Of a DNA stretch of 64,000 bases, positions 1-64,000 are shown in pieces. Under the pieces are notes generated by a model. That model searched no databases. It was not told where the DNA came from and saw nothing but the letters and a program-made list of their open reading frames with translations. Both the position numbers and the translations under genes were made by a program. The stretch is from Thermoleophilia bacterium. Lineage in GTDB: Bacteria > Actinomycetota > Thermoleophilia > RBG-16-64-13. Positions within the stretch are counted from its first letter, which is position 1. Every line of letters begins with the position of its first letter. Location: contig JAXGXJ010000005.1 of assembly GCA_040772905.1 (NCBI GenBank), forward strand, positions 70,149 to 134,148, given 5' to 3'.

Positions 1-290
1 TCGACCGCGGTCACGGCGGACTCCATCGCCGTCTTGGAGTATAGCAAGCGACGTGCAGCGATTCTTCGGCCGGTTCGAGGATCGGCTCATCACGCGGCGA
101 CTCTCCGGCACCCTGCCCTATCAGATAATGACCGGCGTCGATATGACCTGGGTGGGCGAGACCGCCGCGGCCGTCACCACCGTCACCGCGGTCAAGGGCT
201 ATCGCTCGGCTGCCTGGCCCAGATGGCCGAGACCGGGGCGCCGCTCGACCAGCCCGGCCCCGGAAGACGTGGCCTCAGAACCTCGCCTCG

Positions 291-1037
291 TCACCGCGCC
301 ATGAGCGCGAACACGCCCCAGCCCAGGTACTCACGCGTGTAGGCGGCGTACTGCTCGGGTCCCGAGGCCAGTCTTTCTCGGACTTCTTGCGCCAACTCAT
401 CACCGGGGTTGGCGTCGAGCCAACGGCGCATGGTGAGCCACTGAGCCGCCTCGTATCGGTCCCAGCTATCCTGGTCGGCCAAGACCATCTCCACGACGTC
501 GTAGCTCAAGCGGCCGAAGGACGCAAGAAGCTTTGGAAGCAGGAGAAAGTCGGAGATCGAGTCGGCAAGGCACCCCCTGGCGACCTCTTCCGTCGGCGGC
601 AACTGCCTCCAGTAGGGCTCGCCGATGAGGATGATCCCTCCGGGGACGAGGCTCTTAGCCAGAAGCTCGATAGTGCCGGCGACTCCCCCACCGATCCACG
701 TGGCCCCGACACAGGCGGCCACATCGACCTTCTCGTCAGAGACGTAGCCCACAGCATCGCCATGGATGAACGTGACCTGATCCGCGACCCCGAGTTCTTG
801 AGCGCGACGGTTGGCGTGCTCGGTGAACAACTCGCTCATATCGACGCCGGTGCCGACGATCCCATGATCGCGTGCCCAGGTGCACAGCATCTCCCCCGAA
901 CCGCTGCCGAGGTCGAGCACTCTGGTGCCCGCTTCCAGACGCAGGGCAGCACCCAGAGTGGCGAGCTTGTCGGGTGTGAACGGGTTGTGGATGCGATGAG
1001 CGCTTTCGGTGATATTGAAGATGCGCGGGATGTCCAA
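291..1037 (-). CDS. class I SAM-dependent methyltransferase
   Basis: 248-aa ORF with glycine-rich SAM-binding motif VLDLGSGSG followed by an acidic loop, typical of Rossmann-fold methyltransferases. Confidence 0.75.
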   Translation of the reverse strand: MDIPRIFNITESAHRIHNPFTPDKLATLGAALRLEAGTRVLDLGSGSGEMLCTWARDHGIVGTGVDMSELFTEHANRRAQELGVADQVTFIHGDAVGYVSDEKVDVAACVGATWIGGGVAGTIELLAKSLVPGGIILIGEPYWRQLPPTEEVARGCLADSISDFLLLPKLLASFGRLSYDVVEMVLADQDSWDRYEAAQWLTMRRWLDANPGDELAQEVRERLASGPEQYAAYTREYLGWGVFALMAR

Positions 1038-1283
1038 TGTAGAGAATCTCCTTGTGCGTGTGCATCGACACAGATGGGCGATCAGGCGATCGCTGCCGAG
1101 GACCTCATCTCCTCAGCCGCTTCAGAGCCGGAATCGGCTCTGAGCCCCATCGGTCCATCCGCTTCTGTTGGCAGCATAGCAGCGTCCCGCTCGACCATGC
1201 GCATGCCGTCCGCCATTCTTGCGGGCTTGACCGCCCGCCGGGGACCTGCGCGTGATGACCAAGCACAGCAAAGGAGAAGTCGT

Positions 1284-1694
1284 GTGAACAAACAGCATCC
1301 CTCGCTCGAGACGTGGCTGGACGAGATCAAGAGCGCATCTGATGGCAAGGAAATCGGAGCCTTCTTCATCCATAACGGCGTGGTGCGAGGCACCACGCGC
1401 GAGGGTGTGCCGGTCTGCGCTCTCGACATCTCGTGTGACCATGAGCGTCTGGCTAAGGCCATGGCCGCAGTAGAAGAAATGCCCGGTGTGGTCGCAGCGC
1501 GTACGTGCATCAACGAAGGCACGCTGAAGGTGGGCGAAGACATGATCTATGCACTGGTGGCGGGCGACATCAGAAAGAACGTCTTCCGTGGATGGGAGAC
1601 CCCAGTGAAACGCATCAAATCAGAGGTCGTCGTGTTCTGCGAGATGCTCGAGACAGGGTCCATAAGGACCCACTCACATGGGGAGATGCTGTGA
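1284..1694 (+). CDS. hypothetical protein (weak MoaE-like pattern)
   Basis: C-terminal 137 codons of track ORF 387..1694. The upstream part of that ORF is antisense to the methyltransferase. GTG at 1284 is preceded by AAGGAGAAG. Function unknown. Confidence 0.4.
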   Translation: MNKQHPSLETWLDEIKSASDGKEIGAFFIHNGVVRGTTREGVPVCALDISCDHERLAKAMAAVEEMPGVVAARTCINEGTLKVGEDMIYALVAGDIRKNVFRGWETPVKRIKSEVVVFCEMLETGSIRTHSHGEML

Positions 1695-1891
1695 CGAAAC
1701 GACGTACCGCCACGACCCGTCGGTTAGGGGAGCCCTGCACGCCTGATGCCGACGGTGTTGCAGGTCGACGAGCCACGATGGACCGAGATCGCGGCAATAT
1801 CCCGCGACATAGTGTCGGCTGTTCGTGAGCAGGATCCTGTGAGCCATTCGAAGGTCTGCACCGTTGAATTCACCGACTCCTGGCGTCAATC

Positions 1892-2824
1892 TCACTCGCG
1901 CGAAGCCGCCTCCTGTATGGACGCTTCATAGCGTTTGACCTCGCTGTCAATGTCGACTCGGCCGTCAAGACCCGCCCGTATCGCGAAATAGAGCCATAGG
2001 TGCGCACGCAGCAGATCCGTACGATCGTATTTGTCATCCCACGATGCTCGTAGTTGCGTGTTGTCGAAAGCACCTACGACACTGTAGGCCAGTAGTTCAA
2101 TGGGAACGCTGATCGTGGATCCCGACGGCTGCATCGCCTGGATGTCGGCTGCCACGCGCTCGACGATTCCTGTGTAGGTTTGGACCAACGTGTCGAACAC
2201 ATCACTGTTCTCAGTAGACTTCGCCCGAATCAGTGAAACAGCCTCGGCCCGCAATGTGTGGCGCATCGGGTCGGAGGCAAGACGAGCGAGGAGCCGTTCG
2301 GCCGGGTTGGTTTCTGTCTCCAACGGGGGCTCGACAGACTCAAAACTGGACTTCATCACGACCTTGAAGCACTCCGCGAGAAGGTGGAGTTTGCTGTCCA
2401 CGTGGCTGTAGAAAACGTGACGAGTCGTGCCAACCTTCTTGATGATGGTGGACAAGTGGGTGTCTTCGTATCCGTTGACCGCGAACTCGCGCGCCGCCGT
2501 CTCGATTATCGCCGCATGGATGCGTTCGTACTCGCGGGCCGCCAGGTCCGCGTCGTTGTCGCTCGCATCTGCGATATCAGGCTCAAGTTCGTCCCTGATC
2601 TCGGCAAGCGACAGCCCCGACTCCTTGAGCTCGGTGATCCGACGCAGCAGTTCGACGTGCTTCTCGGTATAGAGAGAGCGGCTCACGGCCGTCTTGGCGG
2701 GCCGCGGCAACAGCTCTTCGCCGATGTAGAAATGGATGGTGCTTCGCGGGACACCCGTCGCGCGCTCGAGCGCTGATATGGAGAATGTGGTGACACTCCC
2801 TCCTTGTGTCGAGACGGTTTCCAT
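1892..2824 (-). CDS. transcriptional regulator with N-terminal MerR-type HTH fused to a TetR-type HTH plus ligand domain
   Basis: Residues ~13-80 (FSISALERATGVPRSTIHFYIGEELL...LAEIRDEL) match the MerR HTH. Residues ~95-150 (AAREFAVNGYEDTHLSTIIKKVGTTRHVFYSHVDSK) match the TetR N-terminal HTH, followed by a helical C-terminal domain. Confidence 0.7.
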   Translation of the reverse strand: METVSTQGGSVTTFSISALERATGVPRSTIHFYIGEELLPRPAKTAVSRSLYTEKHVELLRRITELKESGLSLAEIRDELEPDIADASDNDADLAAREYERIHAAIIETAAREFAVNGYEDTHLSTIIKKVGTTRHVFYSHVDSKLHLLAECFKVVMKSSFESVEPPLETETNPAERLLARLASDPMRHTLRAEAVSLIRAKSTENSDVFDTLVQTYTGIVERVAADIQAMQPSGSTISVPIELLAYSVVGAFDNTQLRASWDDKYDRTDLLRAHLWLYFAIRAGLDGRVDIDSEVKRYEASIQEAASRE

Positions 2825-3020
2825 CTAGATCTGTCCTTTCTTCGCCTCGCTACAACAGTAGCACTGCGCGAGGGGCCTTGCCAATCGAATTAATAACTCG
2901 GATTCCACAGTCGAGACATTGACAAGAACAACGAGCATCGTTAGCATGTCCTGGTGTGAGCCATCGGTCGCAACGGAACTGAACCAGCAAGCGCGGAGAG
3001 ATGATCCAGGGAGTCGGCGA

Positions 3021-4022
3021 ATGACTAACGGGGTGTGCGAGAGGCTGGGAATCACCCATCCGATAATACAAGGCCCAATGGCATGGGCGTCCGACAGCAA
3101 TCTCGTCGCCGCCGTCTCGAACGCCGGAGGGTTGGGGATTCTCGGCATCGGGTCGGTCCCCGTCGAGGTCGCTCGCACCGAGATCAGAAAGACCAAGGCA
3201 TTGACCGACCGGTCTTTCGGTTTCAACCTGTATCCCTTCGTTCCCACCATCGACGACATGATCGGCGTGCTCCTTCAGGAGCGAGTGCGGGTGGTCGAAA
3301 TAAGCACGATCCCTGGGCTGCTCGAGCCATTGCCAGGATGTGTAGCCACATTGAAGGCGGGCGAGACAGTCGTGATCGGGAAGGCGGCCACCGTGGACGA
3401 AGCCGTGGCATTCGAGCGCGCGGGCGCCGACTTCATCGCCATCAAGGGCGCGGACGGCGGCGGACACGTCTACGGCTTCACGGGCACGTTCTCCCTTCTT
3501 CCTCAAGTTGTCGACGCGGTCTCCGTGCCTGTCATTAACGGCGGTGGAGTCGCGGACGGGCGAGGGATGGCGGCATCGTTCATGCTCGGGGCGGTGGCAG
3601 TGGAAATCGGAAGCAGGTTCCTCTTGGCCCATGAATGCCCCGTCCACGAGAACTACAAGCAGGCGGTGCTGCGGGCGGCGGAAGGAGAGACGGTGCTGAC
3701 CGGAGTCATTTGCGGTGACGCGGTGCGGCAGTTGCCCAACCGCCTCTCCGAAAGACTCCAATCGATCGAGCGCGAGTGCACTGTCGAGGAGGCTACCAGC
3801 AGGATACGGGAGATGGCCACCGATTCCCTGCGGAAAGCAGCCGTGGACGGCGACATTCGGGACGGCTGCGTAGTGGTCGGGCAGATCGCCGGGATGCTGA
3901 ACAAGACGCAAAGCGCCAAAGAGATCATCGATGAGATCGTGACGGAGTGCGCGTCAGCTCTCGCTGCAGCCGACCGTCTCATCCAGCGCCGAGGATACGG
4001 GGAGAGTCTCATTGCTGGATGA
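3021..4022 (+). CDS. nitronate monooxygenase (NMO / 2-nitropropane dioxygenase family)
   Basis: ATG at 3021 in frame with track ORF 2919..4022. Motifs THPIIQGPMAWASD and VSNAGGLGILG are typical of the FMN-dependent NMO TIM barrel. Confidence 0.8.
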   Translation: MTNGVCERLGITHPIIQGPMAWASDSNLVAAVSNAGGLGILGIGSVPVEVARTEIRKTKALTDRSFGFNLYPFVPTIDDMIGVLLQERVRVVEISTIPGLLEPLPGCVATLKAGETVVIGKAATVDEAVAFERAGADFIAIKGADGGGHVYGFTGTFSLLPQVVDAVSVPVINGGGVADGRGMAASFMLGAVAVEIGSRFLLAHECPVHENYKQAVLRAAEGETVLTGVICGDAVRQLPNRLSERLQSIERECTVEEATSRIREMATDSLRKAAVDGDIRDGCVVVGQIAGMLNKTQSAKEIIDEIVTECASALAAADRLIQRRGYGESLIAG

Positions 4023-4165
4023 AGTGATCGAGCTGGCGAGTAGGCTCAACCTGACTTTGGTGGGTTTCGCTCGTCTGGGCCGCATCAACGTCTACAGCGC
4101 AGCGGACAGGATCGCTGCCGGTGCAGCGGTCAAATACCTGGCATGAAACCAAGGGAGGAGGGCCC

Positions 4166-5023
4166 ATGAAGTTATGTCTTCTGAATGTTGCTTCCGCTGA
4201 GGAGCCCAACGCATTTCTCGATCAGCTTCATGCCCTCTGGAGTAGGAACTTCGCGCTCGTGAAGCAACAGAACACCCAGATTACCTCGCGGGTCAGCACC
4301 TGGGGGATCGAGGGCATGGACGGTTTCTTCTACCACAGCATCGACACGCTGAATGCCCAAGCTGTCTTTCAGGCGGCCGTCTCCGCGGAAAGGGACGGGT
4401 TCGACGCCTTGCTCATTACCTGTTTCGGCGATCCCATGCTGCCTCAGATCCGGCAGGCGGTGAATATTCCGGTCGCGAGCATCGGGGAGGCCTCCCTGTT
4501 GACGGCAGCGATGATGGGGAACTCATTCGGGGTTGTACACATCTCCGAGTACAACATCATCGAAACGAAGCACAAGATCCACCAGTACGGCTTGTCGGAA
4601 CGCCTCGCCAATGTCCGGCCGATCGATGAGGGCCCCATGGAACAGGGCGAGGCGATCTTCAACGCCGCCCGCGCAATCCAGTCCTTTTCGAAGGTCGGAC
4701 GGGAGTTGATAGCCGACGGCGCAGAGGTACTCATCCCCGCCTGCGGGCTGATGTCCCCTGCGCTCCGCCTGGCACCCGGTCTGGAAGAGGACTACCCGAA
4801 CGGCTTCACCGAACTGGACGGAGTCCCCATCCTGGACGTCATGGCCTGCGGGATCAAGGCAGCCGAAACGCTCTACGCGTTGAAGGACTGCGGCTCCTCT
4901 TGGATCAGCCGTCGGAACCTGTACGCGCAGCCGACCCCTGCAGCCCGGGAGTCAGGAAGAGTGGTGTTGAAGGACGATCGGATGCGGTTCTGGGATACCC
5001 CCTTGCGTGTGAACGAAGCGTGA
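4166..5023 (+). CDS. Asp/Glu/hydantoin racemase family protein (arylmalonate decarboxylase / maleate isomerase-like)
   Basis: ATG at 4166 after AAGGGAGGAGGG. Overall pattern and the paired Cys-containing segments CFGDP and IPACG suggest the family. Confidence 0.6.
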   Translation: MKLCLLNVASAEEPNAFLDQLHALWSRNFALVKQQNTQITSRVSTWGIEGMDGFFYHSIDTLNAQAVFQAAVSAERDGFDALLITCFGDPMLPQIRQAVNIPVASIGEASLLTAAMMGNSFGVVHISEYNIIETKHKIHQYGLSERLANVRPIDEGPMEQGEAIFNAARAIQSFSKVGRELIADGAEVLIPACGLMSPALRLAPGLEEDYPNGFTELDGVPILDVMACGIKAAETLYALKDCGSSWISRRNLYAQPTPAARESGRVVLKDDRMRFWDTPLRVNEA

Positions 5024-5063
5024 GAACAACGGTGATCAGAGGCTCGATAGGAGGGTCGGAGCT

Positions 5064-5741
5064 GTGAGTAGATGGGGAATGGTGATTGACCTGAGACGGT
5101 GTGTTTCTTGCTACGCCTGTGTCTTGGCATGCAAGCAGGAACACTTCCTCCCGCCAAAGGTATTCAGATGCGAGCTGCTGATAGGTGAGAAGGGAGAGTA
5201 TCCGAACGCCAAGAAGTTCGTCTACCCCGTCCAATGCAATCAATGCGGTGAAGCGATATGTGTCGAGGTATGCCCGACAGGAGCAACCAGCAAGAGAGAA
5301 GACGGCATCGTGACGGTTGACCCGGACAAATGCACGGGATGCCAGCAATGCATCCTCGCCTGCCCATACCAGCACCGCACCTGCTACTACGGGGAGGAAA
5401 GGGAGTACTTTCCGGGACAGGGCCAGACCGCACTGGAAGAGATCGGCGAGAAGCTCTATCCGCATCAGAGTGGCACTGCCGTCAAGTGTGAATTCTGTGT
5501 TGAACGGATCGACGAGGGTCTCAAGCGGGGGCTCAAACCTGGAGTCGATCGGGACGCGACGCCCGCCTGCGTGAACGTCTGCATGGGCAAAGCGCGGGTC
5601 TTCGGAGATCTGGACGACCCGGAAAGCGAAGTCTCGAAGCTGATCAGGGAGAAGCTTCCCTATTGCCTTCACCCTGAGTTTGCCACTCTGCCCTCGATCT
5701 ACTACTTCGAGTCCACCGAGAAGCAAGAGGCCTTGCGATGA
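5064..5741 (+). CDS. 4Fe-4S ferredoxin-type electron-transfer subunit of a molybdopterin oxidoreductase (DmsB/PsrB/NrfC-like)
   Basis: Four Cys clusters (CVSCYACVLAC, CNQCGEAICVEVCP, CTGCQQCILACP, CEFC...CVNVC). No Tat or Sec signal. GTG start after AGGAGGG. Confidence 0.8.
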   Translation: MSRWGMVIDLRRCVSCYACVLACKQEHFLPPKVFRCELLIGEKGEYPNAKKFVYPVQCNQCGEAICVEVCPTGATSKREDGIVTVDPDKCTGCQQCILACPYQHRTCYYGEEREYFPGQGQTALEEIGEKLYPHQSGTAVKCEFCVERIDEGLKRGLKPGVDRDATPACVNVCMGKARVFGDLDDPESEVSKLIREKLPYCLHPEFATLPSIYYFESTEKQEALR

Positions 5742-7039
5742 GCGACTACGACCTGATCATACTTGGTGGCGGGCCCGGCGGATATGCGGCCGCGGTCAGG
5801 GCCGGCCGGTTGGGGCTGAAGACCGCGCTGGTGGAGAAGGAACTCGTCGGGGGCACCTGTATCAACTGGGGATGTGTGCCTACCAAGGCTTTGCTTCGCT
5901 ACGCCAAGGCGGTCCGATCGAGATCCACCGCTGATGGCGCTCCGCCCGTAGAGTACAGCGCCGCCCACGCGCAGAGCTCGAAGATCGCCGTAGAGCGGCG
6001 CGAACGACTGGAGGCGCTGCTGAAGGCCTGTCAGGTAGCGCTCTATTCCGGAAAGGCGCACCTACTGAGCGATGAAGAGGTGCGGATGGACCGCACAGGG
6101 GACAGGCTCAGCGCCAGGAACATCATCATCGCGACGGGTTCGGCGCCCAGGCAGATTCCCGGCGCCGAATGGGACGGCGTCAACATCATCAACACGCGGC
6201 AGGCTCTCGCCCTGCGCGAGGCCCCCTCGTCTGCGGTCATCGTCGGCTCCGGCTCCACCGGGATGGAGTTCGCCACCATATGGAACCGGTTCGGGACCAA
6301 GGTGACGGTGCTCGAAATGATGCCGACTATCCTCGGGACCGACGACGCCGCGATGTCGTCAGAAGCGGCGGCCCACTTCAGGGAGGTGGGCGTGCATATA
6401 CAAACCGGGGTAACCGTCGACGGCATCTCGAGCACCCCCGCCGGGGTCGAGGTGAAGTTCGGCGACGCCCACAGCGAGGAGACAGTGCTCGCCGACAAGG
6501 TGTTGATCGCCGCCGGCATCATACCCAACAGCGACAACCTGGGTCTGGAAGCACTAGAAGTGGAGCTGGAGTGCGGCAACCACATAAGGATCGACCGGCA
6601 GATGCGTACGAACATTCCCAGCATCTACGCGGTGGGCGACGTGACCGGGAAGCTACCCCTTGCTTTTGCAGCTACTGAGCAGGCGATGATCGCAGTGGAG
6701 GCGATAGCCGGCCACGACACAAGAGATCTTGTCTACGAGAACATCCCGCGGTGCGTCTATTCCGACATCGAAATGGCTACGGTCGGCTTGACCGAAAAAC
6801 AGGCAAGAGAGCGCGGCTACCCGGTCACCATCGTCAGGGAAGCCATACCGGCAAGAGCGCCTGCCCCCGGCAAGAGCGACGGATCCATCAAACTGATCGC
6901 TCACGAGACGACCCAGAAGGTACTGGGGGCCGCAATGCTGGGCGGCGACGCCACCGGGCAGATAGCCGTCCCGGCGCGGATGATCAGCCTCGGGGTCACG
7001 GTTCCGGAACTACTGGATGTTGTACGTGGTGGGAGATAG
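5738..7039 (+). CDS. FAD-dependent pyridine nucleotide-disulfide oxidoreductase (Lpd/MerA/GR class I-like)
   Basis: N-terminal DLIILGGGPGGYAAA FAD fold. Redox-active disulfide GGTCINWGCVPTK. Second GSGSTG NAD(P) fold. The start overlaps the upstream stop (ATGA). Lacks the C-terminal HPT motif of true Lpd. Confidence 0.8.
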   Translation: MSDYDLIILGGGPGGYAAAVRAGRLGLKTALVEKELVGGTCINWGCVPTKALLRYAKAVRSRSTADGAPPVEYSAAHAQSSKIAVERRERLEALLKACQVALYSGKAHLLSDEEVRMDRTGDRLSARNIIIATGSAPRQIPGAEWDGVNIINTRQALALREAPSSAVIVGSGSTGMEFATIWNRFGTKVTVLEMMPTILGTDDAAMSSEAAAHFREVGVHIQTGVTVDGISSTPAGVEVKFGDAHSEETVLADKVLIAAGIIPNSDNLGLEALEVELECGNHIRIDRQMRTNIPSIYAVGDVTGKLPLAFAATEQAMIAVEAIAGHDTRDLVYENIPRCVYSDIEMATVGLTEKQARERGYPVTIVREAIPARAPAPGKSDGSIKLIAHETTQKVLGAAMLGGDATGQIAVPARMISLGVTVPELLDVVRGGR

Positions 7040-7041
7040 CC

Positions 7042-9666
7042 ATGCAGACAGCGACACTGAACAAAGACGAGCAGATCTGGGAAGACGTCTGGGTCTACAC
7101 CCAGTGCCACCGGTGCCAGGGCGAATGTGGACTCCGCGCCCACCGCGTCAACGGCGTGGTAGTGAAGCTGGAAGGCGTTCCTGAATCGAGCGTGGGGTCC
7201 AGGGGCGGCCTCTGCCCCCGAGGCATGGCGGGCCTGCAGGTGCTCTACGATCCAAACCGGCTGAATACGCCTCTGAAACGCACCAATCCCGAGAAGGGAA
7301 TCGGGGTCGACCCGAAATGGGAGAAGATCTCCTGGGAAGAGGCCTTGGACGAGATCAGCACCAGACTACGGACGGCGCTGGACGAGGATCCTTCCAGGGT
7401 GGTGATTCAACACGGGATCGTTCCAGGAAATCAGATCATCCCATACTTCCTTGTCCCCATGCTGGCCTGCCTGAACAGCGAACGGGGGCAGGTCGAGCAC
7501 ATCACTTCGGCGGGCTCGCACTGCGGCAGCGCGGGACACTTCGTCAATGCTCTCAACTATGCCGCGTTCGTCATCATGCCCGATTTCAACTACTGCAACT
7601 ACCAGATCGTCTTTGGAACGAACACGGGAAACGGTGGTTTCCAGCAGTACACATCCATGCAGGGAGCGGCAGCACGGGCGCGTGGCATGAAGCTGGTGGT
7701 GTTCGATCCGGTGTGCAACAACGCGGCAAGCAAGGCGGACGAGTGGGTGCCGCTGATTCCGGGGACGGACGGCATCGTGGCGCTGGCGATGCTGCACGTG
7801 ATCGCCAACGAGTTGGGCATGATCGACACGGACTATCTGAAGAACCGGTCGAATGCATCCTACCTGATCGCCCCTGACGGCCATTACGTGAGAGACAGGG
7901 AAACCAACAAGCCGATGATCTGGGATGAGACGGCGGGCAAGGCAAAGACCTTCGACGATCCTACCATCGGTGAGATCGCGCTCGACGGCTCATTCCAGGT
8001 GCAGGGCACCGAAGCCAGGCCGGCCTGGGTACTGTTGAAAGAGCGCTTCCAGGAATACCCGCCCGAGAAAGCGGCTCCCATCAGCGGGGTCCCGGCGAAG
8101 ACGATCCGCCGCATCGCTACCGAGTTCGCTCAGGCGGCGCAGATCGGCGCGACCATAACCATAGATGGCAAGGAGATGCCTTTCCGACCCGTCTCGACCT
8201 TCAACATCCGCTCCGCAGGCACGCACAAGAACGGGACACAGACCCTGTTTGCCATCGACCTGCTGAACCATGTGGTGGGCGCAGTGAACGTTCCGGGAGG
8301 TTGCGCGACCGTCTCGATGGAGTGCCATGGACATCCCGCAACGCACCAACCGTATCTGGGAGCCGCCAGTTGTCCCGACGGCCTGTTGAGGACCGGAGGC
8401 AGATGGCTTTTCCCGGAAGGCGGCCCTTGGCCGCTGCGGGACATCAGCTACCCGGAGCACTGTCTTGAAGAGCTCTTCCCGTGCGCCCTGGAAATCCCGA
8501 TGATCAACGCGGCGGACCGGGAGGAAGTCCTAGCCAAGGTCGGCTTGGAGAAGGAGCATGATGTTCTCATCAATTATGCTTCCAACGCGGCTGTGAACGG
8601 AGCCAACCCGGCCGACAGGGAACGCTTCTACAAGAAGATCCCGTTCGTCGTTGACATCGACCTGTTCTCCAACGAATTCAACGAAGCCTTCGCCGACATC
8701 CTGCTGCCCGATGCCTGCTATCTGGAGCGGTCGGACTGGATGGGCATCCAGCACACCTATCACAACCAGCCCGTGGGATTGGACTATCCCTGGTGCTGCC
8801 ACATCACCCAAGCGGTGGTGGAACCCATGTACGAGCGCAGAGACTCGGCCCAGGTTGTGATCGACATCCTCAACCGGGTAGGGCTCGGTCCTAAGCTCAA
8901 CATGGTGTTCAACGATCTGTTCGGCCTGCGCGCGGACAAGAAGCTCGCCCCGGGTGACACCATCGTGTGGGAGGACCTGTGCAACAGGGCCGTCACCTCG
9001 GTCTTCGGCGACGAATACGACTGGGAGTGGTTCAAGAAGAACGGCTTCATCTCATGGCCGAAGAAGGTCGAGGAAGTGTATTGGGGAGCGTTCAGAGAAG
9101 GTATCCGGCGGCAGGTCTATTGGGAATTCATGCTCGATGTCGGACAGAAGATCGAGCACATCGCCAAGGACGCCGGCCTAGAAGGCTATCTGGATCTGAA
9201 GCAGTACGATCCGCTGCCCATGTGGACGCCTATCCCCGCGCATGAGGTGGGGGACGCATCCTACGATCTGTATGCGTTCTCGTGGGGCGATGCTATGCAC
9301 GGCAATGCGAATTGCCAGCAGCAGCCGTGGATCGACGAAGTGAGCACATCGAATCCCTTCACCTACTACGTCAACATCAACGAGGACACCGCGAAGGCCA
9401 AGGGACTGAAGGCCGGAGATGTGGTCGAGATCGAATCCTCCAGCGGACTCAAGACCAAGGGCGTGCTGCAGACGAGAAAAGCGCAGCATCCCTCCACTCT
9501 CACCGTCATGGGTGTGTCCGGCCACTGGGCCAAGGGAAAGCCGATCGCCAGAGGGAAAGGCGTCAACTTCAACTCACTGATCGATTTCCGGTTCAGCGAT
9601 ATGGACCCCATCTCCGGCAGTATCGATGTGTGTGTGAAGGTGAGAGTCCAAAAGGCTCAGGCCTGA
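7042..9666 (+). CDS. molybdopterin (bis-PGD) oxidoreductase catalytic subunit, cytoplasmic
   Basis: ATG at 7042 after GGGAGA. N-terminal 4Fe-4S motif CHRCQGECGL...GGLCPRG. Length ~875 aa. No twin-arginine signal. In frame within track ORF 6751..9666. Confidence 0.85.
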   Translation: MQTATLNKDEQIWEDVWVYTQCHRCQGECGLRAHRVNGVVVKLEGVPESSVGSRGGLCPRGMAGLQVLYDPNRLNTPLKRTNPEKGIGVDPKWEKISWEEALDEISTRLRTALDEDPSRVVIQHGIVPGNQIIPYFLVPMLACLNSERGQVEHITSAGSHCGSAGHFVNALNYAAFVIMPDFNYCNYQIVFGTNTGNGGFQQYTSMQGAAARARGMKLVVFDPVCNNAASKADEWVPLIPGTDGIVALAMLHVIANELGMIDTDYLKNRSNASYLIAPDGHYVRDRETNKPMIWDETAGKAKTFDDPTIGEIALDGSFQVQGTEARPAWVLLKERFQEYPPEKAAPISGVPAKTIRRIATEFAQAAQIGATITIDGKEMPFRPVSTFNIRSAGTHKNGTQTLFAIDLLNHVVGAVNVPGGCATVSMECHGHPATHQPYLGAASCPDGLLRTGGRWLFPEGGPWPLRDISYPEHCLEELFPCALEIPMINAADREEVLAKVGLEKEHDVLINYASNAAVNGANPADRERFYKKIPFVVDIDLFSNEFNEAFADILLPDACYLERSDWMGIQHTYHNQPVGLDYPWCCHITQAVVEPMYERRDSAQVVIDILNRVGLGPKLNMVFNDLFGLRADKKLAPGDTIVWEDLCNRAVTSVFGDEYDWEWFKKNGFISWPKKVEEVYWGAFREGIRRQVYWEFMLDVGQKIEHIAKDAGLEGYLDLKQYDPLPMWTPIPAHEVGDASYDLYAFSWGDAMHGNANCQQQPWIDEVSTSNPFTYYVNINEDTAKAKGLKAGDVVEIESSSGLKTKGVLQTRKAQHPSTLTVMGVSGHWAKGKPIARGKGVNFNSLIDFRFSDMDPISGSIDVCVKVRVQKAQA

Positions 9667-9727
9667 CGTGGGCGGGGCGGACACCGCGCAGGGCCACAAC
9701 ACGGGAAGGAGGCCATCTCGAGGTCCC

Positions 9728-11740
9728 TCAGGCTATCGCCAGCGCCGCCCGGTAAGCGGATTCGGTGGCGTTGGCCACCTTGCCCACGCAGTTACAGTCG
9801 CCGATTTCGAAAACCGGAACGCCGGGGAGGGCGTTCTTTAGTGAGATGACCGTCTCCGAGTTCGCTTTCATGCCGACGCTGCAGCAAACCGTGTCCGCTT
9901 CAACCAGCAGCTGCGCGCCCGTATCGTCGCTGAGCTTGACGCCTTCGGGGAGTATCTCGATGCACCTGTAGCCGAGCAACTGGTCGACGCCCCGCCTTTC
10001 CATCTCGTCAAGCAGCGCTGCGCGCGGCATGCTGAAGGTCTCTTGAGCGATCCTTTCCAGCATCTCGACGACCGTCACCTCGTGCCCGGTGGCGGCAAGA
10101 TGAAGAGCGGTCTCGCAACCGACCAAGCCGCCGCCGATAACCACCACCCGCCTGCCGACCTTATCGAGGTTGTCGTAGAGCGTAAGGGCATCGACAGCAC
10201 GCTCGATCCCGGGGATGGACGGCACCAGCGGGGACGACCCCACCGCCAGGATGACCGCCTCGGGCTCGAACTCGCTCAAGAACCGAGGAGTCACCTCTGT
10301 ATCGAGCAGCACGGTGATCCCCCTCGTCTCCACCTCACGTATGAGCACGTCCTTGAACGCGCGCAGATCGGTCTTGTAGAAGTCGTGATCGGTGAAGGTC
10401 AAGATGCCGCCCAGAGCCCCAGACTGCTCGGCCAAGGTCACCGCGTGACCTCGTTCGCTCGCCGTTATGGCCGCCTGCATGCCGGCTACGCCACCTCCCA
10501 CCACGAGCACCCTGCGGCTCCGGGTAGGGGCCGGGAACTCCTCGGGGTTGATATGGAAGTTCGAAACCGGATTGATGGCGCACTGGCCGACCTGTGCCAA
10601 CATCTTGGGCATGACGAAGGGAACGAACTGCTCCGGCGGCAGCTCTGTGTCGTGTTCTCGGTAGCCACCCGGGTAGCAGTGGAAGCAGCGCACACACCGC
10701 CTGATGAGGTCCTCGCGCCCCGCGGCAGCCTTGTTCGGAAACTCGGGGTCTGCGAAGGCTTGGCGGCCAAGCACCACGAAGTCGGCCTGGCCGCTGGCAA
10801 TGATCTCCTCGGCGAGTTCGGGGCTGTTGATGCCGCCGATAACGGCCACCTTCGACTCCTTGACCGCATTCTTGATGCGGGCGGCGAAGGGGACGTTGTA
10901 GCCGTGCTTCTCGTAGATGCTCGTGAAGCAATGGGTTCGATATCCCAGCCATTTAAGACCGTTGGAGACGTGGATGATGTCCACCTTCCCGTCGATGAGC
11001 GTGCAGAACTCCACGCAGTCCTCGATGGTCATGCCCCCCTGCAGACCGTCCTCGGCACTGAAGCGGAGTTCGAGGATCATGTCCTCGCCGCCGGCCTCGC
11101 GCAGCGCTTTCAGCACCCGGAGCGGGAAGCGGGCTCGGTTCTCCATGCTCCCGCCATATTGGTCGGTCCTCGTGTTGAAGCGCGGCGAGATGAATTGCTG
11201 GAACAAGAAGCCGTGACCGCCGTGTAGAAGAACGCCGTCGAAGCCCGCGGCCATCATGAACCGGGCGGCTCGGGCGACGTCGTTGGCGATCTTGTCCATG
11301 ACCGCTTCATCCATGGCGAAGACTTCCACGCCGTCTTCGCGGATGAACGCCACCGGGCCGTAGGGGTGATAGGGCGGCTTGACCTCGGCGTACGAGACGT
11401 CATGCCCGAACTCCACCATAGCGATGGCCCCGTGCTTCTTGATTCTATTGGCGTACTCCTTGAAGCCCGCGAAGTAGACACCCTCGTGCTCGGAGTAGTC
11501 GACGGGAACGTTCATGAGGCAATCGCCCTCTTCGCGGTTAACGGCCGTCTCGCCGGTCGTGACTGCGGCGGCGCCTCCCTTCGCCCTGCGCTCGACCATG
11601 CTGAGGACGCCCTCTCCAAACCCCGGGAGGAAGGCGGCGGCGGCGAACATGGTAGGGCCGGTGATGATGCGGTTGCGGTAGGTGCGATCACGGATCGTGA
11701 TCGGGCTGAATAGATTCGGGTAATTGGTCATCTGAGGCAC
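9728..11740 (-). CDS. Old Yellow Enzyme-family NADH:flavin oxidoreductase fused to FAD/NAD(P)-binding domain (2,4-dienoyl-CoA reductase FadH-like)
   Basis: 670 aa. N-terminal OYE TIM-barrel signature (HGGHGFLFQQFISPRFNTRTDQYGGS), central CVRCFHC cluster motif, and two C-terminal Rossmann GxGxxG folds (VLVVGGGVAGMQAA, VVVIGGGLVGCE). Confidence 0.85.
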   Translation of the reverse strand: MPQMTNYPNLFSPITIRDRTYRNRIITGPTMFAAAAFLPGFGEGVLSMVERRAKGGAAAVTTGETAVNREEGDCLMNVPVDYSEHEGVYFAGFKEYANRIKKHGAIAMVEFGHDVSYAEVKPPYHPYGPVAFIREDGVEVFAMDEAVMDKIANDVARAARFMMAAGFDGVLLHGGHGFLFQQFISPRFNTRTDQYGGSMENRARFPLRVLKALREAGGEDMILELRFSAEDGLQGGMTIEDCVEFCTLIDGKVDIIHVSNGLKWLGYRTHCFTSIYEKHGYNVPFAARIKNAVKESKVAVIGGINSPELAEEIIASGQADFVVLGRQAFADPEFPNKAAAGREDLIRRCVRCFHCYPGGYREHDTELPPEQFVPFVMPKMLAQVGQCAINPVSNFHINPEEFPAPTRSRRVLVVGGGVAGMQAAITASERGHAVTLAEQSGALGGILTFTDHDFYKTDLRAFKDVLIREVETRGITVLLDTEVTPRFLSEFEPEAVILAVGSSPLVPSIPGIERAVDALTLYDNLDKVGRRVVVIGGGLVGCETALHLAATGHEVTVVEMLERIAQETFSMPRAALLDEMERRGVDQLLGYRCIEILPEGVKLSDDTGAQLLVEADTVCCSVGMKANSETVISLKNALPGVPVFEIGDCNCVGKVANATESAYRAALAIA

Positions 11741-11959
11741 TCCGTTCCGGTAGATTGCTTATTCGCTTCGTGTTCGCCAGTGGCTGGCTTCAGTCGAGGC
11801 CACTTCTCGCGGCTGCGCGTAGTGCGCTGTCGTTACCAGCAAGTGGCTGCCGAAACAGCGCCGCGTCGAGGACAACATGCGAGCCATGGAGGCGCCGCGA
11901 CGGAAGGTCGAGACACGCCCAAAGCGGCCGCCAGACGACGAGCCTCGAGAGGTCCCGCG

Positions 11960-12186
11960 ATGATATTCGGCGTTGGTACCAATCCACCCGGTTCGCCGCC
12001 AAGGAGGCCGTCTTCAAGTCTCTCAGGCCGTCCAGTGACTCCAGCTGCGACCCGCGGGAGGCTAAGATACTCGACGACGCGTCCGGCCTCGCCTGCGCGG
12101 TGCTGCGCGGCCGTCTGCAGGAGCTTGCCGACCGGGAGCACGTTTCGTCATCCATGTCTCGGTCTCCGATGAAGACGACTACGTGA
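11960..12186 (+). pseudogene. acpS: holo-ACP synthase (AcpS) remnant with internal deletion and frameshift
   Basis: MIFGVGTN (AcpS N-terminus) in one frame is followed at once, in another frame, by the PPTase signature RFAAKEAVFKSL and an AcpS-like C-terminus (PREAKILDDASG...LQELADREHV). About 40 codons between the two motifs are missing. Confidence 0.4.
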
Positions 12187-12560
12187 TTGTGTCCGCCACT
12201 GCCGAAGTCAGGGCCTGAGACCATCACCGGGCCGTCTCTTTCAGGTTGAGCGTATGCAGGTGCACCTGCCTATACACGCCCTTGATGCCGGTATCTTCGT
12301 GGAGGTCGACCCTGGATTGATTGCGAAGACCCTATACATACGCACTCCCCTGAGCGCGCGCGCACGAGATGGCGATGCCGCAGATGATATCTGCCGCGGA
12401 AGCGCCTCGCGAACAGTCGCTGACCATCTTTCTCCGTCCTTGCAGGAACCGGCCGTAGGCATCCGCGCGCCCGAACGCCGCCTCCAGTATCGTATGGCCG
12501 CGTCGGGCTTCCAGCATCCGTCCGTCTACTGCAATATGAGACGACACGCTCGCCACCGGT

Positions 12561-14345
12561 TTACCGGAAGACGTAGCCCTTGTGCTCGTACTTCGGCGGC
12601 ACGACCGGAACCACCAGATACGAATCGAACCGGCCACCGGTGTGGATGATGTGCCGCCCCTCGTTCCTGGTCTCGTAGACGAGAGGCAGGAACCATGTCG
12701 CATCACGCACCAGCCGCGGCGCCACGTTTACCCGCAGCGTCTCCCCCTTGTGCCAGATCCGGCTCGAGGGCCAGATCTCCACGTCGACCGCGACGATCTC
12801 CCCTTTCTCGAGAAGCTGCTCGCTGCGATGGGTGTGGATGGGAAGGTAGTCCGTGCTCTTCTCGGCGTCCAGTTCTCGGTGTGAGACACGCAGTTTGCCG
12901 GGAGCACCCGGGTCGTTCTCTCCAAACACCGTGACTGGGATGATCGTACCGTCGTCCCGCACCTTCTGAAGATAGACGAACAGATCCATGTCGCTGGACC
13001 CATCGGCCTCGACCCATAGCCGCAGCTTCGCGAAGCCGGTGATCTCGGTCTCTTCCTCCATGACCAGGTCGAAGTTGGCCTCGCCGGTGTTGGCGTCATA
13101 GGAGATGCTGGCCTCCTGGTCTACAGGCTCGCGGTTCAGAGAGCCGTCGTCCGCGTTCAGGTAGAGGCGGGTGTAGGTGGTTCTCTCCGGAGGATACTCG
13201 CCCTCGGGCCGATCGATCTGGTAGTCGTAGTCGAATGCGTCCATGACTCCGAGCCTCACACGCGGCGTCATCTCCCAACCGTTGTGGATCTCTTTCAGGT
13301 ACCGATCGAAGAACAACTTGAGATCCGCCATGTACTTGGGATTGTTGAAGTCCGGCCACTCGAAATCACGGTGCATGCGCATCCACTTCTGCCGCGAGCG
13401 GATCTTGAGGTACGACTGGATCGTGCCCCTCAGATGTAACGGGTGTGTGTAGCCGGCCGTGGCGTATACCGGGATGCGGATGTTCTCGACCTTGGCCTTG
13501 TAGTCGTTCCAGTAAGTGTCGAAGAGCGGGTGGACTTTCATGTCCTCGACCGGGTCTTGGATGAGACCGTTCCCGCGTAGCGAAAGGTGGATCATGCCGG
13601 CAAAAGCCGCATAGGGTATGCCGCCGGGGAACATGGACTCGCGGTAGAAGTCGGCCGTCCCTTCCCAAGGCGCGATGCACTTGAGAGAGGGAGGACATTC
13701 GGCCGCCACGAACCATTGAGCGATGGCGAGGCCAGAATTACCGGCCATCCCCACGTTGCCGTTGCACCACTTCTGTTTGGCCAGCCACTCGACGATGTCG
13801 GCACCATCTCGCCCGTACTGGCTGTTCATGCCCTGGAAGTCGCCCTCGGAGTACCCGACCCCCGCCGCGTCTACGTTGGCCACCGCGTACCCGTTGCGAC
13901 ACCAGTAAGAAGGGTCGGGGGCTTCGAACGCCGCTAGAACCGAGATCGTCCCCTTGGGCACCCCCATGGCCTGATGAAGCCCGGGAGCGATACCCTGGCC
14001 ATACCAATGCCGCTTGCCGAAAGGGGTATAGGCAACGATGACAGGGACGTCGACCTGGTCTTTCGGCCGGTAGATGTCCACGTACAGCCTGCGACCGTCT
14101 CGCGTGGGGGCAGCCACATCCCGCTCGTAGATGATGTCTCCGGCGACCACCTCAGTGCCCGGCTCGAGCGGGGCGTAATAGTTGGTGATGAAGCCGGCTT
14201 CGAGAGGCTGCCGCCGGAAGTTGACGACTATGTCCTGTCCGTCGATTGTTATGGTCTTCTGGACCTTCTCGAAGGGGTTCTCGGTGCCACGAGTGTGGAA
14301 CTCGCGCATCTTCTCCTCTTCGGCGCTCTTCTCGTACTTCGCCAA
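12561..14345 (-). CDS. CocE/NonD family hydrolase (S15 / Xaa-Pro dipeptidyl-peptidase-like alpha/beta hydrolase)
   Basis: 594 aa. Nucleophile elbow GMAGNSGLAIAQW and C-terminal beta-sandwich domain. TTG start at 14345 after GAAAGGAGG. Confidence 0.8.
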   Translation of the reverse strand: MAKYEKSAEEEKMREFHTRGTENPFEKVQKTITIDGQDIVVNFRRQPLEAGFITNYYAPLEPGTEVVAGDIIYERDVAAPTRDGRRLYVDIYRPKDQVDVPVIVAYTPFGKRHWYGQGIAPGLHQAMGVPKGTISVLAAFEAPDPSYWCRNGYAVANVDAAGVGYSEGDFQGMNSQYGRDGADIVEWLAKQKWCNGNVGMAGNSGLAIAQWFVAAECPPSLKCIAPWEGTADFYRESMFPGGIPYAAFAGMIHLSLRGNGLIQDPVEDMKVHPLFDTYWNDYKAKVENIRIPVYATAGYTHPLHLRGTIQSYLKIRSRQKWMRMHRDFEWPDFNNPKYMADLKLFFDRYLKEIHNGWEMTPRVRLGVMDAFDYDYQIDRPEGEYPPERTTYTRLYLNADDGSLNREPVDQEASISYDANTGEANFDLVMEEETEITGFAKLRLWVEADGSSDMDLFVYLQKVRDDGTIIPVTVFGENDPGAPGKLRVSHRELDAEKSTDYLPIHTHRSEQLLEKGEIVAVDVEIWPSSRIWHKGETLRVNVAPRLVRDATWFLPLVYETRNEGRHIIHTGGRFDSYLVVPVVPPKYEHKGYVFR

Positions 14346-14426
14346 GATGTGCCTCCTTTCAATCGGCCCGGATCAGGAGCGGGCCGCAGCGTTCTCGCCG
14401 GCTATGCGGCCGAATCTTCTGGGCGA

Positions 14427-14777
14427 TCAGGCGAAAGCCTTGTCGTGGCTGGGGCCCACCCGCTCCTCGAGCGTCTTCAGTTGGCCGATGGGGGACTTCT
14501 CGTAGATGGGCGAGCCCAGGATGAGGCCGTCACAGTCCATGACGAGCTCGTCGATGAAGGCGAAGTCGTCGTCCTTGATGGTGCAGGCCCCGCCACCGCC
14601 TCTCTCCATAATATCGAGCGTGCAGGAGCTGCAGCCGGTACAGGGTTTGATGTAGTAGTCCTGCAGGCGAAGGAACTGTACCTCGGCACCCACCTCCTCC
14701 GCGCCCATGAGCGCTTCCTTGACCAAGATCCCTGTGTCGCTCATACGGCGGCCGCAGGAGATGCCGAGGACTTTCAT
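14427..14777 (-). CDS. truncated iron-sulfur flavoprotein (Isf)/NADPH-FMN-reductase-like flavodoxin-fold protein; probable 3'-deleted pseudogene
   Basis: 116 aa matching only the N-terminal ~60 percent of Isf-type proteins (MKVLGISCGRR...KPCTGCSSC...GLILGSPIY). A stop follows, then 80 bp of non-coding DNA before the next gene. Confidence 0.5.
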   Translation of the reverse strand: MKVLGISCGRRMSDTGILVKEALMGAEEVGAEVQFLRLQDYYIKPCTGCSSCTLDIMERGGGGACTIKDDDFAFIDELVMDCDGLILGSPIYEKSPIGQLKTLEERVGPSHDKAFA

Positions 14778-14812
14778 CGGTTCCTCTCTGCTTCGTCCCT
14801 TGGGTGAGTCCT

Positions 14813-16078
14813 TCAGAGCACCCCGAATTCGTCCGCGGCCTCCCGCATTGCCAGCACGTTCTCCGGCTTGGCCTCGTCGGGAATGCCCTGATTGCCGTCG
14901 ATGATGAGCGCACCGGTGTCCCCGAACAGCTCGATCAGCTCCCGGACGTCATCCTTGACCTGTTGAGGAGTGCCTGTGCAGAGGAGCGAAGCCGGCACGT
15001 TGCCCCAGAAGCACATGACGTCCCCGCACACTTCCTTGAACTTCTTGCGATCGATGTGATCGAAGTGTGCGGCCACCTTGCCGGCCGGTAACTGCGCAAG
15101 GTATTTGAGTCTGGAGTTATAGCCGCCTTCGAAGAGCGGCTCAGGCGTGAGTCCTTCTGCGATGAGCGCGTGGATCAGCCGCGAGAAGCTGGGCCAGTAG
15201 AACTTCTCGAACGCCTCCTCGCTCATGAAATTGTCCGCTCCCCGGTGCATGGGGATGAAGACCCGCGGATTGCCGGACATCTTGGCTGCGCCGACCGCGG
15301 AGGCGATGGACACGGGCTCCATGAGTTCGACAGCGGCGAGCAACTTGTCCGGGTTGCGATAGATGTCCAGGCTGCCACCACGCAGCCCGCGGAAGAAGTC
15401 CGAGACCATGTCGAACGGCGGCACGGTGACCGAAACATGCGCGTAGGGGTAGCCAAGCGCAGACATCTCGCCGATATATGCGCCCATGACCTGGTTGTGC
15501 CGGTCCGTCGCATCTGCCAGCTGCAGCAGCGCTTCGAGCACCGCCCGCAGGGGCGGAGCAGCCAGTACGTTGCCTCCCAGCGCTATCAGGTTGTACGAGT
15601 TCGATAGCCAGTAGAGCGGTGGAAGCGGCATCTGGCCGAGCCCTCCCAGACCTCCTGCCATCCGGGGCAGCAACTGGGTGAGGGTGAAGCCGTTGGGGTC
15701 GGCAAGGAACCCGTCGTATTCATCCTCGGCCAGCCACTCGTTCTCGACGAACTGGAAGGGAGCGTCGTCAGGAAGGTCGCCACCGGGCCACCGGATCTGC
15801 TTGACTCCGACGGCCTCAAGGGTTTCCGAGGGAAACATGCCGTTGGGTACCGCCCAATCCCAGCCGAACTCAAGCACGGCTTCCTTCATGCAGCGGTAGC
15901 GCAGAGCGTTGTCGTAGCCCGCGTCCTTGTTGGATACGCCCTTGATCCGCGTGGGAAAGTAGTGAACCACCTGGGGCATCACCGGGATGCGATCGGGCTT
16001 CCGGAGGGCGACGATGTCGTTGAAGCGCTTCTCCCGCTCGGCGAACAGTCTTTCGGGTGCCTTGCTTGCAGCGGTCAT
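14813..16078 (-). CDS. uroporphyrinogen decarboxylase (URO-D) family protein, MtaA/CmuA-type corrinoid methyltransferase-like
   Basis: 421 aa with overall URO-D family pattern. Confidence 0.7.
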   Translation of the reverse strand: MTAASKAPERLFAEREKRFNDIVALRKPDRIPVMPQVVHYFPTRIKGVSNKDAGYDNALRYRCMKEAVLEFGWDWAVPNGMFPSETLEAVGVKQIRWPGGDLPDDAPFQFVENEWLAEDEYDGFLADPNGFTLTQLLPRMAGGLGGLGQMPLPPLYWLSNSYNLIALGGNVLAAPPLRAVLEALLQLADATDRHNQVMGAYIGEMSALGYPYAHVSVTVPPFDMVSDFFRGLRGGSLDIYRNPDKLLAAVELMEPVSIASAVGAAKMSGNPRVFIPMHRGADNFMSEEAFEKFYWPSFSRLIHALIAEGLTPEPLFEGGYNSRLKYLAQLPAGKVAAHFDHIDRKKFKEVCGDVMCFWGNVPASLLCTGTPQQVKDDVRELIELFGDTGALIIDGNQGIPDEAKPENVLAMREAADEFGVL

Positions 16079-16079
16079 C

Positions 16080-16292
16080 TCACGCCCCTCCTGCTGTCTT
16101 GTTCGCGAACGCCATCGCCTCCATGGCGTTGTCGCCGTAGGCGTCGGCGCCGGCGTACTTGCGCGCGGTGTCGTCCATCTGGCCGCCGCCGTTGATCACC
16201 TTCGGGTCTTCACCCTGCGCCAGCAGGTCGTCGACGATCTGAAGGGCTCCCTTCTCCTTCATGTCGGCCATGGCTTCTACGACTTCATGCAT
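16080..16292 (-). CDS. small protein resembling the B12-binding N-terminal cap (B12-binding_2) domain only
   Basis: 70 aa (LQIVDDLLAQGEDPKVINGG...MEAMAF) resembling the helical cap of corrinoid proteins. No Rossmann DxHxxG domain follows. Its stop abuts the start of the methyltransferase. Confidence 0.35.
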   Translation of the reverse strand: MHEVVEAMADMKEKGALQIVDDLLAQGEDPKVINGGGQMDDTARKYAGADAYGDNAMEAMAFANKTAGGA

Positions 16293-16366
16293 GTTTCGCT
16301 CCTCGGACTCTCACTCGTACCGAACCGGCTGGTTGCCCTTCGTCTCCCGAACCGGAGCGATGTGAC

Positions 16367-16395
16367 GGCCGGGGCTGACTATGCCAGCCCCGGCC
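16367..16395 (-). terminator. GC-rich hairpin downstream of livK-like gene
   Basis: Inverted repeat GGCCGGGGCTG-actatg-CAGCCCCGGCC, 50-75 bp after the stop of the substrate-binding protein. No T-tract, as is common in high-GC bacteria. Confidence 0.4.
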
Positions 16396-16441
16396 AGACA
16401 CCACGACCGGCCCCAGGGGGAAAGGGCGGTCCGTAGAGTTG

Positions 16442-17767
16442 CTAGTTGAGAGGTGTGACAAACTCGAACTGCCCGTTCTTGATCTGCCAGAGCACCATGC
16501 TGCCTCTCGCCCCCATGGAGTTGTCGTCCGGGGAGAAGTTCATGGGGCCTTCGAGAGTCGGAATGTTCTTAAGGTTGTTGAGGGCTTCAGCCACTTTGGC
16601 TTGATCTAACTCGCCGGCCTGGTTCATCGCCGCGACCAGTACCGTCACCAGGTCTGAGCCGTCAGCGGCAAAGAAGTCAGGGGGTGCGTTGTACTTATCC
16701 TGGTAGATCTTGGCGAAATCGAGCAGGAGGGGCTTGGTGGGGAAGTCGTCCGGCAGACCTTGCGGGTTGGCATTGCCTCCCGGATCGGGAACGTAGACAC
16801 CATCCACAGCCTCCGGGCCCATGCTGAAGACCGCCGGATGAGCGCAGGAACTACCGGCGACGATGGGTAGTGTCACACCCAGACCCTTCAGTCCCTTCGA
16901 CACGGCCGGGAACCCGAGGGGGTTCAGGAAGGCGATGATGGCGTCCGGTTTCAGGCTATCGATCTGCTGCATCATCTTGTTGAGGATGGGCTGAAAGTCG
17001 GACTGGGTCAACTCCACGGTGTCCGGCATGAGGGTGAACTTGAAGCCGTTGGCCGCCGCCGCATCGCCGGTCAGCTTGAGGGTCTCCTGATCGATCGACA
17101 GTGTGTCGCCGAGCGCGAGGATGTTCTTCCACCCGAAGTGGGCAATCATCTTCACCAGGGCATCAGCCTGCACGGGGCCGCCGGCAGTCGTCATCACGCT
17201 CCACTCATACTTGGGGCCATTCATCTGATCGATGGTGGCGGGACCGTTCAATACCGCCGGGACTTTGTACTGCTCGGCAATCTGGCGAGCCGCTGCTTGC
17301 ATCTGCTGGGCCCACGGGCCGATAGTCGCGAACACCTTGTCCTGCTGGATGAGCTTGTTCAGGTTCGCGACGGCTTGCGCAACGTCTGTCTTATCGTCGT
17401 ACTCGATGATCTGAAGCGGACGGCCGTTGACGCCTCCATTGGCGTTGACATACTCCACCCGTACCGCGACGCCCTGAGTGAACGTCTTGCAAGGAGCGGC
17501 ACCCACCCCGGTCTCGCTGATCGAGAGGCCGATCTTTATCGGCTCTCCGGTTGCGGGACCGACAGCCGCGGTCGTATCGGTGGAGACGGCCGCAGTTGTT
17601 TCGGTCCCCGCAGGCGCGGTGGTGTCGGTGGCCGGCGCAGCAGTGGTGCCTGTGCTGTTCGGAGCTGCTGCCGTCGTGGTGGTCGTCGCATCGCCGCAGG
17701 CAGCTGCCACAACCGCGACCAGCAGCAGAAGCACAAGAAGGCATGCCACCATATAGCGTTTGCTCAT
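16442..17767 (-). CDS. livK: ABC transporter substrate-binding lipoprotein (branched-chain amino acid LivK family)
   Basis: ATG at 17767 after AAAGGAGGAAGGGA. Lipobox-like VVAAACGD followed by a Thr/Ala-rich linker. Type-I periplasmic binding fold pattern. Confidence 0.8.
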   Translation of the reverse strand: MSKRYMVACLLVLLLLVAVVAAACGDATTTTTAAAPNSTGTTAAPATDTTAPAGTETTAAVSTDTTAAVGPATGEPIKIGLSISETGVGAAPCKTFTQGVAVRVEYVNANGGVNGRPLQIIEYDDKTDVAQAVANLNKLIQQDKVFATIGPWAQQMQAAARQIAEQYKVPAVLNGPATIDQMNGPKYEWSVMTTAGGPVQADALVKMIAHFGWKNILALGDTLSIDQETLKLTGDAAAANGFKFTLMPDTVELTQSDFQPILNKMMQQIDSLKPDAIIAFLNPLGFPAVSKGLKGLGVTLPIVAGSSCAHPAVFSMGPEAVDGVYVPDPGGNANPQGLPDDFPTKPLLLDFAKIYQDKYNAPPDFFAADGSDLVTVLVAAMNQAGELDQAKVAEALNNLKNIPTLEGPMNFSPDDNSMGARGSMVLWQIKNGQFEFVTPLN

Positions 17768-17831
17768 CTGTCCCTTCCTCCTTTTGGTGCCTCGCACCGT
17801 GTCCAGTTTTCCGTGCCCCTGAAAGCGTGCG

Positions 17832-20561
17832 TCAGGCCAGGGCCGCCCCCAGATAGCTAGCCCGCACGCGATCATCCGATCTGAGAGCGTCTGACAGTCC
17901 CGAGACCACGACGTCCCCGGTCTGCAGCACCAACCCGCGATGGGCGAGCGAGAGGGCCATTTCGGCACTCTGCTCCACCATCAACATGGTCAGCCCATCT
18001 TTGTTCAGCTTGGCGAGGGCTTCGAAGATGCGCTCCACGACGAGGGGAGCCAGCCCCATGGAAGGTTCGTCCAGAAGTAGGAGCTCCGGGTGTCCGACCA
18101 GCGCCCGCGCGATAGCGAGCATCTGCTGCTCGCCACCCGAAAGGGTTCCGGCCAGCTGCTTGCGCCGGTCCCCAAGCACAGGGAACAGTTCGTAGACGTA
18201 GGCGATGTCGTCGTTCAGCGTGCCGCGCCAGTCCTTGCGCCCCGCCGTGCCGACGACGAGGTTGTCCTGCACGGAGAGCTCGCGAAACAGCCGGCGGCCT
18301 TCCGGCACCTGGCACAGACCTCGCGCCGCGACCTTGTCGGGGCTCAGCCGGGTGATGTCGACTCCCTTGTAGGAGACATGCCCGCCCTTAGGCCGCAAGA
18401 GTCCGGATATCGTATGCAGCAACGTGGTCTTGCCCGCGCCGTTGGCGCCCAGTACGGCCACCACTTCGCCTTTGGGAACCGCGAAGGAAACCCTGCGCAG
18501 CGCTTGGATCGAGCCGTAGGCCGTCGTCAGTCCTTCGACCACCAACAGGTTCTCGGGCTCCGGACAGGAGACGGAGGTGCGCTCACGCGTCTGACAGAGG
18601 TCGACTCCGCGCTCCCGCTTGACCCCGAGGTAGGCCTGGATCACGTCTTCGTTCTTCTGCACCTCTTCCGGACGCCCCTCGGCGATGAGCCGGCCGTAGT
18701 CGAGCACATAGACCTTCTCTGAGATGCCCATCACCAACTCGATGTCGTGCTCGACTAGGAGCACCGTCACGCCGGAATCGTTGATGTGGCGGATGCGGTG
18801 CACGAGGTCCGCGCGTTCGCTCGCGTTCATGCCGGCGGCCGGCTCGTCGAGCAGCAGCAGTCGCGGGTCGGAGGCGAGTGCCCTGGCGATCTCGGCGAGT
18901 CGCTGGGAACCGTAAGGCAGGCTGGCGGCGGGGAGATGAGCCGCGGTTTCCAGCCCAACGACCGACAGGGCCCGCATGGCCCGTTCTTGTGACCGTTTCT
19001 CTTCTTTGCGTTGATGAGGCAAGCCCAGCCCACCGGCCCAGAGACCTGAACGTTCGTGCCGGTGACACCCCACGAGAACGTTCTCAAGCACCGTCATGTT
19101 TGGATAGATCCGCAGATTCTGGAAGGTGCGCGCCAAGCCCTGGCGCGCAGTATCGGCCGTGGAGACACCGGTGACATCCTTGCCGGCGAAATGAACAGAG
19201 CCGGCGGAAAGTCTCTGGAGGCGGCTGATAGCGTTGAAGAACGTCGTCTTGCCTGCGCCATTTGGTCCGATGAGAGCTACGATGCCGCCTTCCGGCACCT
19301 GCAGCGATACTTTGTCTACCGCCTTCAGCCCGCCGAACTGAACAGACAGACCTCTGGCCTCCAGGAGAACAGCGCGGGCGGCATCGGCTGAGACGGCGTC
19401 CCGCCGGCGGCGCTCCTGCGAGGTGGCCGGAGCCTCCCTGGCGCTGTCCACCCCTTCCTCTCCCCCAAATGACGCGCCGGCCAGGGCGAGTCCCACGGAC
19501 GTTCCGCACTGGCCGAGCGGTCGATGCTCTTCGGCCGCAACCAGGCATTCCGCCGGCTCCTGTAGCTTTTCCCGCCTGAACATCGCCTTGATAAGGGCAC
19601 GCTGCTCGGGCCGCAGGGCCAGCCCGGCAGGCAAGAAGATCAGCAGCAGAAGCATGATGACCGAGTAGGCGATGCCCGTGTACTGCTGGATGCTGGTGAA
19701 ACCGTTCACCACCCAGGTCATGATGATGGCCCCCACGAGTCCGCCCCACACGGAGCCCCCACCAAGAATCATCATCACAATCGGGAGGATGGCGCTGGCA
19801 AAGGTGAACGAGCCGGGGGTGACCGCCATCGTCACAAAGGCGTATAGACCGCCAGCCAGACCGCATAGGATCGCACTGGTGACAAAGGCGAGCAGTTTCC
19901 AGTTGGCTGTCCGCACACCCAAGGACGAAGAGGCGATCTCGCTGGTGGCTATACCCCGCAGAGCTCGCCCCACCCTGTGCTTCAGCGCCCGCGCGACGAA
20001 GAGCGTGATCAGGATGGCGACCACCCACACAAGGTAATACTGGCGCAGGTTCGTATTGAAGTCGAACCCGAAGAGGTTCAGAGTGGGGGTAGGGGCAAGA
20101 CCCAGTTCGGAACTGGTAATGTCGCGTAGTTGTATGACGAGGACCAGGAAGATCTGCCCGAGCCCGATGGTCGCCAAGGCCAGGTAGAAGTAGCGCAACT
20201 TGAGTACCGGCCGGCCGATGATGAGCGCGATAGTCCCTGGCACCAAGGCACCGATGACCAGAGCCGGTAGGGTGGGTACCGAGACCCTCATGGAAAGGAG
20301 AGCCGCCGTGTAGGCGCCGATCCCGTAGAAGGCCGAGTGAGCGAACGAGAGTTGCCCTGCCTGGCCCAGCACCACGACCACGGCCACTGTGAGTATGGTG
20401 TACAAGCCACCCGTCGTCATGATCCGCATCGCGTAACCACTCTGATAGATGAGCGGCCACACGATCAAGATCGCAAGCAACGACGCCTTGAGAATCGTCC
20501 CCCTCCTGGCCGCCAAGAAGGAGACGGAGCCGGCCTGCGTTTTGGCTTCCGGCGTCTTCAT
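17832..20561 (-). CDS. fused ABC transporter permease-ATPase-ATPase (LivM-LivG-LivF in one reading frame)
   Basis: Within track ORF 17832..20900; start MKTPEAK at 20561 overlaps the livH stop (TGATG). Permease domain ~320 aa, then Walker A GPNGAGKTT / LSGGQ-like / LLLDEP. A second ATPase follows (GANGAGKTT, LSGGEQQ, LLLDEPS). There are no in-frame stops between the domains. Confidence 0.65.
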   Translation of the reverse strand: MKTPEAKTQAGSVSFLAARRGTILKASLLAILIVWPLIYQSGYAMRIMTTGGLYTILTVAVVVVLGQAGQLSFAHSAFYGIGAYTAALLSMRVSVPTLPALVIGALVPGTIALIIGRPVLKLRYFYLALATIGLGQIFLVLVIQLRDITSSELGLAPTPTLNLFGFDFNTNLRQYYLVWVVAILITLFVARALKHRVGRALRGIATSEIASSSLGVRTANWKLLAFVTSAILCGLAGGLYAFVTMAVTPGSFTFASAILPIVMMILGGGSVWGGLVGAIIMTWVVNGFTSIQQYTGIAYSVIMLLLLIFLPAGLALRPEQRALIKAMFRREKLQEPAECLVAAEEHRPLGQCGTSVGLALAGASFGGEEGVDSAREAPATSQERRRRDAVSADAARAVLLEARGLSVQFGGLKAVDKVSLQVPEGGIVALIGPNGAGKTTFFNAISRLQRLSAGSVHFAGKDVTGVSTADTARQGLARTFQNLRIYPNMTVLENVLVGCHRHERSGLWAGGLGLPHQRKEEKRSQERAMRALSVVGLETAAHLPAASLPYGSQRLAEIARALASDPRLLLLDEPAAGMNASERADLVHRIRHINDSGVTVLLVEHDIELVMGISEKVYVLDYGRLIAEGRPEEVQKNEDVIQAYLGVKRERGVDLCQTRERTSVSCPEPENLLVVEGLTTAYGSIQALRRVSFAVPKGEVVAVLGANGAGKTTLLHTISGLLRPKGGHVSYKGVDITRLSPDKVAARGLCQVPEGRRLFRELSVQDNLVVGTAGRKDWRGTLNDDIAYVYELFPVLGDRRKQLAGTLSGGEQQMLAIARALVGHPELLLLDEPSMGLAPLVVERIFEALAKLNKDGLTMLMVEQSAEMALSLAHRGLVLQTGDVVVSGLSDALRSDDRVRASYLGAALA

Positions 20562-21439
20562 CAGGCCTCGCCTTCTGCAGAGGGGACGCCCAATAGACCG
20601 CCGGGCCGAAAGTAAAGGACCAATATGAGGATTGCGTAGGCCACCGCATCCTGATAACCGGCCGGGAGCACCCCGGTGACGAGCGACGCGACTATCCCGA
20701 GGGCCAGCCCGCCGACCACCGCACCTGTGCTGGAACCCCAGCCTCCGAGGATGGCGGCGACGAACCCTCCGAGCCCGTAGATGCCTCCAGACAGGTAGTT
20801 GATGGAATTGATCGGCGATACGGCGATACCCCCGAGTGCCCCGATCGCCGCCGAGATCGCGAAAGCGAGGAGGATCATCCTGCCTGTGTTGACCCCACAC
20901 AGACTGGCCGCCGCAGGGTCGTTCGCCGTCGCGGTCATCTTCTTGCCGACCCGGGTGCGACTCGTCAGGATGTACAGGCCGATCAGCACCGCGATCATGA
21001 GACCGATCACCCAGAGACTCTGCGGAAAGACCGCTACTTTGCCGACGAAGATCGCGTTGTTCCCGGTGAACGCCGGTACGCTCTTGCCGTATCCGCCCCA
21101 GCGTACGAGCGCGAAGTTCTCGAAGAGGATGCTCAGGGCCATGGTCGCCAGGATGATCGACACCAGAGAGACGTTGACGAGCGGCCGGAGCACAACCAGG
21201 TACACGAGGGCAGAGACGATCACGACACCCACGATGGATCCCACGGCGGCCAGCCAGTAGGGTAGCCCGAGCTCAGAGAGAAATGAGTACGCGAAGAAGC
21301 CACCGAACATCACGAAAGCGCCCTGCGCCATGTTGACGATGCGTGAAGTGCGGTATATCGTGACGTACCCCAGAGCGATGAGCGAGTAGATACTGCCGAC
21401 CGTGATCCCGGTCACAAGCAACTGGATCCACCTGGCCAC
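20561..21439 (-). CDS. livH: branched-chain amino acid ABC transporter permease
   Basis: 292 aa with multiple TM helices and LivH family pattern. Confidence 0.85.
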   Translation of the reverse strand: MARWIQLLVTGITVGSIYSLIALGYVTIYRTSRIVNMAQGAFVMFGGFFAYSFLSELGLPYWLAAVGSIVGVVIVSALVYLVVLRPLVNVSLVSIILATMALSILFENFALVRWGGYGKSVPAFTGNNAIFVGKVAVFPQSLWVIGLMIAVLIGLYILTSRTRVGKKMTATANDPAAASLCGVNTGRMILLAFAISAAIGALGGIAVSPINSINYLSGGIYGLGGFVAAILGGWGSSTGAVVGGLALGIVASLVTGVLPAGYQDAVAYAILILVLYFRPGGLLGVPSAEGEA

Positions 21440-22145
21440 GCGCTTCCCCCCTATCCACCTTCACGACGTCTGCTGCCGGCATGGTTCTGCCACGTTTGGC
21501 TGCTCAAGCTCTGCCAGATAACCGTAGATACCTTCAGTCGAAGATCGAGAAGAATGCGTCAACTCAAGTCCCTGCAGCAGCATCGTAGGTTTCATTTGCG
21601 ACGATTCCGAATCCGTCTCGTCGGGGTGTGGCGGCTCGCTCGACGGCGACACAGTCGCAGAACCGGAGAAGGGCGTTGAGGGCTCGGACACAGGAAGGAC
21701 TGTCTCGGCACAACATGCTTGCCCAGATTCCTGTCGCCAACCGAGATGACATGCTCGTGCACGGCACTCTAGATCTCCCCCTCGTCCGGTGTGCCCCTTC
21801 GGGGCCTGGACGGACCACCACACACTACAAGACCCAACGTTCTCTGTCAATAACTCGGGTTCCAGATTCTTTTCGTCAAGTTCCCGCATGCAAAGCACCA
21901 AGATGGCGGCGCTCCAGGCCCTGGTCGAGTGTGAGGTCCAAGGCACGACAAAGGCGCCCGCAGGGACTCTGGTGGGTCTGCGACCGCCGCAATCTCGCCG
22001 ATCTTCCCCGTACCTGAGGGCATGCAAAGGGTCGGTGCACCCGTTCGGGCGTACCCCCTTCGTTACTCTGCAAGGCAGGTTGGACTTGCCCCAAAATGGC
22101 GGACAGCCCGGATGAGAAGATTGTCTTCTCACGAAGGAGGTTCAC

Positions 22146-22430
22146 ATGCGGGTGAGACGATCGTTTACCCCCGAGTTCAAGGCCGAGGTGGTGGCGCTCG
22201 CCAGACGGGGCGACCGCAGCATCGCTCAGATCTCTCAGGATATGGATCTGGTGGAATCGGTCATCAGGCGCTGGGTGGCGCAGGCAGAAGTAGATGAGGG
22301 CAGACGCCCAGGCACGACCAGTGTCGAGCACGACGAGATCATGGCTCTGCGCAAGCGGGTGCGCGTGCTCGAAGAGGAGCGCGAGATCCTGAAGAAGGCC
22401 GCCCGTTTCTTCGCGACGGAGACCCGGTGA
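22146..22430 (+). CDS. IS3-family transposase OrfA (HTH)
   Basis: 94 aa (RSFTPEFKAEVVALARRGDRSIAQISQDMDLVESVIRRW...ILKKAARFFA), typical IS3 OrfA. Confidence 0.85.
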   Translation: MRVRRSFTPEFKAEVVALARRGDRSIAQISQDMDLVESVIRRWVAQAEVDEGRRPGTTSVEHDEIMALRKRVRVLEEEREILKKAARFFATETR

Positions 22431-23308
22431 GCCGGTATCGGTTCATCGAGGCGGAGAAACAGATGCACCCGGTCAATCTGCTGTGTCGAGTGCTTGAGGT
22501 CTCCCGTGCCGCCTACTACCGCTGGAAGGCCTGTCCGGTCTCACCCCGGGCCGCCGCCAATCTGGTGCTCCTTGACCACATCAAGCGGGCCCACACCGAC
22601 TCGAACGGCACCTACGGCTCGCCTCGCATCCACGCCGAGCTTCAAGACCAAGGGGTGAGGGCCGGCCGCGGTCGTATCGCCCGCCTCATGGCCTCCGCAG
22701 ACATCGTCGGTCGCCGAGGCCGCCGGCGCGTGCGTACCACCATCGCGGCCAAGCGCCCGGCACCATTCGCCGATCTGGTCAGGCGCCGTTTCTACGCCGA
22801 TCATCCCAACGAGATCTGGTGCGGCGACCTCACCTACGTGCACACCCACCAAGGGTTCCTCTACCTGGCCTCGGTCATCGACGTCTATAGCCGCCGGGTG
22901 ATCGGGTGGGCTATCGCCACTCACATGCGGGCCGAGTTGGTCTGTGATGCCCTGCGCATGGCTATAGCCAACCGTCGCGGGCAGGTGCGTGGAGTGGTAT
23001 TCCATTCGGATCGTGGCGCGCAGTATGGAGCCAAGAGCTTCATGGACTTGGCCGACCGGGCAGGAATTCGTCAGTCCATGGGGCGCGTAGCTGATTGCTT
23101 TGACAACTCTCTCGCGGAGTCGTTCTTCGCCACACTCAAGGGCGAGTTGCTCTACAGGCGCTCGTGGCCGACACGGGGGGAAACCAGAAGTGCACTCGTT
23201 CACTGGATCGAGGCCGTCTACAACCGTCGGCGTCGACACAGCTCCATCGGCATGCTCGCTCCCGTGGTCTATGAGGAGCGACATCAGGTACAGTGCCATG
23301 CAGCCTAA
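22427..23308 (+). CDS. IS3-family transposase OrfB (DDE integrase core)
   Basis: 293 aa with rve core (WCGDLTYV...HSDRGAQY...DNSLAESFF). GTG start overlaps the orfA stop; no clear A6G slippery site was seen. Confidence 0.85.
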   Translation: MSRYRFIEAEKQMHPVNLLCRVLEVSRAAYYRWKACPVSPRAAANLVLLDHIKRAHTDSNGTYGSPRIHAELQDQGVRAGRGRIARLMASADIVGRRGRRRVRTTIAAKRPAPFADLVRRRFYADHPNEIWCGDLTYVHTHQGFLYLASVIDVYSRRVIGWAIATHMRAELVCDALRMAIANRRGQVRGVVFHSDRGAQYGAKSFMDLADRAGIRQSMGRVADCFDNSLAESFFATLKGELLYRRSWPTRGETRSALVHWIEAVYNRRRRHSSIGMLAPVVYEERHQVQCHAA

Positions 23309-23593
23309 CAATGCTGTCTGTCAAAACGGGGCAAGCCCAGTGCAAGTCTGGTTGGTGTTCGAAGACACCGAGAGTCAACAACCGGCCTACAGTCTCACGG
23401 TCATGATCGAGGCAGGTGCGGCAACCGTAACGGGCATCGACCCGGGGTTGGTCGCGGGCCCGCAGGGTGGGTGACAGCCCATAGGGCGCGCGGGCATGCG
23501 GGCAAGCGGATGTCAAGTTCCGGTACCCGTGTTACACCCTGGCTCCGGTACCTTTGTTACAGTGAATTCGGCCCGGGCGCGAAGTGTCGCTTT

Positions 23594-24226
23594 TCATGAG
23601 GCCTTCTGCTTTCTGGGCCGGCCCCCGGGATTGGCGAAGGCTCCGTGTTCCTTCTGCGGGTCATGCCGGGCGGCGTGCGTGCGGATGAGCTTGCCGCCGA
23701 AACGGATCTGGACCGTGTCCCCGACGAGCGAGACCTCCACCTCCTTGCGGATGTGCCCGTTGCCCACCCGGTAGGCGGTACCTGCGAAGCTGATGTCGCC
23801 GTGCAGATCGACCTTGCGCATCACCGGGATCCCCACTGCTCGGGCCTGGGCCTTTCTCGGCAGGGGCCTTCTCTGCCAGGAGGCAGGTTCGGCTTCGATG
23901 GGGTGCCGGCGGGCGTGGGTGGCGACCAGCACGCCCCGGTGAAAGACCTGGACCAGGCGGTCGTCGATCTCCACATCGACGGTCTCCCCCGCCAAGAAAC
24001 GACCCACGTGATAGTTGAAGGTGGCCAGGCTGATCTTCCCGTCCCCTCCCACTGACCGGGTGATCCGCCTCACGTCTGACGCTGTGCTCTCGGCCTCACC
24101 GGCCGGGTCCGGAGGACCAGGGATGACCACATCGGTCGCCTCGGCTTGAGCTAGAGCGAAGCGCACCTTCGGCGGCACCATGCCGATGCCCTGATGGGGC
24201 CGTTCCTGGTTATAGGAGCCCACCCA
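23594..24226 (-). pseudogene. IS481-family transposase, C-terminal fragment (separated from N-terminal part by nested IS)
   Basis: Begins W-VGSYNQERPHQGIG (integrase-core C-terminal motif) and continues ~200 aa. Joins in frame to ...AQAELDAW at 26251 once the nested element and one CCAGG copy are removed. Confidence 0.7.
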
Positions 24227-24228
24227 GG

Positions 24229-26250
24229 CCGGCGTTCCGCAGCTACTCCCCTTCCTAGACCACGTCTGACGGCGCTTGCACCAGAAAGTGCCCGCATATA
24301 GCGTTTTGTCCTCTTCGCAGGAGGTCGAAAACTGGTCAGAAACGCGATTTCACCTAGGCACACGTTTCATGCAAGAGTTCTTGCTTGCAAATGGTCTGGT
24401 GTGAAATACTCTAGGCATGTACCTACGCACCACCAGCCAGACCCGCAAGGACGGCACCGTCGTCCGCTACCTGCAACTGGCGCACAACGTGTGGAACGCC
24501 GAGAAAGGGCGGGCGGAGGCGACTGTCCTTTACAACTTCGGCCGGGAGGATCCCCAGAGCCGAGACACGCTTGAGCGTCTGGTCCGCTCCATCGGTCGGT
24601 ATCTGCACCCGGGAGAGTCGGAGATGGGTGAGCCGGCGCTTCCCGACTTCACCTTCACCGAGTCCCGGCCCCTGGGCGGGGCGTATGTCCTTGACGCCCT
24701 CTGGCAGGCCCTCGGGATCGGCGAGACCGTCACTCGGCTTCTGGCCAAGCGCCACCGGGACCGCCGGGCGGAGCGCTCACTCTTTGCCCTCGTGGCCAAC
24801 CGGGCTCTCTGCCCGTCTTCCAAGCTGGCCGCGTCAGAGTGGGTGGAGAGAGACGCGGAGATCCCCGGACTGCCTGAGATCTCCGACGACGCCCTCTACC
24901 GCTCCATGGACTTCCTTCTGGATATCGCCCCAGCTCTGGAGGAAGCGGTCTTTCACCAGGTGGCCAACCTGCTCAACCTGGAGGTCGATCTTCTCTTCTT
25001 CGACACCACCTCCACCTACTTCTGCATAGATGAGGCCGACGAAGCGGTCAAGAGAGACGGACGGGGGCGGCCGGTCCCCAGCGACGGTGACGACACGCCG
25101 GCCGCCGCCACCACCGGGTTCCGTACCTACGGCAAGAGCAAGGACCACCGAGACGACCTGCCGCAGATCGTGGTGGGACTCGCGGTCACGAGAGAGGGCA
25201 TCCCGGTGCGCGTGTGGTCCTGGCCGGGCAACACCTCAGACAGTGCTCTCATCCGCCAGGTGAAAGCCGATCTAAGGGAGTGGACCCTCTCCCGGGTCAT
25301 CTGGGTGGCCGACCGGGGGTTCACCTCCCGGGAGAACCGCCGCTACCTCCGGCGCGGGGACGACCACTACATCATGGGGGAGAAGCTGCGGTCGGCTTCC
25401 AAGGAAGCCCAAGCCGCCCTTTCCCGGGCGGGCCGTTACAAGGAAGTGACCGGCAACCTCAAGGTGAAAGAAGTGAAACTGGCGGAAGACGAGCGCTTTA
25501 TCATCTGTGCGAATCCCGAGGCGGCGGAGCGCGACGCGGCTGTGCGAGCCCGCCTGGTCTCCCACCTCACCGAGATCATCAAGGACTCCGACCGTCTCCC
25601 GGCCCTGAAGCGGGCGGAACTGAAAGGGGTTATCTCCACTAAGCCGGGGCTCTCCCGGTTCCTGCGCACAACGGCCGGCGGGCTTCTGCGCATCGACGCG
25701 GAAGCCATCGCCGCCGATGAGAAGCTGGACGGCAAGTATCTTTTGCGCTCCAGCGACCCCTCCCTCTCCCCCGAGGACATCGCCCTCGGCTACAAGCAGC
25801 TTTCCGAAGTGGAGCGGGGCTGGCGGGACCTCAAGCATGTACTTGATCTTCGCCCCGTCTATCACCGCAAAGAAGAGCGCATCCGGGCCCATGTCGTCCT
25901 CTGCTGGCTGGCTCTGCTCCTGGTGCGCGTCGCCGAGACCAAGACTGGTGAGAACTGGCCTGCCCTGCGTCGCGAACTCGAGCGCCTGCAGGTCGGCACG
26001 TTCGAAGGACCCACGGGATTCTTTCGGAAAAGAACGGCTCTCACGGCCGCCCAGAAGACCATCTTCCGCAAGCTCCAAATCCCGGAACCTGCGGAAATGC
26101 AGGCGATTCGGCCAAGAGCCAAGGCTTCCTAGCCCCTTTTCGGGCCTCAAATCCCATAGGCACACGGCGCCTTCGCGCCAGAACACGGCTTTCCGCTGCT
26201 AAACCGCTACTTTTATCGGCCTATGGGTGAGAGCTGCTGCGGAACGCCGG
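24229..26250 (+). mobile_element. IS1634-family (IS4-like) insertion sequence, 2022 bp, nested in the IS481-like transposase gene
   Basis: 20-bp inverted repeats CCGGCGTTCCGCAGCTACTC (24229-24248) and the reverse complement of CCGGCGTTCCGCAGCAGCTC (26231-26250). Flanked by a 5-bp direct repeat CCAGG (24224-24228 and 26251-26255). Confidence 0.8.
24417..26132 (+). CDS. IS1634-family transposase
   Basis: 571 aa; N-terminus MYLRTTSQTRKDGTVVRYLQLAHNVWNAEKG is characteristic of IS1634-group transposases. Intact ORF. Confidence 0.8.
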   Translation: MYLRTTSQTRKDGTVVRYLQLAHNVWNAEKGRAEATVLYNFGREDPQSRDTLERLVRSIGRYLHPGESEMGEPALPDFTFTESRPLGGAYVLDALWQALGIGETVTRLLAKRHRDRRAERSLFALVANRALCPSSKLAASEWVERDAEIPGLPEISDDALYRSMDFLLDIAPALEEAVFHQVANLLNLEVDLLFFDTTSTYFCIDEADEAVKRDGRGRPVPSDGDDTPAAATTGFRTYGKSKDHRDDLPQIVVGLAVTREGIPVRVWSWPGNTSDSALIRQVKADLREWTLSRVIWVADRGFTSRENRRYLRRGDDHYIMGEKLRSASKEAQAALSRAGRYKEVTGNLKVKEVKLAEDERFIICANPEAAERDAAVRARLVSHLTEIIKDSDRLPALKRAELKGVISTKPGLSRFLRTTAGGLLRIDAEAIAADEKLDGKYLLRSSDPSLSPEDIALGYKQLSEVERGWRDLKHVLDLRPVYHRKEERIRAHVVLCWLALLLVRVAETKTGENWPALRRELERLQVGTFEGPTGFFRKRTALTAAQKTIFRKLQIPEPAEMQAIRPRAKAS

Positions 26251-27084
26251 CCAGGCATCCAGTTCGGCCTGGGCTTCCTCGAGCGAGGCAAAGACACGTT
26301 CGGCCAGGAACTCGCGTCTGAGCGTCTTGTGGAAGCGCTCCACCTTGCCGGTGGTTGTCGGTGAGTGGGGAGCGGTGAGCAGGTGCTTTATGCCGTTCTC
26401 CCGGCAGATACGGTCAAAGAGCACTTCCCCTGTGCCTGGGCCGAACCGGTTCGTGAACACCTTGCCGTTGTCGGTGAGGATCTGATCGGGCACCCCGTGG
26501 GTGCGCAGAGCCAGGGCCAGGGCTTCGCATACCGGTCGAGCAGTGGCCCGAAAGACAAGGAGAGCCGAGACGCAGAAGCGGGAGTGATCGTCCAGGCCGG
26601 TGACGATCTTGAGCTCCCGGTCTCCTTCCAGCTTCACCCCACCCATGATGTCCATCTGCCAAAGCTCCATAGAGCGGCTCCTTTCCCAGCGACGATACTC
26701 CTCGCGCTTGCGACGCCTCTTCTGCGGATCGACCAGACCGTGACGGACGAGACAGCGATAGATGGAAGAGCGCCCGGGGAGAGGATCGACCCCTTCGCGG
26801 GCCAGGTGGTGACGGATGGTCCGCGGACCCCAGAGAGGATGCGAACGCCGGAGGTCCACGATCCGAGCCTCGACCGCAGGCGGCATCTGATGGGGACAGC
26901 TGTCCGGCCGGGAAGGATGGTCGACGAGACCGCCCAGGCCTTGGCGGGCATAGCTCTTCAGCCAGCGGTGCACGGTCTGGCGGGTCACGCCATACCTGAG
27001 AGCGACGTCGGTGACGGTCGCTCCGCCTAAGACCTCGAGCACTGCTTTGTGTCGTTGTTCCACCAGTCCCAGCCTGACGAGCAT
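26251..27084 (-). pseudogene. IS481-family transposase, N-terminal fragment (HTH plus DDE core), truncated by the nested IS
   Basis: ATG at 27084 after GGGGGAGG. HTH (VTDVALRYGVTRQTVHRWLK) and rve core (WQMDIMG...LTDNGKVF). The frame runs into the IS1634 IR and stops at 26221. Confidence 0.7.
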
Positions 27085-27158
27085 GGCGTCGACCTCCCCC
27101 GATAAGAGCCATTTCTGACCGTATCGGAAGGATTGGGACCGGAGGCCAAGACGGGGGA

Positions 27159-27261
27159 AAGTGTCACATAGGTACCGGAGCCAGTGTCGCCCAGGTACCG
27201 GAGCCGCGTCCCAGAGTGTCACATAGCTACCGGAGCCAATGTGTCAACTATGTACCGGGAC
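27159..27261. repeat. four tandem ~23-bp subterminal repeats at the right end of the IS481-like element
   Basis: AGTGTCACATAGGTACCGGAGCC, AGTGTCGCCCAGGTACCGGAGCC, AGTGTCACATAGCTACCGGAGCC and ATGTGTCAACTATGTACCGGGACC, read directly from the sequence. Confidence 0.7.
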
Positions 27262-27323
27262 CGCACAAACGGTGCGTTGGCAGCCCGTTGGATTTGGCCC
27301 GATTTGGGCCAGTGCTGGCGCGG

Positions 27324-27361
27324 CTTCCCAAAAGTAAAGCCCTGCAGATTTGCAGGGCTTT
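27324..27361 (-). terminator. rho-independent terminator downstream of the displaced tRNA 3' fragment (original tRNA-fMet terminator)
   Basis: On the minus strand: AAAGCCCTGCA-aatc-TGCAGGGCTTT followed by TACTTTTGGG. Confidence 0.6.
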
Positions 27362-27365
27362 AAGA

Positions 27366-27410
27366 TGGTAGCGGGGGCAGGATTTGAACCTGCGACCTTC
27401 GGGTTATGAG
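27366..27410 (-). repeat. 45-bp displaced 3' end of tRNA-fMet, identical to 59480-59524; left attachment-site core of the integrative island
   Basis: TGGTAGCGGGGGCAGGATTTGAACCTGCGACCTTCGGGTTATGAG is identical at both loci. The sequences diverge immediately 3' of it. Confidence 0.8.
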
Positions 27411-27538
27411 GCGCCACGATGGGGCTTCTGCCGGGCTTTCTCTGTTGCTCGACATATGCCTATACCGCGTCGAAAACGGGCTTGCGAGCGTTGAGGCCAG
27501 GCGAGCCGAAACTGAAGGAGACCACTCTCGACGCATTT

Positions 27539-27560
27539 TCGTGGGCAGCCCGTGGGCAAG
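27539..27560 (+). repeat. tandem CGTGGGCAG / CGTGGGCAAG motifs, candidate integrase arm-type sites (left end of island)
   Basis: TCGTGGGCAGCCCGTGGGCAAG lies ~130 bp inside the island from the core. The same motif family recurs at 50549-50573 and 59382-59412, all on the plus strand. Confidence 0.45.
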
Positions 27561-27590
27561 CTGCGGGCGCGAAGCCGGCTCATTTGTAGT

Positions 27591-28289
27591 CTAGTCGCCT
27601 GTTAGGAATCGGACCAGGAGGGAGATCCCAAGAAGAACGAAGAAGATGACCGCAAGGAAGAAGAACCCAAGGACGTAATCACCGATGAACACCAACGGGA
27701 ACCACCACGGAATCGACTTGTGCTTGCGAAGCCAGTCGTGCTGTGCCCATTCATACCGAGATTTGCCATTCGCCCAGTAGTAACCACCTCGATAGCCCCG
27801 TCTCAACTCTGGCTTGGGCTTGGGCAGGCTGTCCCTATATGCCTTGTCCCCCTTCCTGTCTGCGGCATTGCCCAAGTTCAGGCACGCGAACACCAGTACT
27901 GGGAAGCCCACGAGGAGAGAGGGGACAAGAGCATCCCTTGAAGAGGGAAAGAGCAGCGTACCCACCCACGGGCCGACGAGGACGGTGAGGAAGAAGACTC
28001 CCGATAGTGACAACCAAATCTTCTGCCCGAGGGTCCGACTAGGAACGCATCTTTCCAAGTCAGTGACTGGCTCCGCTAATTGACGGATCTCATCCGCGCC
28101 CGCGGGAGCTCTTGCCGCTATGCCTTCCGTTCGCGATGCCGATTCTTCCCGATAGCTGCGAGTGCCCCGACATGCGGCCGAAGAGTAGCCGGTACAGCCC
28201 CAGAACTGGCCGCCTGCATTCGACCCTCGGCGAGCGGTCCTGAGGACCATTGGTCTTCCGCACCGTGGACAGGCTGGAGCTTCAGGCAA
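27591..28289 (-). CDS. membrane protein with N-terminal topoisomerase-type C4 zinc ribbon
   Basis: CPRCGRPMVLRTARRGSNAGGQFWGCTGY matches the zf-C4_Topoisom pattern. The C-terminal half has 3-4 hydrophobic helices. Confidence 0.55.
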   Translation of the reverse strand: MPEAPACPRCGRPMVLRTARRGSNAGGQFWGCTGYSSAACRGTRSYREESASRTEGIAARAPAGADEIRQLAEPVTDLERCVPSRTLGQKIWLSLSGVFFLTVLVGPWVGTLLFPSSRDALVPSLLVGFPVLVFACLNLGNAADRKGDKAYRDSLPKPKPELRRGYRGGYYWANGKSRYEWAQHDWLRKHKSIPWWFPLVFIGDYVLGFFFLAVIFFVLLGISLLVRFLTGD

Positions 28290-28522
28290 GACGAACTCTT
28301 CTCCCCGGGTTGCTCACGAGTTCGACCAGCGCCTTTGAAGAACACGGGGCCAGGCAGAATACGACGAGTCGTGACCGGTGCCTCTGCTCCTTGTCGAACG
28401 CCTGGCTGCAAGACTCGAGCGGCAGATGCTCTCGTTCATGGTACGCACCACATCCCACGGTAAGCCGCTGGGAAACTCCATTTCGATCTCCAGCGTTCTT
28501 GGCTCGCCACCATAGCGCGCTC

Positions 28523-29539
28523 CTAACCCGCGGCCGGCCAGTAGAGCCGGATCAGTGGCACGAGTGCTCGTGTGTCCGTATCCAGCTGCTCGTAGTTCTC
28601 GACTAGTAGGCTGACCACCTCGTCCACATCCAGAAGCGTAACCGGCACAGTAGCTCGATCGGCCTCGTACTTGGCCTCCTTGCTGAACCCGCCGATGCTG
28701 ACATACAGGCCCCGGTCGCCCGAACGAAGCCCACCGAGGAAGGAACGAAGACCTGGGGCGCCTATCTGCTCCTTGGGCCGGTGTTTGACTTCAACAACAA
28801 TGCGAGGCGATTCCAGGCCCAAGCCGTCGGGAGAGGCCACGATATCTCGGCCCTGATCGCTGCCTCGAGGCGAGACACGCGTCTTGTAGCCCATCGCGCG
28901 CAATATGCCGGCAACAAGCTCCTGCATCTGCTCCCAGTCCAGAGCCACCACTTTGTCCTTGATGAACTCGTGCGCTTTTAGTGCGGTCTCTTCACGAAGG
29001 AGTTCAAGTTCATCCTTGGGGGTCTCTTCTCCATTTGCCGGCTTCTCCTCCCCCTCACCACTCAATCGACGCTCAAGTTCAGAGGCGATCTCCGCTGGCA
29101 CAAGGAAGATCGTGCTGATGGCTCCCAGGCTGTTCTTGGCCCCGGTCGAGAGCTCGTCTCGGGGCACGGAACCGAGCCACTCAACCTCGCGGACATGAGG
29201 GTAGGGGTCTTGTCCGATCTTCACGGTCTCTGGCCGGTACTGATACGAGCCGACTATCGAGCCAATCGAGTACTCGCGCTTCTCGGGATCATATGTGACC
29301 ACTCGGTCTCCAGGAGCAAACTCGAGCAGGAACCGAGAGAGTTGGCCTGCAGAAGCAGCCACCTGGCCGGGCCGAAACTCGGGGAACTCTGCACGAACAA
29401 GGTCGCGAAGCTCTTTCGAGGTCTTCACGGTCGAAAGATCTGTGTAGTCGAGGAACCCCACGGCTACCAATGAATGCTGCCTGAAGTCGTCAACAAGCGC
29501 TCCGTCGCGCCCGGCGCGAACCATCCAAGTCTTGCTCAA
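28523..29539 (-). CDS. mrr: Mrr-like type IV restriction endonuclease
   Basis: 338 aa with an Mrr N-terminal winged-helix domain and C-terminal Mrr_cat pattern (DWEQMQELVAGILRAMGY...GSDQGRDIVA...VVEVKH). Confidence 0.75.
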   Translation of the reverse strand: MSKTWMVRAGRDGALVDDFRQHSLVAVGFLDYTDLSTVKTSKELRDLVRAEFPEFRPGQVAASAGQLSRFLLEFAPGDRVVTYDPEKREYSIGSIVGSYQYRPETVKIGQDPYPHVREVEWLGSVPRDELSTGAKNSLGAISTIFLVPAEIASELERRLSGEGEEKPANGEETPKDELELLREETALKAHEFIKDKVVALDWEQMQELVAGILRAMGYKTRVSPRGSDQGRDIVASPDGLGLESPRIVVEVKHRPKEQIGAPGLRSFLGGLRSGDRGLYVSIGGFSKEAKYEADRATVPVTLLDVDEVVSLLVENYEQLDTDTRALVPLIRLYWPAAG

Positions 29540-29578
29540 CTCATCTCACCTCCGGATGGGCAACTCGTTCGCTGACTC

Positions 29579-31741
29579 TCAGGACCCGAAATGCTCCGCC
29601 ACATACTGCAGCGCGTCCTGTGTGTTGAGCAGCCGCGTCGAGTTGTTGAACCTTACGTAGAGATCGGTCTCGATGCCTCTCTTCACGAAGACCGCCGTAC
29701 GGCTGGGTTCGAGGTCGACCCGGCAGACGTCATGGCCCTCGATTGTCTGGAACGTGACGCTCAGATTCGCCAAGGCCGGCTTGCCCACGGCGATCTCAAG
29801 CAGATCAGTCAACCAGTTCTCGAAGCCGTCGCGGCCGCGGCCCTTGACCAGCTTGTAGTCATTCTCGAGGCCGATCGGCTCTCCGTCGTCCTTCACACCG
29901 ATCAGCAGCGTGCCGCCCTCGGCGTTGAGGAAGCCGGCGATCGTCCGCACGATGGTCCGCTCGATCTCTTCGTCTCGGTCGCCCTTCTTGTAGCTCCAGC
30001 GAGCCGACGACTTGAACTCGACTCTCTTCCCCTCCCCCGCCGCTATCAGCTCGACGATGCCGGGGCGTGCCGCTCCGGACGACGGCGCATGGGATCCGTC
30101 TTCAGATTCGCCCGGATGCTCAACATCTGGCAGCTCTGCTTCGCCGTCGGCCGCCTGATGGTCGCCTGGCGCAGCCCCGACCCGCAGTCGCGGGCTGGCA
30201 TACTCGGGGTACTCGCGCTCTTCGGGCGTCAGGACCGTCGTGTCAACGCCACCGTCAACCCCCCGATACACGAAGTCATGCCGAGCAAAGGTGTCATCGA
30301 GGCGCAGGATGTGTTCCCGTACCCGCCGGCGCGATTCCATGGCCAGGGCCAGTAGCTCTTCGATTTCCTCTGCGGTCGCGTCCCCGTGCGGATACAGCAG
30401 CTTCATCAAGCCGGAGAAAGTCTTCTCCAGTCCGGTCTGATCGCGGGTCGATAGCTCCGACACCAGCTCAAAGCGATCGTTGTAGGCGCTCGTGAAGTCC
30501 TCGGTGCGCTGGTGTTTCAGGATCTCGGCCAGATAGTCGACGATGAAGCCGTAGCCACTGGTGAACAGGTCGCTGCTAACGGGCGACACCTCCCACCCGG
30601 GCAGGTAGGCGTGGAGCCGGTCCAGGAACGCCGAGTCGATGTACTTGTCGGGGAGCGGCTCGAAGAAGTGGGAGTGCCGCAGCATATAGGGCATGGGCTT
30701 CTTCGTGTTGCCCATGAAGACCATCGACGCCTCGGCGGTGAGCTGTTCGATGCCCCGCGAGAAAGACTTGTTGGCCATGAAGTTCTTCATGATGTCGACC
30801 AGGTTCTTGTCGACGTTCTTGTCCTTGCCGGCGAATTCATCGAAGCAGATGCAGTCCCAGTAGCCGACGAGCCCGATCTTGCCGGTGGCGTTGTTCACGA
30901 AGAGCTTGGCCACGCTCACCTCGGCCCCGGAGATGAGGATCCCGTGGGGCGAGAACTCGGCGTAGATGTGGGACTTGCCGGTGCCCTTGGGCCCCAGCTC
31001 GATGAGGTTGTAGTTGCGCTCGCAGTAGGGCACTAGCCGCATCAGCTGCAAGAGCTTCCCGCGACGGCTGAACGCATCCGGGTTGAGGCCGATGCTCTGG
31101 AGGAGGACACCCATCCACTCCTCGGTGGAGAAGTTGGCCCGGGCGGCCAGGAACTCCTCGTAGTCGGCCCGTGAGACTTGGATGGGTTTCAGGCTCTCTA
31201 TGTGCCATGGGCAGGCCTTGGGCTCCTCGCTCAGCTCGTAGGCAAGCTCCGTGATGCACCAGATCCCCCCCACCAACAGCTTCGGATGCCGGCGGATGAG
31301 GTCGTCGGCGATGGGGACGTTCTTGAGCCCGAGATTGCTGAACTTGGCTTCGTAGAAGCCGCCCTTGTCGTTCAGCTCGGCGGCCACCTTGTCGATGACC
31401 TTGTGGCTGCCGCGCTCCTTGATAGTCGACTTGACCAGCTCAGCTTGATTGCGGTGGACGTAGTGCTTGGCGAGGATGCGTTGCACCGACTCCAGCCCGG
31501 CCTTAAGAGCATCGAGATCGTCGGTGGCGCAGTGCTGCCCCAGCAGGTATTCGAGCACATAGGTGGGCACCACCGCGTTCTGCTTCAGGCCCTTGGTCAG
31601 GTCCTTGCGCACCACCAACCCGGGGAACTGCTCGAGGATCTTGCGATCCAGCGGCCCCAGCGTCACCGGGGTCGAAACGGCGGCTTCCAGCGGGTCGATG
31701 ATCCTCTCTTCAGGGTTCTCAGACATCGAAATCACTCTCAA
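29579..31741 (-). CDS. brxL: BREX BrxL-like AAA+ protein with C-terminal AlbA_2/Schlafen-like domain in place of the Lon-protease domain
   Basis: N-terminal ~520 aa show BrxL family signatures (LDRKILEQFPGLVVRKDL, VVPTYVLEYLLGQ, ELGPKGTGKSHIY, LVGYWDCICFDEFAGK). After a low-complexity linker the last ~170 aa read EFKSS...IAGFLNAEGGTLLIGVKDDGEPIG, typical of AlbA_2. Confidence 0.65.
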   Translation of the reverse strand: MRVISMSENPEERIIDPLEAAVSTPVTLGPLDRKILEQFPGLVVRKDLTKGLKQNAVVPTYVLEYLLGQHCATDDLDALKAGLESVQRILAKHYVHRNQAELVKSTIKERGSHKVIDKVAAELNDKGGFYEAKFSNLGLKNVPIADDLIRRHPKLLVGGIWCITELAYELSEEPKACPWHIESLKPIQVSRADYEEFLAARANFSTEEWMGVLLQSIGLNPDAFSRRGKLLQLMRLVPYCERNYNLIELGPKGTGKSHIYAEFSPHGILISGAEVSVAKLFVNNATGKIGLVGYWDCICFDEFAGKDKNVDKNLVDIMKNFMANKSFSRGIEQLTAEASMVFMGNTKKPMPYMLRHSHFFEPLPDKYIDSAFLDRLHAYLPGWEVSPVSSDLFTSGYGFIVDYLAEILKHQRTEDFTSAYNDRFELVSELSTRDQTGLEKTFSGLMKLLYPHGDATAEEIEELLALAMESRRRVREHILRLDDTFARHDFVYRGVDGGVDTTVLTPEEREYPEYASPRLRVGAAPGDHQAADGEAELPDVEHPGESEDGSHAPSSGAARPGIVELIAAGEGKRVEFKSSARWSYKKGDRDEEIERTIVRTIAGFLNAEGGTLLIGVKDDGEPIGLENDYKLVKGRGRDGFENWLTDLLEIAVGKPALANLSVTFQTIEGHDVCRVDLEPSRTAVFVKRGIETDLYVRFNNSTRLLNTQDALQYVAEHFGS

Positions 31742-34208
31742 ACGGCTTCTGCAGTTTCACCTTGTGGGTCTTGTAGATGGCGGTCTGGCTGGTGCCGGGG
31801 ATGGTCTCCTCCAAGCGGACCTCGACCTCCTTGCCATTGTAGTCATCGGCGGCCCGGGACAAAGTCAGGCCCACCTTCTTCTCCCGCAGACGCGGCTCCT
31901 CATCGGCCAGGTCGAAGGTGAAGGAGTGGACATCAGAGATGATCTTACCGTCGGACGCGTACACGCCCACCGTCAGGATCCTGGGCAAGGTCTTCTCGGC
32001 CACGGGCTGCAGTTGGTAGAGCGCCAGCGTGAGCTGCCCGGTCGTGATCTTGCTGGGGGCACGGAGAATATCCACCTCCACCCGTTCGGTGTCATCCGAC
32101 CGAGCTTTATGGATGCGTACCACCGGCACCACTACTTCCTGCAGGCTCAGTCCGCCATGCACGTAGCGCTTGCCCGAGCCGCTCAGGGGGAAGCGCCCCA
32201 GCGAGAGCGGGAAGGTCGCCTGCCAGTCCCCGCTCAAGCCCAGGTCGGTCGCGGCGAACGTCTTCAGCGCCGGGTTCTTGGCGATGTTGCGGCCGATAGC
32301 GAAGCGCCGGTTCCTCATGAGCCACTCACCAGCCGCAGGCAGCGGCAGGTCATCGGCTTCGGCAACCTCCGACTGCTGGAAGAGGAAGCCGTGATCGGCG
32401 GTCAGCAGCATGTTGTTGCCGTTGGCGTTGGCGATCTTGCGAAGGATCTGCATGAGCTCCTGCAGTGCCGTCTCCACCGCCTCAGCGGTCTTGGCCTCAG
32501 TAGCCGATGAGTCGCCCACCTTGTCGATGGTGTTATGGAAGATGTAGATGACATCGTGGTCGCGCATGAGCGCGCGCCCCTCGGTCTTGGTGTTCATCTC
32601 GAGGAAGGTCTCTGCCTGGATGGCCGTCGCCCTCCCCCCCACAGCGGCCGCCAGAATCTGTCTGCGTGCCTCGGTTCCGGAGGCCGGTTTGCCGTCCATG
32701 AGCGCGGTTCCGTCGGCCGGCTGGATGGTGCGTTCATTTCCGGGCAGAAGCGAGGCCATGCCCAGTTGTGTGTATGAGGGGAGCGAGGCGAGTACCACCT
32801 CCAGCTGCGCCGTCCAACGGTTCTCGCTCTGGATGCGGGCGACTAACTCCGCCGCTGCCTCGTAGCGCAGGCCGTCAGACACCACCACGAACACCTTCTG
32901 ACCCTTGTCCAGGAAGGGCTTCACGTGTCGCTCGAAGAACGCGGTCTGCGGCACCAGACGATCACCCCGCCAGGTGGTCAAATCGCGCACCCGGTCGCCC
33001 CACCGATCAGCGAGAGGCAGCAGGAAGGTGTTGACATACGCCTTCTCCACCCAATCGGTCACGCACTTGGTCACAGCCACCTGACCATAGCGCCGCTGGT
33101 GATAGCAGAAGCGCCGGTAGGCGTTGTCTATCTGCTGCCAAGTGGCGACGTAGCGGGAGACTCCGGCATCCACGCTGTCCACGTGAAGCTCGGTGGCATC
33201 GAGGAGCTCGCGCAGCCGGATGGCCTGGGTAAGAGCTTCGTAGCCATCTGCGTGGTCGCCGAACCAGAAGGACTTGCGCCGAGCCTCTAACGTCGCCGAG
33301 AGAGCCGCGCTCGCCCCTCCCTTCTCGAAGCTCCCACACGCTCGGTGGATGATGAAGCGTTCGAAGGCGGCGAAGGTATCCGAGTGCTCGATCTGCCGGA
33401 GGTCGTCCAGGGCGTCCAATTGACCACTGATGTGAAGATCCGCCTCCAGTGCGCCGGACCATCGCCGGAAGGCGGGCCCGTGGCTCTGGCTGTCCTTCCA
33501 TCTCTGGAGAAACACGCGCGCATGAAGATCGAGAGAGACCCCCGAATCGAGCGGATTAGCCCACCGGAAAAGCATCGTGGCGAAATCACGGAGGGTCGGC
33601 TTGTCGCTTGCGTATCCGAAACGAAGGCCCACCTCCTTCCAGAAGGCCCCGACCAGGTTGGCCTGTCCGAAACGCTCCTCAACCGGATCGAGCAGGGCAT
33701 CGCCGGCGTCCCGGCTAAGGAAGGCTAGAAGCAGCGAGTCCACATCGGCTTCGGTGCCGGCCAGGACAGCCATCATCTTGAGACGGAGGCTGCGGGCTTC
33801 CTCCGCGGCTGTGAGCATCGGTTTCAGCATTTGGATCTGCTTGGCGTTGAAGAACCCGATATGCTCCTCGATCACGGGACGAAACTCATAGGGCAGACCG
33901 ACGTCCTGGAGGATGAGAGAAGCCCGGTCAGCTTTGAACTCATGGCCTTGGAGGCGCAGGTCGAGAAGCCAGTCCTCCATGTCTCTGGGGCGCTCACTGG
34001 GGAAGTAGAGAAGATACCGCGCGCCGCGGTCGGGATCGCCGTGGATGGCTACCTTGACCGAGAACTCGTCACCCTCGACCCTGAGCTTTGTCACCCCCGC
34101 GCTCTCGAATTCCTCGAAGGCGCTCGACCACTCCCGCTTGGGGTCGTACCAGAACACCAGGCGATGGCGCAGGAACACACGCTCGAGGCTGTCGGCGACG
34201 CGACTCAC
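31719..34208 (-). CDS. pglZ: BREX alkaline-phosphatase-superfamily protein PglZ
   Basis: 829 aa. N-terminal LVFWYDP signature and PglZ domain (VVVSDGLRYE, TADHGF). Confidence 0.85.
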   Translation of the reverse strand: MSRVADSLERVFLRHRLVFWYDPKREWSSAFEEFESAGVTKLRVEGDEFSVKVAIHGDPDRGARYLLYFPSERPRDMEDWLLDLRLQGHEFKADRASLILQDVGLPYEFRPVIEEHIGFFNAKQIQMLKPMLTAAEEARSLRLKMMAVLAGTEADVDSLLLAFLSRDAGDALLDPVEERFGQANLVGAFWKEVGLRFGYASDKPTLRDFATMLFRWANPLDSGVSLDLHARVFLQRWKDSQSHGPAFRRWSGALEADLHISGQLDALDDLRQIEHSDTFAAFERFIIHRACGSFEKGGASAALSATLEARRKSFWFGDHADGYEALTQAIRLRELLDATELHVDSVDAGVSRYVATWQQIDNAYRRFCYHQRRYGQVAVTKCVTDWVEKAYVNTFLLPLADRWGDRVRDLTTWRGDRLVPQTAFFERHVKPFLDKGQKVFVVVSDGLRYEAAAELVARIQSENRWTAQLEVVLASLPSYTQLGMASLLPGNERTIQPADGTALMDGKPASGTEARRQILAAAVGGRATAIQAETFLEMNTKTEGRALMRDHDVIYIFHNTIDKVGDSSATEAKTAEAVETALQELMQILRKIANANGNNMLLTADHGFLFQQSEVAEADDLPLPAAGEWLMRNRRFAIGRNIAKNPALKTFAATDLGLSGDWQATFPLSLGRFPLSGSGKRYVHGGLSLQEVVVPVVRIHKARSDDTERVEVDILRAPSKITTGQLTLALYQLQPVAEKTLPRILTVGVYASDGKIISDVHSFTFDLADEEPRLREKKVGLTLSRAADDYNGKEVEVRLEETIPGTSQTAIYKTHKVKLQKPFESDFDV

Positions 34209-35100
34209 TCGTCAGATTCCTTCGCCGCCAGTCCCGGGATGGGCGCCAGAGCAGGTCCCAGCTTGAGGTAGTTCACCTTGACCCCATCATCCAGGTCCAG
34301 CTCGATACGCTCCTGGGCCAGCGGCAGGAGCACCTCCCTTTCATACTCCTCGCACTCGCGGATGGTCTTGCCGAGCGCGTCGGCTTCTTTGCGATACCGA
34401 GCCTTGTCATGAGGCGAGGTGGACTCGCTGGCCAGGAGGTGCTCCAGGTGCTCCAGGCGATAGTGCATCTTGGAGATGTACTCGCGCAGGTAGCGGTTGA
34501 GCACGCGGTTGGCCGTGTCGCGGGTGTAGCGGTGGAGGTAGACGAGGCACTGGAAGCCCTTCTTGGGACTCTGGAACATCCAGTAGATGGGCCGCTTCTT
34601 GTGAGTCTGGAGATGGTCCTTGTAGAAGTCGGTGGCAAAGTACTTGCGCAGGTCCTTGCCCAATGACTCCTCGATGAAGCGCAGGTTCTCATCCAGGGTC
34701 GAATCCCCAAACGTGACCCGCAGGAAGTTCCGCGTGCGAGCCACGATGTCATCCTCGAACCATTCTCCGCTTAAGACCGGGATGATGGCATCTTCATCGG
34801 GGACAAAGCTGAGCTCATCCAGGGGCCTCCCCACTCTTGCCAGGTAGCCCTCCAGAGTGTCGCCGGCATCGGCCAGGATGAGGCCGGGCTTATCCAGGGA
34901 GTAGCGGCCCATCATGCAACCCACGGCGTGGGAGAGGAATCCAGCGATGTCCTTACGTCTGTCGGGACGAGCCAGGGTGATCTCCTCTTCCGGGACCTCA
35001 GGAGTGAGCTCATCCTGAAGGCCATAGGCTTCGATCCACAGGCGGTTGTTCTCCGTCTCTAGCTGCTGCATACGGGCAATGTTGTCCCTGTCGTTGCCGA
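34205..35100 (-). pseudogene. pglX: BREX methyltransferase PglX, C-terminal fragment (gene split by IS21 insertion)
   Basis: Contains the PglX C-terminal signature KRPIYWMFQSPKKGFQCLVYLHRYTRDT. Overlaps the pglZ start by 4 bp. Upstream coding continuity is broken at the IS21 left IR (35101). Confidence 0.75.
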
Positions 35101-35199
35101 TGTGAAACTGACCCATTAGTGCCGGTCTGAAACTGACCCACCTTGAAATGACGTAGGCTTCTCGGTTGGTTCTCTTGGAATCTGCCGAGGAGGGGTCAG

Positions 35200-36192
35200 T
35201 TGATCAAACTGGAGGAATGGGTGGACATCGTTTCCCTTCATAGGCAGGGTCTTTCTATTCGCGCGATCGCTCGCAGACTGGGCGTCTCCCGCAACACGGT
35301 ACGAGCCGCGCTTCGTCGGCCGGGTCCGCCGACGAGAGCCCCACAACAGCGGCCGCCGTCCAAGCTGGATCCCTATCGGGACTATCTCCTGGCCCGGCTG
35401 GCCGAGTTCCCGGAACTGCCGGCGGAAGCGCTCTTCGAGGAGATCCAGGCTCTCGGCTATTCCGGCGGCCGCACCATCCTCAAGGAGTTCACCCGGCCTT
35501 ATCGCATCCGCAGGAAAGAGCCAGTGGTGCGCTTTGAGACCCCGCCCGGCCGCCAGGCCCAGTGTGACTGGGCTCACCTCGGCACTCACGTCATCCGCGG
35601 CGAGCTCACAGCGCTCTATCTCTTCGTGATGATCCTCGGCTTCTCCCGGGTCCTCTATGCCGAAGTGGTCACCCGCACCGACATCGACACGTTCCTGGAA
35701 CTCCACGTGCACGCCTTCCGCGCCTTCGGGGGCATGCCCGAGGAGATCCTCTATGACAACCAGAAGGTGGTGGTGCTCAGCCGCTCATCTGACGGCCCGG
35801 TCTTTCATCCCGCTCTTCTTGCCTTCGCTGGCCAGTTCGGCTTCAAGCCGCGCCTCTGCCGGCCCTATCGGGCCCGCACCAAGGGGAAGGTGGAGCGCTC
35901 CATCGGCTATATCCGGGACCGCTTCTTCTGTGGAAGGACGTTCATCGATATCCCCGATCTCAACCACCAGCTCGCGATGTGGCTTGAGACCGCCAACGCC
36001 CGGGAGCATAAGACCACCGGTGAACGGCCCTGTGATCGGCTGCTCAGGGAGAAGCTCCTGCCCTTCGCCGCCGCCCGGCCCTGGCGGGGTTCAGAGGCGC
36101 CGATCGTGCCTCCCCGGCGCCCCTCCTTCCGTTTCGCCTCTCCCGAGGTCGAGCGGCGTTCTCTCTCGGTCTATGAGGAGGTGTGCTCGTGA
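35200..36192 (+). CDS. istA: IS21-family transposase IstA
   Basis: 330 aa. N-terminal HTH (LSIRAIARRLGVSRNTVR), rve core (CDWAHLG...YDNQKVVV...KGKVERS). TTG start after GAGGAGGGG. Confidence 0.8.
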   Translation: MIKLEEWVDIVSLHRQGLSIRAIARRLGVSRNTVRAALRRPGPPTRAPQQRPPSKLDPYRDYLLARLAEFPELPAEALFEEIQALGYSGGRTILKEFTRPYRIRRKEPVVRFETPPGRQAQCDWAHLGTHVIRGELTALYLFVMILGFSRVLYAEVVTRTDIDTFLELHVHAFRAFGGMPEEILYDNQKVVVLSRSSDGPVFHPALLAFAGQFGFKPRLCRPYRARTKGKVERSIGYIRDRFFCGRTFIDIPDLNHQLAMWLETANAREHKTTGERPCDRLLREKLLPFAAARPWRGSEAPIVPPRRPSFRFASPEVERRSLSVYEEVCS

Positions 36193-36974
36193 ACCTGGAG
36201 ATGGAGCGCATCGCACTTCTCGCCGACCGGCTGCACCTGCCCCAGCTCACCGCCAGCCTGCCGCTTCTGGCCGAGGAGGCCGCCCGCAAAGAGCAGAGCT
36301 ACAGCGAGTTTCTGCTGGGGCTCTTGGAAGAGGAGGTCCGGGCCGCGGACGTCCGAGCCCAGGAGATGATGCTCAGGCTCGCGTCGTTCCCCTTCCGGCG
36401 CACCCTCGATGACTTCGACTTCTCCTTTCAGCCCTCGGTCAGCAAAAAGCAGCTCAGGGAGCTTGCGAGTTGCGCCTATGTGGAGCGGGCGGAGAACGTC
36501 ATCCTCCTCGGGCCGCCGGGCGTGGGCAAGACGCACCTGGCCGTCGCTCTCGGCCTCGCTGCCATCCACAAGCGCCTGCACGTGAAGTTCACCACCGTGG
36601 CCGCCATGGTCGCCAACCTCACCCAGGCGCTGAAGGCCGGCACCTATCCCGCCCGGCTTCGCACCTATCTTCGGCCCAGCGTCCTCATTCTTGATGAGAT
36701 CGGCTTTCTTCCTCTGGAAGCGGGGCAGGCCAGTCTGCTCTTCGAAGTCATCTCCCGCCGATACGAGCGCGGCTCCATCATCCTCACCTCGAACAAGAGC
36801 TATGCCGAATGGGCAGAGATCTTCTCCGGCGACGAGGTGATCGCCACAGCCATGCTCGACCGGCTCCTTCACCACGCGACCACCATCATCATCAAGGGCC
36901 AGAGCTACCGGCTCAAAGACAAACAGCGGGCCGGCCTGGTTGCTCGAAGAAAGGGGAACGAGGCAAGCGAATGA
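36183..36974 (+). CDS. istB: IS21-family helper ATPase IstB
   Basis: 263 aa. Walker A GPPGVGKTHLAVALG, Walker B LILDEIGF. Overlaps the istA stop. Confidence 0.85.
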   Translation: MLVNLEMERIALLADRLHLPQLTASLPLLAEEAARKEQSYSEFLLGLLEEEVRAADVRAQEMMLRLASFPFRRTLDDFDFSFQPSVSKKQLRELASCAYVERAENVILLGPPGVGKTHLAVALGLAAIHKRLHVKFTTVAAMVANLTQALKAGTYPARLRTYLRPSVLILDEIGFLPLEAGQASLLFEVISRRYERGSIILTSNKSYAEWAEIFSGDEVIATAMLDRLLHHATTIIIKGQSYRLKDKQRAGLVARRKGNEASE

Positions 36975-37055
36975 CGCAAAGGGGGTCAGATTTCGATCGG
37001 CACTGAACCTTAGGGTGGGTCAGTTTCAGACCGGCAGAAAAGGGTCAACTACACA

Positions 37056-39689
37056 CCGGCATTGACAGTCCCGGAGGTAGCGCTCCCATTTCTGCCACGA
37101 TGCTTCTAGCGTAGGCCCTTTGAGTTCGGGGCGCAGGAGAGGGAGGTCTTGGAAGTCCCAGGAGGTCTCGAAGTTATTCCAATCGGTGCGGGCGAGGGAG
37201 GTCAAGGAACGGGCGAGGGCCGAAGTCCCCTTGGCCACGTGGGCCAGGGGAATCTTCGCAACGTCTCCAGGTACGTAGTTCATTGTTGGAGCCAGAGCGC
37301 CCAGACAGGCTCGTGCCACGACGGAGTTGAGAACCAACAGGATCAGTTCAAGATTCTCCTCGCAGAACATTGACGAACCACCTGAACTGAAGAGAAAGCC
37401 AGGCGGCGTATGACGGAAACTCGCGGGCCCAGTCGTGACAGAGCTCCAAGTAATATTGGGTTTGAAGTAGTATTCCTCGCTCCGTATCTCCTTCGTGTAG
37501 CTTCCTCCGCCGTATCGGGCGACGATGAATGATTTCAGCTCTTTGCCATCATCTTTCCAGTTGATCAGCGTCTCGTTGAGCCCAAACCACCTTCGGTTGC
37601 CGCCGCCCTTGTTGAGAGGGAACCATTTTCCAGGGGACTCGCGGCTCATGTTGCGGCCGGCGACGCCGAATTCCGTGCTGCTCCATCCGACCTCAAACCA
37701 AAGTCGGACAAAGCTTGCGTCGTCCAGTGTAACTAGCCCTTTTCGCACGACAGCGGCACTCGCGAGGGGCGGGAATCCTTCAAAGGCAGCGACGAGCGCG
37801 GGACCGCACCAGTAGGCGACCGGACTCCCGGGAATCTTGTCCATGTCTCTGGCCGCAATATCAAACCGGAGGCCCCCTCCTGACGCGTTGGCCAACCTGA
37901 AGAGACCTTCTTTGGCTGCCTCGCTGTCGCCGTCGACCAAGCGGAAGTAGCGGCCGCGCCCGTTCCGCAAGGACCCTTTGAACGCGACGAACGCAGTCGC
38001 CTGGACTACCTCACCGCCAATAGTGTCGAACGCGCGTGGGCCCAGATGCGCCATGGTTACGATGAACTTCGACGAGAGCAACTGCCGTCGCAATGCTTCA
38101 TAGCTCGAGAGAAACATCCAGTTCTGCATAGTGATTAGGGCGAAATAGGCGTTATCACGAGCCAGAGTGGCGCATCGTTCGATGAACATGGCGAACAGGT
38201 CGGATTTCGAGTCGGGGAACCTCTCAGAACTGAAGCGGCGAACACAGTCGTTCATCGCCCCACCCCCCAGATACGGCGGGTTGGTAACCACCACGTGGTA
38301 GCGCTGGGTGAGCATCTCCGCTTGGGTGAGGGCGAGGAGAACCTTGCGCTGGGTCTCTGCAAGGAGGAGGTCAGCGGGAGCGGGAGCGTTCGCTATTTCG
38401 GTCTTGAGCTGGATGATCTCCGGCTCAGTGAGGATGGGCTGGACGAGCGAGCCGAAGGTGGAGGTGTTCTCCCGGAACTGATAGACCTGTTGGAGGACCT
38501 TAGCGGTGAAGAGACGGGTGAGGCCGCTTGAGCTGAGCCAGGCCTTGAGCTCCTCAGCCTCGAAGGGAACGTCTTCCAGGCACACGACTTGCGGTTGGAT
38601 CGCTCCCCGGAAGGCGTTTCTCGACTTCTCCCGAGCTTTGGCGAGGAGAGCGAACTGGGCGAGCTGGGTAGCCCGAGGGCAGATCTCCAGGCCATAGAGG
38701 TTGTGGGTGAGGATCTTTGTAGGGATATCGGCGGGGGCGTAGCCCTCCTCCTCATAGATCTGATAGAGAAGGTCGAAGGCGTAGGTGAGCATGTGCCCGG
38801 AGCCGCAGGCGGGGTCGAGAAGCCGGATGTCTTCTGGACGCTCAACGGTGAGGGAGTCAGCCGGAGCTTGCCCGTCCGGGTCTTCGACATAGTACGGCAT
38901 GGAGGCGCGAAGAGATGAGCGGGGACGGGAGCGAAGCCACAGCCGCCCCAGGGAGTTCTCGACGAGATAGCGCACGATCCAGTGCGGGGTGAAGAGCTGG
39001 GTGACGGCGGGGATGTCCTCGCTGGGGACGGCCGTCTTGCGGGCCATCACCTGGTCTTTCTTCTCGGAGATGTAGAACTGATAGAGCCAGCCGAGGATCT
39101 CCACCTCAGCGCAGTCCTCGTCAGTGATCTCGCTCCGGAAACCGTGGGCCACGGAGTGGTCGGTGAGGAGGTCATCGGGAAGAAGGAGTTCGGTCTCGTC
39201 ATCGAGGCGCTCAAAGAGAAGGGGCAAGAGCGCGTGGTAGTAGCGGCAGGCGGCGAGCACCAGGTGGCGATAGACCTCGCCCTGGGGATCGGACGAAGGC
39301 AGGCGGCCATCGAGAAGATCTCCGAGCCGAGCGGGATCGGTATAGGGCCTCAGCTGATCGGGGATAACCTCGGTCCGAACCAGACGCAGAATCTCAGGCT
39401 GGGTCTCGGAAGCCGAAGCGGGCGTGACGATCCGCACCCGGAAAGGGTGCCAGCCGCGGGCGTCTAGGAATCGCAGGGCCGCCAGGCGGTTGAACCAAGT
39501 GTAGGCGACTCGCTCGATGAGCTGAGAGCGGTTCTGTACGGACTGGGCCCGGAGGCGCTCCACCTGTGCCGACGCAGCCCGCAGATCGGGTGTGTCGGCA
39601 GTGAGGACGTAGTCAAGCTTGCGTTCGACGGCCTCCAGCAGGTCGCGGCGGGCCTGTTGGGCGAAGGGCTTGAGGGAGGAGGTATCCAT
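37056..39689 (-). pseudogene. pglX: BREX methyltransferase PglX, N-terminal ~870-aa fragment (split by IS21)
   Basis: N-terminal hallmark VAYTWFNRLAALRFLDARGW, then an N6-adenine methyltransferase core (VVTNPPYLGGG). The reading frame runs into the IS21 right IR and stops at 37026. Confidence 0.75.
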
Positions 39690-39694
39690 GGCGC

Positions 39695-42600
39695 TCAGAG
39701 TGTGACCTTGTTGCCTTTGGCAAGCTCAACCGCGATGACCGACCGGAGTGCATCCAGCCAGCGCTCCAGTTCCGCTTCGGTCGAAATGAACGCCAAGTCC
39801 AAGTGCGGCTTCAGGCTTGTCACGGGAACATACCGGACTGGAGGCGGAGGCGGTTCATCCTCCGGCGTCTCTGGTGTTGTCAGAGCAGCCACGAGCGCAA
39901 GCTGGGCAGGGTACTCCTCGGAGAGATAGCGCGCGAGCCGGTTGCGGACTCCGCTGATGTATTCCTCCGCATCTATCGCCTCGCGAGCCGCGGCGGATTT
40001 CTGCATCACCTGCGCCTGCTGAGTGTCGCTGAGCTGCGAGTGTTCCGGCAGGGCTCTGATCTTCGCCTCGCATTCCGCGATGGCGGTCAGTGCCTTGTGA
40101 CACTCGTCGGTGAGCAGGGCATCGATGAGACGCTTCACATCCGCCATAGCCACTCTAGCCTTGGGCAGCAGCTCGCCTCGATAGGGGGCACCCGATTCCG
40201 CGACGGCCCTCAGAGGCTCGAGATTCTCCGGCGGGACGTCTCCGAAGTTCGCCCTCTCGGTCGCCAGGAAGGTGATGACCTCGTCATAGGCGATGCGCTG
40301 CTTGCCGTGCATGAAGCCCTTGATAGGAGCGATGGTCTCCTGCTTGGCCGTGAGCAGCTCTTGGGAGAACTCATCCAGCTGGTTGAGGAGATACGGGTAG
40401 TCCTTCTGAGAAATGGCTTTGAGCCGGTTCTTCACGGGCTCTAGGTCGCTCAGGAACGGGTACGTCGCCTTCTGATCGAGCAGCAATTCCAGGTCACGCG
40501 CCTCGCACGCAAGCGCCTCCAGGGTCAGCTGGGCGACCGACCGGGCATCGGTCCCGTCGTTCGGGCGATCAAAGAAGTCGTGATGGAAGTTCTTGAGCGC
40601 CGCGACCACCTCGGGCGGCCACTGCTCCTGCAGACTGATGCGCACCGTTCCATGATGCTTGGAGTTCCGAAATGCGTCGAAAGCCCCTTGCGCATCGAGC
40701 AGCTCCGCCTGCCTGAGTTCCAGCTTCCCCATGCGGAATAGCCGAGCTACTTGCACGAGAACACCCATGACAGGCCAGCCGTACGGCCGCTTCCCGAAGT
40801 CGCGCACCATCTCCTCGACGGTGACCCGTTCCTTGTCCGTCTTCTGAGTGCGAAGCACGTTCGTGAGGACCTCTTGTTCAGCCTCGGAGAGCGTGTGCCC
40901 GCCGCCGGCCATGAGATCGTCGGGGTCGAGCAGGGTCTTTCTTAATTGCTCTTCGTTGTAGGTGCCCCTGAGCATCCGCAGGCTGGGGTAGGCGAACGAG
41001 ATCAGCTCCTGGCCGGCCTTCTGGAAGCGCGTCCGTGCTTCACCCTCCCCAATGTCGGTGAGCTTCGAGCCGTTCAGGTAGAGGACGGCTTTCCCCATAA
41101 GATCCTCGCAACGCTTCTGCAGCTCGCTCCTGTTGGTGCTGTTCTGCTGACTGCGGCGATCGAGGATCTCGCGACGGGTGGAATCGAAGTGCGTCCCCGG
41201 GTTCTGCTGGATGTACTTGCGCGTCTTGATGAACAGACGAGCGTCGTCTATCACGCGAGCATCAGCGGGCAGCACGGCCAGGAGTTCAGCCTTACCCGTA
41301 TTCTGCGCCGCCAGCGTGTACAGATCGCCGTGATGGGGATGGTCGGCGGTGATCACATTGACGGAGAGCTCCGCATCCTTGCCCACCAGGTGGTCGTCCA
41401 GGCGACGGGCGTAGGAGTAGTCCTGGCCGTTCACGTCGTAGCGGATCTTGGGGTCGCGCAGGATGTCGGCGAAGAAGATGTCGGACAGGAGCTTGGTCTG
41501 CTCGGACTCGTCGATCTCCGTGCCCTTGATCTCTGTCTCGATGTCCTTCTCGGTGTCGGTCAGGAACTCGTAGAGCTCGCCGTTCCGCTGCAGGTAGGAC
41601 TGCTGCTCGAGGAGGTTGAGGGCCTCCCGCACCGCCTTCTCGTGAGCCTGCATGTTGATGTCCGGCCGGTCGATCAGCAGGATGGCCACGTTTCGCGGAC
41701 TGGGCTTAAACGATGTGACCCATTTGAGCAAGAAGAGCGCCTTGAGGATGCGGGCAGCGAGCGGATCGTCCAGGTGATCCTCCGCCTGTTGTACGGAGGT
41801 CTGCATGTCGCCGCGGATGGTCGCCGACATGCCGTCGAACATCTTGTCGAAGGTGGCCAGACCACCCACGTCCTGTCCACTCAGATATACGACCACATCT
41901 TGAAACACCTCGAGCATCGACCGCTCGCCCACAGACGTCTGCCTGCCGGTGAACGCATCGTGGCGAGAGAGCTGCTCAATGGCCCGCTGGAAGAGGTCGA
42001 ACTGATAGGGGACGAAGGGGTAGTAACTGCAGAACTCATCGCTCCCACGCCAGGTTCGGTAGGGCATCGAGCCATCGCCGAACCGATACATGGTCTGCAG
42101 GTTCTCCTTCTCCCTGTCGTAGACGCTGGTGAGAGCCTCGGGCTCCGCTTCAGTCTTGGCCAGCAGGCGCCTCTGGATGACCTCGCGCACGTCGGCGCTC
42201 GTAAGATTCACGCGGCTCTTGAAGCGCCCCTGGATCTTGGTGAAGTCGTCACCCTCTCCCCTGCGCAGCTCTCCCAGGACGTTCTTGAGATCGCCCTGGG
42301 AGGTGACGAACACCCAGGCCCTGCCCTGGCAGATGGTGGCCAATGACTCGGCAATGGTCTGCAGGTTGAGCATGAGCCGAGAGTCCTGACCGATGAACTG
42401 CCCCACCTCGTCGGCGAAGAAGTTGAGGCGGAAGTCCGGCCCCTGTCTGTCGATGTAAGCCTTCACCCGCCTGGCGAAGTCCTCGGGCGAGACCTTGTAA
42501 CCCTCACGCTGCCGATCGAAGAGCTTCAGGCCCTCGTCGTACGATTTGCCGAAGAACTCAGCGTAGACCTTGGCGAACGTCTCGTTCTCCAGGGTCTCCA

Positions 42601-43191
42601 GCACCGGCAGGTCCTGTTCCCAACTCCGACCGCTCACCGCCGCGTAGGTCTGCTTGAAGGCCTCAAGCTCGCCTCGAGAGTCAAGGTCGTACTCGAACTG
42701 GGCGATGTGACCCTGCTTGGCGTAGTAGCCCTGGAGCTCGTTGAGGACCTTGACGAACACCTCGAGTACGGCCGACTCGCGATCGCCACCGATGGCATCG
42801 GACTTCTGGTCGATGTTGAAGAGGATGCTGCGCGAGGGAATCTTGATGGCCTTCTGGAGATCCGCCCGCAGGAACTCGTCGTCGAGCTTGGGTATGAGGA
42901 TGTCGGCGGCCTGAGCTCCGCTGGGCAGCGTCCGGTTCTCCAGCACCAGCGAGAGGATCGCGAGGAGGTGCGACTTTCCGGAGCCGAAGAAGCCCAGCGA
43001 GATCGAACTCCGTTGGCCTTCGTCCTCTCCTGGCTCACGTACTGCTCCATGAGGGCAGTTAGACCCTTCGAGATCTCCCCGGTGACGACGCCATTCCTCG
43101 ACCTCGTTTTCGAGATTGCGATCGTCATCGGCTTTGATGACCCCTTCGATGGACGGTAGCCAGGTTTACTGAACAGGTCACGTATCTTCAT
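39695..43191 (-). pseudogene. brxC: BREX P-loop ATPase BrxC with three apparent frameshifts in the first ~180 nt
   Basis: ATG at 43191 gives MKIRDLFSKP. Expected continuation PSIEGVIKADDDRNLENEVEEW is in another frame. VVTGEISKGLTALMEQYVSQERTKANGV is back in the first frame. ISLGFFGSGKSHLL... and the remaining 1080 aa are again in the second frame. Confidence 0.65.
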
Positions 43192-43198
43192 GGGCCCC

Positions 43199-43795
43199 TC
43201 ACGGTCGATAGTGAGCCAGATTGAACGCGCGGTAGTACGGGCGATAGAGCGGCGGCGTGGCCTGCGATCCGAAGAGCCTGAGCACGGAGGCACCATTCTC
43301 TTCCTGCCTGTACTCCCCGGGAAAGAACATCACGACAGGCCGCTTGACCATCGCGGGCTGGAGCGACTCCAAGATGGTGTGGGTGCGCAGGAACGGGAAC
43401 ACCCTGCCCACACCTAGCAGTAGCGCCAGCTGTACGCCGTCGTCCCCTACCTTCTTCATGAGCCGGGGGATGAGCCGGGTCTTCGGGTCGGCCAGGTTGG
43501 ACATCATGTCAAGGAGCTTCTGCTTGCCGATGGAGCGCTCCTTCTCCAGGATCGGCTGAAGTCGGCCCTCCTCCTCTAGTTGCTCGAGGATGAGATCGAA
43601 GAGGTCCACCACGGCCACCGAAACGCCGTGAGTGCGAAGCCGCGTGGCCAGGTGGTCGATCATGATCCGCACCTTGTCCTCGTCCTGAGGCTCGTAGGTC
43701 TCGATGAAGATGGGGACCTCGTTCGCGAGTCCCTTCATGGACAGGAAGTGCGGATGGCTGAGAATGCGGAACAGGCGCTCGCTCTGGTCAGCCAC
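43199..43795 (-). CDS. brxB: BREX protein BrxB (DUF1788 family)
   Basis: 198 aa; position between brxA and brxC and family-like pattern (NEVPIFIETYEPQDE...VAVVDLFDLILEQL). Confidence 0.65.
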   Translation of the reverse strand: MADQSERLFRILSHPHFLSMKGLANEVPIFIETYEPQDEDKVRIMIDHLATRLRTHGVSVAVVDLFDLILEQLEEEGRLQPILEKERSIGKQKLLDMMSNLADPKTRLIPRLMKKVGDDGVQLALLLGVGRVFPFLRTHTILESLQPAMVKRPVVMFFPGEYRQEENGASVLRLFGSQATPPLYRPYYRAFNLAHYRP

Positions 43796-43797
43796 CG

Positions 43798-44442
43798 TTA
43801 AGCCCCTATCCTGCCGATTTCGTCATCGGGAATGAGAAACCCCGCGAGCCAGCACCGATCCTCGGCAATGATGGCCGAGCGGACCTCCGGGGGGAGCAGA
43901 GCCCGACGCAAGTCGAAGTCCTTCGGACCCTCACCCAGGATGCCGACCTCGCGGAGCATCCTGAAGAGCACCTGGCGGATCTTGGCTTTCGTGCTGGCTG
44001 TCAACTCCTGCACCTCGGGATGGGCCAGGCCCTCCGTCGCCAGGAAGTCCTCGTAATCCGAGGGCCGGAGCACCCGGTCATGGCCCTCCATCTTGGCACG
44101 AAGCGATTCGGAGGCGAAGGCATAGATGAACGGATTCAGCTTGAGCACCGACAGCCACGCGATGGCCCTGCGGGCGTCTGCCGAGCCTTGAGCGAGGATC
44201 TCCAACTGCCCACGCGAGAGTGTCTGCAGGCGCTGACGCACCTCCCGCTCCATACGCACACCACTTGCCGGATTCTTCGCTTGCAGCAGATTCTCAGACA
44301 GCGCTCGCCGGCGGGTCTCGTCCCAGTCACCGGACTCGAGGTACAACTCAGCGACGATCCGGGCCAGTTCTGGACGCAGCGAGGCGGCCGTGAAGGCCAG
44401 CGAGTACTTCTGGGTGCCGCAAGAATTAGGAAGCATCCGCAC
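43798..44442 (-). CDS. brxA: BREX protein BrxA (DUF1819 family)
   Basis: 214 aa; first gene of the cluster; KYSLAFTAASL...IVAELYLESGDWDE pattern typical of BrxA. Confidence 0.65.
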   Translation of the reverse strand: MRMLPNSCGTQKYSLAFTAASLRPELARIVAELYLESGDWDETRRRALSENLLQAKNPASGVRMEREVRQRLQTLSRGQLEILAQGSADARRAIAWLSVLKLNPFIYAFASESLRAKMEGHDRVLRPSDYEDFLATEGLAHPEVQELTASTKAKIRQVLFRMLREVGILGEGPKDFDLRRALLPPEVRSAIIAEDRCWLAGFLIPDDEIGRIGA

Positions 44443-44616
44443 CCCGCGCGTTGGCAGTGTTCACCCGTATCCTACTCAGGCGAGACTAGACGGTGAGTCT
44501 CCTCCCCTTGCCTCAGATATCGGCGACTTGTGCCTTATGGTACAACGTTGGTCGGACAGACGGGAGGCTGACCTCAACCAGCACTGTGCGGATGCACAGG
44601 ATGTCCGGCTGCCTGG

Positions 44617-45052
44617 GCCGGAGGACCCATGAGGGACTCGGGTGACTAGCGGCCAGTATCCATCCGGCATGCTCCGGTACGCGGCAACTGAGCACGGCGC
44701 ATCGCTGCCTCCAGGCTGATCGTCCAAATGCCTCTCCGCGTGCACAGAAGGTACCTTCCTGGAGGTCAGGCGTACGCGACAGGCATTGGCTTGCCCGAGC
44801 CGATCCGCGGAGACGACGGTGGCGACCACGGTCTTCGCCGCCTCCGCCTTGCGCGCCGGAACCGAGCAGAACTTCCGGGGACCCGCGCCGGAGGACCCGT
44901 CAGATGCTCGGGCAACTAGCTCCCCGTACTGGGGCTCCGGTAGTCCCCTGGTCCCGTAGGTGACCCGGCCCGTGCTCAGACGAGGCGCTGCGTTGCAGAT
45001 ATCGCGTCCGAATACCTCTCCGCGTGCACGGAAGGTATCGTCCTGAAGTCAG
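44617..45052. repeat. two imperfect ~160-bp direct repeats (44617-44770 and 44887-45052) in a 750-bp ORF-free region
   Basis: Shared blocks GCCGGAGGACCC-N-T-N-AG...CTCGGG-NN-ACTAGC, CTCCGGTA, and (A/T)CCTCTCCGCGTGCAC(A/G)GAAGGTA(C/T)C-N-TCCTG(G/A)AGGTCAG. The region lies between the brxA start and the prim-pol gene end. Confidence 0.6.
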
Positions 45053-45192
45053 ATTGGGCGGAAAAGTATCAGAGCGCGTCGACCGAATCGAGGTCAAGGG
45101 AAAGACCTCTCTGCACTCTGGTCGCTGAAGGAGGGCCATTTGCCGCGTGACAGCGCGATAGGGGCTAGCAGGACGAACGTCTTGCACACTTG

Positions 45193-48018
45193 CTATGTGT
45201 CACACAGGAACCGTGCAAAGCACTCCCGGTCCTCGAGCAGGGCCATGATTCGCTCGCCGTCACCTGCCGCGAACGCTTCTTCCAGTCTGCGCTGGTAGCT
45301 GTCCCACCGGGGCACCCCCTTATCGTAGAGGTTGTACTCCGGCCCCGCCTCCGCCAATATCGAACTTACCCTGTTCATCGATCCGTGCATGGCGGTCCTC
45401 GCACTCGCCTCCCAGCGCAGTCTTGCTAGGAGCTCCTCCTTACACTTCTGAACCCTGCTTCTGACTCCCCTCGGTAGGCGGCACCCCTCGTAGGTGTGTC
45501 GCGTCAGTAGCTTGATCTCCTCCCCTCTTACTACCATACCGAACCCTGCGGAGTGGACCCTCGCCGTCACCTCACGTGCCGACTCACTCATCTCGGCGAT
45601 TGCTGGGCCACGACCAATCCCAAGCCCTCCACCATCCGTCCTCTCCGCCACGCCGCCACGTGTCGCCTCCGACGCCACTTCGGTAAGTGACGGAGCCGCC
45701 ACGGAGCCATCGGGTGTGGCGGGGGATCCCATGGCCTCCACCGTTTCGTCAGCGCACTGTGGCGGTGTGGCGGGGAGATAGCGGTCAAAGGCGTCCTCGA
45801 ACTGCTCGCGGAGGTAGCCCTTGTGATTGCAGTTCTCTCCCTCGCGGATGCTGCGAGGTCGGATCCCGAAGGGCTTGAGGAGCCGCGCCAGGCCAGCCGG
45901 ACTGAGCTCGCGCCCACGGCTCCATTCCGGCCACGGTCTTTCGTCCATTGCGTTTAGGGCGGCGAGGATCTCCTGCGTTGAAAGTCGATCGTGGGCTTCG
46001 AACAAGGTGCGTAGGTCTTCAAGCACCATGATGCCGGCTGTCTCCTCCTCGGCTGCGCCGCTCAGCAGGAGAGCCGAGTTCCGCGCCCGCTCTGGCCACG
46101 AGCCGCCTACGACCTCGGCGATAGCAAGAAGTGGGCGCCAGTTGTCTGCCAATCGATTGCCAAAGCCGGGTGGTATGTAGGGCTCATGCAGCCGCAGCAC
46201 CTCGAGGTGATCCAGGGCCCACCGCGCCATCTTTCGCCGCAGTGGCAAGAGCTCATCTAGCTGATGGAGGCGCAAGGGCATCACGTCCTCGCCCTGGGTT
46301 TTACGCTGAAGACGGACGTGGACGCTCCGGGAAGCCAGCGTTGCCGGCAACTTGCCGATCATGGCAATCGCCTTGGGAGCCCAGGTACTAAACCGGGCAG
46401 GCTCATGGTCTTCCCCTACGGTGCGAACGATGGACGCGGAGCGCCTCGCGTGGCCACAATTAAGTACCCCGCGGAGCTCGTCGTTGTCATTGAGGAACGT
46501 GTCCGCCTCATCGATGAGCAGAGTGGGGCTGTACCTGTCCATGGTCCGAAAGACAGCGGCGGCGGTGATATTGCTGGCCGGAAGGGCACGAGGGACCACC
46601 GCCCCCAAGAAGGTCATAGCGACTGTCTTGCCGCACTCGGGCGTCGGAGATGTGATTCCGAGGATGGGCGAGATGTCGGCCGCATCGTGCGCGTGAGCGT
46701 GGACGCACCATAACGCCATGCCTTCGGCCGCGCCGGGGGGAAGCCACACATGTCGGCGAATGACGGCGCACAGCTCGTTCAGCAGGTCTTCCCCGTCCAC
46801 CTCGTCTGGATAGGGCTCCGGTTCGTCTGGGAAGAGCTCTCCGCTGTGCGACCGACTGTGGCGACGAGCGCTGACCAGTTTGTCCAGCCGGGTGACCCTC
46901 ATCCCCAGTTCCTTGGCCGCCTGGATCCGTTCCCGCTCGTAGGCGGTCTCGCTCAGCGCTGCGAGCCGGGCCAACTCGGCCTCGAACCGGCCGCTGTCAT
47001 CCTGGCTCTGGTCGCTGCCACGTTCGTACTCGTCCCGGAGCTGTCGCCAGCCCCACGTACACGAGTCGTGGTGGCATCCGGCGCTCAACGCGCCGTTTGG
47101 CAGTTGCAGGATGAAGGCCTCCCCGCGGTTGTGATCCGAATTGAAGGGGCAGGTGGCCAGTTCGTACAGATCCCCACTCTCGTCGCGCTTCACCTTGCGC
47201 ACCTCAAGCCCATTACGCTCGATGAAGGCTTCCACGTCGAACCAGGGGCCCTCGGGGACACCGCCCGTGGAGCTGCCAAGGCCAAGCGCGAGCCCGGCCA
47301 CTTTTTCGAGGAGGGCATCCGAGACCGTCTCCAATTCCACCGGAGCGGAAAGGACACGTGAGCGTCGATGCGGTCGCTCGGCAAGGTTCTCCCCTTTACA
47401 CGCCATAGTCCCCGGTACCTTGACGATGCGAGCGGCGTTGTAGACGCCCGTGTCTACATGCAGGCCACCCTCGTCGAATCGAGCGGCCAGGGCAGTCAGC
47501 AACCGCTTCACCAGATCGCGGCCGGCTTCATCATTCGCGAGGTCGATACGATAGAACAGATGAGCGCCGTTCCCGCTCATGACAGCGGCGCCTTCCGGCC
47601 AGCCGCACTCGTCCTCGAGAAACAGCCGAATCCGCTGCGCGACGGCCAGGCAGGACTCGAGCTCTTCATCTGTGGCGGATGTCCCGGAAGGACGCTGATA
47701 GTCGACGTCAATGAGCAAAGCTCGACGGCGCAGGATGTCCCTGTCGGCGGAGGTGGTGTGGACCAGCTCCTCGAGGCGATTAAGAGCGCCTGCGTTTGCG
47801 GGCGGCCTCACCGGATTGAGGGTCAGGTAGATGCCGGGAACCCGCCCATCGTAAGAGGCTAGGGCAGCCGCGGCGGCCTCGGCATCGTCAAAGTAGCCGG
47901 AGACAGTTCCGCTGCGTCTTGCTCGGGGTATTCTGATTTCGAAGACTTCGCCGGGCCGGTGCAGCAGGGAGATCGCCTGCCGGGCGATCTGGGTATCGTA
48001 GCCGTTGTGACTCTCCAT
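45193..48018 (-). CDS. replication protein: bifunctional primase-polymerase (prim-pol) N-terminal domain fused to P-loop NTPase (DUF3987-like) domain
   Basis: 941 aa. N-terminal prim-pol pattern (ALLIDVDYQR ... GNGAHLFYRI). Central Walker A PTPECGKTVA and Walker B LLIDEAD. Confidence 0.7.
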   Translation of the reverse strand: MESHNGYDTQIARQAISLLHRPGEVFEIRIPRARRSGTVSGYFDDAEAAAAALASYDGRVPGIYLTLNPVRPPANAGALNRLEELVHTTSADRDILRRRALLIDVDYQRPSGTSATDEELESCLAVAQRIRLFLEDECGWPEGAAVMSGNGAHLFYRIDLANDEAGRDLVKRLLTALAARFDEGGLHVDTGVYNAARIVKVPGTMACKGENLAERPHRRSRVLSAPVELETVSDALLEKVAGLALGLGSSTGGVPEGPWFDVEAFIERNGLEVRKVKRDESGDLYELATCPFNSDHNRGEAFILQLPNGALSAGCHHDSCTWGWRQLRDEYERGSDQSQDDSGRFEAELARLAALSETAYERERIQAAKELGMRVTRLDKLVSARRHSRSHSGELFPDEPEPYPDEVDGEDLLNELCAVIRRHVWLPPGAAEGMALWCVHAHAHDAADISPILGITSPTPECGKTVAMTFLGAVVPRALPASNITAAAVFRTMDRYSPTLLIDEADTFLNDNDELRGVLNCGHARRSASIVRTVGEDHEPARFSTWAPKAIAMIGKLPATLASRSVHVRLQRKTQGEDVMPLRLHQLDELLPLRRKMARWALDHLEVLRLHEPYIPPGFGNRLADNWRPLLAIAEVVGGSWPERARNSALLLSGAAEEETAGIMVLEDLRTLFEAHDRLSTQEILAALNAMDERPWPEWSRGRELSPAGLARLLKPFGIRPRSIREGENCNHKGYLREQFEDAFDRYLPATPPQCADETVEAMGSPATPDGSVAAPSLTEVASEATRGGVAERTDGGGLGIGRGPAIAEMSESAREVTARVHSAGFGMVVRGEEIKLLTRHTYEGCRLPRGVRSRVQKCKEELLARLRWEASARTAMHGSMNRVSSILAEAGPEYNLYDKGVPRWDSYQRRLEEAFAAGDGERIMALLEDRECFARFLCDT

Positions 48019-48021
48019 GGC

Positions 48022-48267
48022 TCAGACTTCGTTCTCGACGCTACGGCCCTCGATCCTCTCGATCACCTGGCGCCGGGGGATGAAGTTGCACTTGCCCATC
48101 TTGAGCACAGGGATACCAAAGAGCGTCGAATACTGCCGCACCTCGGCGTACATGGAAGGCAGACCGGGGCCATGTGGCAGAGCCTGCTTGATTTCGCGGA
48201 CCGTTGTGAGCGGCCGGTTGTCCGCCTTGAACTGCTCCCATGCCGTCATGCGTACCATGTCAACCAA
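48022..48267 (-). CDS. excisionase / AlpA-like HTH DNA-binding protein
   Basis: 81 aa (LTTVREIKQAL...LFGIPVLKMGKCNFIPRRQVIERIEG) resembling HTH_17 Xis-type proteins. Located directly upstream of the prim-pol gene and divergent from the XRE-int pair. Confidence 0.5.
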   Translation of the reverse strand: MVDMVRMTAWEQFKADNRPLTTVREIKQALPHGPGLPSMYAEVRQYSTLFGIPVLKMGKCNFIPRRQVIERIEGRSVENEV

Positions 48268-48407
48268 CCTCCTATTTCACATCATAGTAAACAGTTTATC
48301 TAAACGATGACCTTGCGTCAAGTCTTGGCCTCATGGTTTAATGTATGCATGTCTGTGGCGCGCCGGGATCGGCCGCTGCAGTGGCGAGCTGCACGAATGG
48401 AGGTACG
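48268..48407. promoter_or_regulatory. divergent intergenic control region between xis-like gene and XRE regulator/integrase
   Basis: Locally AT-richer 140 bp (CATCATAGTAAACAGTTTATCTAAACGATGACCTTGCGTCAAG) separating the divergently oriented xis-like and XRE genes, as in a lysogeny-type switch. Confidence 0.4.
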
Positions 48408-48926
48408 GTGTCGAGCGAGGATGCCGCACGAGAAGACAAGGCAAGGTCAAAGCCTCGGCGCTCATCGAAGACATTCCGGGGGAACAAGCGCACGCCGGTT
48501 GAGGGAAAGCGCTTTCCCTCCGAGATCTTCGGGGACAATGTTCGGCTTTTGAGACACAGGCGCGAATTGCGCCAGCAGGATCTGGCTGAGTGGATGAATA
48601 ACCTCGGGTTCTCCGGCTGGTCCTACGTTACGGTGTCCGATGTTGAGCGGGGCATGCGGAGCACCAGCATCGATGAACTATTCGCGCTGGCGTTCGCGCT
48701 CAAGGCGCCGGTGGTCAAGCTGCTCGACCCCTGCTTCACCGGCAATCGGGGCCAAGACATCGACCTCGGCTTTGAGCATTTCGAACAATGGGCGCCCAGG
48801 GATCCGCGGGCGTTCATCGTGCCGAGCGGTGATCCATGGGCACTGGAGCAGGGTGATGTGACCTACGACCGGTATCGGAGCCAGTTCGAGCGACTCGTGG
48901 AAGACGCCGAGCAAGGTCTCCTGTGA
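48408..48926 (+). CDS. XRE-family (Cro/CI-type HTH) transcriptional regulator
   Basis: HTH FGDNVRLLRHRRELRQQDLAEWMNNLGFSGWSYVTVSDVERG. GTG at 48408 is preceded by GGAGG. Alternative upstream ATG at 48345. Confidence 0.6.
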   Translation: MSSEDAAREDKARSKPRRSSKTFRGNKRTPVEGKRFPSEIFGDNVRLLRHRRELRQQDLAEWMNNLGFSGWSYVTVSDVERGMRSTSIDELFALAFALKAPVVKLLDPCFTGNRGQDIDLGFEHFEQWAPRDPRAFIVPSGDPWALEQGDVTYDRYRSQFERLVEDAEQGLL

Positions 48927-50095
48927 GGGGCTCCCTTCGCAAACGGGGCGGTGGCTGGGAATGGCGGGCGCGCACACCCGACGGCCGCCATGTGAGCAAG
49001 GCAGGCTTCGAGACCCGAAAGGCGGCCCAAGAGGCGCTCACCAAAGCGCTGGCCGCCATGGCTGACCAGCGGTTCGTCCGTCCCGATCGGCTGACGGTCG
49101 AGGACTATCTCACCGACACCTGGCTCCCGGCCGCCAAGCCGACCGTGGCCTACACCAGCTATATCAACTATGCGAGCGTCATCGCCAACCACATCGTCCC
49201 GAATATAGGGGACATCCCTTTGCAGAAGCTCACGCCGGGCCACGTGAAGGCCATGTACGCCGAACTGTCTCAATCGGGGCACCGGGCCAGCACGAAGAAG
49301 AAGCCCAAAGGGCTCTCGCCCAAGAGCATCCGCAACGTGCACACCACACTGCATCGAGCCCTCAGCGACGCCGTCGAGTGGGGATACGTGGCCGGCAACG
49401 TGGCCAGCCGCGTGAAACCACCCAAGCTGAACGCCGAGCTTCACATGAAGGCGTGGACCGCCGCCCAGCTGCAGACCTTCCTCGCCCACACGAGCAAGGA
49501 CCGCTGGTATCCGCTGTGGCGCCTCCTTGCCCTGACCGGCATGCGCCGGGGTGAGGCCATGGGACTGCGCTGGTCGGATGTCGATCTCGAGGCCGCTCGC
49601 ATCTCCATAGTCCAAGCACGCAGCATCTGGGGGATCTCCTCCCCCAAGACGCCCCGCAGCCGCCGGTCTCTCGACCTGGATCCGGAGACGGTGGCCGTGC
49701 TTAGACGGTGGCGGCGCCAGCAGCTCGAGGAACGCATGCTCTGGGGAGAACTCTGGACTGACACCGGCCTGGTCTTCACACGCGAGGACGGCCGGGCCGG
49801 GCACAGCGACACCGTGACCGGCGTCTTCGTCCGTGAGCAGGCCCGGGTCAACAAGCAGCTGGCCGAGGAGGCCCTTAAGGCTGACACGGAACCAGTCCTC
49901 CTTCCCCAGATCCGGCTGCATGACCTCCGACACACCCACGCCACGCTGCTGCTCGCCAACGGCGTGAATGCCAAGGTCATCTCAGAACGGCTTGGCCATG
50001 CATCCGTCGCCTTCACGCTCACGACCTATGCCCATGTCCTTCCCGGACAGCAGATGGAGGCGGTCACACGCTTGGCCGCTGTCATCGACGGGTAG
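48923..50095 (+). CDS. int: tyrosine site-specific recombinase (phage-type integrase)
   Basis: 390 aa. C-terminal catalytic signature LHDLRHTHATLLLANGVNAKVISERLGHASVAFTLTTYAHV with the conserved R...HxxR...Y residues. N-terminal arm-binding-like domain. Confidence 0.9.
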   Translation: MRGSLRKRGGGWEWRARTPDGRHVSKAGFETRKAAQEALTKALAAMADQRFVRPDRLTVEDYLTDTWLPAAKPTVAYTSYINYASVIANHIVPNIGDIPLQKLTPGHVKAMYAELSQSGHRASTKKKPKGLSPKSIRNVHTTLHRALSDAVEWGYVAGNVASRVKPPKLNAELHMKAWTAAQLQTFLAHTSKDRWYPLWRLLALTGMRRGEAMGLRWSDVDLEAARISIVQARSIWGISSPKTPRSRRSLDLDPETVAVLRRWRRQQLEERMLWGELWTDTGLVFTREDGRAGHSDTVTGVFVREQARVNKQLAEEALKADTEPVLLPQIRLHDLRHTHATLLLANGVNAKVISERLGHASVAFTLTTYAHVLPGQQMEAVTRLAAVIDG

Positions 50096-50120
50096 CCAAG
50101 GCGCTATCCTCTTCTGAGCT

Positions 50121-50486
50121 ATGTGCGAGGAGCCTACCCAGATGACCTACGCCGAAGCCTGCGCGCTTCTGGGCTACGCCACGCCACCGCTCCTCTCGAG
50201 GGAGGATCGTCGGGAGCTCGTAGAGCGCGTCGTTGGAGCGAGCGAGCAGGGGACGAGATCTATTCCGCCCGAGACGGCCAAAGAACTCCGCGACGAGTAC
50301 GAGCCCTCACACATGACCTACGAGGATGCCTGCGCGCTTCTCGGCTTCGACCATCCGCCCGACTTGGACGCCTGGTCCCGGGATCTCGTCCTTCGCTTCG
50401 TCAAGGTGAAGAGCGAGAACGGCAGGTGCTCCATCGATCCACGCCTGGCAACCTTGTATCGCGCCGAGATCGAGGAGTTCGGTTAG
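50121..50486 (+). CDS. hypothetical protein with internal ~55-aa tandem duplication
   Basis: MTYAEACALLGYATPPLL... repeated as MTYEDACALLGFDHPPDL... within 121 aa. Immediately downstream of int on the same strand. Confidence 0.4.
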   Translation: MCEEPTQMTYAEACALLGYATPPLLSREDRRELVERVVGASEQGTRSIPPETAKELRDEYEPSHMTYEDACALLGFDHPPDLDAWSRDLVLRFVKVKSENGRCSIDPRLATLYRAEIEEFG

Positions 50487-50548
50487 CCCGACCGACGAGA
50501 TCCCCGATCGGTCCCCGCATGCCCCTCTGGAGGCTATCTTCGGACCTG

Positions 50549-50573
50549 CCCGTGGGCAGCCGTGTGGGCAGAC
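50549..50573 (+). repeat. CGTGGGCAG / CGTGTGGGCAG tandem motif (internal copy of the island-end motif)
   Basis: CCCGTGGGCAGCCGTGTGGGCAGAC; the same family as at 27539-27560 and 59382-59412. Confidence 0.45.
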
Positions 50574-50811
50574 GACATGCAGCTCGCTACTATCCTCGGA
50601 TATAGCGCTGCGTGCGGAGCGGGTTCGAAGCATCTGACATGGCCGCCGATGGCCACCGCACCTTCGGGCCCCAAACCCGAAGGCACACCCGGCGACTCAC
50701 CGCTTCTTGGCTCTCGCACGCTTCACCTTGAGGCTGTCAATCCGACAGGCTAGGTCAAACTCGAGCCCCAGCGGTGTGGAGATCTGACCCGTGCCAGGGG
50801 GTTCCAGCCTG

Positions 50812-51618
50812 TCACGTGGCCACTGGCGGAGCTGCCACAAACACGGACTGGAATACCTTCTGCACCCCTCGCACCAACTCCTCAGCATCGGACTCGTCAG
50901 GCTCCTGGGCTCGCGCATGGCTGAACTTGTTGCGGAGGCTTGTTAGGCGGAAAAGAAGCGCCGCGTCATCTTCCGACAGGGCCTCAGCATCCCGAAGAGC
51001 CACCACAAGATCGCCCAATGCCGGCTTGCGCTTGTCCAAGATCACACCGTTGTCGGTGCAAGCCGCACTGAGCTTGTGCTCGAGCACCACGCCGGCAACA
51101 GCGCCGGCAGCCCGCACAAAACCCTTGGCCAGCAACTCACGTGACTCTTCAAGCTCATCCGCAAACAGATCGGCGCGGAGTAGTCCTTTGATATTCGCGA
51201 CTGCGCTCCTGAGTACTTCGCCAATGGAGTCGAAGATCTGATATTGCAGATTGAAGAGTATGAACATGCGTCGGTTGAAGTCATCCCAGGTCATGCTCTC
51301 CGGCTTGCGACCCAGAATCCAGTCTTGAATGGTCATCGTCTGGTCGTCTATGAAGATCCGGGAACCCGGCGCGTAATACAGACTTTCGAACTCCAGGGAC
51401 CGGTGGGGGATAACCTGCTGCACGAGGAGAGAGGCACGAGTGAACCAATCACTATAGTGCGATTCCAGTTCAAACTCTTCCTCGATACCGACCACTCGGT
51501 CATTGTTGCCCTCGGGGTCAAGGAAAGCGGCTTCGCTTGCGTCACAGTGAAGCTCGACGGCCTTTCGACGCAGCTGCTCGTATTCTGCCAGGATGCTGTC
51601 CGCCGTCTGATGCTTCAT
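50812..51618 (-). CDS. HEPN-motif protein (Rx4H), Abi-like
   Basis: 268 aa. The C-terminal segment LFRLTSLRNKFSHARAQ carries an R-x4-H motif in a helical context typical of HEPN RNases. Confidence 0.45.
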   Translation of the reverse strand: MKHQTADSILAEYEQLRRKAVELHCDASEAAFLDPEGNNDRVVGIEEEFELESHYSDWFTRASLLVQQVIPHRSLEFESLYYAPGSRIFIDDQTMTIQDWILGRKPESMTWDDFNRRMFILFNLQYQIFDSIGEVLRSAVANIKGLLRADLFADELEESRELLAKGFVRAAGAVAGVVLEHKLSAACTDNGVILDKRKPALGDLVVALRDAEALSEDDAALLFRLTSLRNKFSHARAQEPDESDAEELVRGVQKVFQSVFVAAPPVAT

Positions 51619-52089
51619 CGAATCTTGCCCTCCCTCCCAAGTTCACTGCGGAAGCCCCACATTTATATCGATAGTCACCGATGACAACTTGAGCGTGGGA
51701 TGCACATGATCACTGGTTGGATGAGTGATAGGAGGCTCATCCTGGGCATGGCCGAGTTGAGGGACACGCATCCTGAGTAGGTTCGATATCTGACCAATAG
51801 ATTCGTCTGAGAGCTGGCCGGCTGGAACGGTCAGCCTGCGGCTAACCGGGAATCAGCCGAAAGAGACTTGCATTCTCGGCTGAAGCCCGAGGACATGTGG
51901 CGTTTCGTGGACGAGAGTTGTCCCTCCCGAGCTGCTGAGGGTCATGCCGCTTTTTCACTGTGAGTGTTTCATGCACATGGACTCACGTCGCGTGCCCACT
52001 CGGGCGTCATCAGCGGGCTCTGGATATGTCAGGCCTCTTTCATCCGTGGTCGACTTCTCGGCGTGCTACGCGGCTCTGCACGCGGGGAT

Positions 52090-52974
52090 TCACCGTCCCT
52101 CCTGCGTGAACTCGACCAACCGATACATCGGCTGACCGTGGACCATGATGACCGCGCCCTCTTGAGCTTGGAGACCGCCAGCCTTCATCAGCCCCTTGGC
52201 GATGGGAGACTCCCAAGTGATGATGCCCGCCGCCGGGTCTGGCCCCCGTCGGACGATCTGGCGTGTCACCTTCTGTCCCGACTCGATCTCAATCAGTCCC
52301 ACCGTAAGGCCGATCAGCTCTTCACCTGGCCGCGGCCGAAGATCCCCAACGTCCGGTTCATAAGGACACTCTGAGCGCAGCACATCGATTCCAACGGTTC
52401 TCTTGATGACCGTACGCACCGTGCGACAGAAGTCACAGCGCCGGTCATATCCGCGACCGGAGACGGTCATCATGACCCCATCGAAATCGACACGGGCGCG
52501 CGGTCGTTTCACTCTGGCCCAGTGTTCGAGGATCGCCCGCATCTGCGACTGGACCTCCCCTGAAGTCCCCTCGAACCAGGTGTCACACTCGATCAATTCG
52601 CCGTCGTCGTACTGTCTCTCGGGAATGCCATCGAAGACTAAGTCGCTGTTGACAGTGCGTAGTCGCCCCCTGTCGTCTGCCGATACGGCGACCGGGACAG
52701 GAGCTGGCGCGGGTGGCGACGCGTCGTGACGACGAGCGGACTCGGTCGGTCGGCGTACGGGTCGTGCCGGCGCACTGGCCGCATGCCGTGAGACGCGGGG
52801 GGTCTGCGTTCCGCCCGACCCGGCCGAAGCCGAGATCAGGTTACGCATGAGACGTGTGATGTCCTCCTCGAGTCGCTCCGACGGCACATTCTCCAATGCA
52901 GCGGCCAGCATGCTGTCGTTGAGCAAAACATTGATGTAGACGAGCCCCGTCTCCTTGTCGACTATGACGGGCAA
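52090..52974 (-). CDS. protein with C-terminal GreA/GreB-C-terminal-like (FKBP-fold) domain
   Basis: The last ~70 aa (VGLIEIESGQKVTRQIVRRGPDPAAGIITWESPIAKGLMKAGGLQAQEGAVIMVHGQPMYRLVEF) follow the GreA_C pattern ISxxSPlgxALlGkxxGDxV. The N-terminal 220 aa are uncharacterised. Confidence 0.45.
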   Translation of the reverse strand: MPVIVDKETGLVYINVLLNDSMLAAALENVPSERLEEDITRLMRNLISASAGSGGTQTPRVSRHAASAPARPVRRPTESARRHDASPPAPAPVPVAVSADDRGRLRTVNSDLVFDGIPERQYDDGELIECDTWFEGTSGEVQSQMRAILEHWARVKRPRARVDFDGVMMTVSGRGYDRRCDFCRTVRTVIKRTVGIDVLRSECPYEPDVGDLRPRPGEELIGLTVGLIEIESGQKVTRQIVRRGPDPAAGIITWESPIAKGLMKAGGLQAQEGAVIMVHGQPMYRLVEFTQEGR

Positions 52975-53086
52975 TTTGGACCTCCTGCTCGTGATGGTGC
53001 GTCAGTCCACATGCGTCGGCGCCCGAGCATTTACCACAAGTCTGCCCGTGCTAGTAGTTGCCGCGTGCGCCACTAACCGCCGGGGG

Positions 53087-53725
53087 CTAGAGCTGTGGAT
53101 CCTCCTCGTCGGAATAGGTCTCATCATAGATTTCTTTGAGGATGCGGCCCTCGTAGGTCCAGTAAGGAGAAGGCTGGACCTGGTAGTCGGTTCCCATGAG
53201 CTCAGTCGTGACTCGGGTCAGTGAGCTGACTTCGCCATCGCGCTGAACCCGACGTTCGTCCACCACAACAACACGTACGTCTGGGTCATTGCGGTAGGTG
53301 AGGACCGAGCCTGCAGGAATCCCCATCTCCGTGAAGTTCATGCGCGGACGCTTGTTGCGTTTCATCGTTTCTCGAGACTCGCGCTCGTCATTGTCGAGGC
53401 CTTCCGACAGCTGCTGCTCGACCTGAGGTGTGACGTCACTGACCGAAGGAAGGCGCAGGATCGCGATGACCCGTTCGGGTTCGATGCGAAAGAACTCACG
53501 CTTTGGGTTCACGCGGTGGTCCCCGAAGGCGGTATGGAACGCTGCCTCGACCTTGCCGCAGTCATCGACTTCGCAGGCATACACACACTCGAAAGGAACC
53601 GGAACGCCAGTGGTGTAGAGCTGAGCGAGGCGGGCGGAGAGCTCCACCTGTGACGTCTTGCCGATCTTGGTCAAGCCGGGCATGGCGGGGTTGGTCAGCA
53701 CGTATACGATCTCACGAAGACTCAC
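53087..53725 (-). CDS. T5orf172 (GIY-YIG-like) domain protein
   Basis: N-terminus IVYVLTNPAMPGLTKIGKT...RLAQLYTTGVPVPFECVYACEVDD...REFF matches the T5orf172/MUG113 pattern. C-terminal half unknown. Confidence 0.55.
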   Translation of the reverse strand: MSLREIVYVLTNPAMPGLTKIGKTSQVELSARLAQLYTTGVPVPFECVYACEVDDCGKVEAAFHTAFGDHRVNPKREFFRIEPERVIAILRLPSVSDVTPQVEQQLSEGLDNDERESRETMKRNKRPRMNFTEMGIPAGSVLTYRNDPDVRVVVVDERRVQRDGEVSSLTRVTTELMGTDYQVQPSPYWTYEGRILKEIYDETYSDEEDPQL

Positions 53726-53818
53726 AGCACATGGCCTCCACAGTCGCTATCACCTCTGGCGCGGCAGGCGCGCTCGCTGTCCATGGTAGCTGACAAGGTC
53801 CGCACACCAAGGGCGCCA

Positions 53819-54646
53819 CTAGCTGGGGCCAAGCAGCCCAGGGGCCACCTTAGCGACCCAGTGCGCGTGCAGCCTGCTCCATAGAGCCGAGTGACTTCCC
53901 AGCCGCCCGGCCTGCCGCGGATGTACCAGCGGCAGCAACTTCAGGGCGTGGCCGGCAATCTCCATGTCACGGGGCCGACCGTAAGTCTCCGGCGTCTCGC
54001 CGTACAAGCCGAGTGCTGGCTGAGACCCGTAATACTGGGCAAACCACTTGAGGGGCTGGTCTCCGAGTGTGACCAGTACATCCGGCGAAGCGGACAGAAT
54101 CTCGCCCTCAATCTCAAGTCGCCTCGCCGCCGAAGCCAGGATGGAGGGGACCGAGGGAAAGTCGTAGGCAGGAAGGCCGAGTGCCTCCCGCCGTGGGTCG
54201 TATTCCCGCTCGATGGCCGCCCGCTGACGGGGGTTGCAGCGACTCTCCGGGAGAAGGTCGCAAAGCCAAGCATCGCTGCGGGTGACGCCGAGCGGTTCAA
54301 GGAACAGCGAATCCAGGGTCACCCCAGACGGGCCGTTCAGCGTCTTACTCGCGGGTATCAAGCGTCCCGCTCCGGGCGGCATTGGTATCTGCTTGATGAG
54401 CGCGTCGCCATCGTCACCGCGCCAGAAGATCTCGGGCTCAGAGGCAACCGCGAGAGCGTTGATGATCGTCTTGCCGTCCTCAGAAACCCAACGAGCATGC
54501 ACAGCACTTGCATACACGCCGAGGACGAAGATGCGCTTGGGATTAATGTCGGCCTGTCGGACCGGCACAATCGGCATGCCGAATGGGTAGGTGTACACGT
54601 GTGACCTCTCCGTCCGTCGAGTATCTAGGCGTTTCTCGACAGCCAT
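53819..54646 (-). CDS. hypothetical protein
   Basis: 275 aa from the internal ATG of track ORF 53819..54700. No confident domain; distant resemblance to the HPxxxxR motif of uracil-DNA-glycosylase-superfamily proteins (LPLVHPRQAGR). Confidence 0.35.
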   Translation of the reverse strand: MAVEKRLDTRRTERSHVYTYPFGMPIVPVRQADINPKRIFVLGVYASAVHARWVSEDGKTIINALAVASEPEIFWRGDDGDALIKQIPMPPGAGRLIPASKTLNGPSGVTLDSLFLEPLGVTRSDAWLCDLLPESRCNPRQRAAIEREYDPRREALGLPAYDFPSVPSILASAARRLEIEGEILSASPDVLVTLGDQPLKWFAQYYGSQPALGLYGETPETYGRPRDMEIAGHALKLLPLVHPRQAGRLGSHSALWSRLHAHWVAKVAPGLLGPS

Positions 54647-54984
54647 GCTTGAGGATCCTCGGGCCCCAGAATGGTCACGCCGAAGTGCTCTCTGAGCCAC
54701 GCGCTGGTCATGGGGTAGATGAGCATCAGTCGTACCGGACTGTGTGACAAGGAGCGAGCCAAGATGAACGCCCCGTTACGTTCTATCGTCTCCAGCTCAT
54801 ATACCTTGTCGCGGACACCCTCGGGGTAGTTGGCCTGGTAGAAGGCCAGTGAGAACTTGCGTCCACCTTTCGGTGCGATCTCTTCGACCCGTGCCGGCGA
54901 ATAGGACCGCATCTCCGTCCCGAATTCTTCCCCAAGCAGTTCCATTGCGTACCAGTGTCCGGGTTCTAGCGATAGTCTGTCCAT
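54625..54984 (-). CDS. hypothetical protein
   Basis: 119-aa ORF in the same orientation as its neighbours, overlapping the next gene start. No recognisable motif. Confidence 0.3.
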   Translation of the reverse strand: MDRLSLEPGHWYAMELLGEEFGTEMRSYSPARVEEIAPKGGRKFSLAFYQANYPEGVRDKVYELETIERNGAFILARSLSHSPVRLMLIYPMTSAWLREHFGVTILGPEDPQAWLSRNA

Positions 54985-55033
54985 GGTTCCGCCTGCCGTC
55001 GATGCGTGTCAGCAGACCCCGAGCGCTTGCATC

Positions 55034-55678
55034 TCAGTCTGCATCTCGGTCTTCCTCGCGGCGTTCCGCAGGACGCGCTTGTTGGTTCGCTTCATCCCGT
55101 CTTCCAACGTGGAGATCAACGTCCACGACGTGTTCTTCAGAAAACCGGAATGCCTTTGGGACGAGAGATTGATCCCGTTCGAGCACGGCTTCAACCAGGG
55201 TCGCGAGGTCGTTCCGACGCTCCTTCGGAAGTGCAGCGAGCCGTTTATCCTCGTCCATCTGATGACGAATCCGCTTGCGAGTCTCCCGGGCATGCAGGCC
55301 TTGTTCCAAGTTGTCGTAAGCCTTCGTTAGCGACTCAACTGCAGGCGGAAGGTACTTTAGACACAACCAGACGATCGAGATCAGCGGCACGTTTTGGAGG
55401 ATTTCAGGGATGACAAGCTCGACCGACCCGGGGCGGACCCGTTCAACGCGAAGATACTCAGTCGGTCGCATTGCGTAGGATCGGAAGCCGCTGGGTTGCA
55501 GCCGCCCGTAGATGTGGTCAATGAGCTGAAGGTACGCAGCCATGTCGCGAAGCGGAAGATCGCAGCAGTCGGTGCGAACTATCAGTTCAAGGCGGTCACC
55601 TTCCCGTGCCCCCGGGACAAGCAACGACTGGAGTTCCCTCAGAGCGATGACTGGCATTCGCACCACAAGGTCGCGCAT
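55034..55678 (-). CDS. hypothetical protein
   Basis: ~214 aa from the internal ATG of track ORF 55034..55729. No recognisable motif. Confidence 0.35.
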   Translation of the reverse strand: MRDLVVRMPVIALRELQSLLVPGAREGDRLELIVRTDCCDLPLRDMAAYLQLIDHIYGRLQPSGFRSYAMRPTEYLRVERVRPGSVELVIPEILQNVPLISIVWLCLKYLPPAVESLTKAYDNLEQGLHARETRKRIRHQMDEDKRLAALPKERRNDLATLVEAVLERDQSLVPKAFRFSEEHVVDVDLHVGRRDEANQQARPAERREEDRDAD

Positions 55679-55754
55679 GAATCTCCCCTTCGTCGAGCTA
55701 ACGTGTGAGCGCAACAGTGGCGCGCCCACCCCCTGCAGTTCACTCTAGCGCTTA

Positions 55755-56465
55755 TCAGACCCGCTGTTGCGGTACCAGTTCATACAGCAGATACTCCGGA
55801 GACAGGGAATCCCAGCGAGTCACGGATATCAGCAGAAGCCTCATGCACTCCGGCGAACTTCCGGACTTCAGCCGGAAGTTCGTCTGCTGGAGCATCACGT
55901 CAAGCCTATCCGGAAACTCGGCCTTCATCCGGCGAACGTGCTCGAAGCTGTTGGTCGGGTCGCTGCCGTCTTCCGCCTGGAGAGAGCCGGTTGGCACCCC
56001 CGCCAACTCCACCAGGAGCGGGGCCGGAGACACATCAAGGAGCTGGAACAACCTACGGTGTCGTCTGTACAGACTGTCCGTGACAGCTGGGACGCCCTTG
56101 TCGACTAGTACCTGAAGAAGATCCAATGTGTAGGTGAGCAATTCTGAACCGTAGCGCTTGTTCACGGCATATCGCACTGCGGTCCCGGGAGACGGCGACA
56201 CGTACGTTTGCCCATGCTGGAAGTTCCGTGAGCCAGCCCGCTGCTGAATCATTAACTCAAAAGAGTGGCGCCTACGCTTGTATATGGCATGGTCCGCCGC
56301 GTGCTCATCGAGCAAGGGCTGAATATCTCGGGCGAGATCCAACACTCCCAGCTCCTCGAGAGGATCCTTCGCTCCCAGACCGAGCCGGCGGATATCCTCA
56401 AGGAACAAGGTCGAAGTGCCGTGATACAGCGGCAAGTCGAACACTTCGCCAGCGGTCTGGGCCAT
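55755..56465 (-). CDS. hypothetical protein with ADP-ribosyltransferase/Tpt1-like H-G-T ... Y-x10-Y motif pair
   Basis: From the internal ATG (MAQTAGEVFDLPLYHGTSTLF...GQTYVSPSPGTAVRYAV). The LYHGT and Y-x10-Y motifs match the first two signature motifs of H-Y-E-class ART/Tpt1 folds. A catalytic Glu was not identified. Confidence 0.35.
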   Translation of the reverse strand: MAQTAGEVFDLPLYHGTSTLFLEDIRRLGLGAKDPLEELGVLDLARDIQPLLDEHAADHAIYKRRRHSFELMIQQRAGSRNFQHGQTYVSPSPGTAVRYAVNKRYGSELLTYTLDLLQVLVDKGVPAVTDSLYRRHRRLFQLLDVSPAPLLVELAGVPTGSLQAEDGSDPTNSFEHVRRMKAEFPDRLDVMLQQTNFRLKSGSSPECMRLLLISVTRWDSLSPEYLLYELVPQQRV

Positions 56466-56544
56466 CGAGATAGATCCCCCTTCGCCGGTGTGCCTTGCGT
56501 GTTTCGGCTTCAATGTGGGCGCAGCGCGCCAAGTGGAAGCCGGG

Positions 56545-57129
56545 TTAGGCACCTACTTGTTTGATCCAGTCCCGTATGTTCACACCGAGGCGCTCGATGT
56601 CGGGCTTCGACAAGGTGCCGCTGTGCATGATCACGTTTCGCGATCTCTCCACGACGTCAAACAGGCTTTGAACCCACTCGATGGACGGAATGTAGGGTTC
56701 AAAGAGCGTGTCGTTCTTGCGAATGATGCTCACTAGATCGCCGAATTCCGTGTAGTTCAGCGGGTCGTCGCCACGCGGAGTATGCCAACGGTTCTTCTGC
56801 TCATCGTCCCGGCGACCCTCTGCGCGCTTGCGCACATGCTCACTGGTGCCTTGCGTCCACCAGTTTTCACCGAACTCCGCAATGAGCGCATCCTTCACCA
56901 AGTCCCGGGCGGAGTTCTCGAAAGCCGCCACGGCCGTGTATACGGCCGCCATCTGTTTCGCCTCTGCCACCAAGTCGTCGTCAAGAAGCTCGATGGACAA
57001 CGTCGCCGCGATATCGGCGTCGAAGAATCCCTGAACGCACGGTCTGGGACGGCCGGCGCGATCAAGGGACTCTTCAGACAGAAGCCCCTTGAAGACGAAC
57101 TCGTAGATGTCGCCCAATCGGCCGCTCAC
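56545..57129 (-). CDS. Swt1-like HEPN-domain protein
   Basis: 194 aa with C-terminal ...EWVQSLFDVVERSRNVIMHSGTLS (R-x4-H). Its start overlaps the stop of the upstream gene (ATGA). Confidence 0.5.
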   Translation of the reverse strand: MSGRLGDIYEFVFKGLLSEESLDRAGRPRPCVQGFFDADIAATLSIELLDDDLVAEAKQMAAVYTAVAAFENSARDLVKDALIAEFGENWWTQGTSEHVRKRAEGRRDDEQKNRWHTPRGDDPLNYTEFGDLVSIIRKNDTLFEPYIPSIEWVQSLFDVVERSRNVIMHSGTLSKPDIERLGVNIRDWIKQVGA

Positions 57130-57746
57130 CTAAGATGGGTTCGCAGGCTTGCGAATATCGCATCGTAAACTGCTGGGTCACGAGACTCAGGCAGGACAAT
57201 CTGGATATTGTAGACCAGGCCATCAAGCACCAGTTCTGGTGGTGCTGTTGGCTCAATCGTTACGCTTCCCGATCCGGTCCTGACCTCCGGGACTGGCGTC
57301 TGATGAGTCTTCGGGGCCGAGGATTTGAAGTCAGCGTGTTTTGCCAGAGCCAGGAAAGTCATCGCCATCTTGTCCACAACCGAATCCGATAGCTTGCCTT
57401 CGCCCAGAGTCTTGAGCTTATTCATCACATCCTGTTTGGTCATGGTATGCGCGCTCTTGTTCACTCTGAACAAGTCTGCATAGGCTTCACGCACTCCGTC
57501 CGCCAGTACTCGGGCGGACTGAGACTGATCGAGGTACTCGAAGTAGCGTTTCGTGGGCCGACCAGCGTCATCCAGGAAGCCCAGGGACTTGAGTACGTTG
57601 ATGATGAGTCGGTCGTTGCTGCTGGTGAACCCGAGATCCTCAAGGTACTTCTGCGTGAACTTGTCTGGAGCCTGTGCGTTGCGCATGGCTGCCAGGATGC
57701 CGTCGAGGTTCTTCTGGGTGGTCAAGTACGCTGTTGGCAGTGCCAT
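57126..57746 (-). CDS. DUF5343-like protein
   Basis: Starts MALPTAYLTTQKNLDGILAAMRNAQAPDKFTQKYLEDLGF..., which I recall as the DUF5343 N-terminal pattern. First gene of an overlapping four-gene operon. Confidence 0.45.
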   Translation of the reverse strand: MALPTAYLTTQKNLDGILAAMRNAQAPDKFTQKYLEDLGFTSSNDRLIINVLKSLGFLDDAGRPTKRYFEYLDQSQSARVLADGVREAYADLFRVNKSAHTMTKQDVMNKLKTLGEGKLSDSVVDKMAMTFLALAKHADFKSSAPKTHQTPVPEVRTGSGSVTIEPTAPPELVLDGLVYNIQIVLPESRDPAVYDAIFASLRTHLR

Positions 57747-58031
57747 TCGATCCCCCCTATCGACACGAACGCTCGTGGTCAAGGGACCCTCCATTGAGCC
57801 CCCCAGAAGTGTATCTCACCCATCTGATATCACTGGCTAGTACACAGTGTGTGGCAAGCACCCCAGAATGGAGCACAGTCGTTGGGCTCTGGCCGGACAG
57901 TGGAACGACAGGCGATGGAGACGGTTCTCCTCCGTGAACTTGCGGCCGAGCTGTATCGCGCAAACAAGAGGGACTCGTCCGTCCAACGTTGGGCACATAA
58001 CCCTCGCCTCATCACTGTAGCGTCTGCCAGC

Positions 58032-59072
58032 TCACGTCGCGCCCATTGTCTGAAGCTTCTGTAGGAAGTGCGAGAAGTCGCGCAACGTTTCCAAGTCCTC
58101 ATCTGGTATGCCGTCTGGATCGAAGTGCATGACGTCATTCCGAATCTCCCGGACCCTGTCCAACTGCGTGATGACAATTTTGCGATCGATTGCGAGGCCG
58201 AGTTTGGCCCACCTTTCAGAGTTCTGGAGCAAGCGGATGTACTCACCGAATGTCAGATCCGCGACGCTCTCGACGATACGGTCTGGATCGTCTGGGTCGC
58301 GTGCTGCTTGAAGCTCCGCTGTTCCGAACCGCTCACCGATAAGCCGCCTGACATGGTTCTCGATCTCTCCGAGAAGCAGGAAGGGTTCGGTCAGTTGACG
58401 GAACTGTAGACTCAGATCGCTAGACGTCACAATCCCACTAATTACCCGATCGGCGCCTCGCACAAGTACATGGTCGTGCTCGGCGATGACGTTGATGACA
58501 TCGAACAGTGAGGCAGTCGCGTACACTTCGACGTGCGAGTCCATGAAGTCCCGCACGGGCCCAATCGGCTTCGCCAGCGCCAGCCGCGTTCCTATTCCTG
58601 AGAGAGTGATCATGCCCTTCACATCACGCTCATTGGTCATGACTGGCAACTGCGAGAAGTCATTCGTCAGCATCTTGGTCAGAGCCGTCTCTAGCAAATC
58701 GTCAGGCTTCACAGATTCCGGCGTATGATTAGCGGCCTGCAGCTTGGAGACGCGGTATGTCGGATCTTGGTAGGTGTCATGTAACGAGGGGCCTTCCTCC
58801 GGAGCTCCCTCCTCCTGCGGCGGCTCCGGTTCGCTTGCATGGCTGGCGAGCTTGAATACAATGGGTGAATCGATGTATGCGGATTCGAAGTCAGGCTCGG
58901 TGACCAACCCATATGTGGTCAGGCCCTTGCGCAACGCATAGACGATCCAGTAGCCTCTACGCTTGGCATCAATCCACGAGAGGAACTCACGGATCGTGGG
59001 CGCCGGAGATGGCTCTCCCTTGCGCAGGTCGATAGCAATCTGCTCAAGACGCTCATGGAAATCCTCGTGCAT
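58032..59072 (-). CDS. CBS-pair plus C-terminal Swt1-like HEPN domain protein
   Basis: 346 aa. Two CBS-like repeats (LTKMLTNDFSQLPVMTNERDVKGMITLSGI; VRDFMDSHVEVYATASLFDVINVIAEHDHVLVRGADRVISGIVTSSDL). C-terminal LDRVREIRNDVMHFDPDG carries R-x4-H. Confidence 0.55.
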   Translation of the reverse strand: MHEDFHERLEQIAIDLRKGEPSPAPTIREFLSWIDAKRRGYWIVYALRKGLTTYGLVTEPDFESAYIDSPIVFKLASHASEPEPPQEEGAPEEGPSLHDTYQDPTYRVSKLQAANHTPESVKPDDLLETALTKMLTNDFSQLPVMTNERDVKGMITLSGIGTRLALAKPIGPVRDFMDSHVEVYATASLFDVINVIAEHDHVLVRGADRVISGIVTSSDLSLQFRQLTEPFLLLGEIENHVRRLIGERFGTAELQAARDPDDPDRIVESVADLTFGEYIRLLQNSERWAKLGLAIDRKIVITQLDRVREIRNDVMHFDPDGIPDEDLETLRDFSHFLQKLQTMGAT

Positions 59073-59381
59073 GACACCCCCTCGTGTCCGTCTAACGTCT
59101 CAGCGCTTCGGCCTAGCGCTTTGTCCATGGTATCGGACAATGCGGCCAGTCAGCTGCACGGGCTAGTTAGACGGCGCCCGAGAAGGTTACGGGCTCGACC
59201 CAGAGCAGATAAGCCTCCCACACTCCCCAGCAGAGCCAACGCAATCTTCGGCGACGGTCGATTCACGGCGCGATTGCATACCCCTCTCGCAGGCCGTCAG
59301 GGTCCGTGGGCTAGTCCGGTCCAAGGGTTAGGTGACAATGGACGCAGACGCGGATGGGCGGACGCGCACAGCGCGCATCGG

Positions 59382-59412
59382 CACGTGGGCACGTGGGCAG
59401 CGTGTGGGCAAG
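59382..59412 (+). repeat. three tandem ACGTGGGCAG-like motifs, candidate integrase arm-type sites (right end of island)
   Basis: CACGTGGGC ACGTGGGCAG CGTGTGGGCAAG, 68-98 bp from the tRNA-derived core. Confidence 0.45.
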
Positions 59413-59440
59413 ACCTGGAAGAGAGCGTTTGGAAGATTGC

Positions 59441-59476
59441 TTCCCAAAAGTAAAGCCCCGCTTGTGACGGGGCTTT
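59441..59476 (-). terminator. rho-independent terminator immediately downstream of tRNA-fMet (island-borne copy)
   Basis: On the minus strand: AAAGCCCCGtcacaagCGGGGCTTT + TACTTTTGGG. It has the same architecture as 27324-27361 but a different stem sequence (compensatory changes). Confidence 0.6.
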
Positions 59477-59479
59477 AGA

Positions 59480-59556
<77 letters not shown>

Positions 59557-59768
59557 CCGCTTGGAGACGGGAGTATAACACACCTGTGGACGCACAGCGC
59601 CAAGATCAGTCCAAAGTCCAACCCACAGCCATCGCACCAGGCGGCCCGGACCGCTACAATCGACCGGACAGGTAGCGGACTCTCCACACAGTGTCTATTG
59701 AGGTATTCCGGTGATCCTGCCGATACATATGTGGAGTCCGCGTTCAGGAAGGATCGAATAGGGAGCAG

Positions 59769-60950
59769 ATGATCCGTCGCACGCTGAAATGGTCCGTCTC
59801 CGCAGGGCTGGTGACACTGGCCTTTGTCTTGACGGCGGCGGTCCTCATCTTCGCCGGACCGGCCCACGCTACTCCTCTGGCGGATGCCACCACCAGTACC
59901 ACCACCCCCCTCGTCCTGCAGGGGGAGGCGCTCGACCGGGTCAACGGCCTCATCGGTCAGGCGACCGACGTCCAGTCCCAGATAGATGCGCTCGACGTCG
60001 AGCTGGAGAGGCGGACTGAAGCGTACAACGAACTGGCCGTCAAGCTCGACCGCACCAACTCGCAGCTCACCGAACTCCGACGCCGGCTCACCCAAGCGCA
60101 AGCCGATTATGCGCGTCACGTGGAGAAGCTTGAAGAGCGCATCCGCGGTGTCTACAAGTCCGGCGGCCGGGACACCCTGCTGCCCATGCTCTTCCTGGCC
60201 GACGGGCTCGAAGATCTCTATAACCGCATCGTGCTCATCTCGCAGCTGGCTGAGCAGGACACTCAGCTGGTCGAGGGGCTGCATAAGAGCAAGAGCGAGC
60301 TCGACGGTCTCCTGCTGGACATAGAGGCACAAAAACAGGCCCAGCTCAGCCTACGCCGCGAACAACAACGCGAGCGAGAGCAGATCCAGACACAACTGCT
60401 TGAGCGCAAGGCCATGCTCAGCAGCATCGATACCCAGGTGGCACAGGTCCTGGCCCACGAGCGGCAGCGACAGGCTCAGGAGGAGGAGCAGGTCCGCCTG
60501 GCCATGCTCGCCCTGCTCGGTGGCAGCCATGACTACACGGGGCCGCTGCCTCGTAACGGCGATATGGTCATCGATCAGCTCATCGAGACGGCGGCGTTCT
60601 ATCAGGGTGTGCCTTACGTGTGGGCCGGAGACCGGCCCTCCACCGGGTTCGACTGCTCCGGCTTCACCCAGTTCATCTTCGCCCAACACGGCGTGCAACT
60701 GCCCCATTACTCCGGCTACCAAGCTCAGATGGGTCTGCCTGTCAACCTGCCCGACCTGCAGGCCGGCGACCTCCTCTGCTTCGGATCGCCCGTACATCAC
60801 GTAGGCATCTACATCGGTGACGGCCTGTTCATCCACGCTCCCCGTACCGGCGACGTGGTGAGGATCCAACCATTGGCCGAGCGCACCAATCTCAGCGAGA
60901 TCCGCCGCTTTCAGCTTCAGTTCAGAGTCGGAGCGCCGTTAGTCCGCTAA
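59769..60950 (+). CDS. NlpC/P60 family peptidoglycan endopeptidase with N-terminal coiled coil (RipA-like)
   Basis: Signal peptide, long coiled-coil region, and a C-terminal C40 peptidase core (YVWAGDRPSTGFDCSGFTQFIF ... H ... H). Confidence 0.85.
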   Translation: MIRRTLKWSVSAGLVTLAFVLTAAVLIFAGPAHATPLADATTSTTTPLVLQGEALDRVNGLIGQATDVQSQIDALDVELERRTEAYNELAVKLDRTNSQLTELRRRLTQAQADYARHVEKLEERIRGVYKSGGRDTLLPMLFLADGLEDLYNRIVLISQLAEQDTQLVEGLHKSKSELDGLLLDIEAQKQAQLSLRREQQREREQIQTQLLERKAMLSSIDTQVAQVLAHERQRQAQEEEQVRLAMLALLGGSHDYTGPLPRNGDMVIDQLIETAAFYQGVPYVWAGDRPSTGFDCSGFTQFIFAQHGVQLPHYSGYQAQMGLPVNLPDLQAGDLLCFGSPVHHVGIYIGDGLFIHAPRTGDVVRIQPLAERTNLSEIRRFQLQFRVGAPLVR

Positions 60951-60959
60951 GATGGGAGC

Positions 60960-61274
60960 ATGAGCAGTACCGTCATCATGATCATCATGATCTGCCTGGG
61001 TTGCGCTGCGGCCCTGGGTGGGTTGGCGGTGCTGGCGGTGCGAGGGTTCGGTACCGTGAAGACAGCCCAACGCATGGGCAGCGAAGCGCTTCCCCAGATC
61101 CGCGACCTCAACCGAAAGGTGGAGGAACTCACTCCCCGGCTGGAGCAGATGGCGTCCAAACAGAAAGAAGTGGCCGAAAGGTTGGAGAACCTCTCGGCCA
61201 CAGCTGCGAAGCTGGATTATCTTCGCGACGAACTGGACGCGGCCACCGGCCACGTGTCCAGTCTCAAGTCTTAG
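60960..61274 (+). CDS. small membrane-anchored coiled-coil protein
   Basis: 104 aa. N-terminal TM helix then a coiled coil. Starts 10 bp after the peptidase gene. Confidence 0.45.
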   Translation: MSSTVIMIIMICLGCAAALGGLAVLAVRGFGTVKTAQRMGSEALPQIRDLNRKVEELTPRLEQMASKQKEVAERLENLSATAAKLDYLRDELDAATGHVSSLKS

Positions 61275-61311
61275 TCGACAGCGCCCCGCGGGGCGTATCG
61301 GCATTCAGACC

Positions 61312-61536
61312 TCAGACAGCCACCACCTCGGCGATATCGGGGATCTCCTCGCGGAGAACGCGCTCCACACCCATGCGCAAGGTCAACTGCGACATGGGAC
61401 AACTCCCGCAGGCGCCGGTGAGTTTGACTTTGACTATCTTCGTCTCTTCGTCCACGTCCACCAGCTCGACGTTGCCGCCATCGGCCTGCAGAGCGGGGCG
61501 GATGAGGTCTAGAGCCTTTTCAACCTGCTCTTTCAC
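61312..61536 (-). CDS. NifU-like (Nfu-type) Fe-S cluster assembly domain protein
   Basis: GTG at 61536 after GGAGGAA. Sequence [28 protein letters not shown]...[16 protein letters not shown] matches the NifU C-terminal domain (CxxC). Confidence 0.65.
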
Positions 61537-61707
61537 CTGGTTCCTCCATGTTGGTCGTGCGGCCCGGCCGCGCTGTGATTTGTTGCTCGCTAGTGTCTCA
61601 CGTTTCGCCGAAGTGAAGCGGCGGCGCCCCGGAGGGCGCCGCCGCGTCGCTGCAACTCGTGTCTCGCTGCCGGCCGCCGCTCCGCGGCGCCGTTTCAAGG
61701 CAGACGA

Positions 61708-62889
61708 TCAGACTTTGATGATGGTAGCCACACCCTGGCCGCCGCCGATGCACATGGTGGCCAGACCGTAGGTGCCACCCTCCTGCTTCAGCGTGTAGAT
61801 GAGCGTGTTCAGGATGCGCGCGCCCGAGGCGCCGATGGGATGGCCCAGAGCGATGGCGCCGCCGCGGACGTTGGTCTTGTCGTTGTCGAAGTTCAGCAGG
61901 TCGGCGATGGCGCCGCACTGCGAGGCGAACGCCTCGTTGGACTCGATGAAGTCCATCTGCTCGACGCTCATGCCCGACTTCTCCATGACCTTCAGCGTGG
62001 CGTAGTAGGGACCCATGCCCATGTACGCGGGGTCGAGAGCGGCGGTGGCATAGTCGACGATGGTGCACAGCGGTTTGATGCCGCGTTTGTCGGCCCACTC
62101 CTTGGACGTCACCACGAAGGCACCGGCGGCGTCGTTGATACCGGAGGCGTTGCCGGCAGTGACAGTGCCGTCTTTCTTGAAGGCCGGAGCCAGTTTGGCC
62201 AAGCCCTCGAGCGTGGTGTCGGCGCGACCATGCTCGTCAGTATCGAAGATCTTGGGATCGCCTTTACGCTGCGGGATCTCCACGGGGACGATCTCGTCCT
62301 TGAACTTGCCCTCGGCGATGGCCTTGGCAGCCCTCATCTGGCTCTGGTAGGCGATCTGGTCCTGACGCTCGCGGGTGATGCCGTACTTCTCGGCGATGTT
62401 CTCCGCGGTCATACCCATGTGGTAGTTGTTGAACGCACACCACAGGCCGTCCTTGATCATCTCGTCGACCAGGACACCGTCACCCATGCGGTAACCCGAG
62501 CGGGCCTTGGGCACGAGGTAGGGAGCGATGCTCATGTTCTCCATGCCACCGGCGACCACGACTTCCGCGTCGCCGGCTTTGATGGACTGAGCTGCCGAAT
62601 GGACCGACTTCATGCCCGATCCACACACGATGTTGAGAGTCCAGGAAGGGATCTCCTGAGGGACGCCCGCCAGAATGGCGGCCTGACGAGCGGGGTTCTG
62701 CCCCTGTCCGGCCTGGAGGACGTTGCCCATGACGACTTCATCGACCTCGGTGGCTTCCACACCGGCCCGCTTGAGGGCCTCGGCGATGACGATGGCGCCC
62801 AGCTTGGCCGCAGGTACGTCGGCCAGGGTGCCCAGGTAGCGGCCCACGGGCGTGCGGACAGCACTCAGGATGACGACTTCTCGAGACAA
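61708..62889 (-). CDS. acetyl-CoA C-acetyltransferase (thiolase II)
   Basis: 393 aa. Thiolase signatures ([12 protein letters not shown]; active-site Cys in NIVCGSG; C-terminal [10 protein letters not shown]). Confidence 0.9.
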
Positions 62890-63012
62890 GGGATCTCCTT
62901 TCTACAGGGACGTCCCGGCGCTCGGATGTCCCCCCGGCATCCCTACGGCCGACGACGCTCCGAAATGGAAAACGTGCAGGAGAGAAGATACCACTCCGGA
63001 TACCTCTCCGAC

Positions 63013-63297
63013 TCACTCATCTGGGAACGCGTCGGAATCGGGATGCGGGCCCGGCCAAGGACGTGGACCGGCCAGGCTTCGCGAGACGGTGATCCCGTTG
63101 TCCTCCAGAAGGGTGACGACCTCCGGTGTCATGGGCCAGAAGTCCTGTTCGCGCTCGCTGCCCCTGCCCGTCTGCCGCGAGACGAAGTGTGCGGTCACCC
63201 GCAGTTCGCCGTCCACATCGTCGGCGAAGACCTCGTATCCCTGATCCAGCCACGCGATGAGCCTCGCCTGGTATTCCTCGAAGAGCTTCTGATCCAC
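63013..63297 (-). CDS. hypothetical protein
   Basis: 94-aa ORF; no recognisable motif. Confidence 0.35.
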   Translation of the reverse strand: MDQKLFEEYQARLIAWLDQGYEVFADDVDGELRVTAHFVSRQTGRGSEREQDFWPMTPEVVTLLEDNGITVSRSLAGPRPWPGPHPDSDAFPDE

Positions 63298-63443
63298 GGG
63301 ACCCTCCTTCCTTCGCGGAGCCTTGACGGCCTTCCTTGCCTTGGGATGGGTCTGCCTTCTGGGTCTACCTCGATTCTAGCCTTTCTAACCCCGGACCTCA
63401 CGCGCGCGACGCCGCCTCTGCGCAGCCACCCTGCTGCGCGGTG

Positions 63444-63902
63444 TCAGGCGGCGTCGACCTCACGGGGACGCCACCCGGCACTGAAGAGGAAGAAGAGCGC
63501 CGACGTCCTCCCCAGATGGGTGAAGGTGTCGCTCAGACTCTGCGCGGCGGCATCGAGATCGGTGCCGGCTCCGAGGATGTCCAGATACGCGTGAAAGGAC
63601 TTGTGCTCCTTCGCCCGTTCCACGAAGGCAGCGGCGTTCCTGATCACCGCTTCGATCTTGCGGCGGTTGCGGATGACGGCAGGGTCGCCCAGCAACCGGG
63701 CCACGTCGTCCTCACCCATCTTGTGCACCTTGGCCGGATCGAAACCGTGAAACGCCTTGGTCATCTCGGTCCAGCGGGATTCCACCACCTTGGGGCCCAG
63801 CCCCGCAGAGAACACGGCTCGGGACAGCAGGTTGAAGTACTCCTTGTCCGTACGGGGGAACTCACCCGCCCGATGCATCCAGGGCTGTTTCTCGAACATC
63901 AT
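63444..63902 (-). CDS. tag: DNA-3-methyladenine glycosylase I
   Basis: EYFNLLSRAVFSAGL...FHGFDPAKV...GDPAVIRNRRKIEAVIRNA matches the Tag family. Confidence 0.7.
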   Translation of the reverse strand: MMFEKQPWMHRAGEFPRTDKEYFNLLSRAVFSAGLGPKVVESRWTEMTKAFHGFDPAKVHKMGEDDVARLLGDPAVIRNRRKIEAVIRNAAAFVERAKEHKSFHAYLDILGAGTDLDAAAQSLSDTFTHLGRTSALFFLFSAGWRPREVDAA

Positions 63903-64000
63903 CGCCTCCGTTCGGTCGTGAGATGCGGTCGAGGCGATGGTATGGGGAGTCGGAGTCGGACCCCCTACGACTGAGGTTGAATCTTGGCGGGATGTCGGGC

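Follow-up and report, generated by a model that had tools for sequence, protein, structure and literature searches.

Four consecutive genes on the minus strand of a bacterial defence island, here called A to D in the order in which they are read, probably form a stretch of a decayed integron-type cassette array, a series of independent modules within a tRNA-Met island. The stretch comprises three separately mobile cassettes, one carrying A and B together, one carrying C and one carrying D. Genes A and B are already known as a candidate system in the PADLOC catalogue; the novelty of the locus rests on C, whose family, predicted to have an ADP-ribosyltransferase (ART) fold, is the sole novel part of the four-gene stretch.

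Gene layout and the spacers between the genes

The four genes lie in the window, the whole 64-kb stretch of DNA that was analysed. An earlier reading made from the sequence alone had called four minus-strand reading frames here; all four stand at the same positions (Table 1), and their starts are backed by ribosome-binding sites and by the N-termini of homologues. The same reading described overlapping or near-touching gene ends and took them to imply co-translation. The description is right for A and B, which share a 4-bp GTGA overlap; B and C are 79 nt apart and C and D 76 nt apart, and these spacers are attC-derived recombination sites instead. The next ORF follows 49 nt past D. A promoter and terminator scan of the four-gene region detected none, so that read-through co-transcription from A to D could still occur.

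Table 1. Positions of the genes, recombination sites and island features in the window.
Feature	Position	Strand	Description
Gene A	57126-57746	minus	206 aa, DUF5343, PDC-M34A component
Gene B	56545-57129	minus	194 aa, GTG start, Swt1-like HEPN, PDC-M34B component
Gene C	55755-56465	minus	236 aa, stand-alone protein with predicted ART fold
Gene D	55034-55678	minus	214 aa, orphan
DS-11 gene	58032-59072	minus	single-protein CBS+HEPN anti-phage system, in a neighbouring cassette outside the four genes
Canonical attC-type site	59090-59172	minus	R'' GTCTAAC ... R' GTTAGAC, 83 nt, 18 nt upstream of the DS-11 start codon
Decayed attC closing the A-B cassette	56492-56550	minus	R'' GCCTAAC holds the B stop codon; inner stem CGGCTTC/GAAGCCG intact
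attC-like C-D spacer	55696-55760	minus	R' near-intact, GTTAGCT; R'' degenerate, GTCTGAT, overlapping the C stop codons
Possible truncated attC remnant after D (weak)	54985-55036	minus	AAGCGC inner-repeat motif present
tRNA-Met	59480-59556	minus	found with ARAGORN; integration site of the ~32-kb island
48-bp exact direct repeat, first copy	27363-27410		
48-bp exact direct repeat, second copy	59477-59524		
Tyrosine recombinase	48923-50095		the only one in the island

The defence-rich setting that had been proposed is borne out: the island holds DS-11, PDC-S57 and BREX. DS-11 was recognised by the NCBIfam model NF053863 (DS11_antiphage; E 9.5e-113, 376 bits against a cut-off of 260), and its anti-phage action has been validated experimentally (PMC13092281).

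The canonical attC-type site marks the upstream edge of the cassette series. It is the top match in the window to the covariance model R1 (19.9 bits, E 0.0016, on the correct strand), which was built from attC sites of other loci only, and in semi-global alignments it matches the attC sites of an array at another locus (L037) with z scores of 5.5-5.8. It is also the one site in the window that passes R1; the other spacers are relics. R1 describes no more than the outer stem of 7 bp, and the relics escaped it; a two-stem attC structure, owing to shifts in register, could be fitted to only 50% of the inner-stem cells. The z scores given for the relics, which R1 does not see, express pairwise homology against mononucleotide shuffles.

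Measured in this way, the B-C spacer is ~72% identical over its full length to a genuine attC that follows a B homologue at loci L124-126 (score 24). Against the attC of L124 the shuffle mean is 3.7 and the standard deviation 1.8, giving a z of 11.4, and against an attC of L069 the z is 5.0; the relic has a mutated R' core, GCAAGGC in place of GTTAGRC, and a hairpin was seen in it. For the C-D spacer, the match is to the genuine attC that precedes the D homologue in L037 (z 5.1), and the end of the D cassette at its 5' side (TTAGCYCGACG..GGAG..ATG) is conserved from the R' core onward. The weak candidate after D reaches a z of ~3 against the L037 sites (p 0.005-0.012). No significant attC signal was found in the spacer between DS-11 and A or upstream of A, and the folding energies of the spacer hairpins are unexceptional (z -1.0 to +0.35). 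Their homology to genuine sites identifies the B-C and C-D spacers as attC sites of an integron or as what decay has left of them.

The same modules are found with attC sites elsewhere. An A-B pair in L069 is attC-bounded within an array of at least eight near-identical 60-bp attCs, the D homologue in L037/L038 is attC-bounded within an array of at least nine, and in L128 an attC (E 5.5e-4) precedes a C homologue by 26 nt, while the stop codon of that homologue falls inside a GCCTAAC core. Sites at E<0.1 were found at 15 of 84 A-B loci. A CALIN is defined by at least two intact attC sites close together. The stretch resembles integron arrays, CALINs and bacteriophage-resistance integron cassettes (BRiCs) in its co-oriented short modules with attC-type sites between them, and in the occurrence of the same modules, attC-bounded, in other arrays; it differs in that most attCs here are degenerate, the array lies inside a tRNA-integrated island and the window contains no integron integrase (IntI). 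The tyrosine recombinase of the island was considered for this role and rejected, scoring 41 bits against the TIGR02249 cut-off of 265. A common strand and short spacers are the usual look of a cassette array, and hence no sign here of joint function; each cassette unit would be a separately mobile, self-contained module. It is known that integron cassettes serve as a store of defence systems (10.1101/2024.07.02.601719), a theme for which PMC13069673 cites Darracq et al. and Kieffer et al. (both Science 2025).

Genes A and B, a member of the candidate system PDC-M34

The sequence-only reading placed A and B in no named system; together they are in fact catalogued as the PADLOC candidate PDC-M34. 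Residues 1-205 of A align to positions 1-207 of 208 in the PDC-M34A model (PDLC04589, E 4.7e-78), and residues 7-193 of B to positions 5-191 of 192 in PDC-M34B (PDLC04592, E 3.3e-74). The family assignments of that reading are sound, A being a DUF5343 protein (Pfam PF17278, E 2.4e-45) and B a Swt1-type HEPN protein (HEPN_Swt1, PF18731, E 3.2e-7, 31.1 bits against a cut-off of 27.5). So is the R-x4-H motif it had pointed out in B: R164-NVIM-H169 is kept at at least 97% in 62 homologues, and E71, N72 and R75 are conserved at the same level.

A and B are an obligate, translationally coupled pair. A has 1566 homologues, and context was sampled at 80 metagenome loci with A, 67 of which had room for B; B lies directly after A in every one of the 67: the two genes overlap by 4 bp in 57 loci and by 1 bp in five, and the ORF calls are irregular in the other five. 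When the neighbours across the 80 loci were clustered, A and B alone recurred. The pair of the window differs in nothing from PDC-M34, with the same gene order and tight coupling as in the 67 other loci, and is a member of that system, which is itself a computational candidate only. No mention of PDC-M34 or DUF5343 was found in the literature searched.

By its conservation pattern, A opens with an all-alpha domain and ends in a 30-aa peptide that is ultra-conserved (GLVYNIQIVLPESRDPAVYDALFxSLRxHL), with a variable linker between the two. The antitoxin-like layout of A rests on this pattern together with an insignificant MarR-like match among PDB profiles (E 0.14, a hint only), because its AlphaFold model is poor (pLDDT 52.6). 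A is proposed as the partner or antitoxin of B, and B is predicted from its sequence to be the RNase effector, a catalytically competent HEPN protein of the Swt1/Abi2 clade; for the bacterial members of this clade, an active RNase role in defence has been predicted (PMC3710099). The layout of A would be that of a type II antitoxin: a flexible linker would join its helical N-terminal domain, possibly a winged helix, to the invariant C-terminal peptide. A would hold B inactive; infection would free B to cleave RNA, with abortive infection as the outcome. The pair is like other HEPN toxin systems (Abi2/Swt1, the HEPN-MNT type II/VII toxin-antitoxin systems and DS-11) in the R-x4-H signature and clade membership of B and in its make-up, a small unit of two genes in which the partner comes first. 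It differs in the partner: in place of an MNT nucleotidyltransferase or a fused CBS sensor there is a DUF5343 protein.

Gene C and its ART-fold family

C had attracted attention as an ART/Tpt1-like protein with an LYHGT motif followed by Y-x10-Y. Both motifs are present and family-wide (LYHGT at 13-17, Y88 and Y99), although the spacing is ~71 residues and not the 60 first given, and the predicted structure contains the ART core fold. On the strength of this model C is a member of the ART fold superfamily, in a family that is unnamed, and is predicted to be an NAD+-using enzyme. The nearest structural relative is Tpt1; an hhalign match between the two spans just 27 columns, in the NAD+ lobe. 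In the model, a Tpt1-like NAD+ lobe carries three helical inserts, and an RNA-binding lobe is absent.

C has ~205 homologues. Its family (~230 aa) comprises ~680 clusters at 50% identity and is coherent, unannotated and patchy across many phyla. Searches of C and D against Pfam, PADLOC, NCBIfam, PHROGs and PDB profiles gave nothing significant. C is not phage-borne, since its Foldseek matches among viral structures are uncharacterised proteins with low TM-scores and IMG/VR holds just one weak relative. In the family alignment (26-46% identity), H15 and GSE108 are invariant and Y88 and Y99 are conserved at 90% or more. H15, the residue of ART motif 1 (a His or Arg on strand 1 that serves in NAD+ binding), lies within LYHGTS on strand 13-18 and aligns to the HGT motif of Tpt1; Y88 is on strand 88-90 and Y99 on the next helix, and in the model the two would be equivalent to ART motif 2, which in the H-Y-E class is a Tyr on strand 2 followed by another 10 residues later. 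Motif 3, a catalytic Glu, Asp or Gln where strand 5 begins, has three candidates: the invariant E108, E165 with a conservation of at least 90%, and Q193-Q194-x-N196, which immediately precedes strand 197-199.

C differs from described ART proteins in several ways. Compared with Tpt1/KptA, it starts at the HGT strand (residue 13) and thus lacks the N-terminal RNA lobe and three of the four Tpt1 catalytic residues, the Arg-His-Arg of the tetrad borne by that lobe. It carries ~130 residues of helical inserts, its Y-x10-Y motif resembles PARP and diphtheria toxin, and no Tpt1 match was found for it in Pfam or NCBIfam. DarT/DarTG and CmdT/CmdTAC, ART toxins employed against phages, differ from C, which has no cognate antitoxin across 32 loci; DarT in particular has no sequence-level match to C, and no DarT (DUF4433) match was found in Pfam or PADLOC.

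Members of the C family are consistently found among defence genes: type I restriction-modification (R-M), GmrSD, PDC-S14, NERD-UvrD, PIN, PLD, HEPN, STAND NTPase, HNH and MZB. One homologue sits between hsdS, with a 4-bp overlap, and hsdR, and another directly upstream of hsdM-hsdS-hsdR. PrrC offers a parallel to this hsd-embedded placement, prrC abortive-infection genes sitting within type I R-M loci; the differences are that PrrC is an anticodon nuclease and C a predicted ART-fold protein, and that just a minority of C homologues are linked to R-M genes. All-against-all clustering of the neighbours yielded no conserved partner and no neighbour family common to more than three loci. A modular partnership with variable upstream nucleases (PIN, GIY-YIG, GmrSD, NERD-UvrD, PLD, HEPN) was considered and rejected, as most of these are known stand-alone systems.

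A tentative proposal, possible and no stronger than that, is that C belongs to an undescribed ART clade acting as a stand-alone, latent, NAD+-dependent anti-phage effector without RNA lobe or antitoxin, spread in integron cassettes and repeatedly inside type I R-M operons, perhaps guarding them as PrrC does. Under the preferred reading of the locus as a cassette array, C would be an abortive-infection effector encoded by one gene, which uses NAD+ for the ADP-ribosylation of some macromolecule; its helical inserts may hold the enzyme latent. The main alternative is rather unlikely: C would be no transferase toxin and instead an NAD+ glycohydrolase, a benign Tpt1-like or repair enzyme, or an inactive binder of NAD+ or ADP-ribose. 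NADases with an ART fold do exist, and none of the motif 3 candidates can be placed as a catalytic Glu at the strand where ART enzymes canonically carry it. With a median pI of 5.4, members of the family are mildly acidic, a property unfavourable to the binding of nucleic acids. A NUDIX gene neighbours one homologue; no antitoxin was seen, and no macrodomain, ARH, NADAR or chaperone neighbour in the 32 loci, nor any macrodomain among the 25 Pfam families listed for 119 ORFs neighbouring C homologues. Against this alternative, the missing RNA lobe and catalytic residues set C apart from Tpt1, and its defence-island, cassette and R-M-embedded contexts speak against housekeeping repair.

Independence of the modules and its meaning

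The A-B pair, C and D are independent, because their homologues do not co-occur and the closest A-B relatives have other genes downstream. Inspection of 32 genome loci with a C homologue turned up no A, B, D or DS-11 homologue inside 7 kb, and the 80 A-B loci were equally empty of C and D homologues. Downstream of the nearest A-B relatives (81-82% identity) lies a DUF7000 gene or a gene on the opposite strand. D has 16 homologues in unrelated contexts and no family match, and is an orphan in a cassette of its own.

A narrower connection between B and C is improbable. The ART enzyme would aid HEPN RNases, for example by modifying cleaved RNA ends and so blocking repair, and the adjacency would have been selected. 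Tpt1, the closest structural relative of C, acts on RNA phosphate ends, and C homologues lie directly downstream of HEPN genes in two unrelated genomes, that of the window and that of a Hydrogenophaga (L012) with RiboL-PSP and pEK499_p136 HEPN genes upstream, the nearer one 78 nt away. Such neighbours occur at just two of ~38 C contexts, however, C accompanies none of the 67 A-B pairs, an attC remnant separates the two genes and HEPN genes are common in defence islands anyway (PMC3710099).

The sequence-only reading took all four genes, translated together, for a single toxin or defence system that would combine the action of a HEPN RNase, an ART enzyme and two accessory proteins. The shared strand, the short gaps, the scan empty of promoters and terminators and the position of all four genes inside a defence island agree with that proposal, which is nevertheless largely refuted and highly improbable: besides the attC-derived spacers, the lack of co-occurrence at the A-B, C and D loci and the closest A-B relatives without C and D, the families are of very different sizes (more than 1500 for A, ~205 for C and 16 for D). 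Of the two outcomes by which it had proposed to be judged, a conserved gene neighbourhood was not found; an ART-like fold is nevertheless predicted. That D neutralises the ART enzyme as the immunity half of a C-D pair is scarcely credible: D stands close behind C in the same orientation and no other role has been assigned to it, but no D homologue occurs at the 32 C loci and no C homologue at any D locus, an attC-like site with the conserved D-cassette boundary lies between them, and D bears no macrodomain, ARH or NADAR signature.

The preferred reading, a decayed cassette array, carries a caution for genome scanning, in that genes of one orientation lying close together in a defence island may belong to separate integron cassettes, and the spacers of a proposed multi-gene system need an attC check first. 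PDC-M34 emerges as a strictly two-gene, translationally coupled module that is often cassette-borne, which makes it a clean target for testing. The C family, if active, would add a single-gene ADP-ribosyltransferase without an antitoxin to the few ART immune effectors, such as DarT and CmdT.

Gene layout and the single-operon claim

Genes A to D, four minus-strand ORFs, had been described in the sequence-only reading as one operon with overlapping or near-touching ends. All four are present as described, and the starts of C and D, like those of A and B, have plausible ribosome-binding sites and agree with homologue N-termini. Touching ends apply to A and B, which share 4 bp (GTGA), the sole overlap among the four genes; they do not apply further along, where gaps of 79 nt (B–C), 76 nt (C–D) and 49 nt (D to the next ORF) are found. 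Read-through may co-transcribe all four genes in this genome. A single system is another matter: this claim falls because A, B and D homologues are absent from C loci and the spacers are of putative attC type (attC being the integron recombination site, with outer cores R'' and R'). When co-occurrence was checked across genomes, no C locus from the 32 species carried a homologue of A, B, D or DS-11 (the CBS-HEPN anti-phage gene upstream of A) within 7 kb. C and D show no linkage to A–B or to each other: D has only 16 homologues, whose neighbours are methyltransferases, unrelated genes or the small ORFs of an array, and in the closest A–B relatives (81-82% identity) the next gene is DUF7000 or an opposite-strand gene. 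The four genes are probably three units, joined by cassette-type recombination and now in a decaying array: an already known candidate HEPN module of two genes, a stand-alone ADP-ribosyltransferase (ART)-fold gene from a new family, and an orphan.

Features of the island and its cassette-like region (positions in the window)
Feature	Position	Strand	Remarks
PglX-like methylase	37026-39689		BREX set (37026-44442), inside island
BrxC	39695-42946		BREX set, inside island
BrxB	43199-43795		BREX set, inside island
BrxA	43798-44442		BREX set, inside island
DUF3631 protein	45193-48018		inside island
Tyrosine recombinase	48923-50095	+	mid-island
Gene D	55034-55678	-	orphan; 16 homologues
C–D spacer	55760-55696	-	z 5.1 vs attC upstream of L037 D homologue; R' GTTAGCT kept
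Gene C	55755-56465	-	LYHGT at residues 13-17; Y88-x10-Y99
B–C spacer	56550-56492	-	z 11.4; ~72% identity to attC after L124 B homologue
Gene B	56545-57129	-	plausible ribosome-binding site; start agrees with homologue N-termini
Gene A	57126-57746	-	plausible ribosome-binding site; start agrees with homologue N-termini
Canonical attC	59172-59090	-	top covariance-model match of 64-kb window, 19.9 bits, E ~0.0016
tRNA-Met	59480-59556	-	3' end repeated at island edges
D-to-next-ORF spacer			vs L037 attC sites, z ~3, marginal

Gene C and its family

Gene C has no match in Pfam, PADLOC, NCBIfam, PHROGs or PDB sequences. It has an ART fold and stands outside every named family; the ART/Tpt1-type fold predicted at first sight was correct, and the two motifs then pointed out are both present. 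The proteins listed for C are Rhs toxin TreX (8.0), pertussis toxin S1 (8.0) and DarT1 (6.7), further ones being ArtA, heat-labile enterotoxin, CARDS, Scabin, PARPs and diphtheria toxin. Foldseek is weak alone, its top matches again being pertussis toxin, Tpt1 and DarT1. With hhalign, the C N-terminus aligns with the LYHGT-helix motif of Tpt1, an RNA 2'-phosphotransferase (probability 88%, E 3e-6, 27 columns); the Tpt1 alignment was built on a KptA query, confirmed as Tpt1 by its E of 4.7e-44 to PDB 7kw8, and extended with PDB sequences from the 7kw8 search output. Orthology to Tpt1 is ruled out, since C starts at the HGT strand and so is without the Tpt1 RNA lobe.

A word-indexed search finds 205 C homologues; an exhaustive profile search reaches 681 cluster representatives (50% identity), of which 219 have E<=1e-30 and almost all are single-domain proteins of ~230 aa. 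In an alignment of divergent sequences (26-46% identity), L13, H15, T17, I25, G29, A96, G106, S107 and E108 are invariant and Y88, Y99, E165, G167, N196 and F197 at least 90% conserved; three helical inserts (35-74, 108-144 and 171-191) make up ~130 residues. One homologue (L024:6941-7562), broken into ORFs of 98 and 83 aa, is apparently a pseudogene. In Bacillus/Priestia (L027:6386-7651, L028:6383-7642) the ORFs with the C-like domain run ~200 aa further upstream, where Pfam finds no match; the extension may be a real fusion or an over-extended ORF call.

The 32 species with C homologues, found by a genome-wide scan, span many phyla and include Latescibacterota, Verrucomicrobiota, Bacteroidota, Fibrobacter, Gamma- and Betaproteobacteria, Bdellovibrio, Bacilli, Acidobacteriota and Dehalococcoidia; IMG/VR holds one weak relative only. 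No neighbour family is common to more than three of these genome loci, and the neighbours include no macrodomain, ARH or NADAR partner. The homologues sit consistently among defence genes: type I R-M subunits, GmrSD, SNF2/ResIII helicases, AbiH, PLD, PIN7, PDC-S14 (a PADLOC phage-defence candidate, GIY-YIG), NERD-UvrD and an integrase, with PLD, NUDIX or HEPN_RiboL-PSP directly upstream. In Hydrogenophaga sp. IBVHS1 (L012:5777-7723), RiboL-PSP and, one gene further upstream, pEK499_p136 share the strand of the C homologue, a second HEPN-ART adjacency, with unrelated HEPN families. Among metagenome homologues, one shares an overlap with a DUF6308 gene and has hsdM-hsdS-hsdR immediately downstream, another begins 5 nt after a STAND NTPase, and a third is surrounded by MZB, a NERD helicase, a C5 methylase, two HNH genes and BrnT. 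On the contig of P0005 (JGI 3300059473) the homologue is inside a type I R-M operon, a placement similar to that of prrC; its overlap with hsdS is 4 bp, and next come an unknown gene of 241 aa, hsdR and a YgjP-like gene.

The A–B pair

A is a DUF5343 protein (Pfam E 2.4e-45) and B a HEPN_Swt1 protein (31.1 bits against a cut-off of 27.5), with the expected R-x4-H motif found as R164-NVIM-H169. Along their entire length they match the two components of PADLOC PDC-M34 (E 4.7e-78 and 3.3e-74), which marks A–B as an already known candidate pair; no mention of DUF5343 or PDC-M34 was found in the literature searched. The R-x4-H motif and E71/N72/R75 are at least 97% conserved in 62 B homologues, and bacterial proteins of the Swt1/Abi2 HEPN clade are considered to be active RNases with a link to defence (PMC3710099).

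Among 80 metagenome loci recovered with the A profile, B is directly 3' of A in 67, the remaining 13 ending no more than 624 nt from A; the 67 junctions comprise 57 overlaps of 4 bp, five of 1 bp and five irregular ORF calls. The only families shared across these loci, by clustering of all ORFs, are A, B and their antisense shadow ORFs. A itself has more than 1500 homologues at ~60% identity; its N-terminal domain is conserved, its low-complexity linker varies, and its C-terminal peptide of 30 residues is almost invariant. There is only a hint that the N-terminal domain is a winged helix: the order of elements is helix-helix-helix-hairpin, and MJ223, a MarR-type protein, is matched without significance (E 0.14); the AlphaFold model of A is poor (pLDDT 52.6). 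The peptide (GLVYNIQIVLPESRDPAVYDALFxSLRxHL; window 57126-57225, A residues 174-206) lies outside the Pfam domain, is more conserved than the domain itself and is a candidate HEPN-docking peptide.

attC sites, putative relics and the island

The 3' end of tRNA-Met recurs as an exact 48-bp direct repeat (27363-27410 and 59477-59524) bounding an integrated island of ~32 kb; a similar terminator-like hairpin precedes the left copy. The mid-island recombinase means that two tandem elements may be present. It scores 41 bits against the integron-integrase cut-off of 265, and no integron integrase is present. The island also carries DS-11, an experimentally validated CBS-HEPN system (PMC13092281), and a T5orf172 protein matching PADLOC PDC-S57. 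At 53819-54984, a 293-aa ORF has a weak uracil-DNA-glycosylase-superfamily match (E 2e-4, below cut-off) and overlaps the end of a 119-aa ORF (54625-54984) without homology in any library searched.

The closest A–B relatives sit in toxin-antitoxin cassette arrays with IS110-family transposases, and their B stop codon is followed by a textbook 60-nt attC (GCCTAAC...GTTAGAC). A regex and hairpin scan of the fetched loci found many sites. At L069:300-4850, at least eight attC sites of 60 bp, nearly identical and separated by 400-1300 nt, bracket A–B, much as in a sedentary chromosomal integron; A–B (1930-3128) is one cassette of this metagenome array. At L037, at least nine sites are present and bracket a D homologue. 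L124, L125 and L126, from one metagenome sample, have A–B and DUF7000 cassettes in common and differ upstream in toxin-antitoxin cassettes (Phd/ParE, HigB/HTH) and IS110-family transposases, a sign that cassettes may have been shuffled and IS elements inserted at attC sites.

A covariance model of 17 attC sites, picked by regex and hairpin filter and none from the window, detects attC in 15 of 84 A–B loci at E<0.1, its E-values being rough. It also finds a site (L128:5894-5974, E 5.5e-4) 26 nt upstream of a C homologue, with variant cores (R'' GCCTAGC, R' GCTAGAC) in which AAC->AGC and GTT->GCT keep pairing; the stop codon of that homologue lies within a GCCTAAC core. The downstream site (L128:6719-6860) is ~140 nt long and has a perfect 7-bp inner stem.

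In the window, the start codon of DS-11 lies 18 nt downstream of the canonical attC. The remaining spacers were aligned semi-globally to genuine attCs against 1000 mononucleotide shuffles, and on these pairwise alignments the B–C and C–D spacers appear to be attC sites or relics. The B–C spacer keeps its inner stem and R'', with R' mutated to GCAAGGC; in the C–D spacer, sequence conserved with L037 begins at the R' core, the expected place of a cassette boundary. The DS-11-to-A spacer is not significant against L037 and L124 sites. In that spacer (285 nt), R''-like and R'-like cores abut at 57981-57994 (GCCCAAC, GTTGGAC; model E 2, not significant), perhaps what is left of an attC or cassette that was emptied or has collapsed, and a second GCCCAAC occurs at 57887. 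The spacer upstream of the T5orf172/PDC-S57 gene (53726-53827) resembles the canonical attC (TTGTCMGMTACCATGGACA..., z 4.3; 37 identities in a local alignment of 55 columns), suggesting that the relic array reaches ~53.7 kb.

Integron cassettes are known from the literature to carry anti-phage systems (10.1101/2024.07.02.601719). A would restrain the HEPN RNase B in the A–B module; C would act as a latent NAD+-dependent effector.

Follow-up and report, generated by a model that had tools for sequence, protein, structure and literature searches.

The minus-strand gene at 58032-59072 of the window (the whole 64,000-nt stretch of Thermoleophilia DNA that was analysed) encodes a 346-aa protein that is a clear member of the DS-11 family of anti-phage proteins; very likely it combines an N-terminal domain (N-domain), a pair of CBS domains that would bind an adenine nucleotide and a HEPN domain of the Abi2/Swt1 branch whose R311-x4-H316 would form an RNase active site. 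The protein scored 376.3 bits (E 9.5e-113) against the NCBIfam equivalog model NF053863.1 (‘DS11_antiphage, CBS domain-containing anti-phage protein’), which has a curated cut-off of 260 bits, and profile positions 1-305 of 305 aligned to aa 28-337. BLASTP against the validated E. coli DS-11 (WP_000257686.1) gave 45% identity over ~98% of the length (E 4e-108), pairing query residues 7-344 with residues 7-363 and leaving a sole large gap, in the linker. In this alignment, R330, H335 and Y157 of E. coli DS-11 correspond to R311, H316 and F139. Within the GTDB representative genomes, no DS-11 was more than 66% identical to our protein.

DS-11 comes from the DefensePredictor study (DeWeirdt et al., bioRxiv January 2025; Science 2026; PMC13092281), in which the E. 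coli gene, cloned singly, protected against phage, and defence was abolished by Y157A in the CBS region and by R330A and H335A at the HEPN catalytic residues. AlphaFold3 predicted a dimer of the E. coli protein with two ATP molecules (ipTM 0.59 for the dimer and 0.88 for ATP), and the authors’ HHpred search assigned aa 252-359 to HEPN_Swt1 (PF18731) with a probability of 0.98 (PMC13092281). A survey of 2013 had already listed CBS-HEPN fusions of the Swt1-like family and predicted that they sense nucleotides to control the stability of RNA (PMC3710099). Our finding is therefore not new, the protein being an orthologue of a named, experimentally validated and database-curated defence system. PADLOC 2.0 returned no match for it because its model library is older than DS-11. 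A sequence-only reading had described a stand-alone, nucleotide-regulated RNase made of a CBS pair and an R-x4-H HEPN module; this is supported, since it matches the published description of DS-11, the equivalog model recognises the protein, and the residues tested in E. coli are kept or conservatively replaced. What that reading missed is that the family had already been named and tested, that there is a third, N-terminal domain, and that the ‘operon above’ is an unrelated pair, the candidate defence system PDC-M34.

The gene itself is as earlier described, an exact ORF of 346 codons for a single protein, beginning with ATG. A Shine-Dalgarno-like GAGGGGG lies 4 nt 5' of the start codon, and the N-terminus is in register with the starts of the homologues in the alignment. 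Third-position GC is 0.68, about that of the adjoining island genes and below the 0.7-0.85 typical across most of the window. The adjacent same-strand gene ends at 57794, which leaves the 237-bp separation from the neighbouring operon that had been reported; a promoter and terminator scan around the gene found 0 promoters, and no convincing terminator in the 237-bp gap. The gene had also been placed ~400 bp inside the island boundary, and this is correct because its start codon lies 366 bp from the direct repeat and 407 bp from the 3' end of the tRNA described below.

An AlphaFold2 model built on an alignment of 47 family members (mean pLDDT 88.7, pTM 0.70) divides the protein into four segments. 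The last of these, aa 226-346 (58035-58397, minus strand), is all-helical and HEPN-like, with a helix bearing E236-I-E-N239-H..R242 and, at the end of helix 297-314, the R311-N-D-V-M-H316 motif (codons at 58125-58142, minus strand), which conservation and the BLASTP mapping equate with the catalytic R330..H335 of the E. coli protein. Among the 47 homologues (52-68% identity), conservation is highest in the block I/V-R311-N-D-V-M-H316-F-D-P-D, in which R311, N312, D313, V314, H316 and the F-D-P-D are invariant and M315 is nearly so. A conserved R-x4-6-H motif in an all-alpha domain is the mark of the HEPN superfamily, and the protein has it.

Profile searches with this domain gave a mixed picture. 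No Pfam HEPN family matched the whole protein at E<=1 or the isolated C-terminal domain at E<=10, the gathering score of HEPN_Swt1 (PF18731; 27.5 bits) was not reached, and Foldseek of the domain model against the PDB gave no significant match. HEPN_Swt1 was nevertheless the Pfam family most commonly matched by the homologous C-terminal domains, weakly and in 16 of 29 (best E 0.0041), and five more of the 29 matched DUF4145, another HEPN family. When the DS-11 family was compared by hhalign with the family of the neighbouring Swt1-HEPN protein, PDC-M34B, the E-N-x-x-R motif of the first helix and the R-N-x3-H motif came into register over 103 columns, although the alignment is statistically weak (E 0.01, probability 4%). 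Taken together, this evidence makes the HEPN assignment sound, while the sub-family label ‘Swt1-like’ remains a remote-homology call. Of the earlier claim of a Swt1-like HEPN module, the R-x4-H motif stood, and the Swt1 label agrees with the published HHpred result for the E. coli orthologue; a Pfam HEPN match for the protein’s own sequence was not obtained.

The CBS claim fared more simply. Pfam recognised two CBS repeats (E 6.4e-14), forming a Bateman module at about aa 104-225 (58398-58763, minus strand), and phmmer and profile hmmsearch (the latter with the 47 family members) against PDB sequences matched CBS proteins alone, with no solved DS-11 structure among the matches. F139 (codon at 58656-58658, minus strand), the counterpart of E. 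coli Y157, occupies a position that is aromatic in 47 of 47 homologues (F in 39, Y in 8). Judged by sequence, it is a conservative substitution and the majority state in the family; with Y157 replaced by F, any hydroxyl-mediated contact would therefore be lost. The second repeat carries G213-I-V-T216-S-S-D219, in which T216 and D219 are invariant in the 47 homologues and which has the ribose-binding G-h-h-T/S-x-x-D form of CBS-nucleotide complexes. Four basic residues of the pair (R149, K152, R163 and R205) are invariant or near-invariant in the same alignment and, speculatively, would suit a phosphate-rich ligand.

Preceding the CBS pair are an N-domain (aa 1-78; 58839-59072, minus strand; pLDDT 85-96) with a winged-helix-like helix-helix-helix-strand-strand order, and an acidic, proline-rich, disordered linker at about aa 79-100 (58773-58838, minus strand; pLDDT <50 at residues 83-98) that varies in length and sequence among homologues. 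The N-domain was left without annotation in the DS-11 paper (PMC13092281). It matched nothing in Pfam or among PDB sequences, and its invariant residues include R38, R39, T58, P60, D61 and F62. A profile search of 1.84 billion representative sequences found it in 1296 proteins. Within the best 150 of these 1296, nearly all of the full-length ones run N-domain, CBS, HEPN, and some twenty carry two tandem N-domains before CBS-HEPN. Fusions to other modules are rare: in two hits a tandem pair is joined to a PLD-like MIT_C module (P0265) or to TerB (P0370). A short CBS-HEPN form lacks the N-domain altogether and matches only residues ~88-345; it was found in Geobacteraceae/Desulfuromonadales (loci L039, L045, L050, L051, L069 and L076, match at about 8000-8760), where 4 loci have a PPK2 polyphosphate kinase gene immediately downstream and 3 have an MlaA-like gene upstream. 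This short form may be a non-mobile, possibly non-immune relative tied to nucleotide or polyphosphate metabolism. Because of the tandem copies, the other fusions and its absence from the short form, the N-domain looks like a portable module.

It may have a role in sensing or targeting. We suggest tentatively, and as something that is on balance unlikely, that the N-domain may recognise infection (for example through a phage nucleic acid or protein) and that the CBS pair would then be merely a nucleotide-dependent switch for dimerisation or licensing. The conserved R38, R39 and T58-P-D-F62, the single or tandem occurrence and the fusions to other C-terminal modules are compatible with such a division of labour. 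If it is true, the N-domain would be a new kind of portable sensor or adaptor module, and the short Geobacter form would represent an ancestor or derivative without an immune role.

Bateman modules form dimers and bind derivatives of adenosine. In the mechanism that we propose for the Thermoleophilia protein, two protomers would pair through their CBS modules, and a nucleotide in the CBS cleft, its adenine stacked on F139, would set or stabilise the arrangement of the HEPN domains, the two of which would together form a composite Rx4H site. Phage infection would then lead to cleavage of RNA, and phage multiplication would stop, probably at the expense of the infected cell. HEPN proteins act as RNase dimers that share a composite Rx4-6H site (Anantharaman 2013, PMC3710099). 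We infer the RNase activity, the gating through the dimer, the nature of the ligand, the abortive outcome and the activity in this 62% GC host from the E. coli orthologue and from what is generally known of HEPN and CBS domains. The loss of defence in Y157A could stem from misfolding rather than from lost ligand sensing; that this mutant is defence-null and not toxic counts, weakly, against simple models in which ATP keeps the enzyme off.

The genomic setting is that of a mobile island. The sole tRNA gene of the window, tRNA-Met(CAT), lies at 59480-59556 on the minus strand, and a direct repeat of about 88 nt takes in part of it. The tRNA-proximal copy (59439-59524; attR in earlier terms) consists of the 3' 45 nt of the tRNA, a terminator hairpin (59451-59477) and 12 nt more; the distal copy (27323-27410) contains a partial tRNA-Met 3' end and a variant terminator hairpin, and 48 nt are exact between 27363-27410 and 59477-59524. 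The recurrence of the repeat delimits an island of ~32 kb, in which the DS-11 gene is the outermost cargo gene. The repeat reaches past the tRNA into the terminator hairpin (27323-27365 versus 59439-59479), where changes in the stem keep its pairing (CCCTGCAGATTTGCAGGG versus CCCCGCTTGTGACGGGG), as expected if the element contributed one copy and the chromosome's own original terminator the other. Just inside the tRNA-proximal repeat, at a distance of about 310 bp upstream from the DS-11 start codon, three tandem 8-nt copies of GGCACGTG with CACGTG palindromes occupy 59380-59404; the run could be a binding site for a recombinase or regulator, or could be due to chance. GC content is 0.57-0.59 over 55-59 kb of the window, against about 0.62 elsewhere.

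Besides DS-11, the island holds genes for a Zn-ribbon protein, an Mrr-type endonuclease, a type 1 BREX system (brxL, pglZ, pglX, brxC, brxB and brxA), T5orf172 and UDG-like proteins, two ORFs of unknown function and the PDC-M34B/A pair. The BREX system is probably inactive, pglX being interrupted by an IS21-family element (istA/istB at 35200-36974; its 55-nt terminal inverted repeats occupy 35088-35142 and 37014-37068) that separates an 887-aa N-terminal part (37026-39689) from a 303-aa remainder (34205-35116). A mid-island module at 45193-50095, comprising genes for a DUF3631 protein, an 81-aa ORF, an HTH_31 protein and a tyrosine integrase (48923-50095), constitutes the recombination and replication core, away from either att site. 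We found no third copy of the att repeat of at least 13 nt, and cargo therefore flanks the core on both sides. Just outside the distal end, 22427-27222 carries an IS3-type rve gene, a Mu-transposase C-terminal fragment, DDE_Tnp_1, and HTH_32 with rve, all of them transposase genes, which makes this flank of the tRNA-Met site rich in insertions.

Homologues elsewhere also bear on mobility. None was found in 50,697 phage records, and a plasmid collection gave three full-length matches, one of which is really on the E. coli chromosome: NZ_CP141089.1 is listed among plasmids though it is a 4.9-Mb chromosome. In this E. coli strain, KE47 (L086, NZ_CP141089.1, 3333490-3334587), the gene for WP_000257686.1 immediately follows one for a truncated tyrosine recombinase of 200 aa; the variable region that holds it lies between tRNA-Ile/ypjA and sgrR-like genes. 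The homologue in a Terriglobia MAG stands directly after brxL. A scan with one genome per species gave 300 loci with DS-11 relatives, and the best 80 of these 300 were examined. They come from Acidobacteriota, Alpha-, Beta- and Gammaproteobacteria, Bacteroidota, Cyanobacteria, Chloroflexota, Planctomycetota, Verrucomicrobiota, Gemmatimonadota, Bacillota and one Halobacteriota MAG. In 49 of the 80 loci, the directly adjacent genes, 98 in all, fell into 111 Pfam families, and no cluster of neighbours was shared among the 49 loci except in the short Geobacter form and in one pair (L015/L019).

These data can be set against a different role for the protein, that of a housekeeping or stress RNase in which the CBS pair senses the energy or nucleotide state of the cell (ATP/AMP, Ap4A, c-di-AMP or SAM) and the HEPN domain tunes RNA stability. 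The 2013 survey proposed such a role for CBS(+HD)-HEPN proteins (PMC3710099). Many homologues adjoin genes for ThiC, adenylosuccinate synthetase or gyrase A and not obvious defence islands, and the short Geobacter form without an N-domain is syntenic with polyphosphate kinase 2. However, phage defence by the E. coli orthologue needs both the CBS and the HEPN residues (PMC13092281), and the protein studied here passes the NF053863 equivalog model. Its gene is cargo of a tRNA-borne island full of defence genes, and the patchy distribution over phyla, together with the lack of conserved synteny, is typical of mobile defence genes. We consider a housekeeping role improbable and favour defence by a DS-11 orthologue.

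We also asked whether DS-11 might be one component of a multi-gene system. Downstream lie PDC-M34A, a DUF5343 protein (57126-57794, minus strand; PADLOC E 6e-78), and PDC-M34B, a Swt1-family HEPN protein (56545-57129, minus strand; PADLOC E 3e-74), which could act with DS-11, and perhaps with two further ORFs, as a single system with two related HEPN effectors. The five genes share one strand, the 237-bp gap has no convincing terminator, and DS-11 and PDC-M34B both have an RN-x3-H HEPN motif that can be aligned. Across the best 80 of 300 loci, however, neither PDC-M34A nor PDC-M34B, nor either of the two ORFs, was found within 8 kb of DS-11 (0/80). The contigs of the closest PDC-M34B relatives (94% and 89% identity) keep DUF5343 upstream and have HEPN_AbiU2 or an unknown gene in the slot that DS-11 fills here. 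Furthermore, the PDC-M34 genes overlap by 4 bp whereas DS-11 is set off by 237 bp, and E. coli DS-11 gives defence when cloned alone (PMC13092281). BLASTP between DS-11 and the neighbouring PDC-M34B detected no pairwise similarity (E 1.4). A multi-gene system is thus very unlikely and largely refuted, and a functional link between DS-11 and PDC-M34 was rejected for want of co-occurrence. Because neither PDC-M34 nor any conserved partner recurs across loci, DS-11 is an independent single-gene module that shares an insertion hot spot by chance; the earlier description of the gene as stand-alone is borne out.

The PDC-M34 genes have a variable setting of their own. The family has >2000 relatives, and the slot upstream is filled by differing HEPN genes (HEPN_AbiU2 in L081). 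The two ORFs of 265 and 231 aa (55034-56552, minus strand) have no family match; they follow PDC-M34B with an 8-bp overlap and then a 25-bp gap. Close PDC-M34 relatives lack them and have a DUF7000 gene or nothing in their place.

The protein could instead be a ligand-responsive transcription factor, with a winged-helix N-domain and a CBS sensor as in regulators of the CcpN type and a C-terminal domain that would serve for oligomerisation only. The N-domain's helix-helix-helix-strand-strand order and invariant arginines would fit such a protein, some JGI records call relatives ‘predicted transcriptional regulator’, and the C-terminal domain has no threshold-level HEPN match in Pfam or Foldseek. 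Against this, the best-conserved part of the family is the I/V-R-N-D-V-M-H-F-D-P-D block with its invariant R, N, D, V and H, mutation of either the R or the H kills defence by the orthologue (PMC13092281), and the N-domain matches no known HTH family, all of which makes a transcription factor highly implausible. An AbiF-like type III toxin-antitoxin, with a repeat-encoded small RNA restraining a HEPN toxin, was rejected as almost certainly wrong, since neither 57600-59600 nor 54500-60000 has a tandem array or an Rfam family in either flank save the 3 x 8-nt GGCACGTG run and the tRNA, and since the CBS pair gives a different, protein-borne regulatory input.

As a DS-11 orthologue, the protein has little discovery value: the 2013 survey had noted its architecture, the system received its name and its validation in 2025/2026, and a curated NCBI model labels it. 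Its value is practical, as a divergent orthologue (45% identity, high GC) with a confident model and a clear island context that could serve the biochemistry of the CBS ligand, the RNA target and the N-domain. What novelty is left, in the N-terminal module, the CBS ligand and the RNA target, concerns questions that belong to the whole family more than to this one locus. A further point of interest is a tRNA-Met defence island in which a BREX system probably inactivated by IS21 sits beside two unrelated Swt1-branch HEPN systems.

Among known systems, E. coli DS-11 is the closest. It is a single-gene system with the same N-domain, linker, CBS pair and HEPN domain, the same R-N-D-V-M-H-F-D-P-D-G block and an aromatic residue at the Y157 position, and it too lies in an integrase-associated variable region. 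The Thermoleophilia protein is 19 residues shorter, wholly in the disordered linker, and comes from a 62% GC, non-enterobacterial genome. The CBS(+HD)-HEPN fusions of the 2013 survey (alr3009; gi 118580987 of Pelobacter propionicus; PMC3710099), compared here by description, have the same combination of CBS with a catalytically competent Swt1/Abi2-branch HEPN and the same predicted ligand-controlled RNA cleavage. However, an HD phosphohydrolase may also be present in them, and the survey treated them as RNases of signalling and not of defence, whereas our protein has no HD domain and has an N-domain.

Other comparisons concern the HEPN domain and its control. The neighbouring PDC-M34B has an RN-x3-H HEPN of the same branch, and hhalign aligns the E/N..R of the first helix and the RN..MH, but this protein lacks a CBS pair, always comes with DUF5343 and is not found with DS-11 elsewhere. 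AbiF/AbiD (Abi2; PDB 8vz6), also a phage-defence RNase of the Abi2/Swt1 clade, was the best full-length structural match of the C-terminal domain, none being significant with Foldseek. AbiF is controlled by a cognate ncRNA, whereas the locus described here is without RNA repeats and it is presumably the fused CBS pair that exerts control. Finally, the CARF/SAVED-HEPN proteins Csm6/Csx1 use a Rossmann-like CARF in place of a CBS Bateman module and take their ligand, a cyclic oligoadenylate, from a Cas10 partner, while DS-11 is without a partner synthase. The logic is nonetheless the same, in that a nucleotide-binding sensor dimer would gate a dimeric HEPN RNase in antiviral defence.
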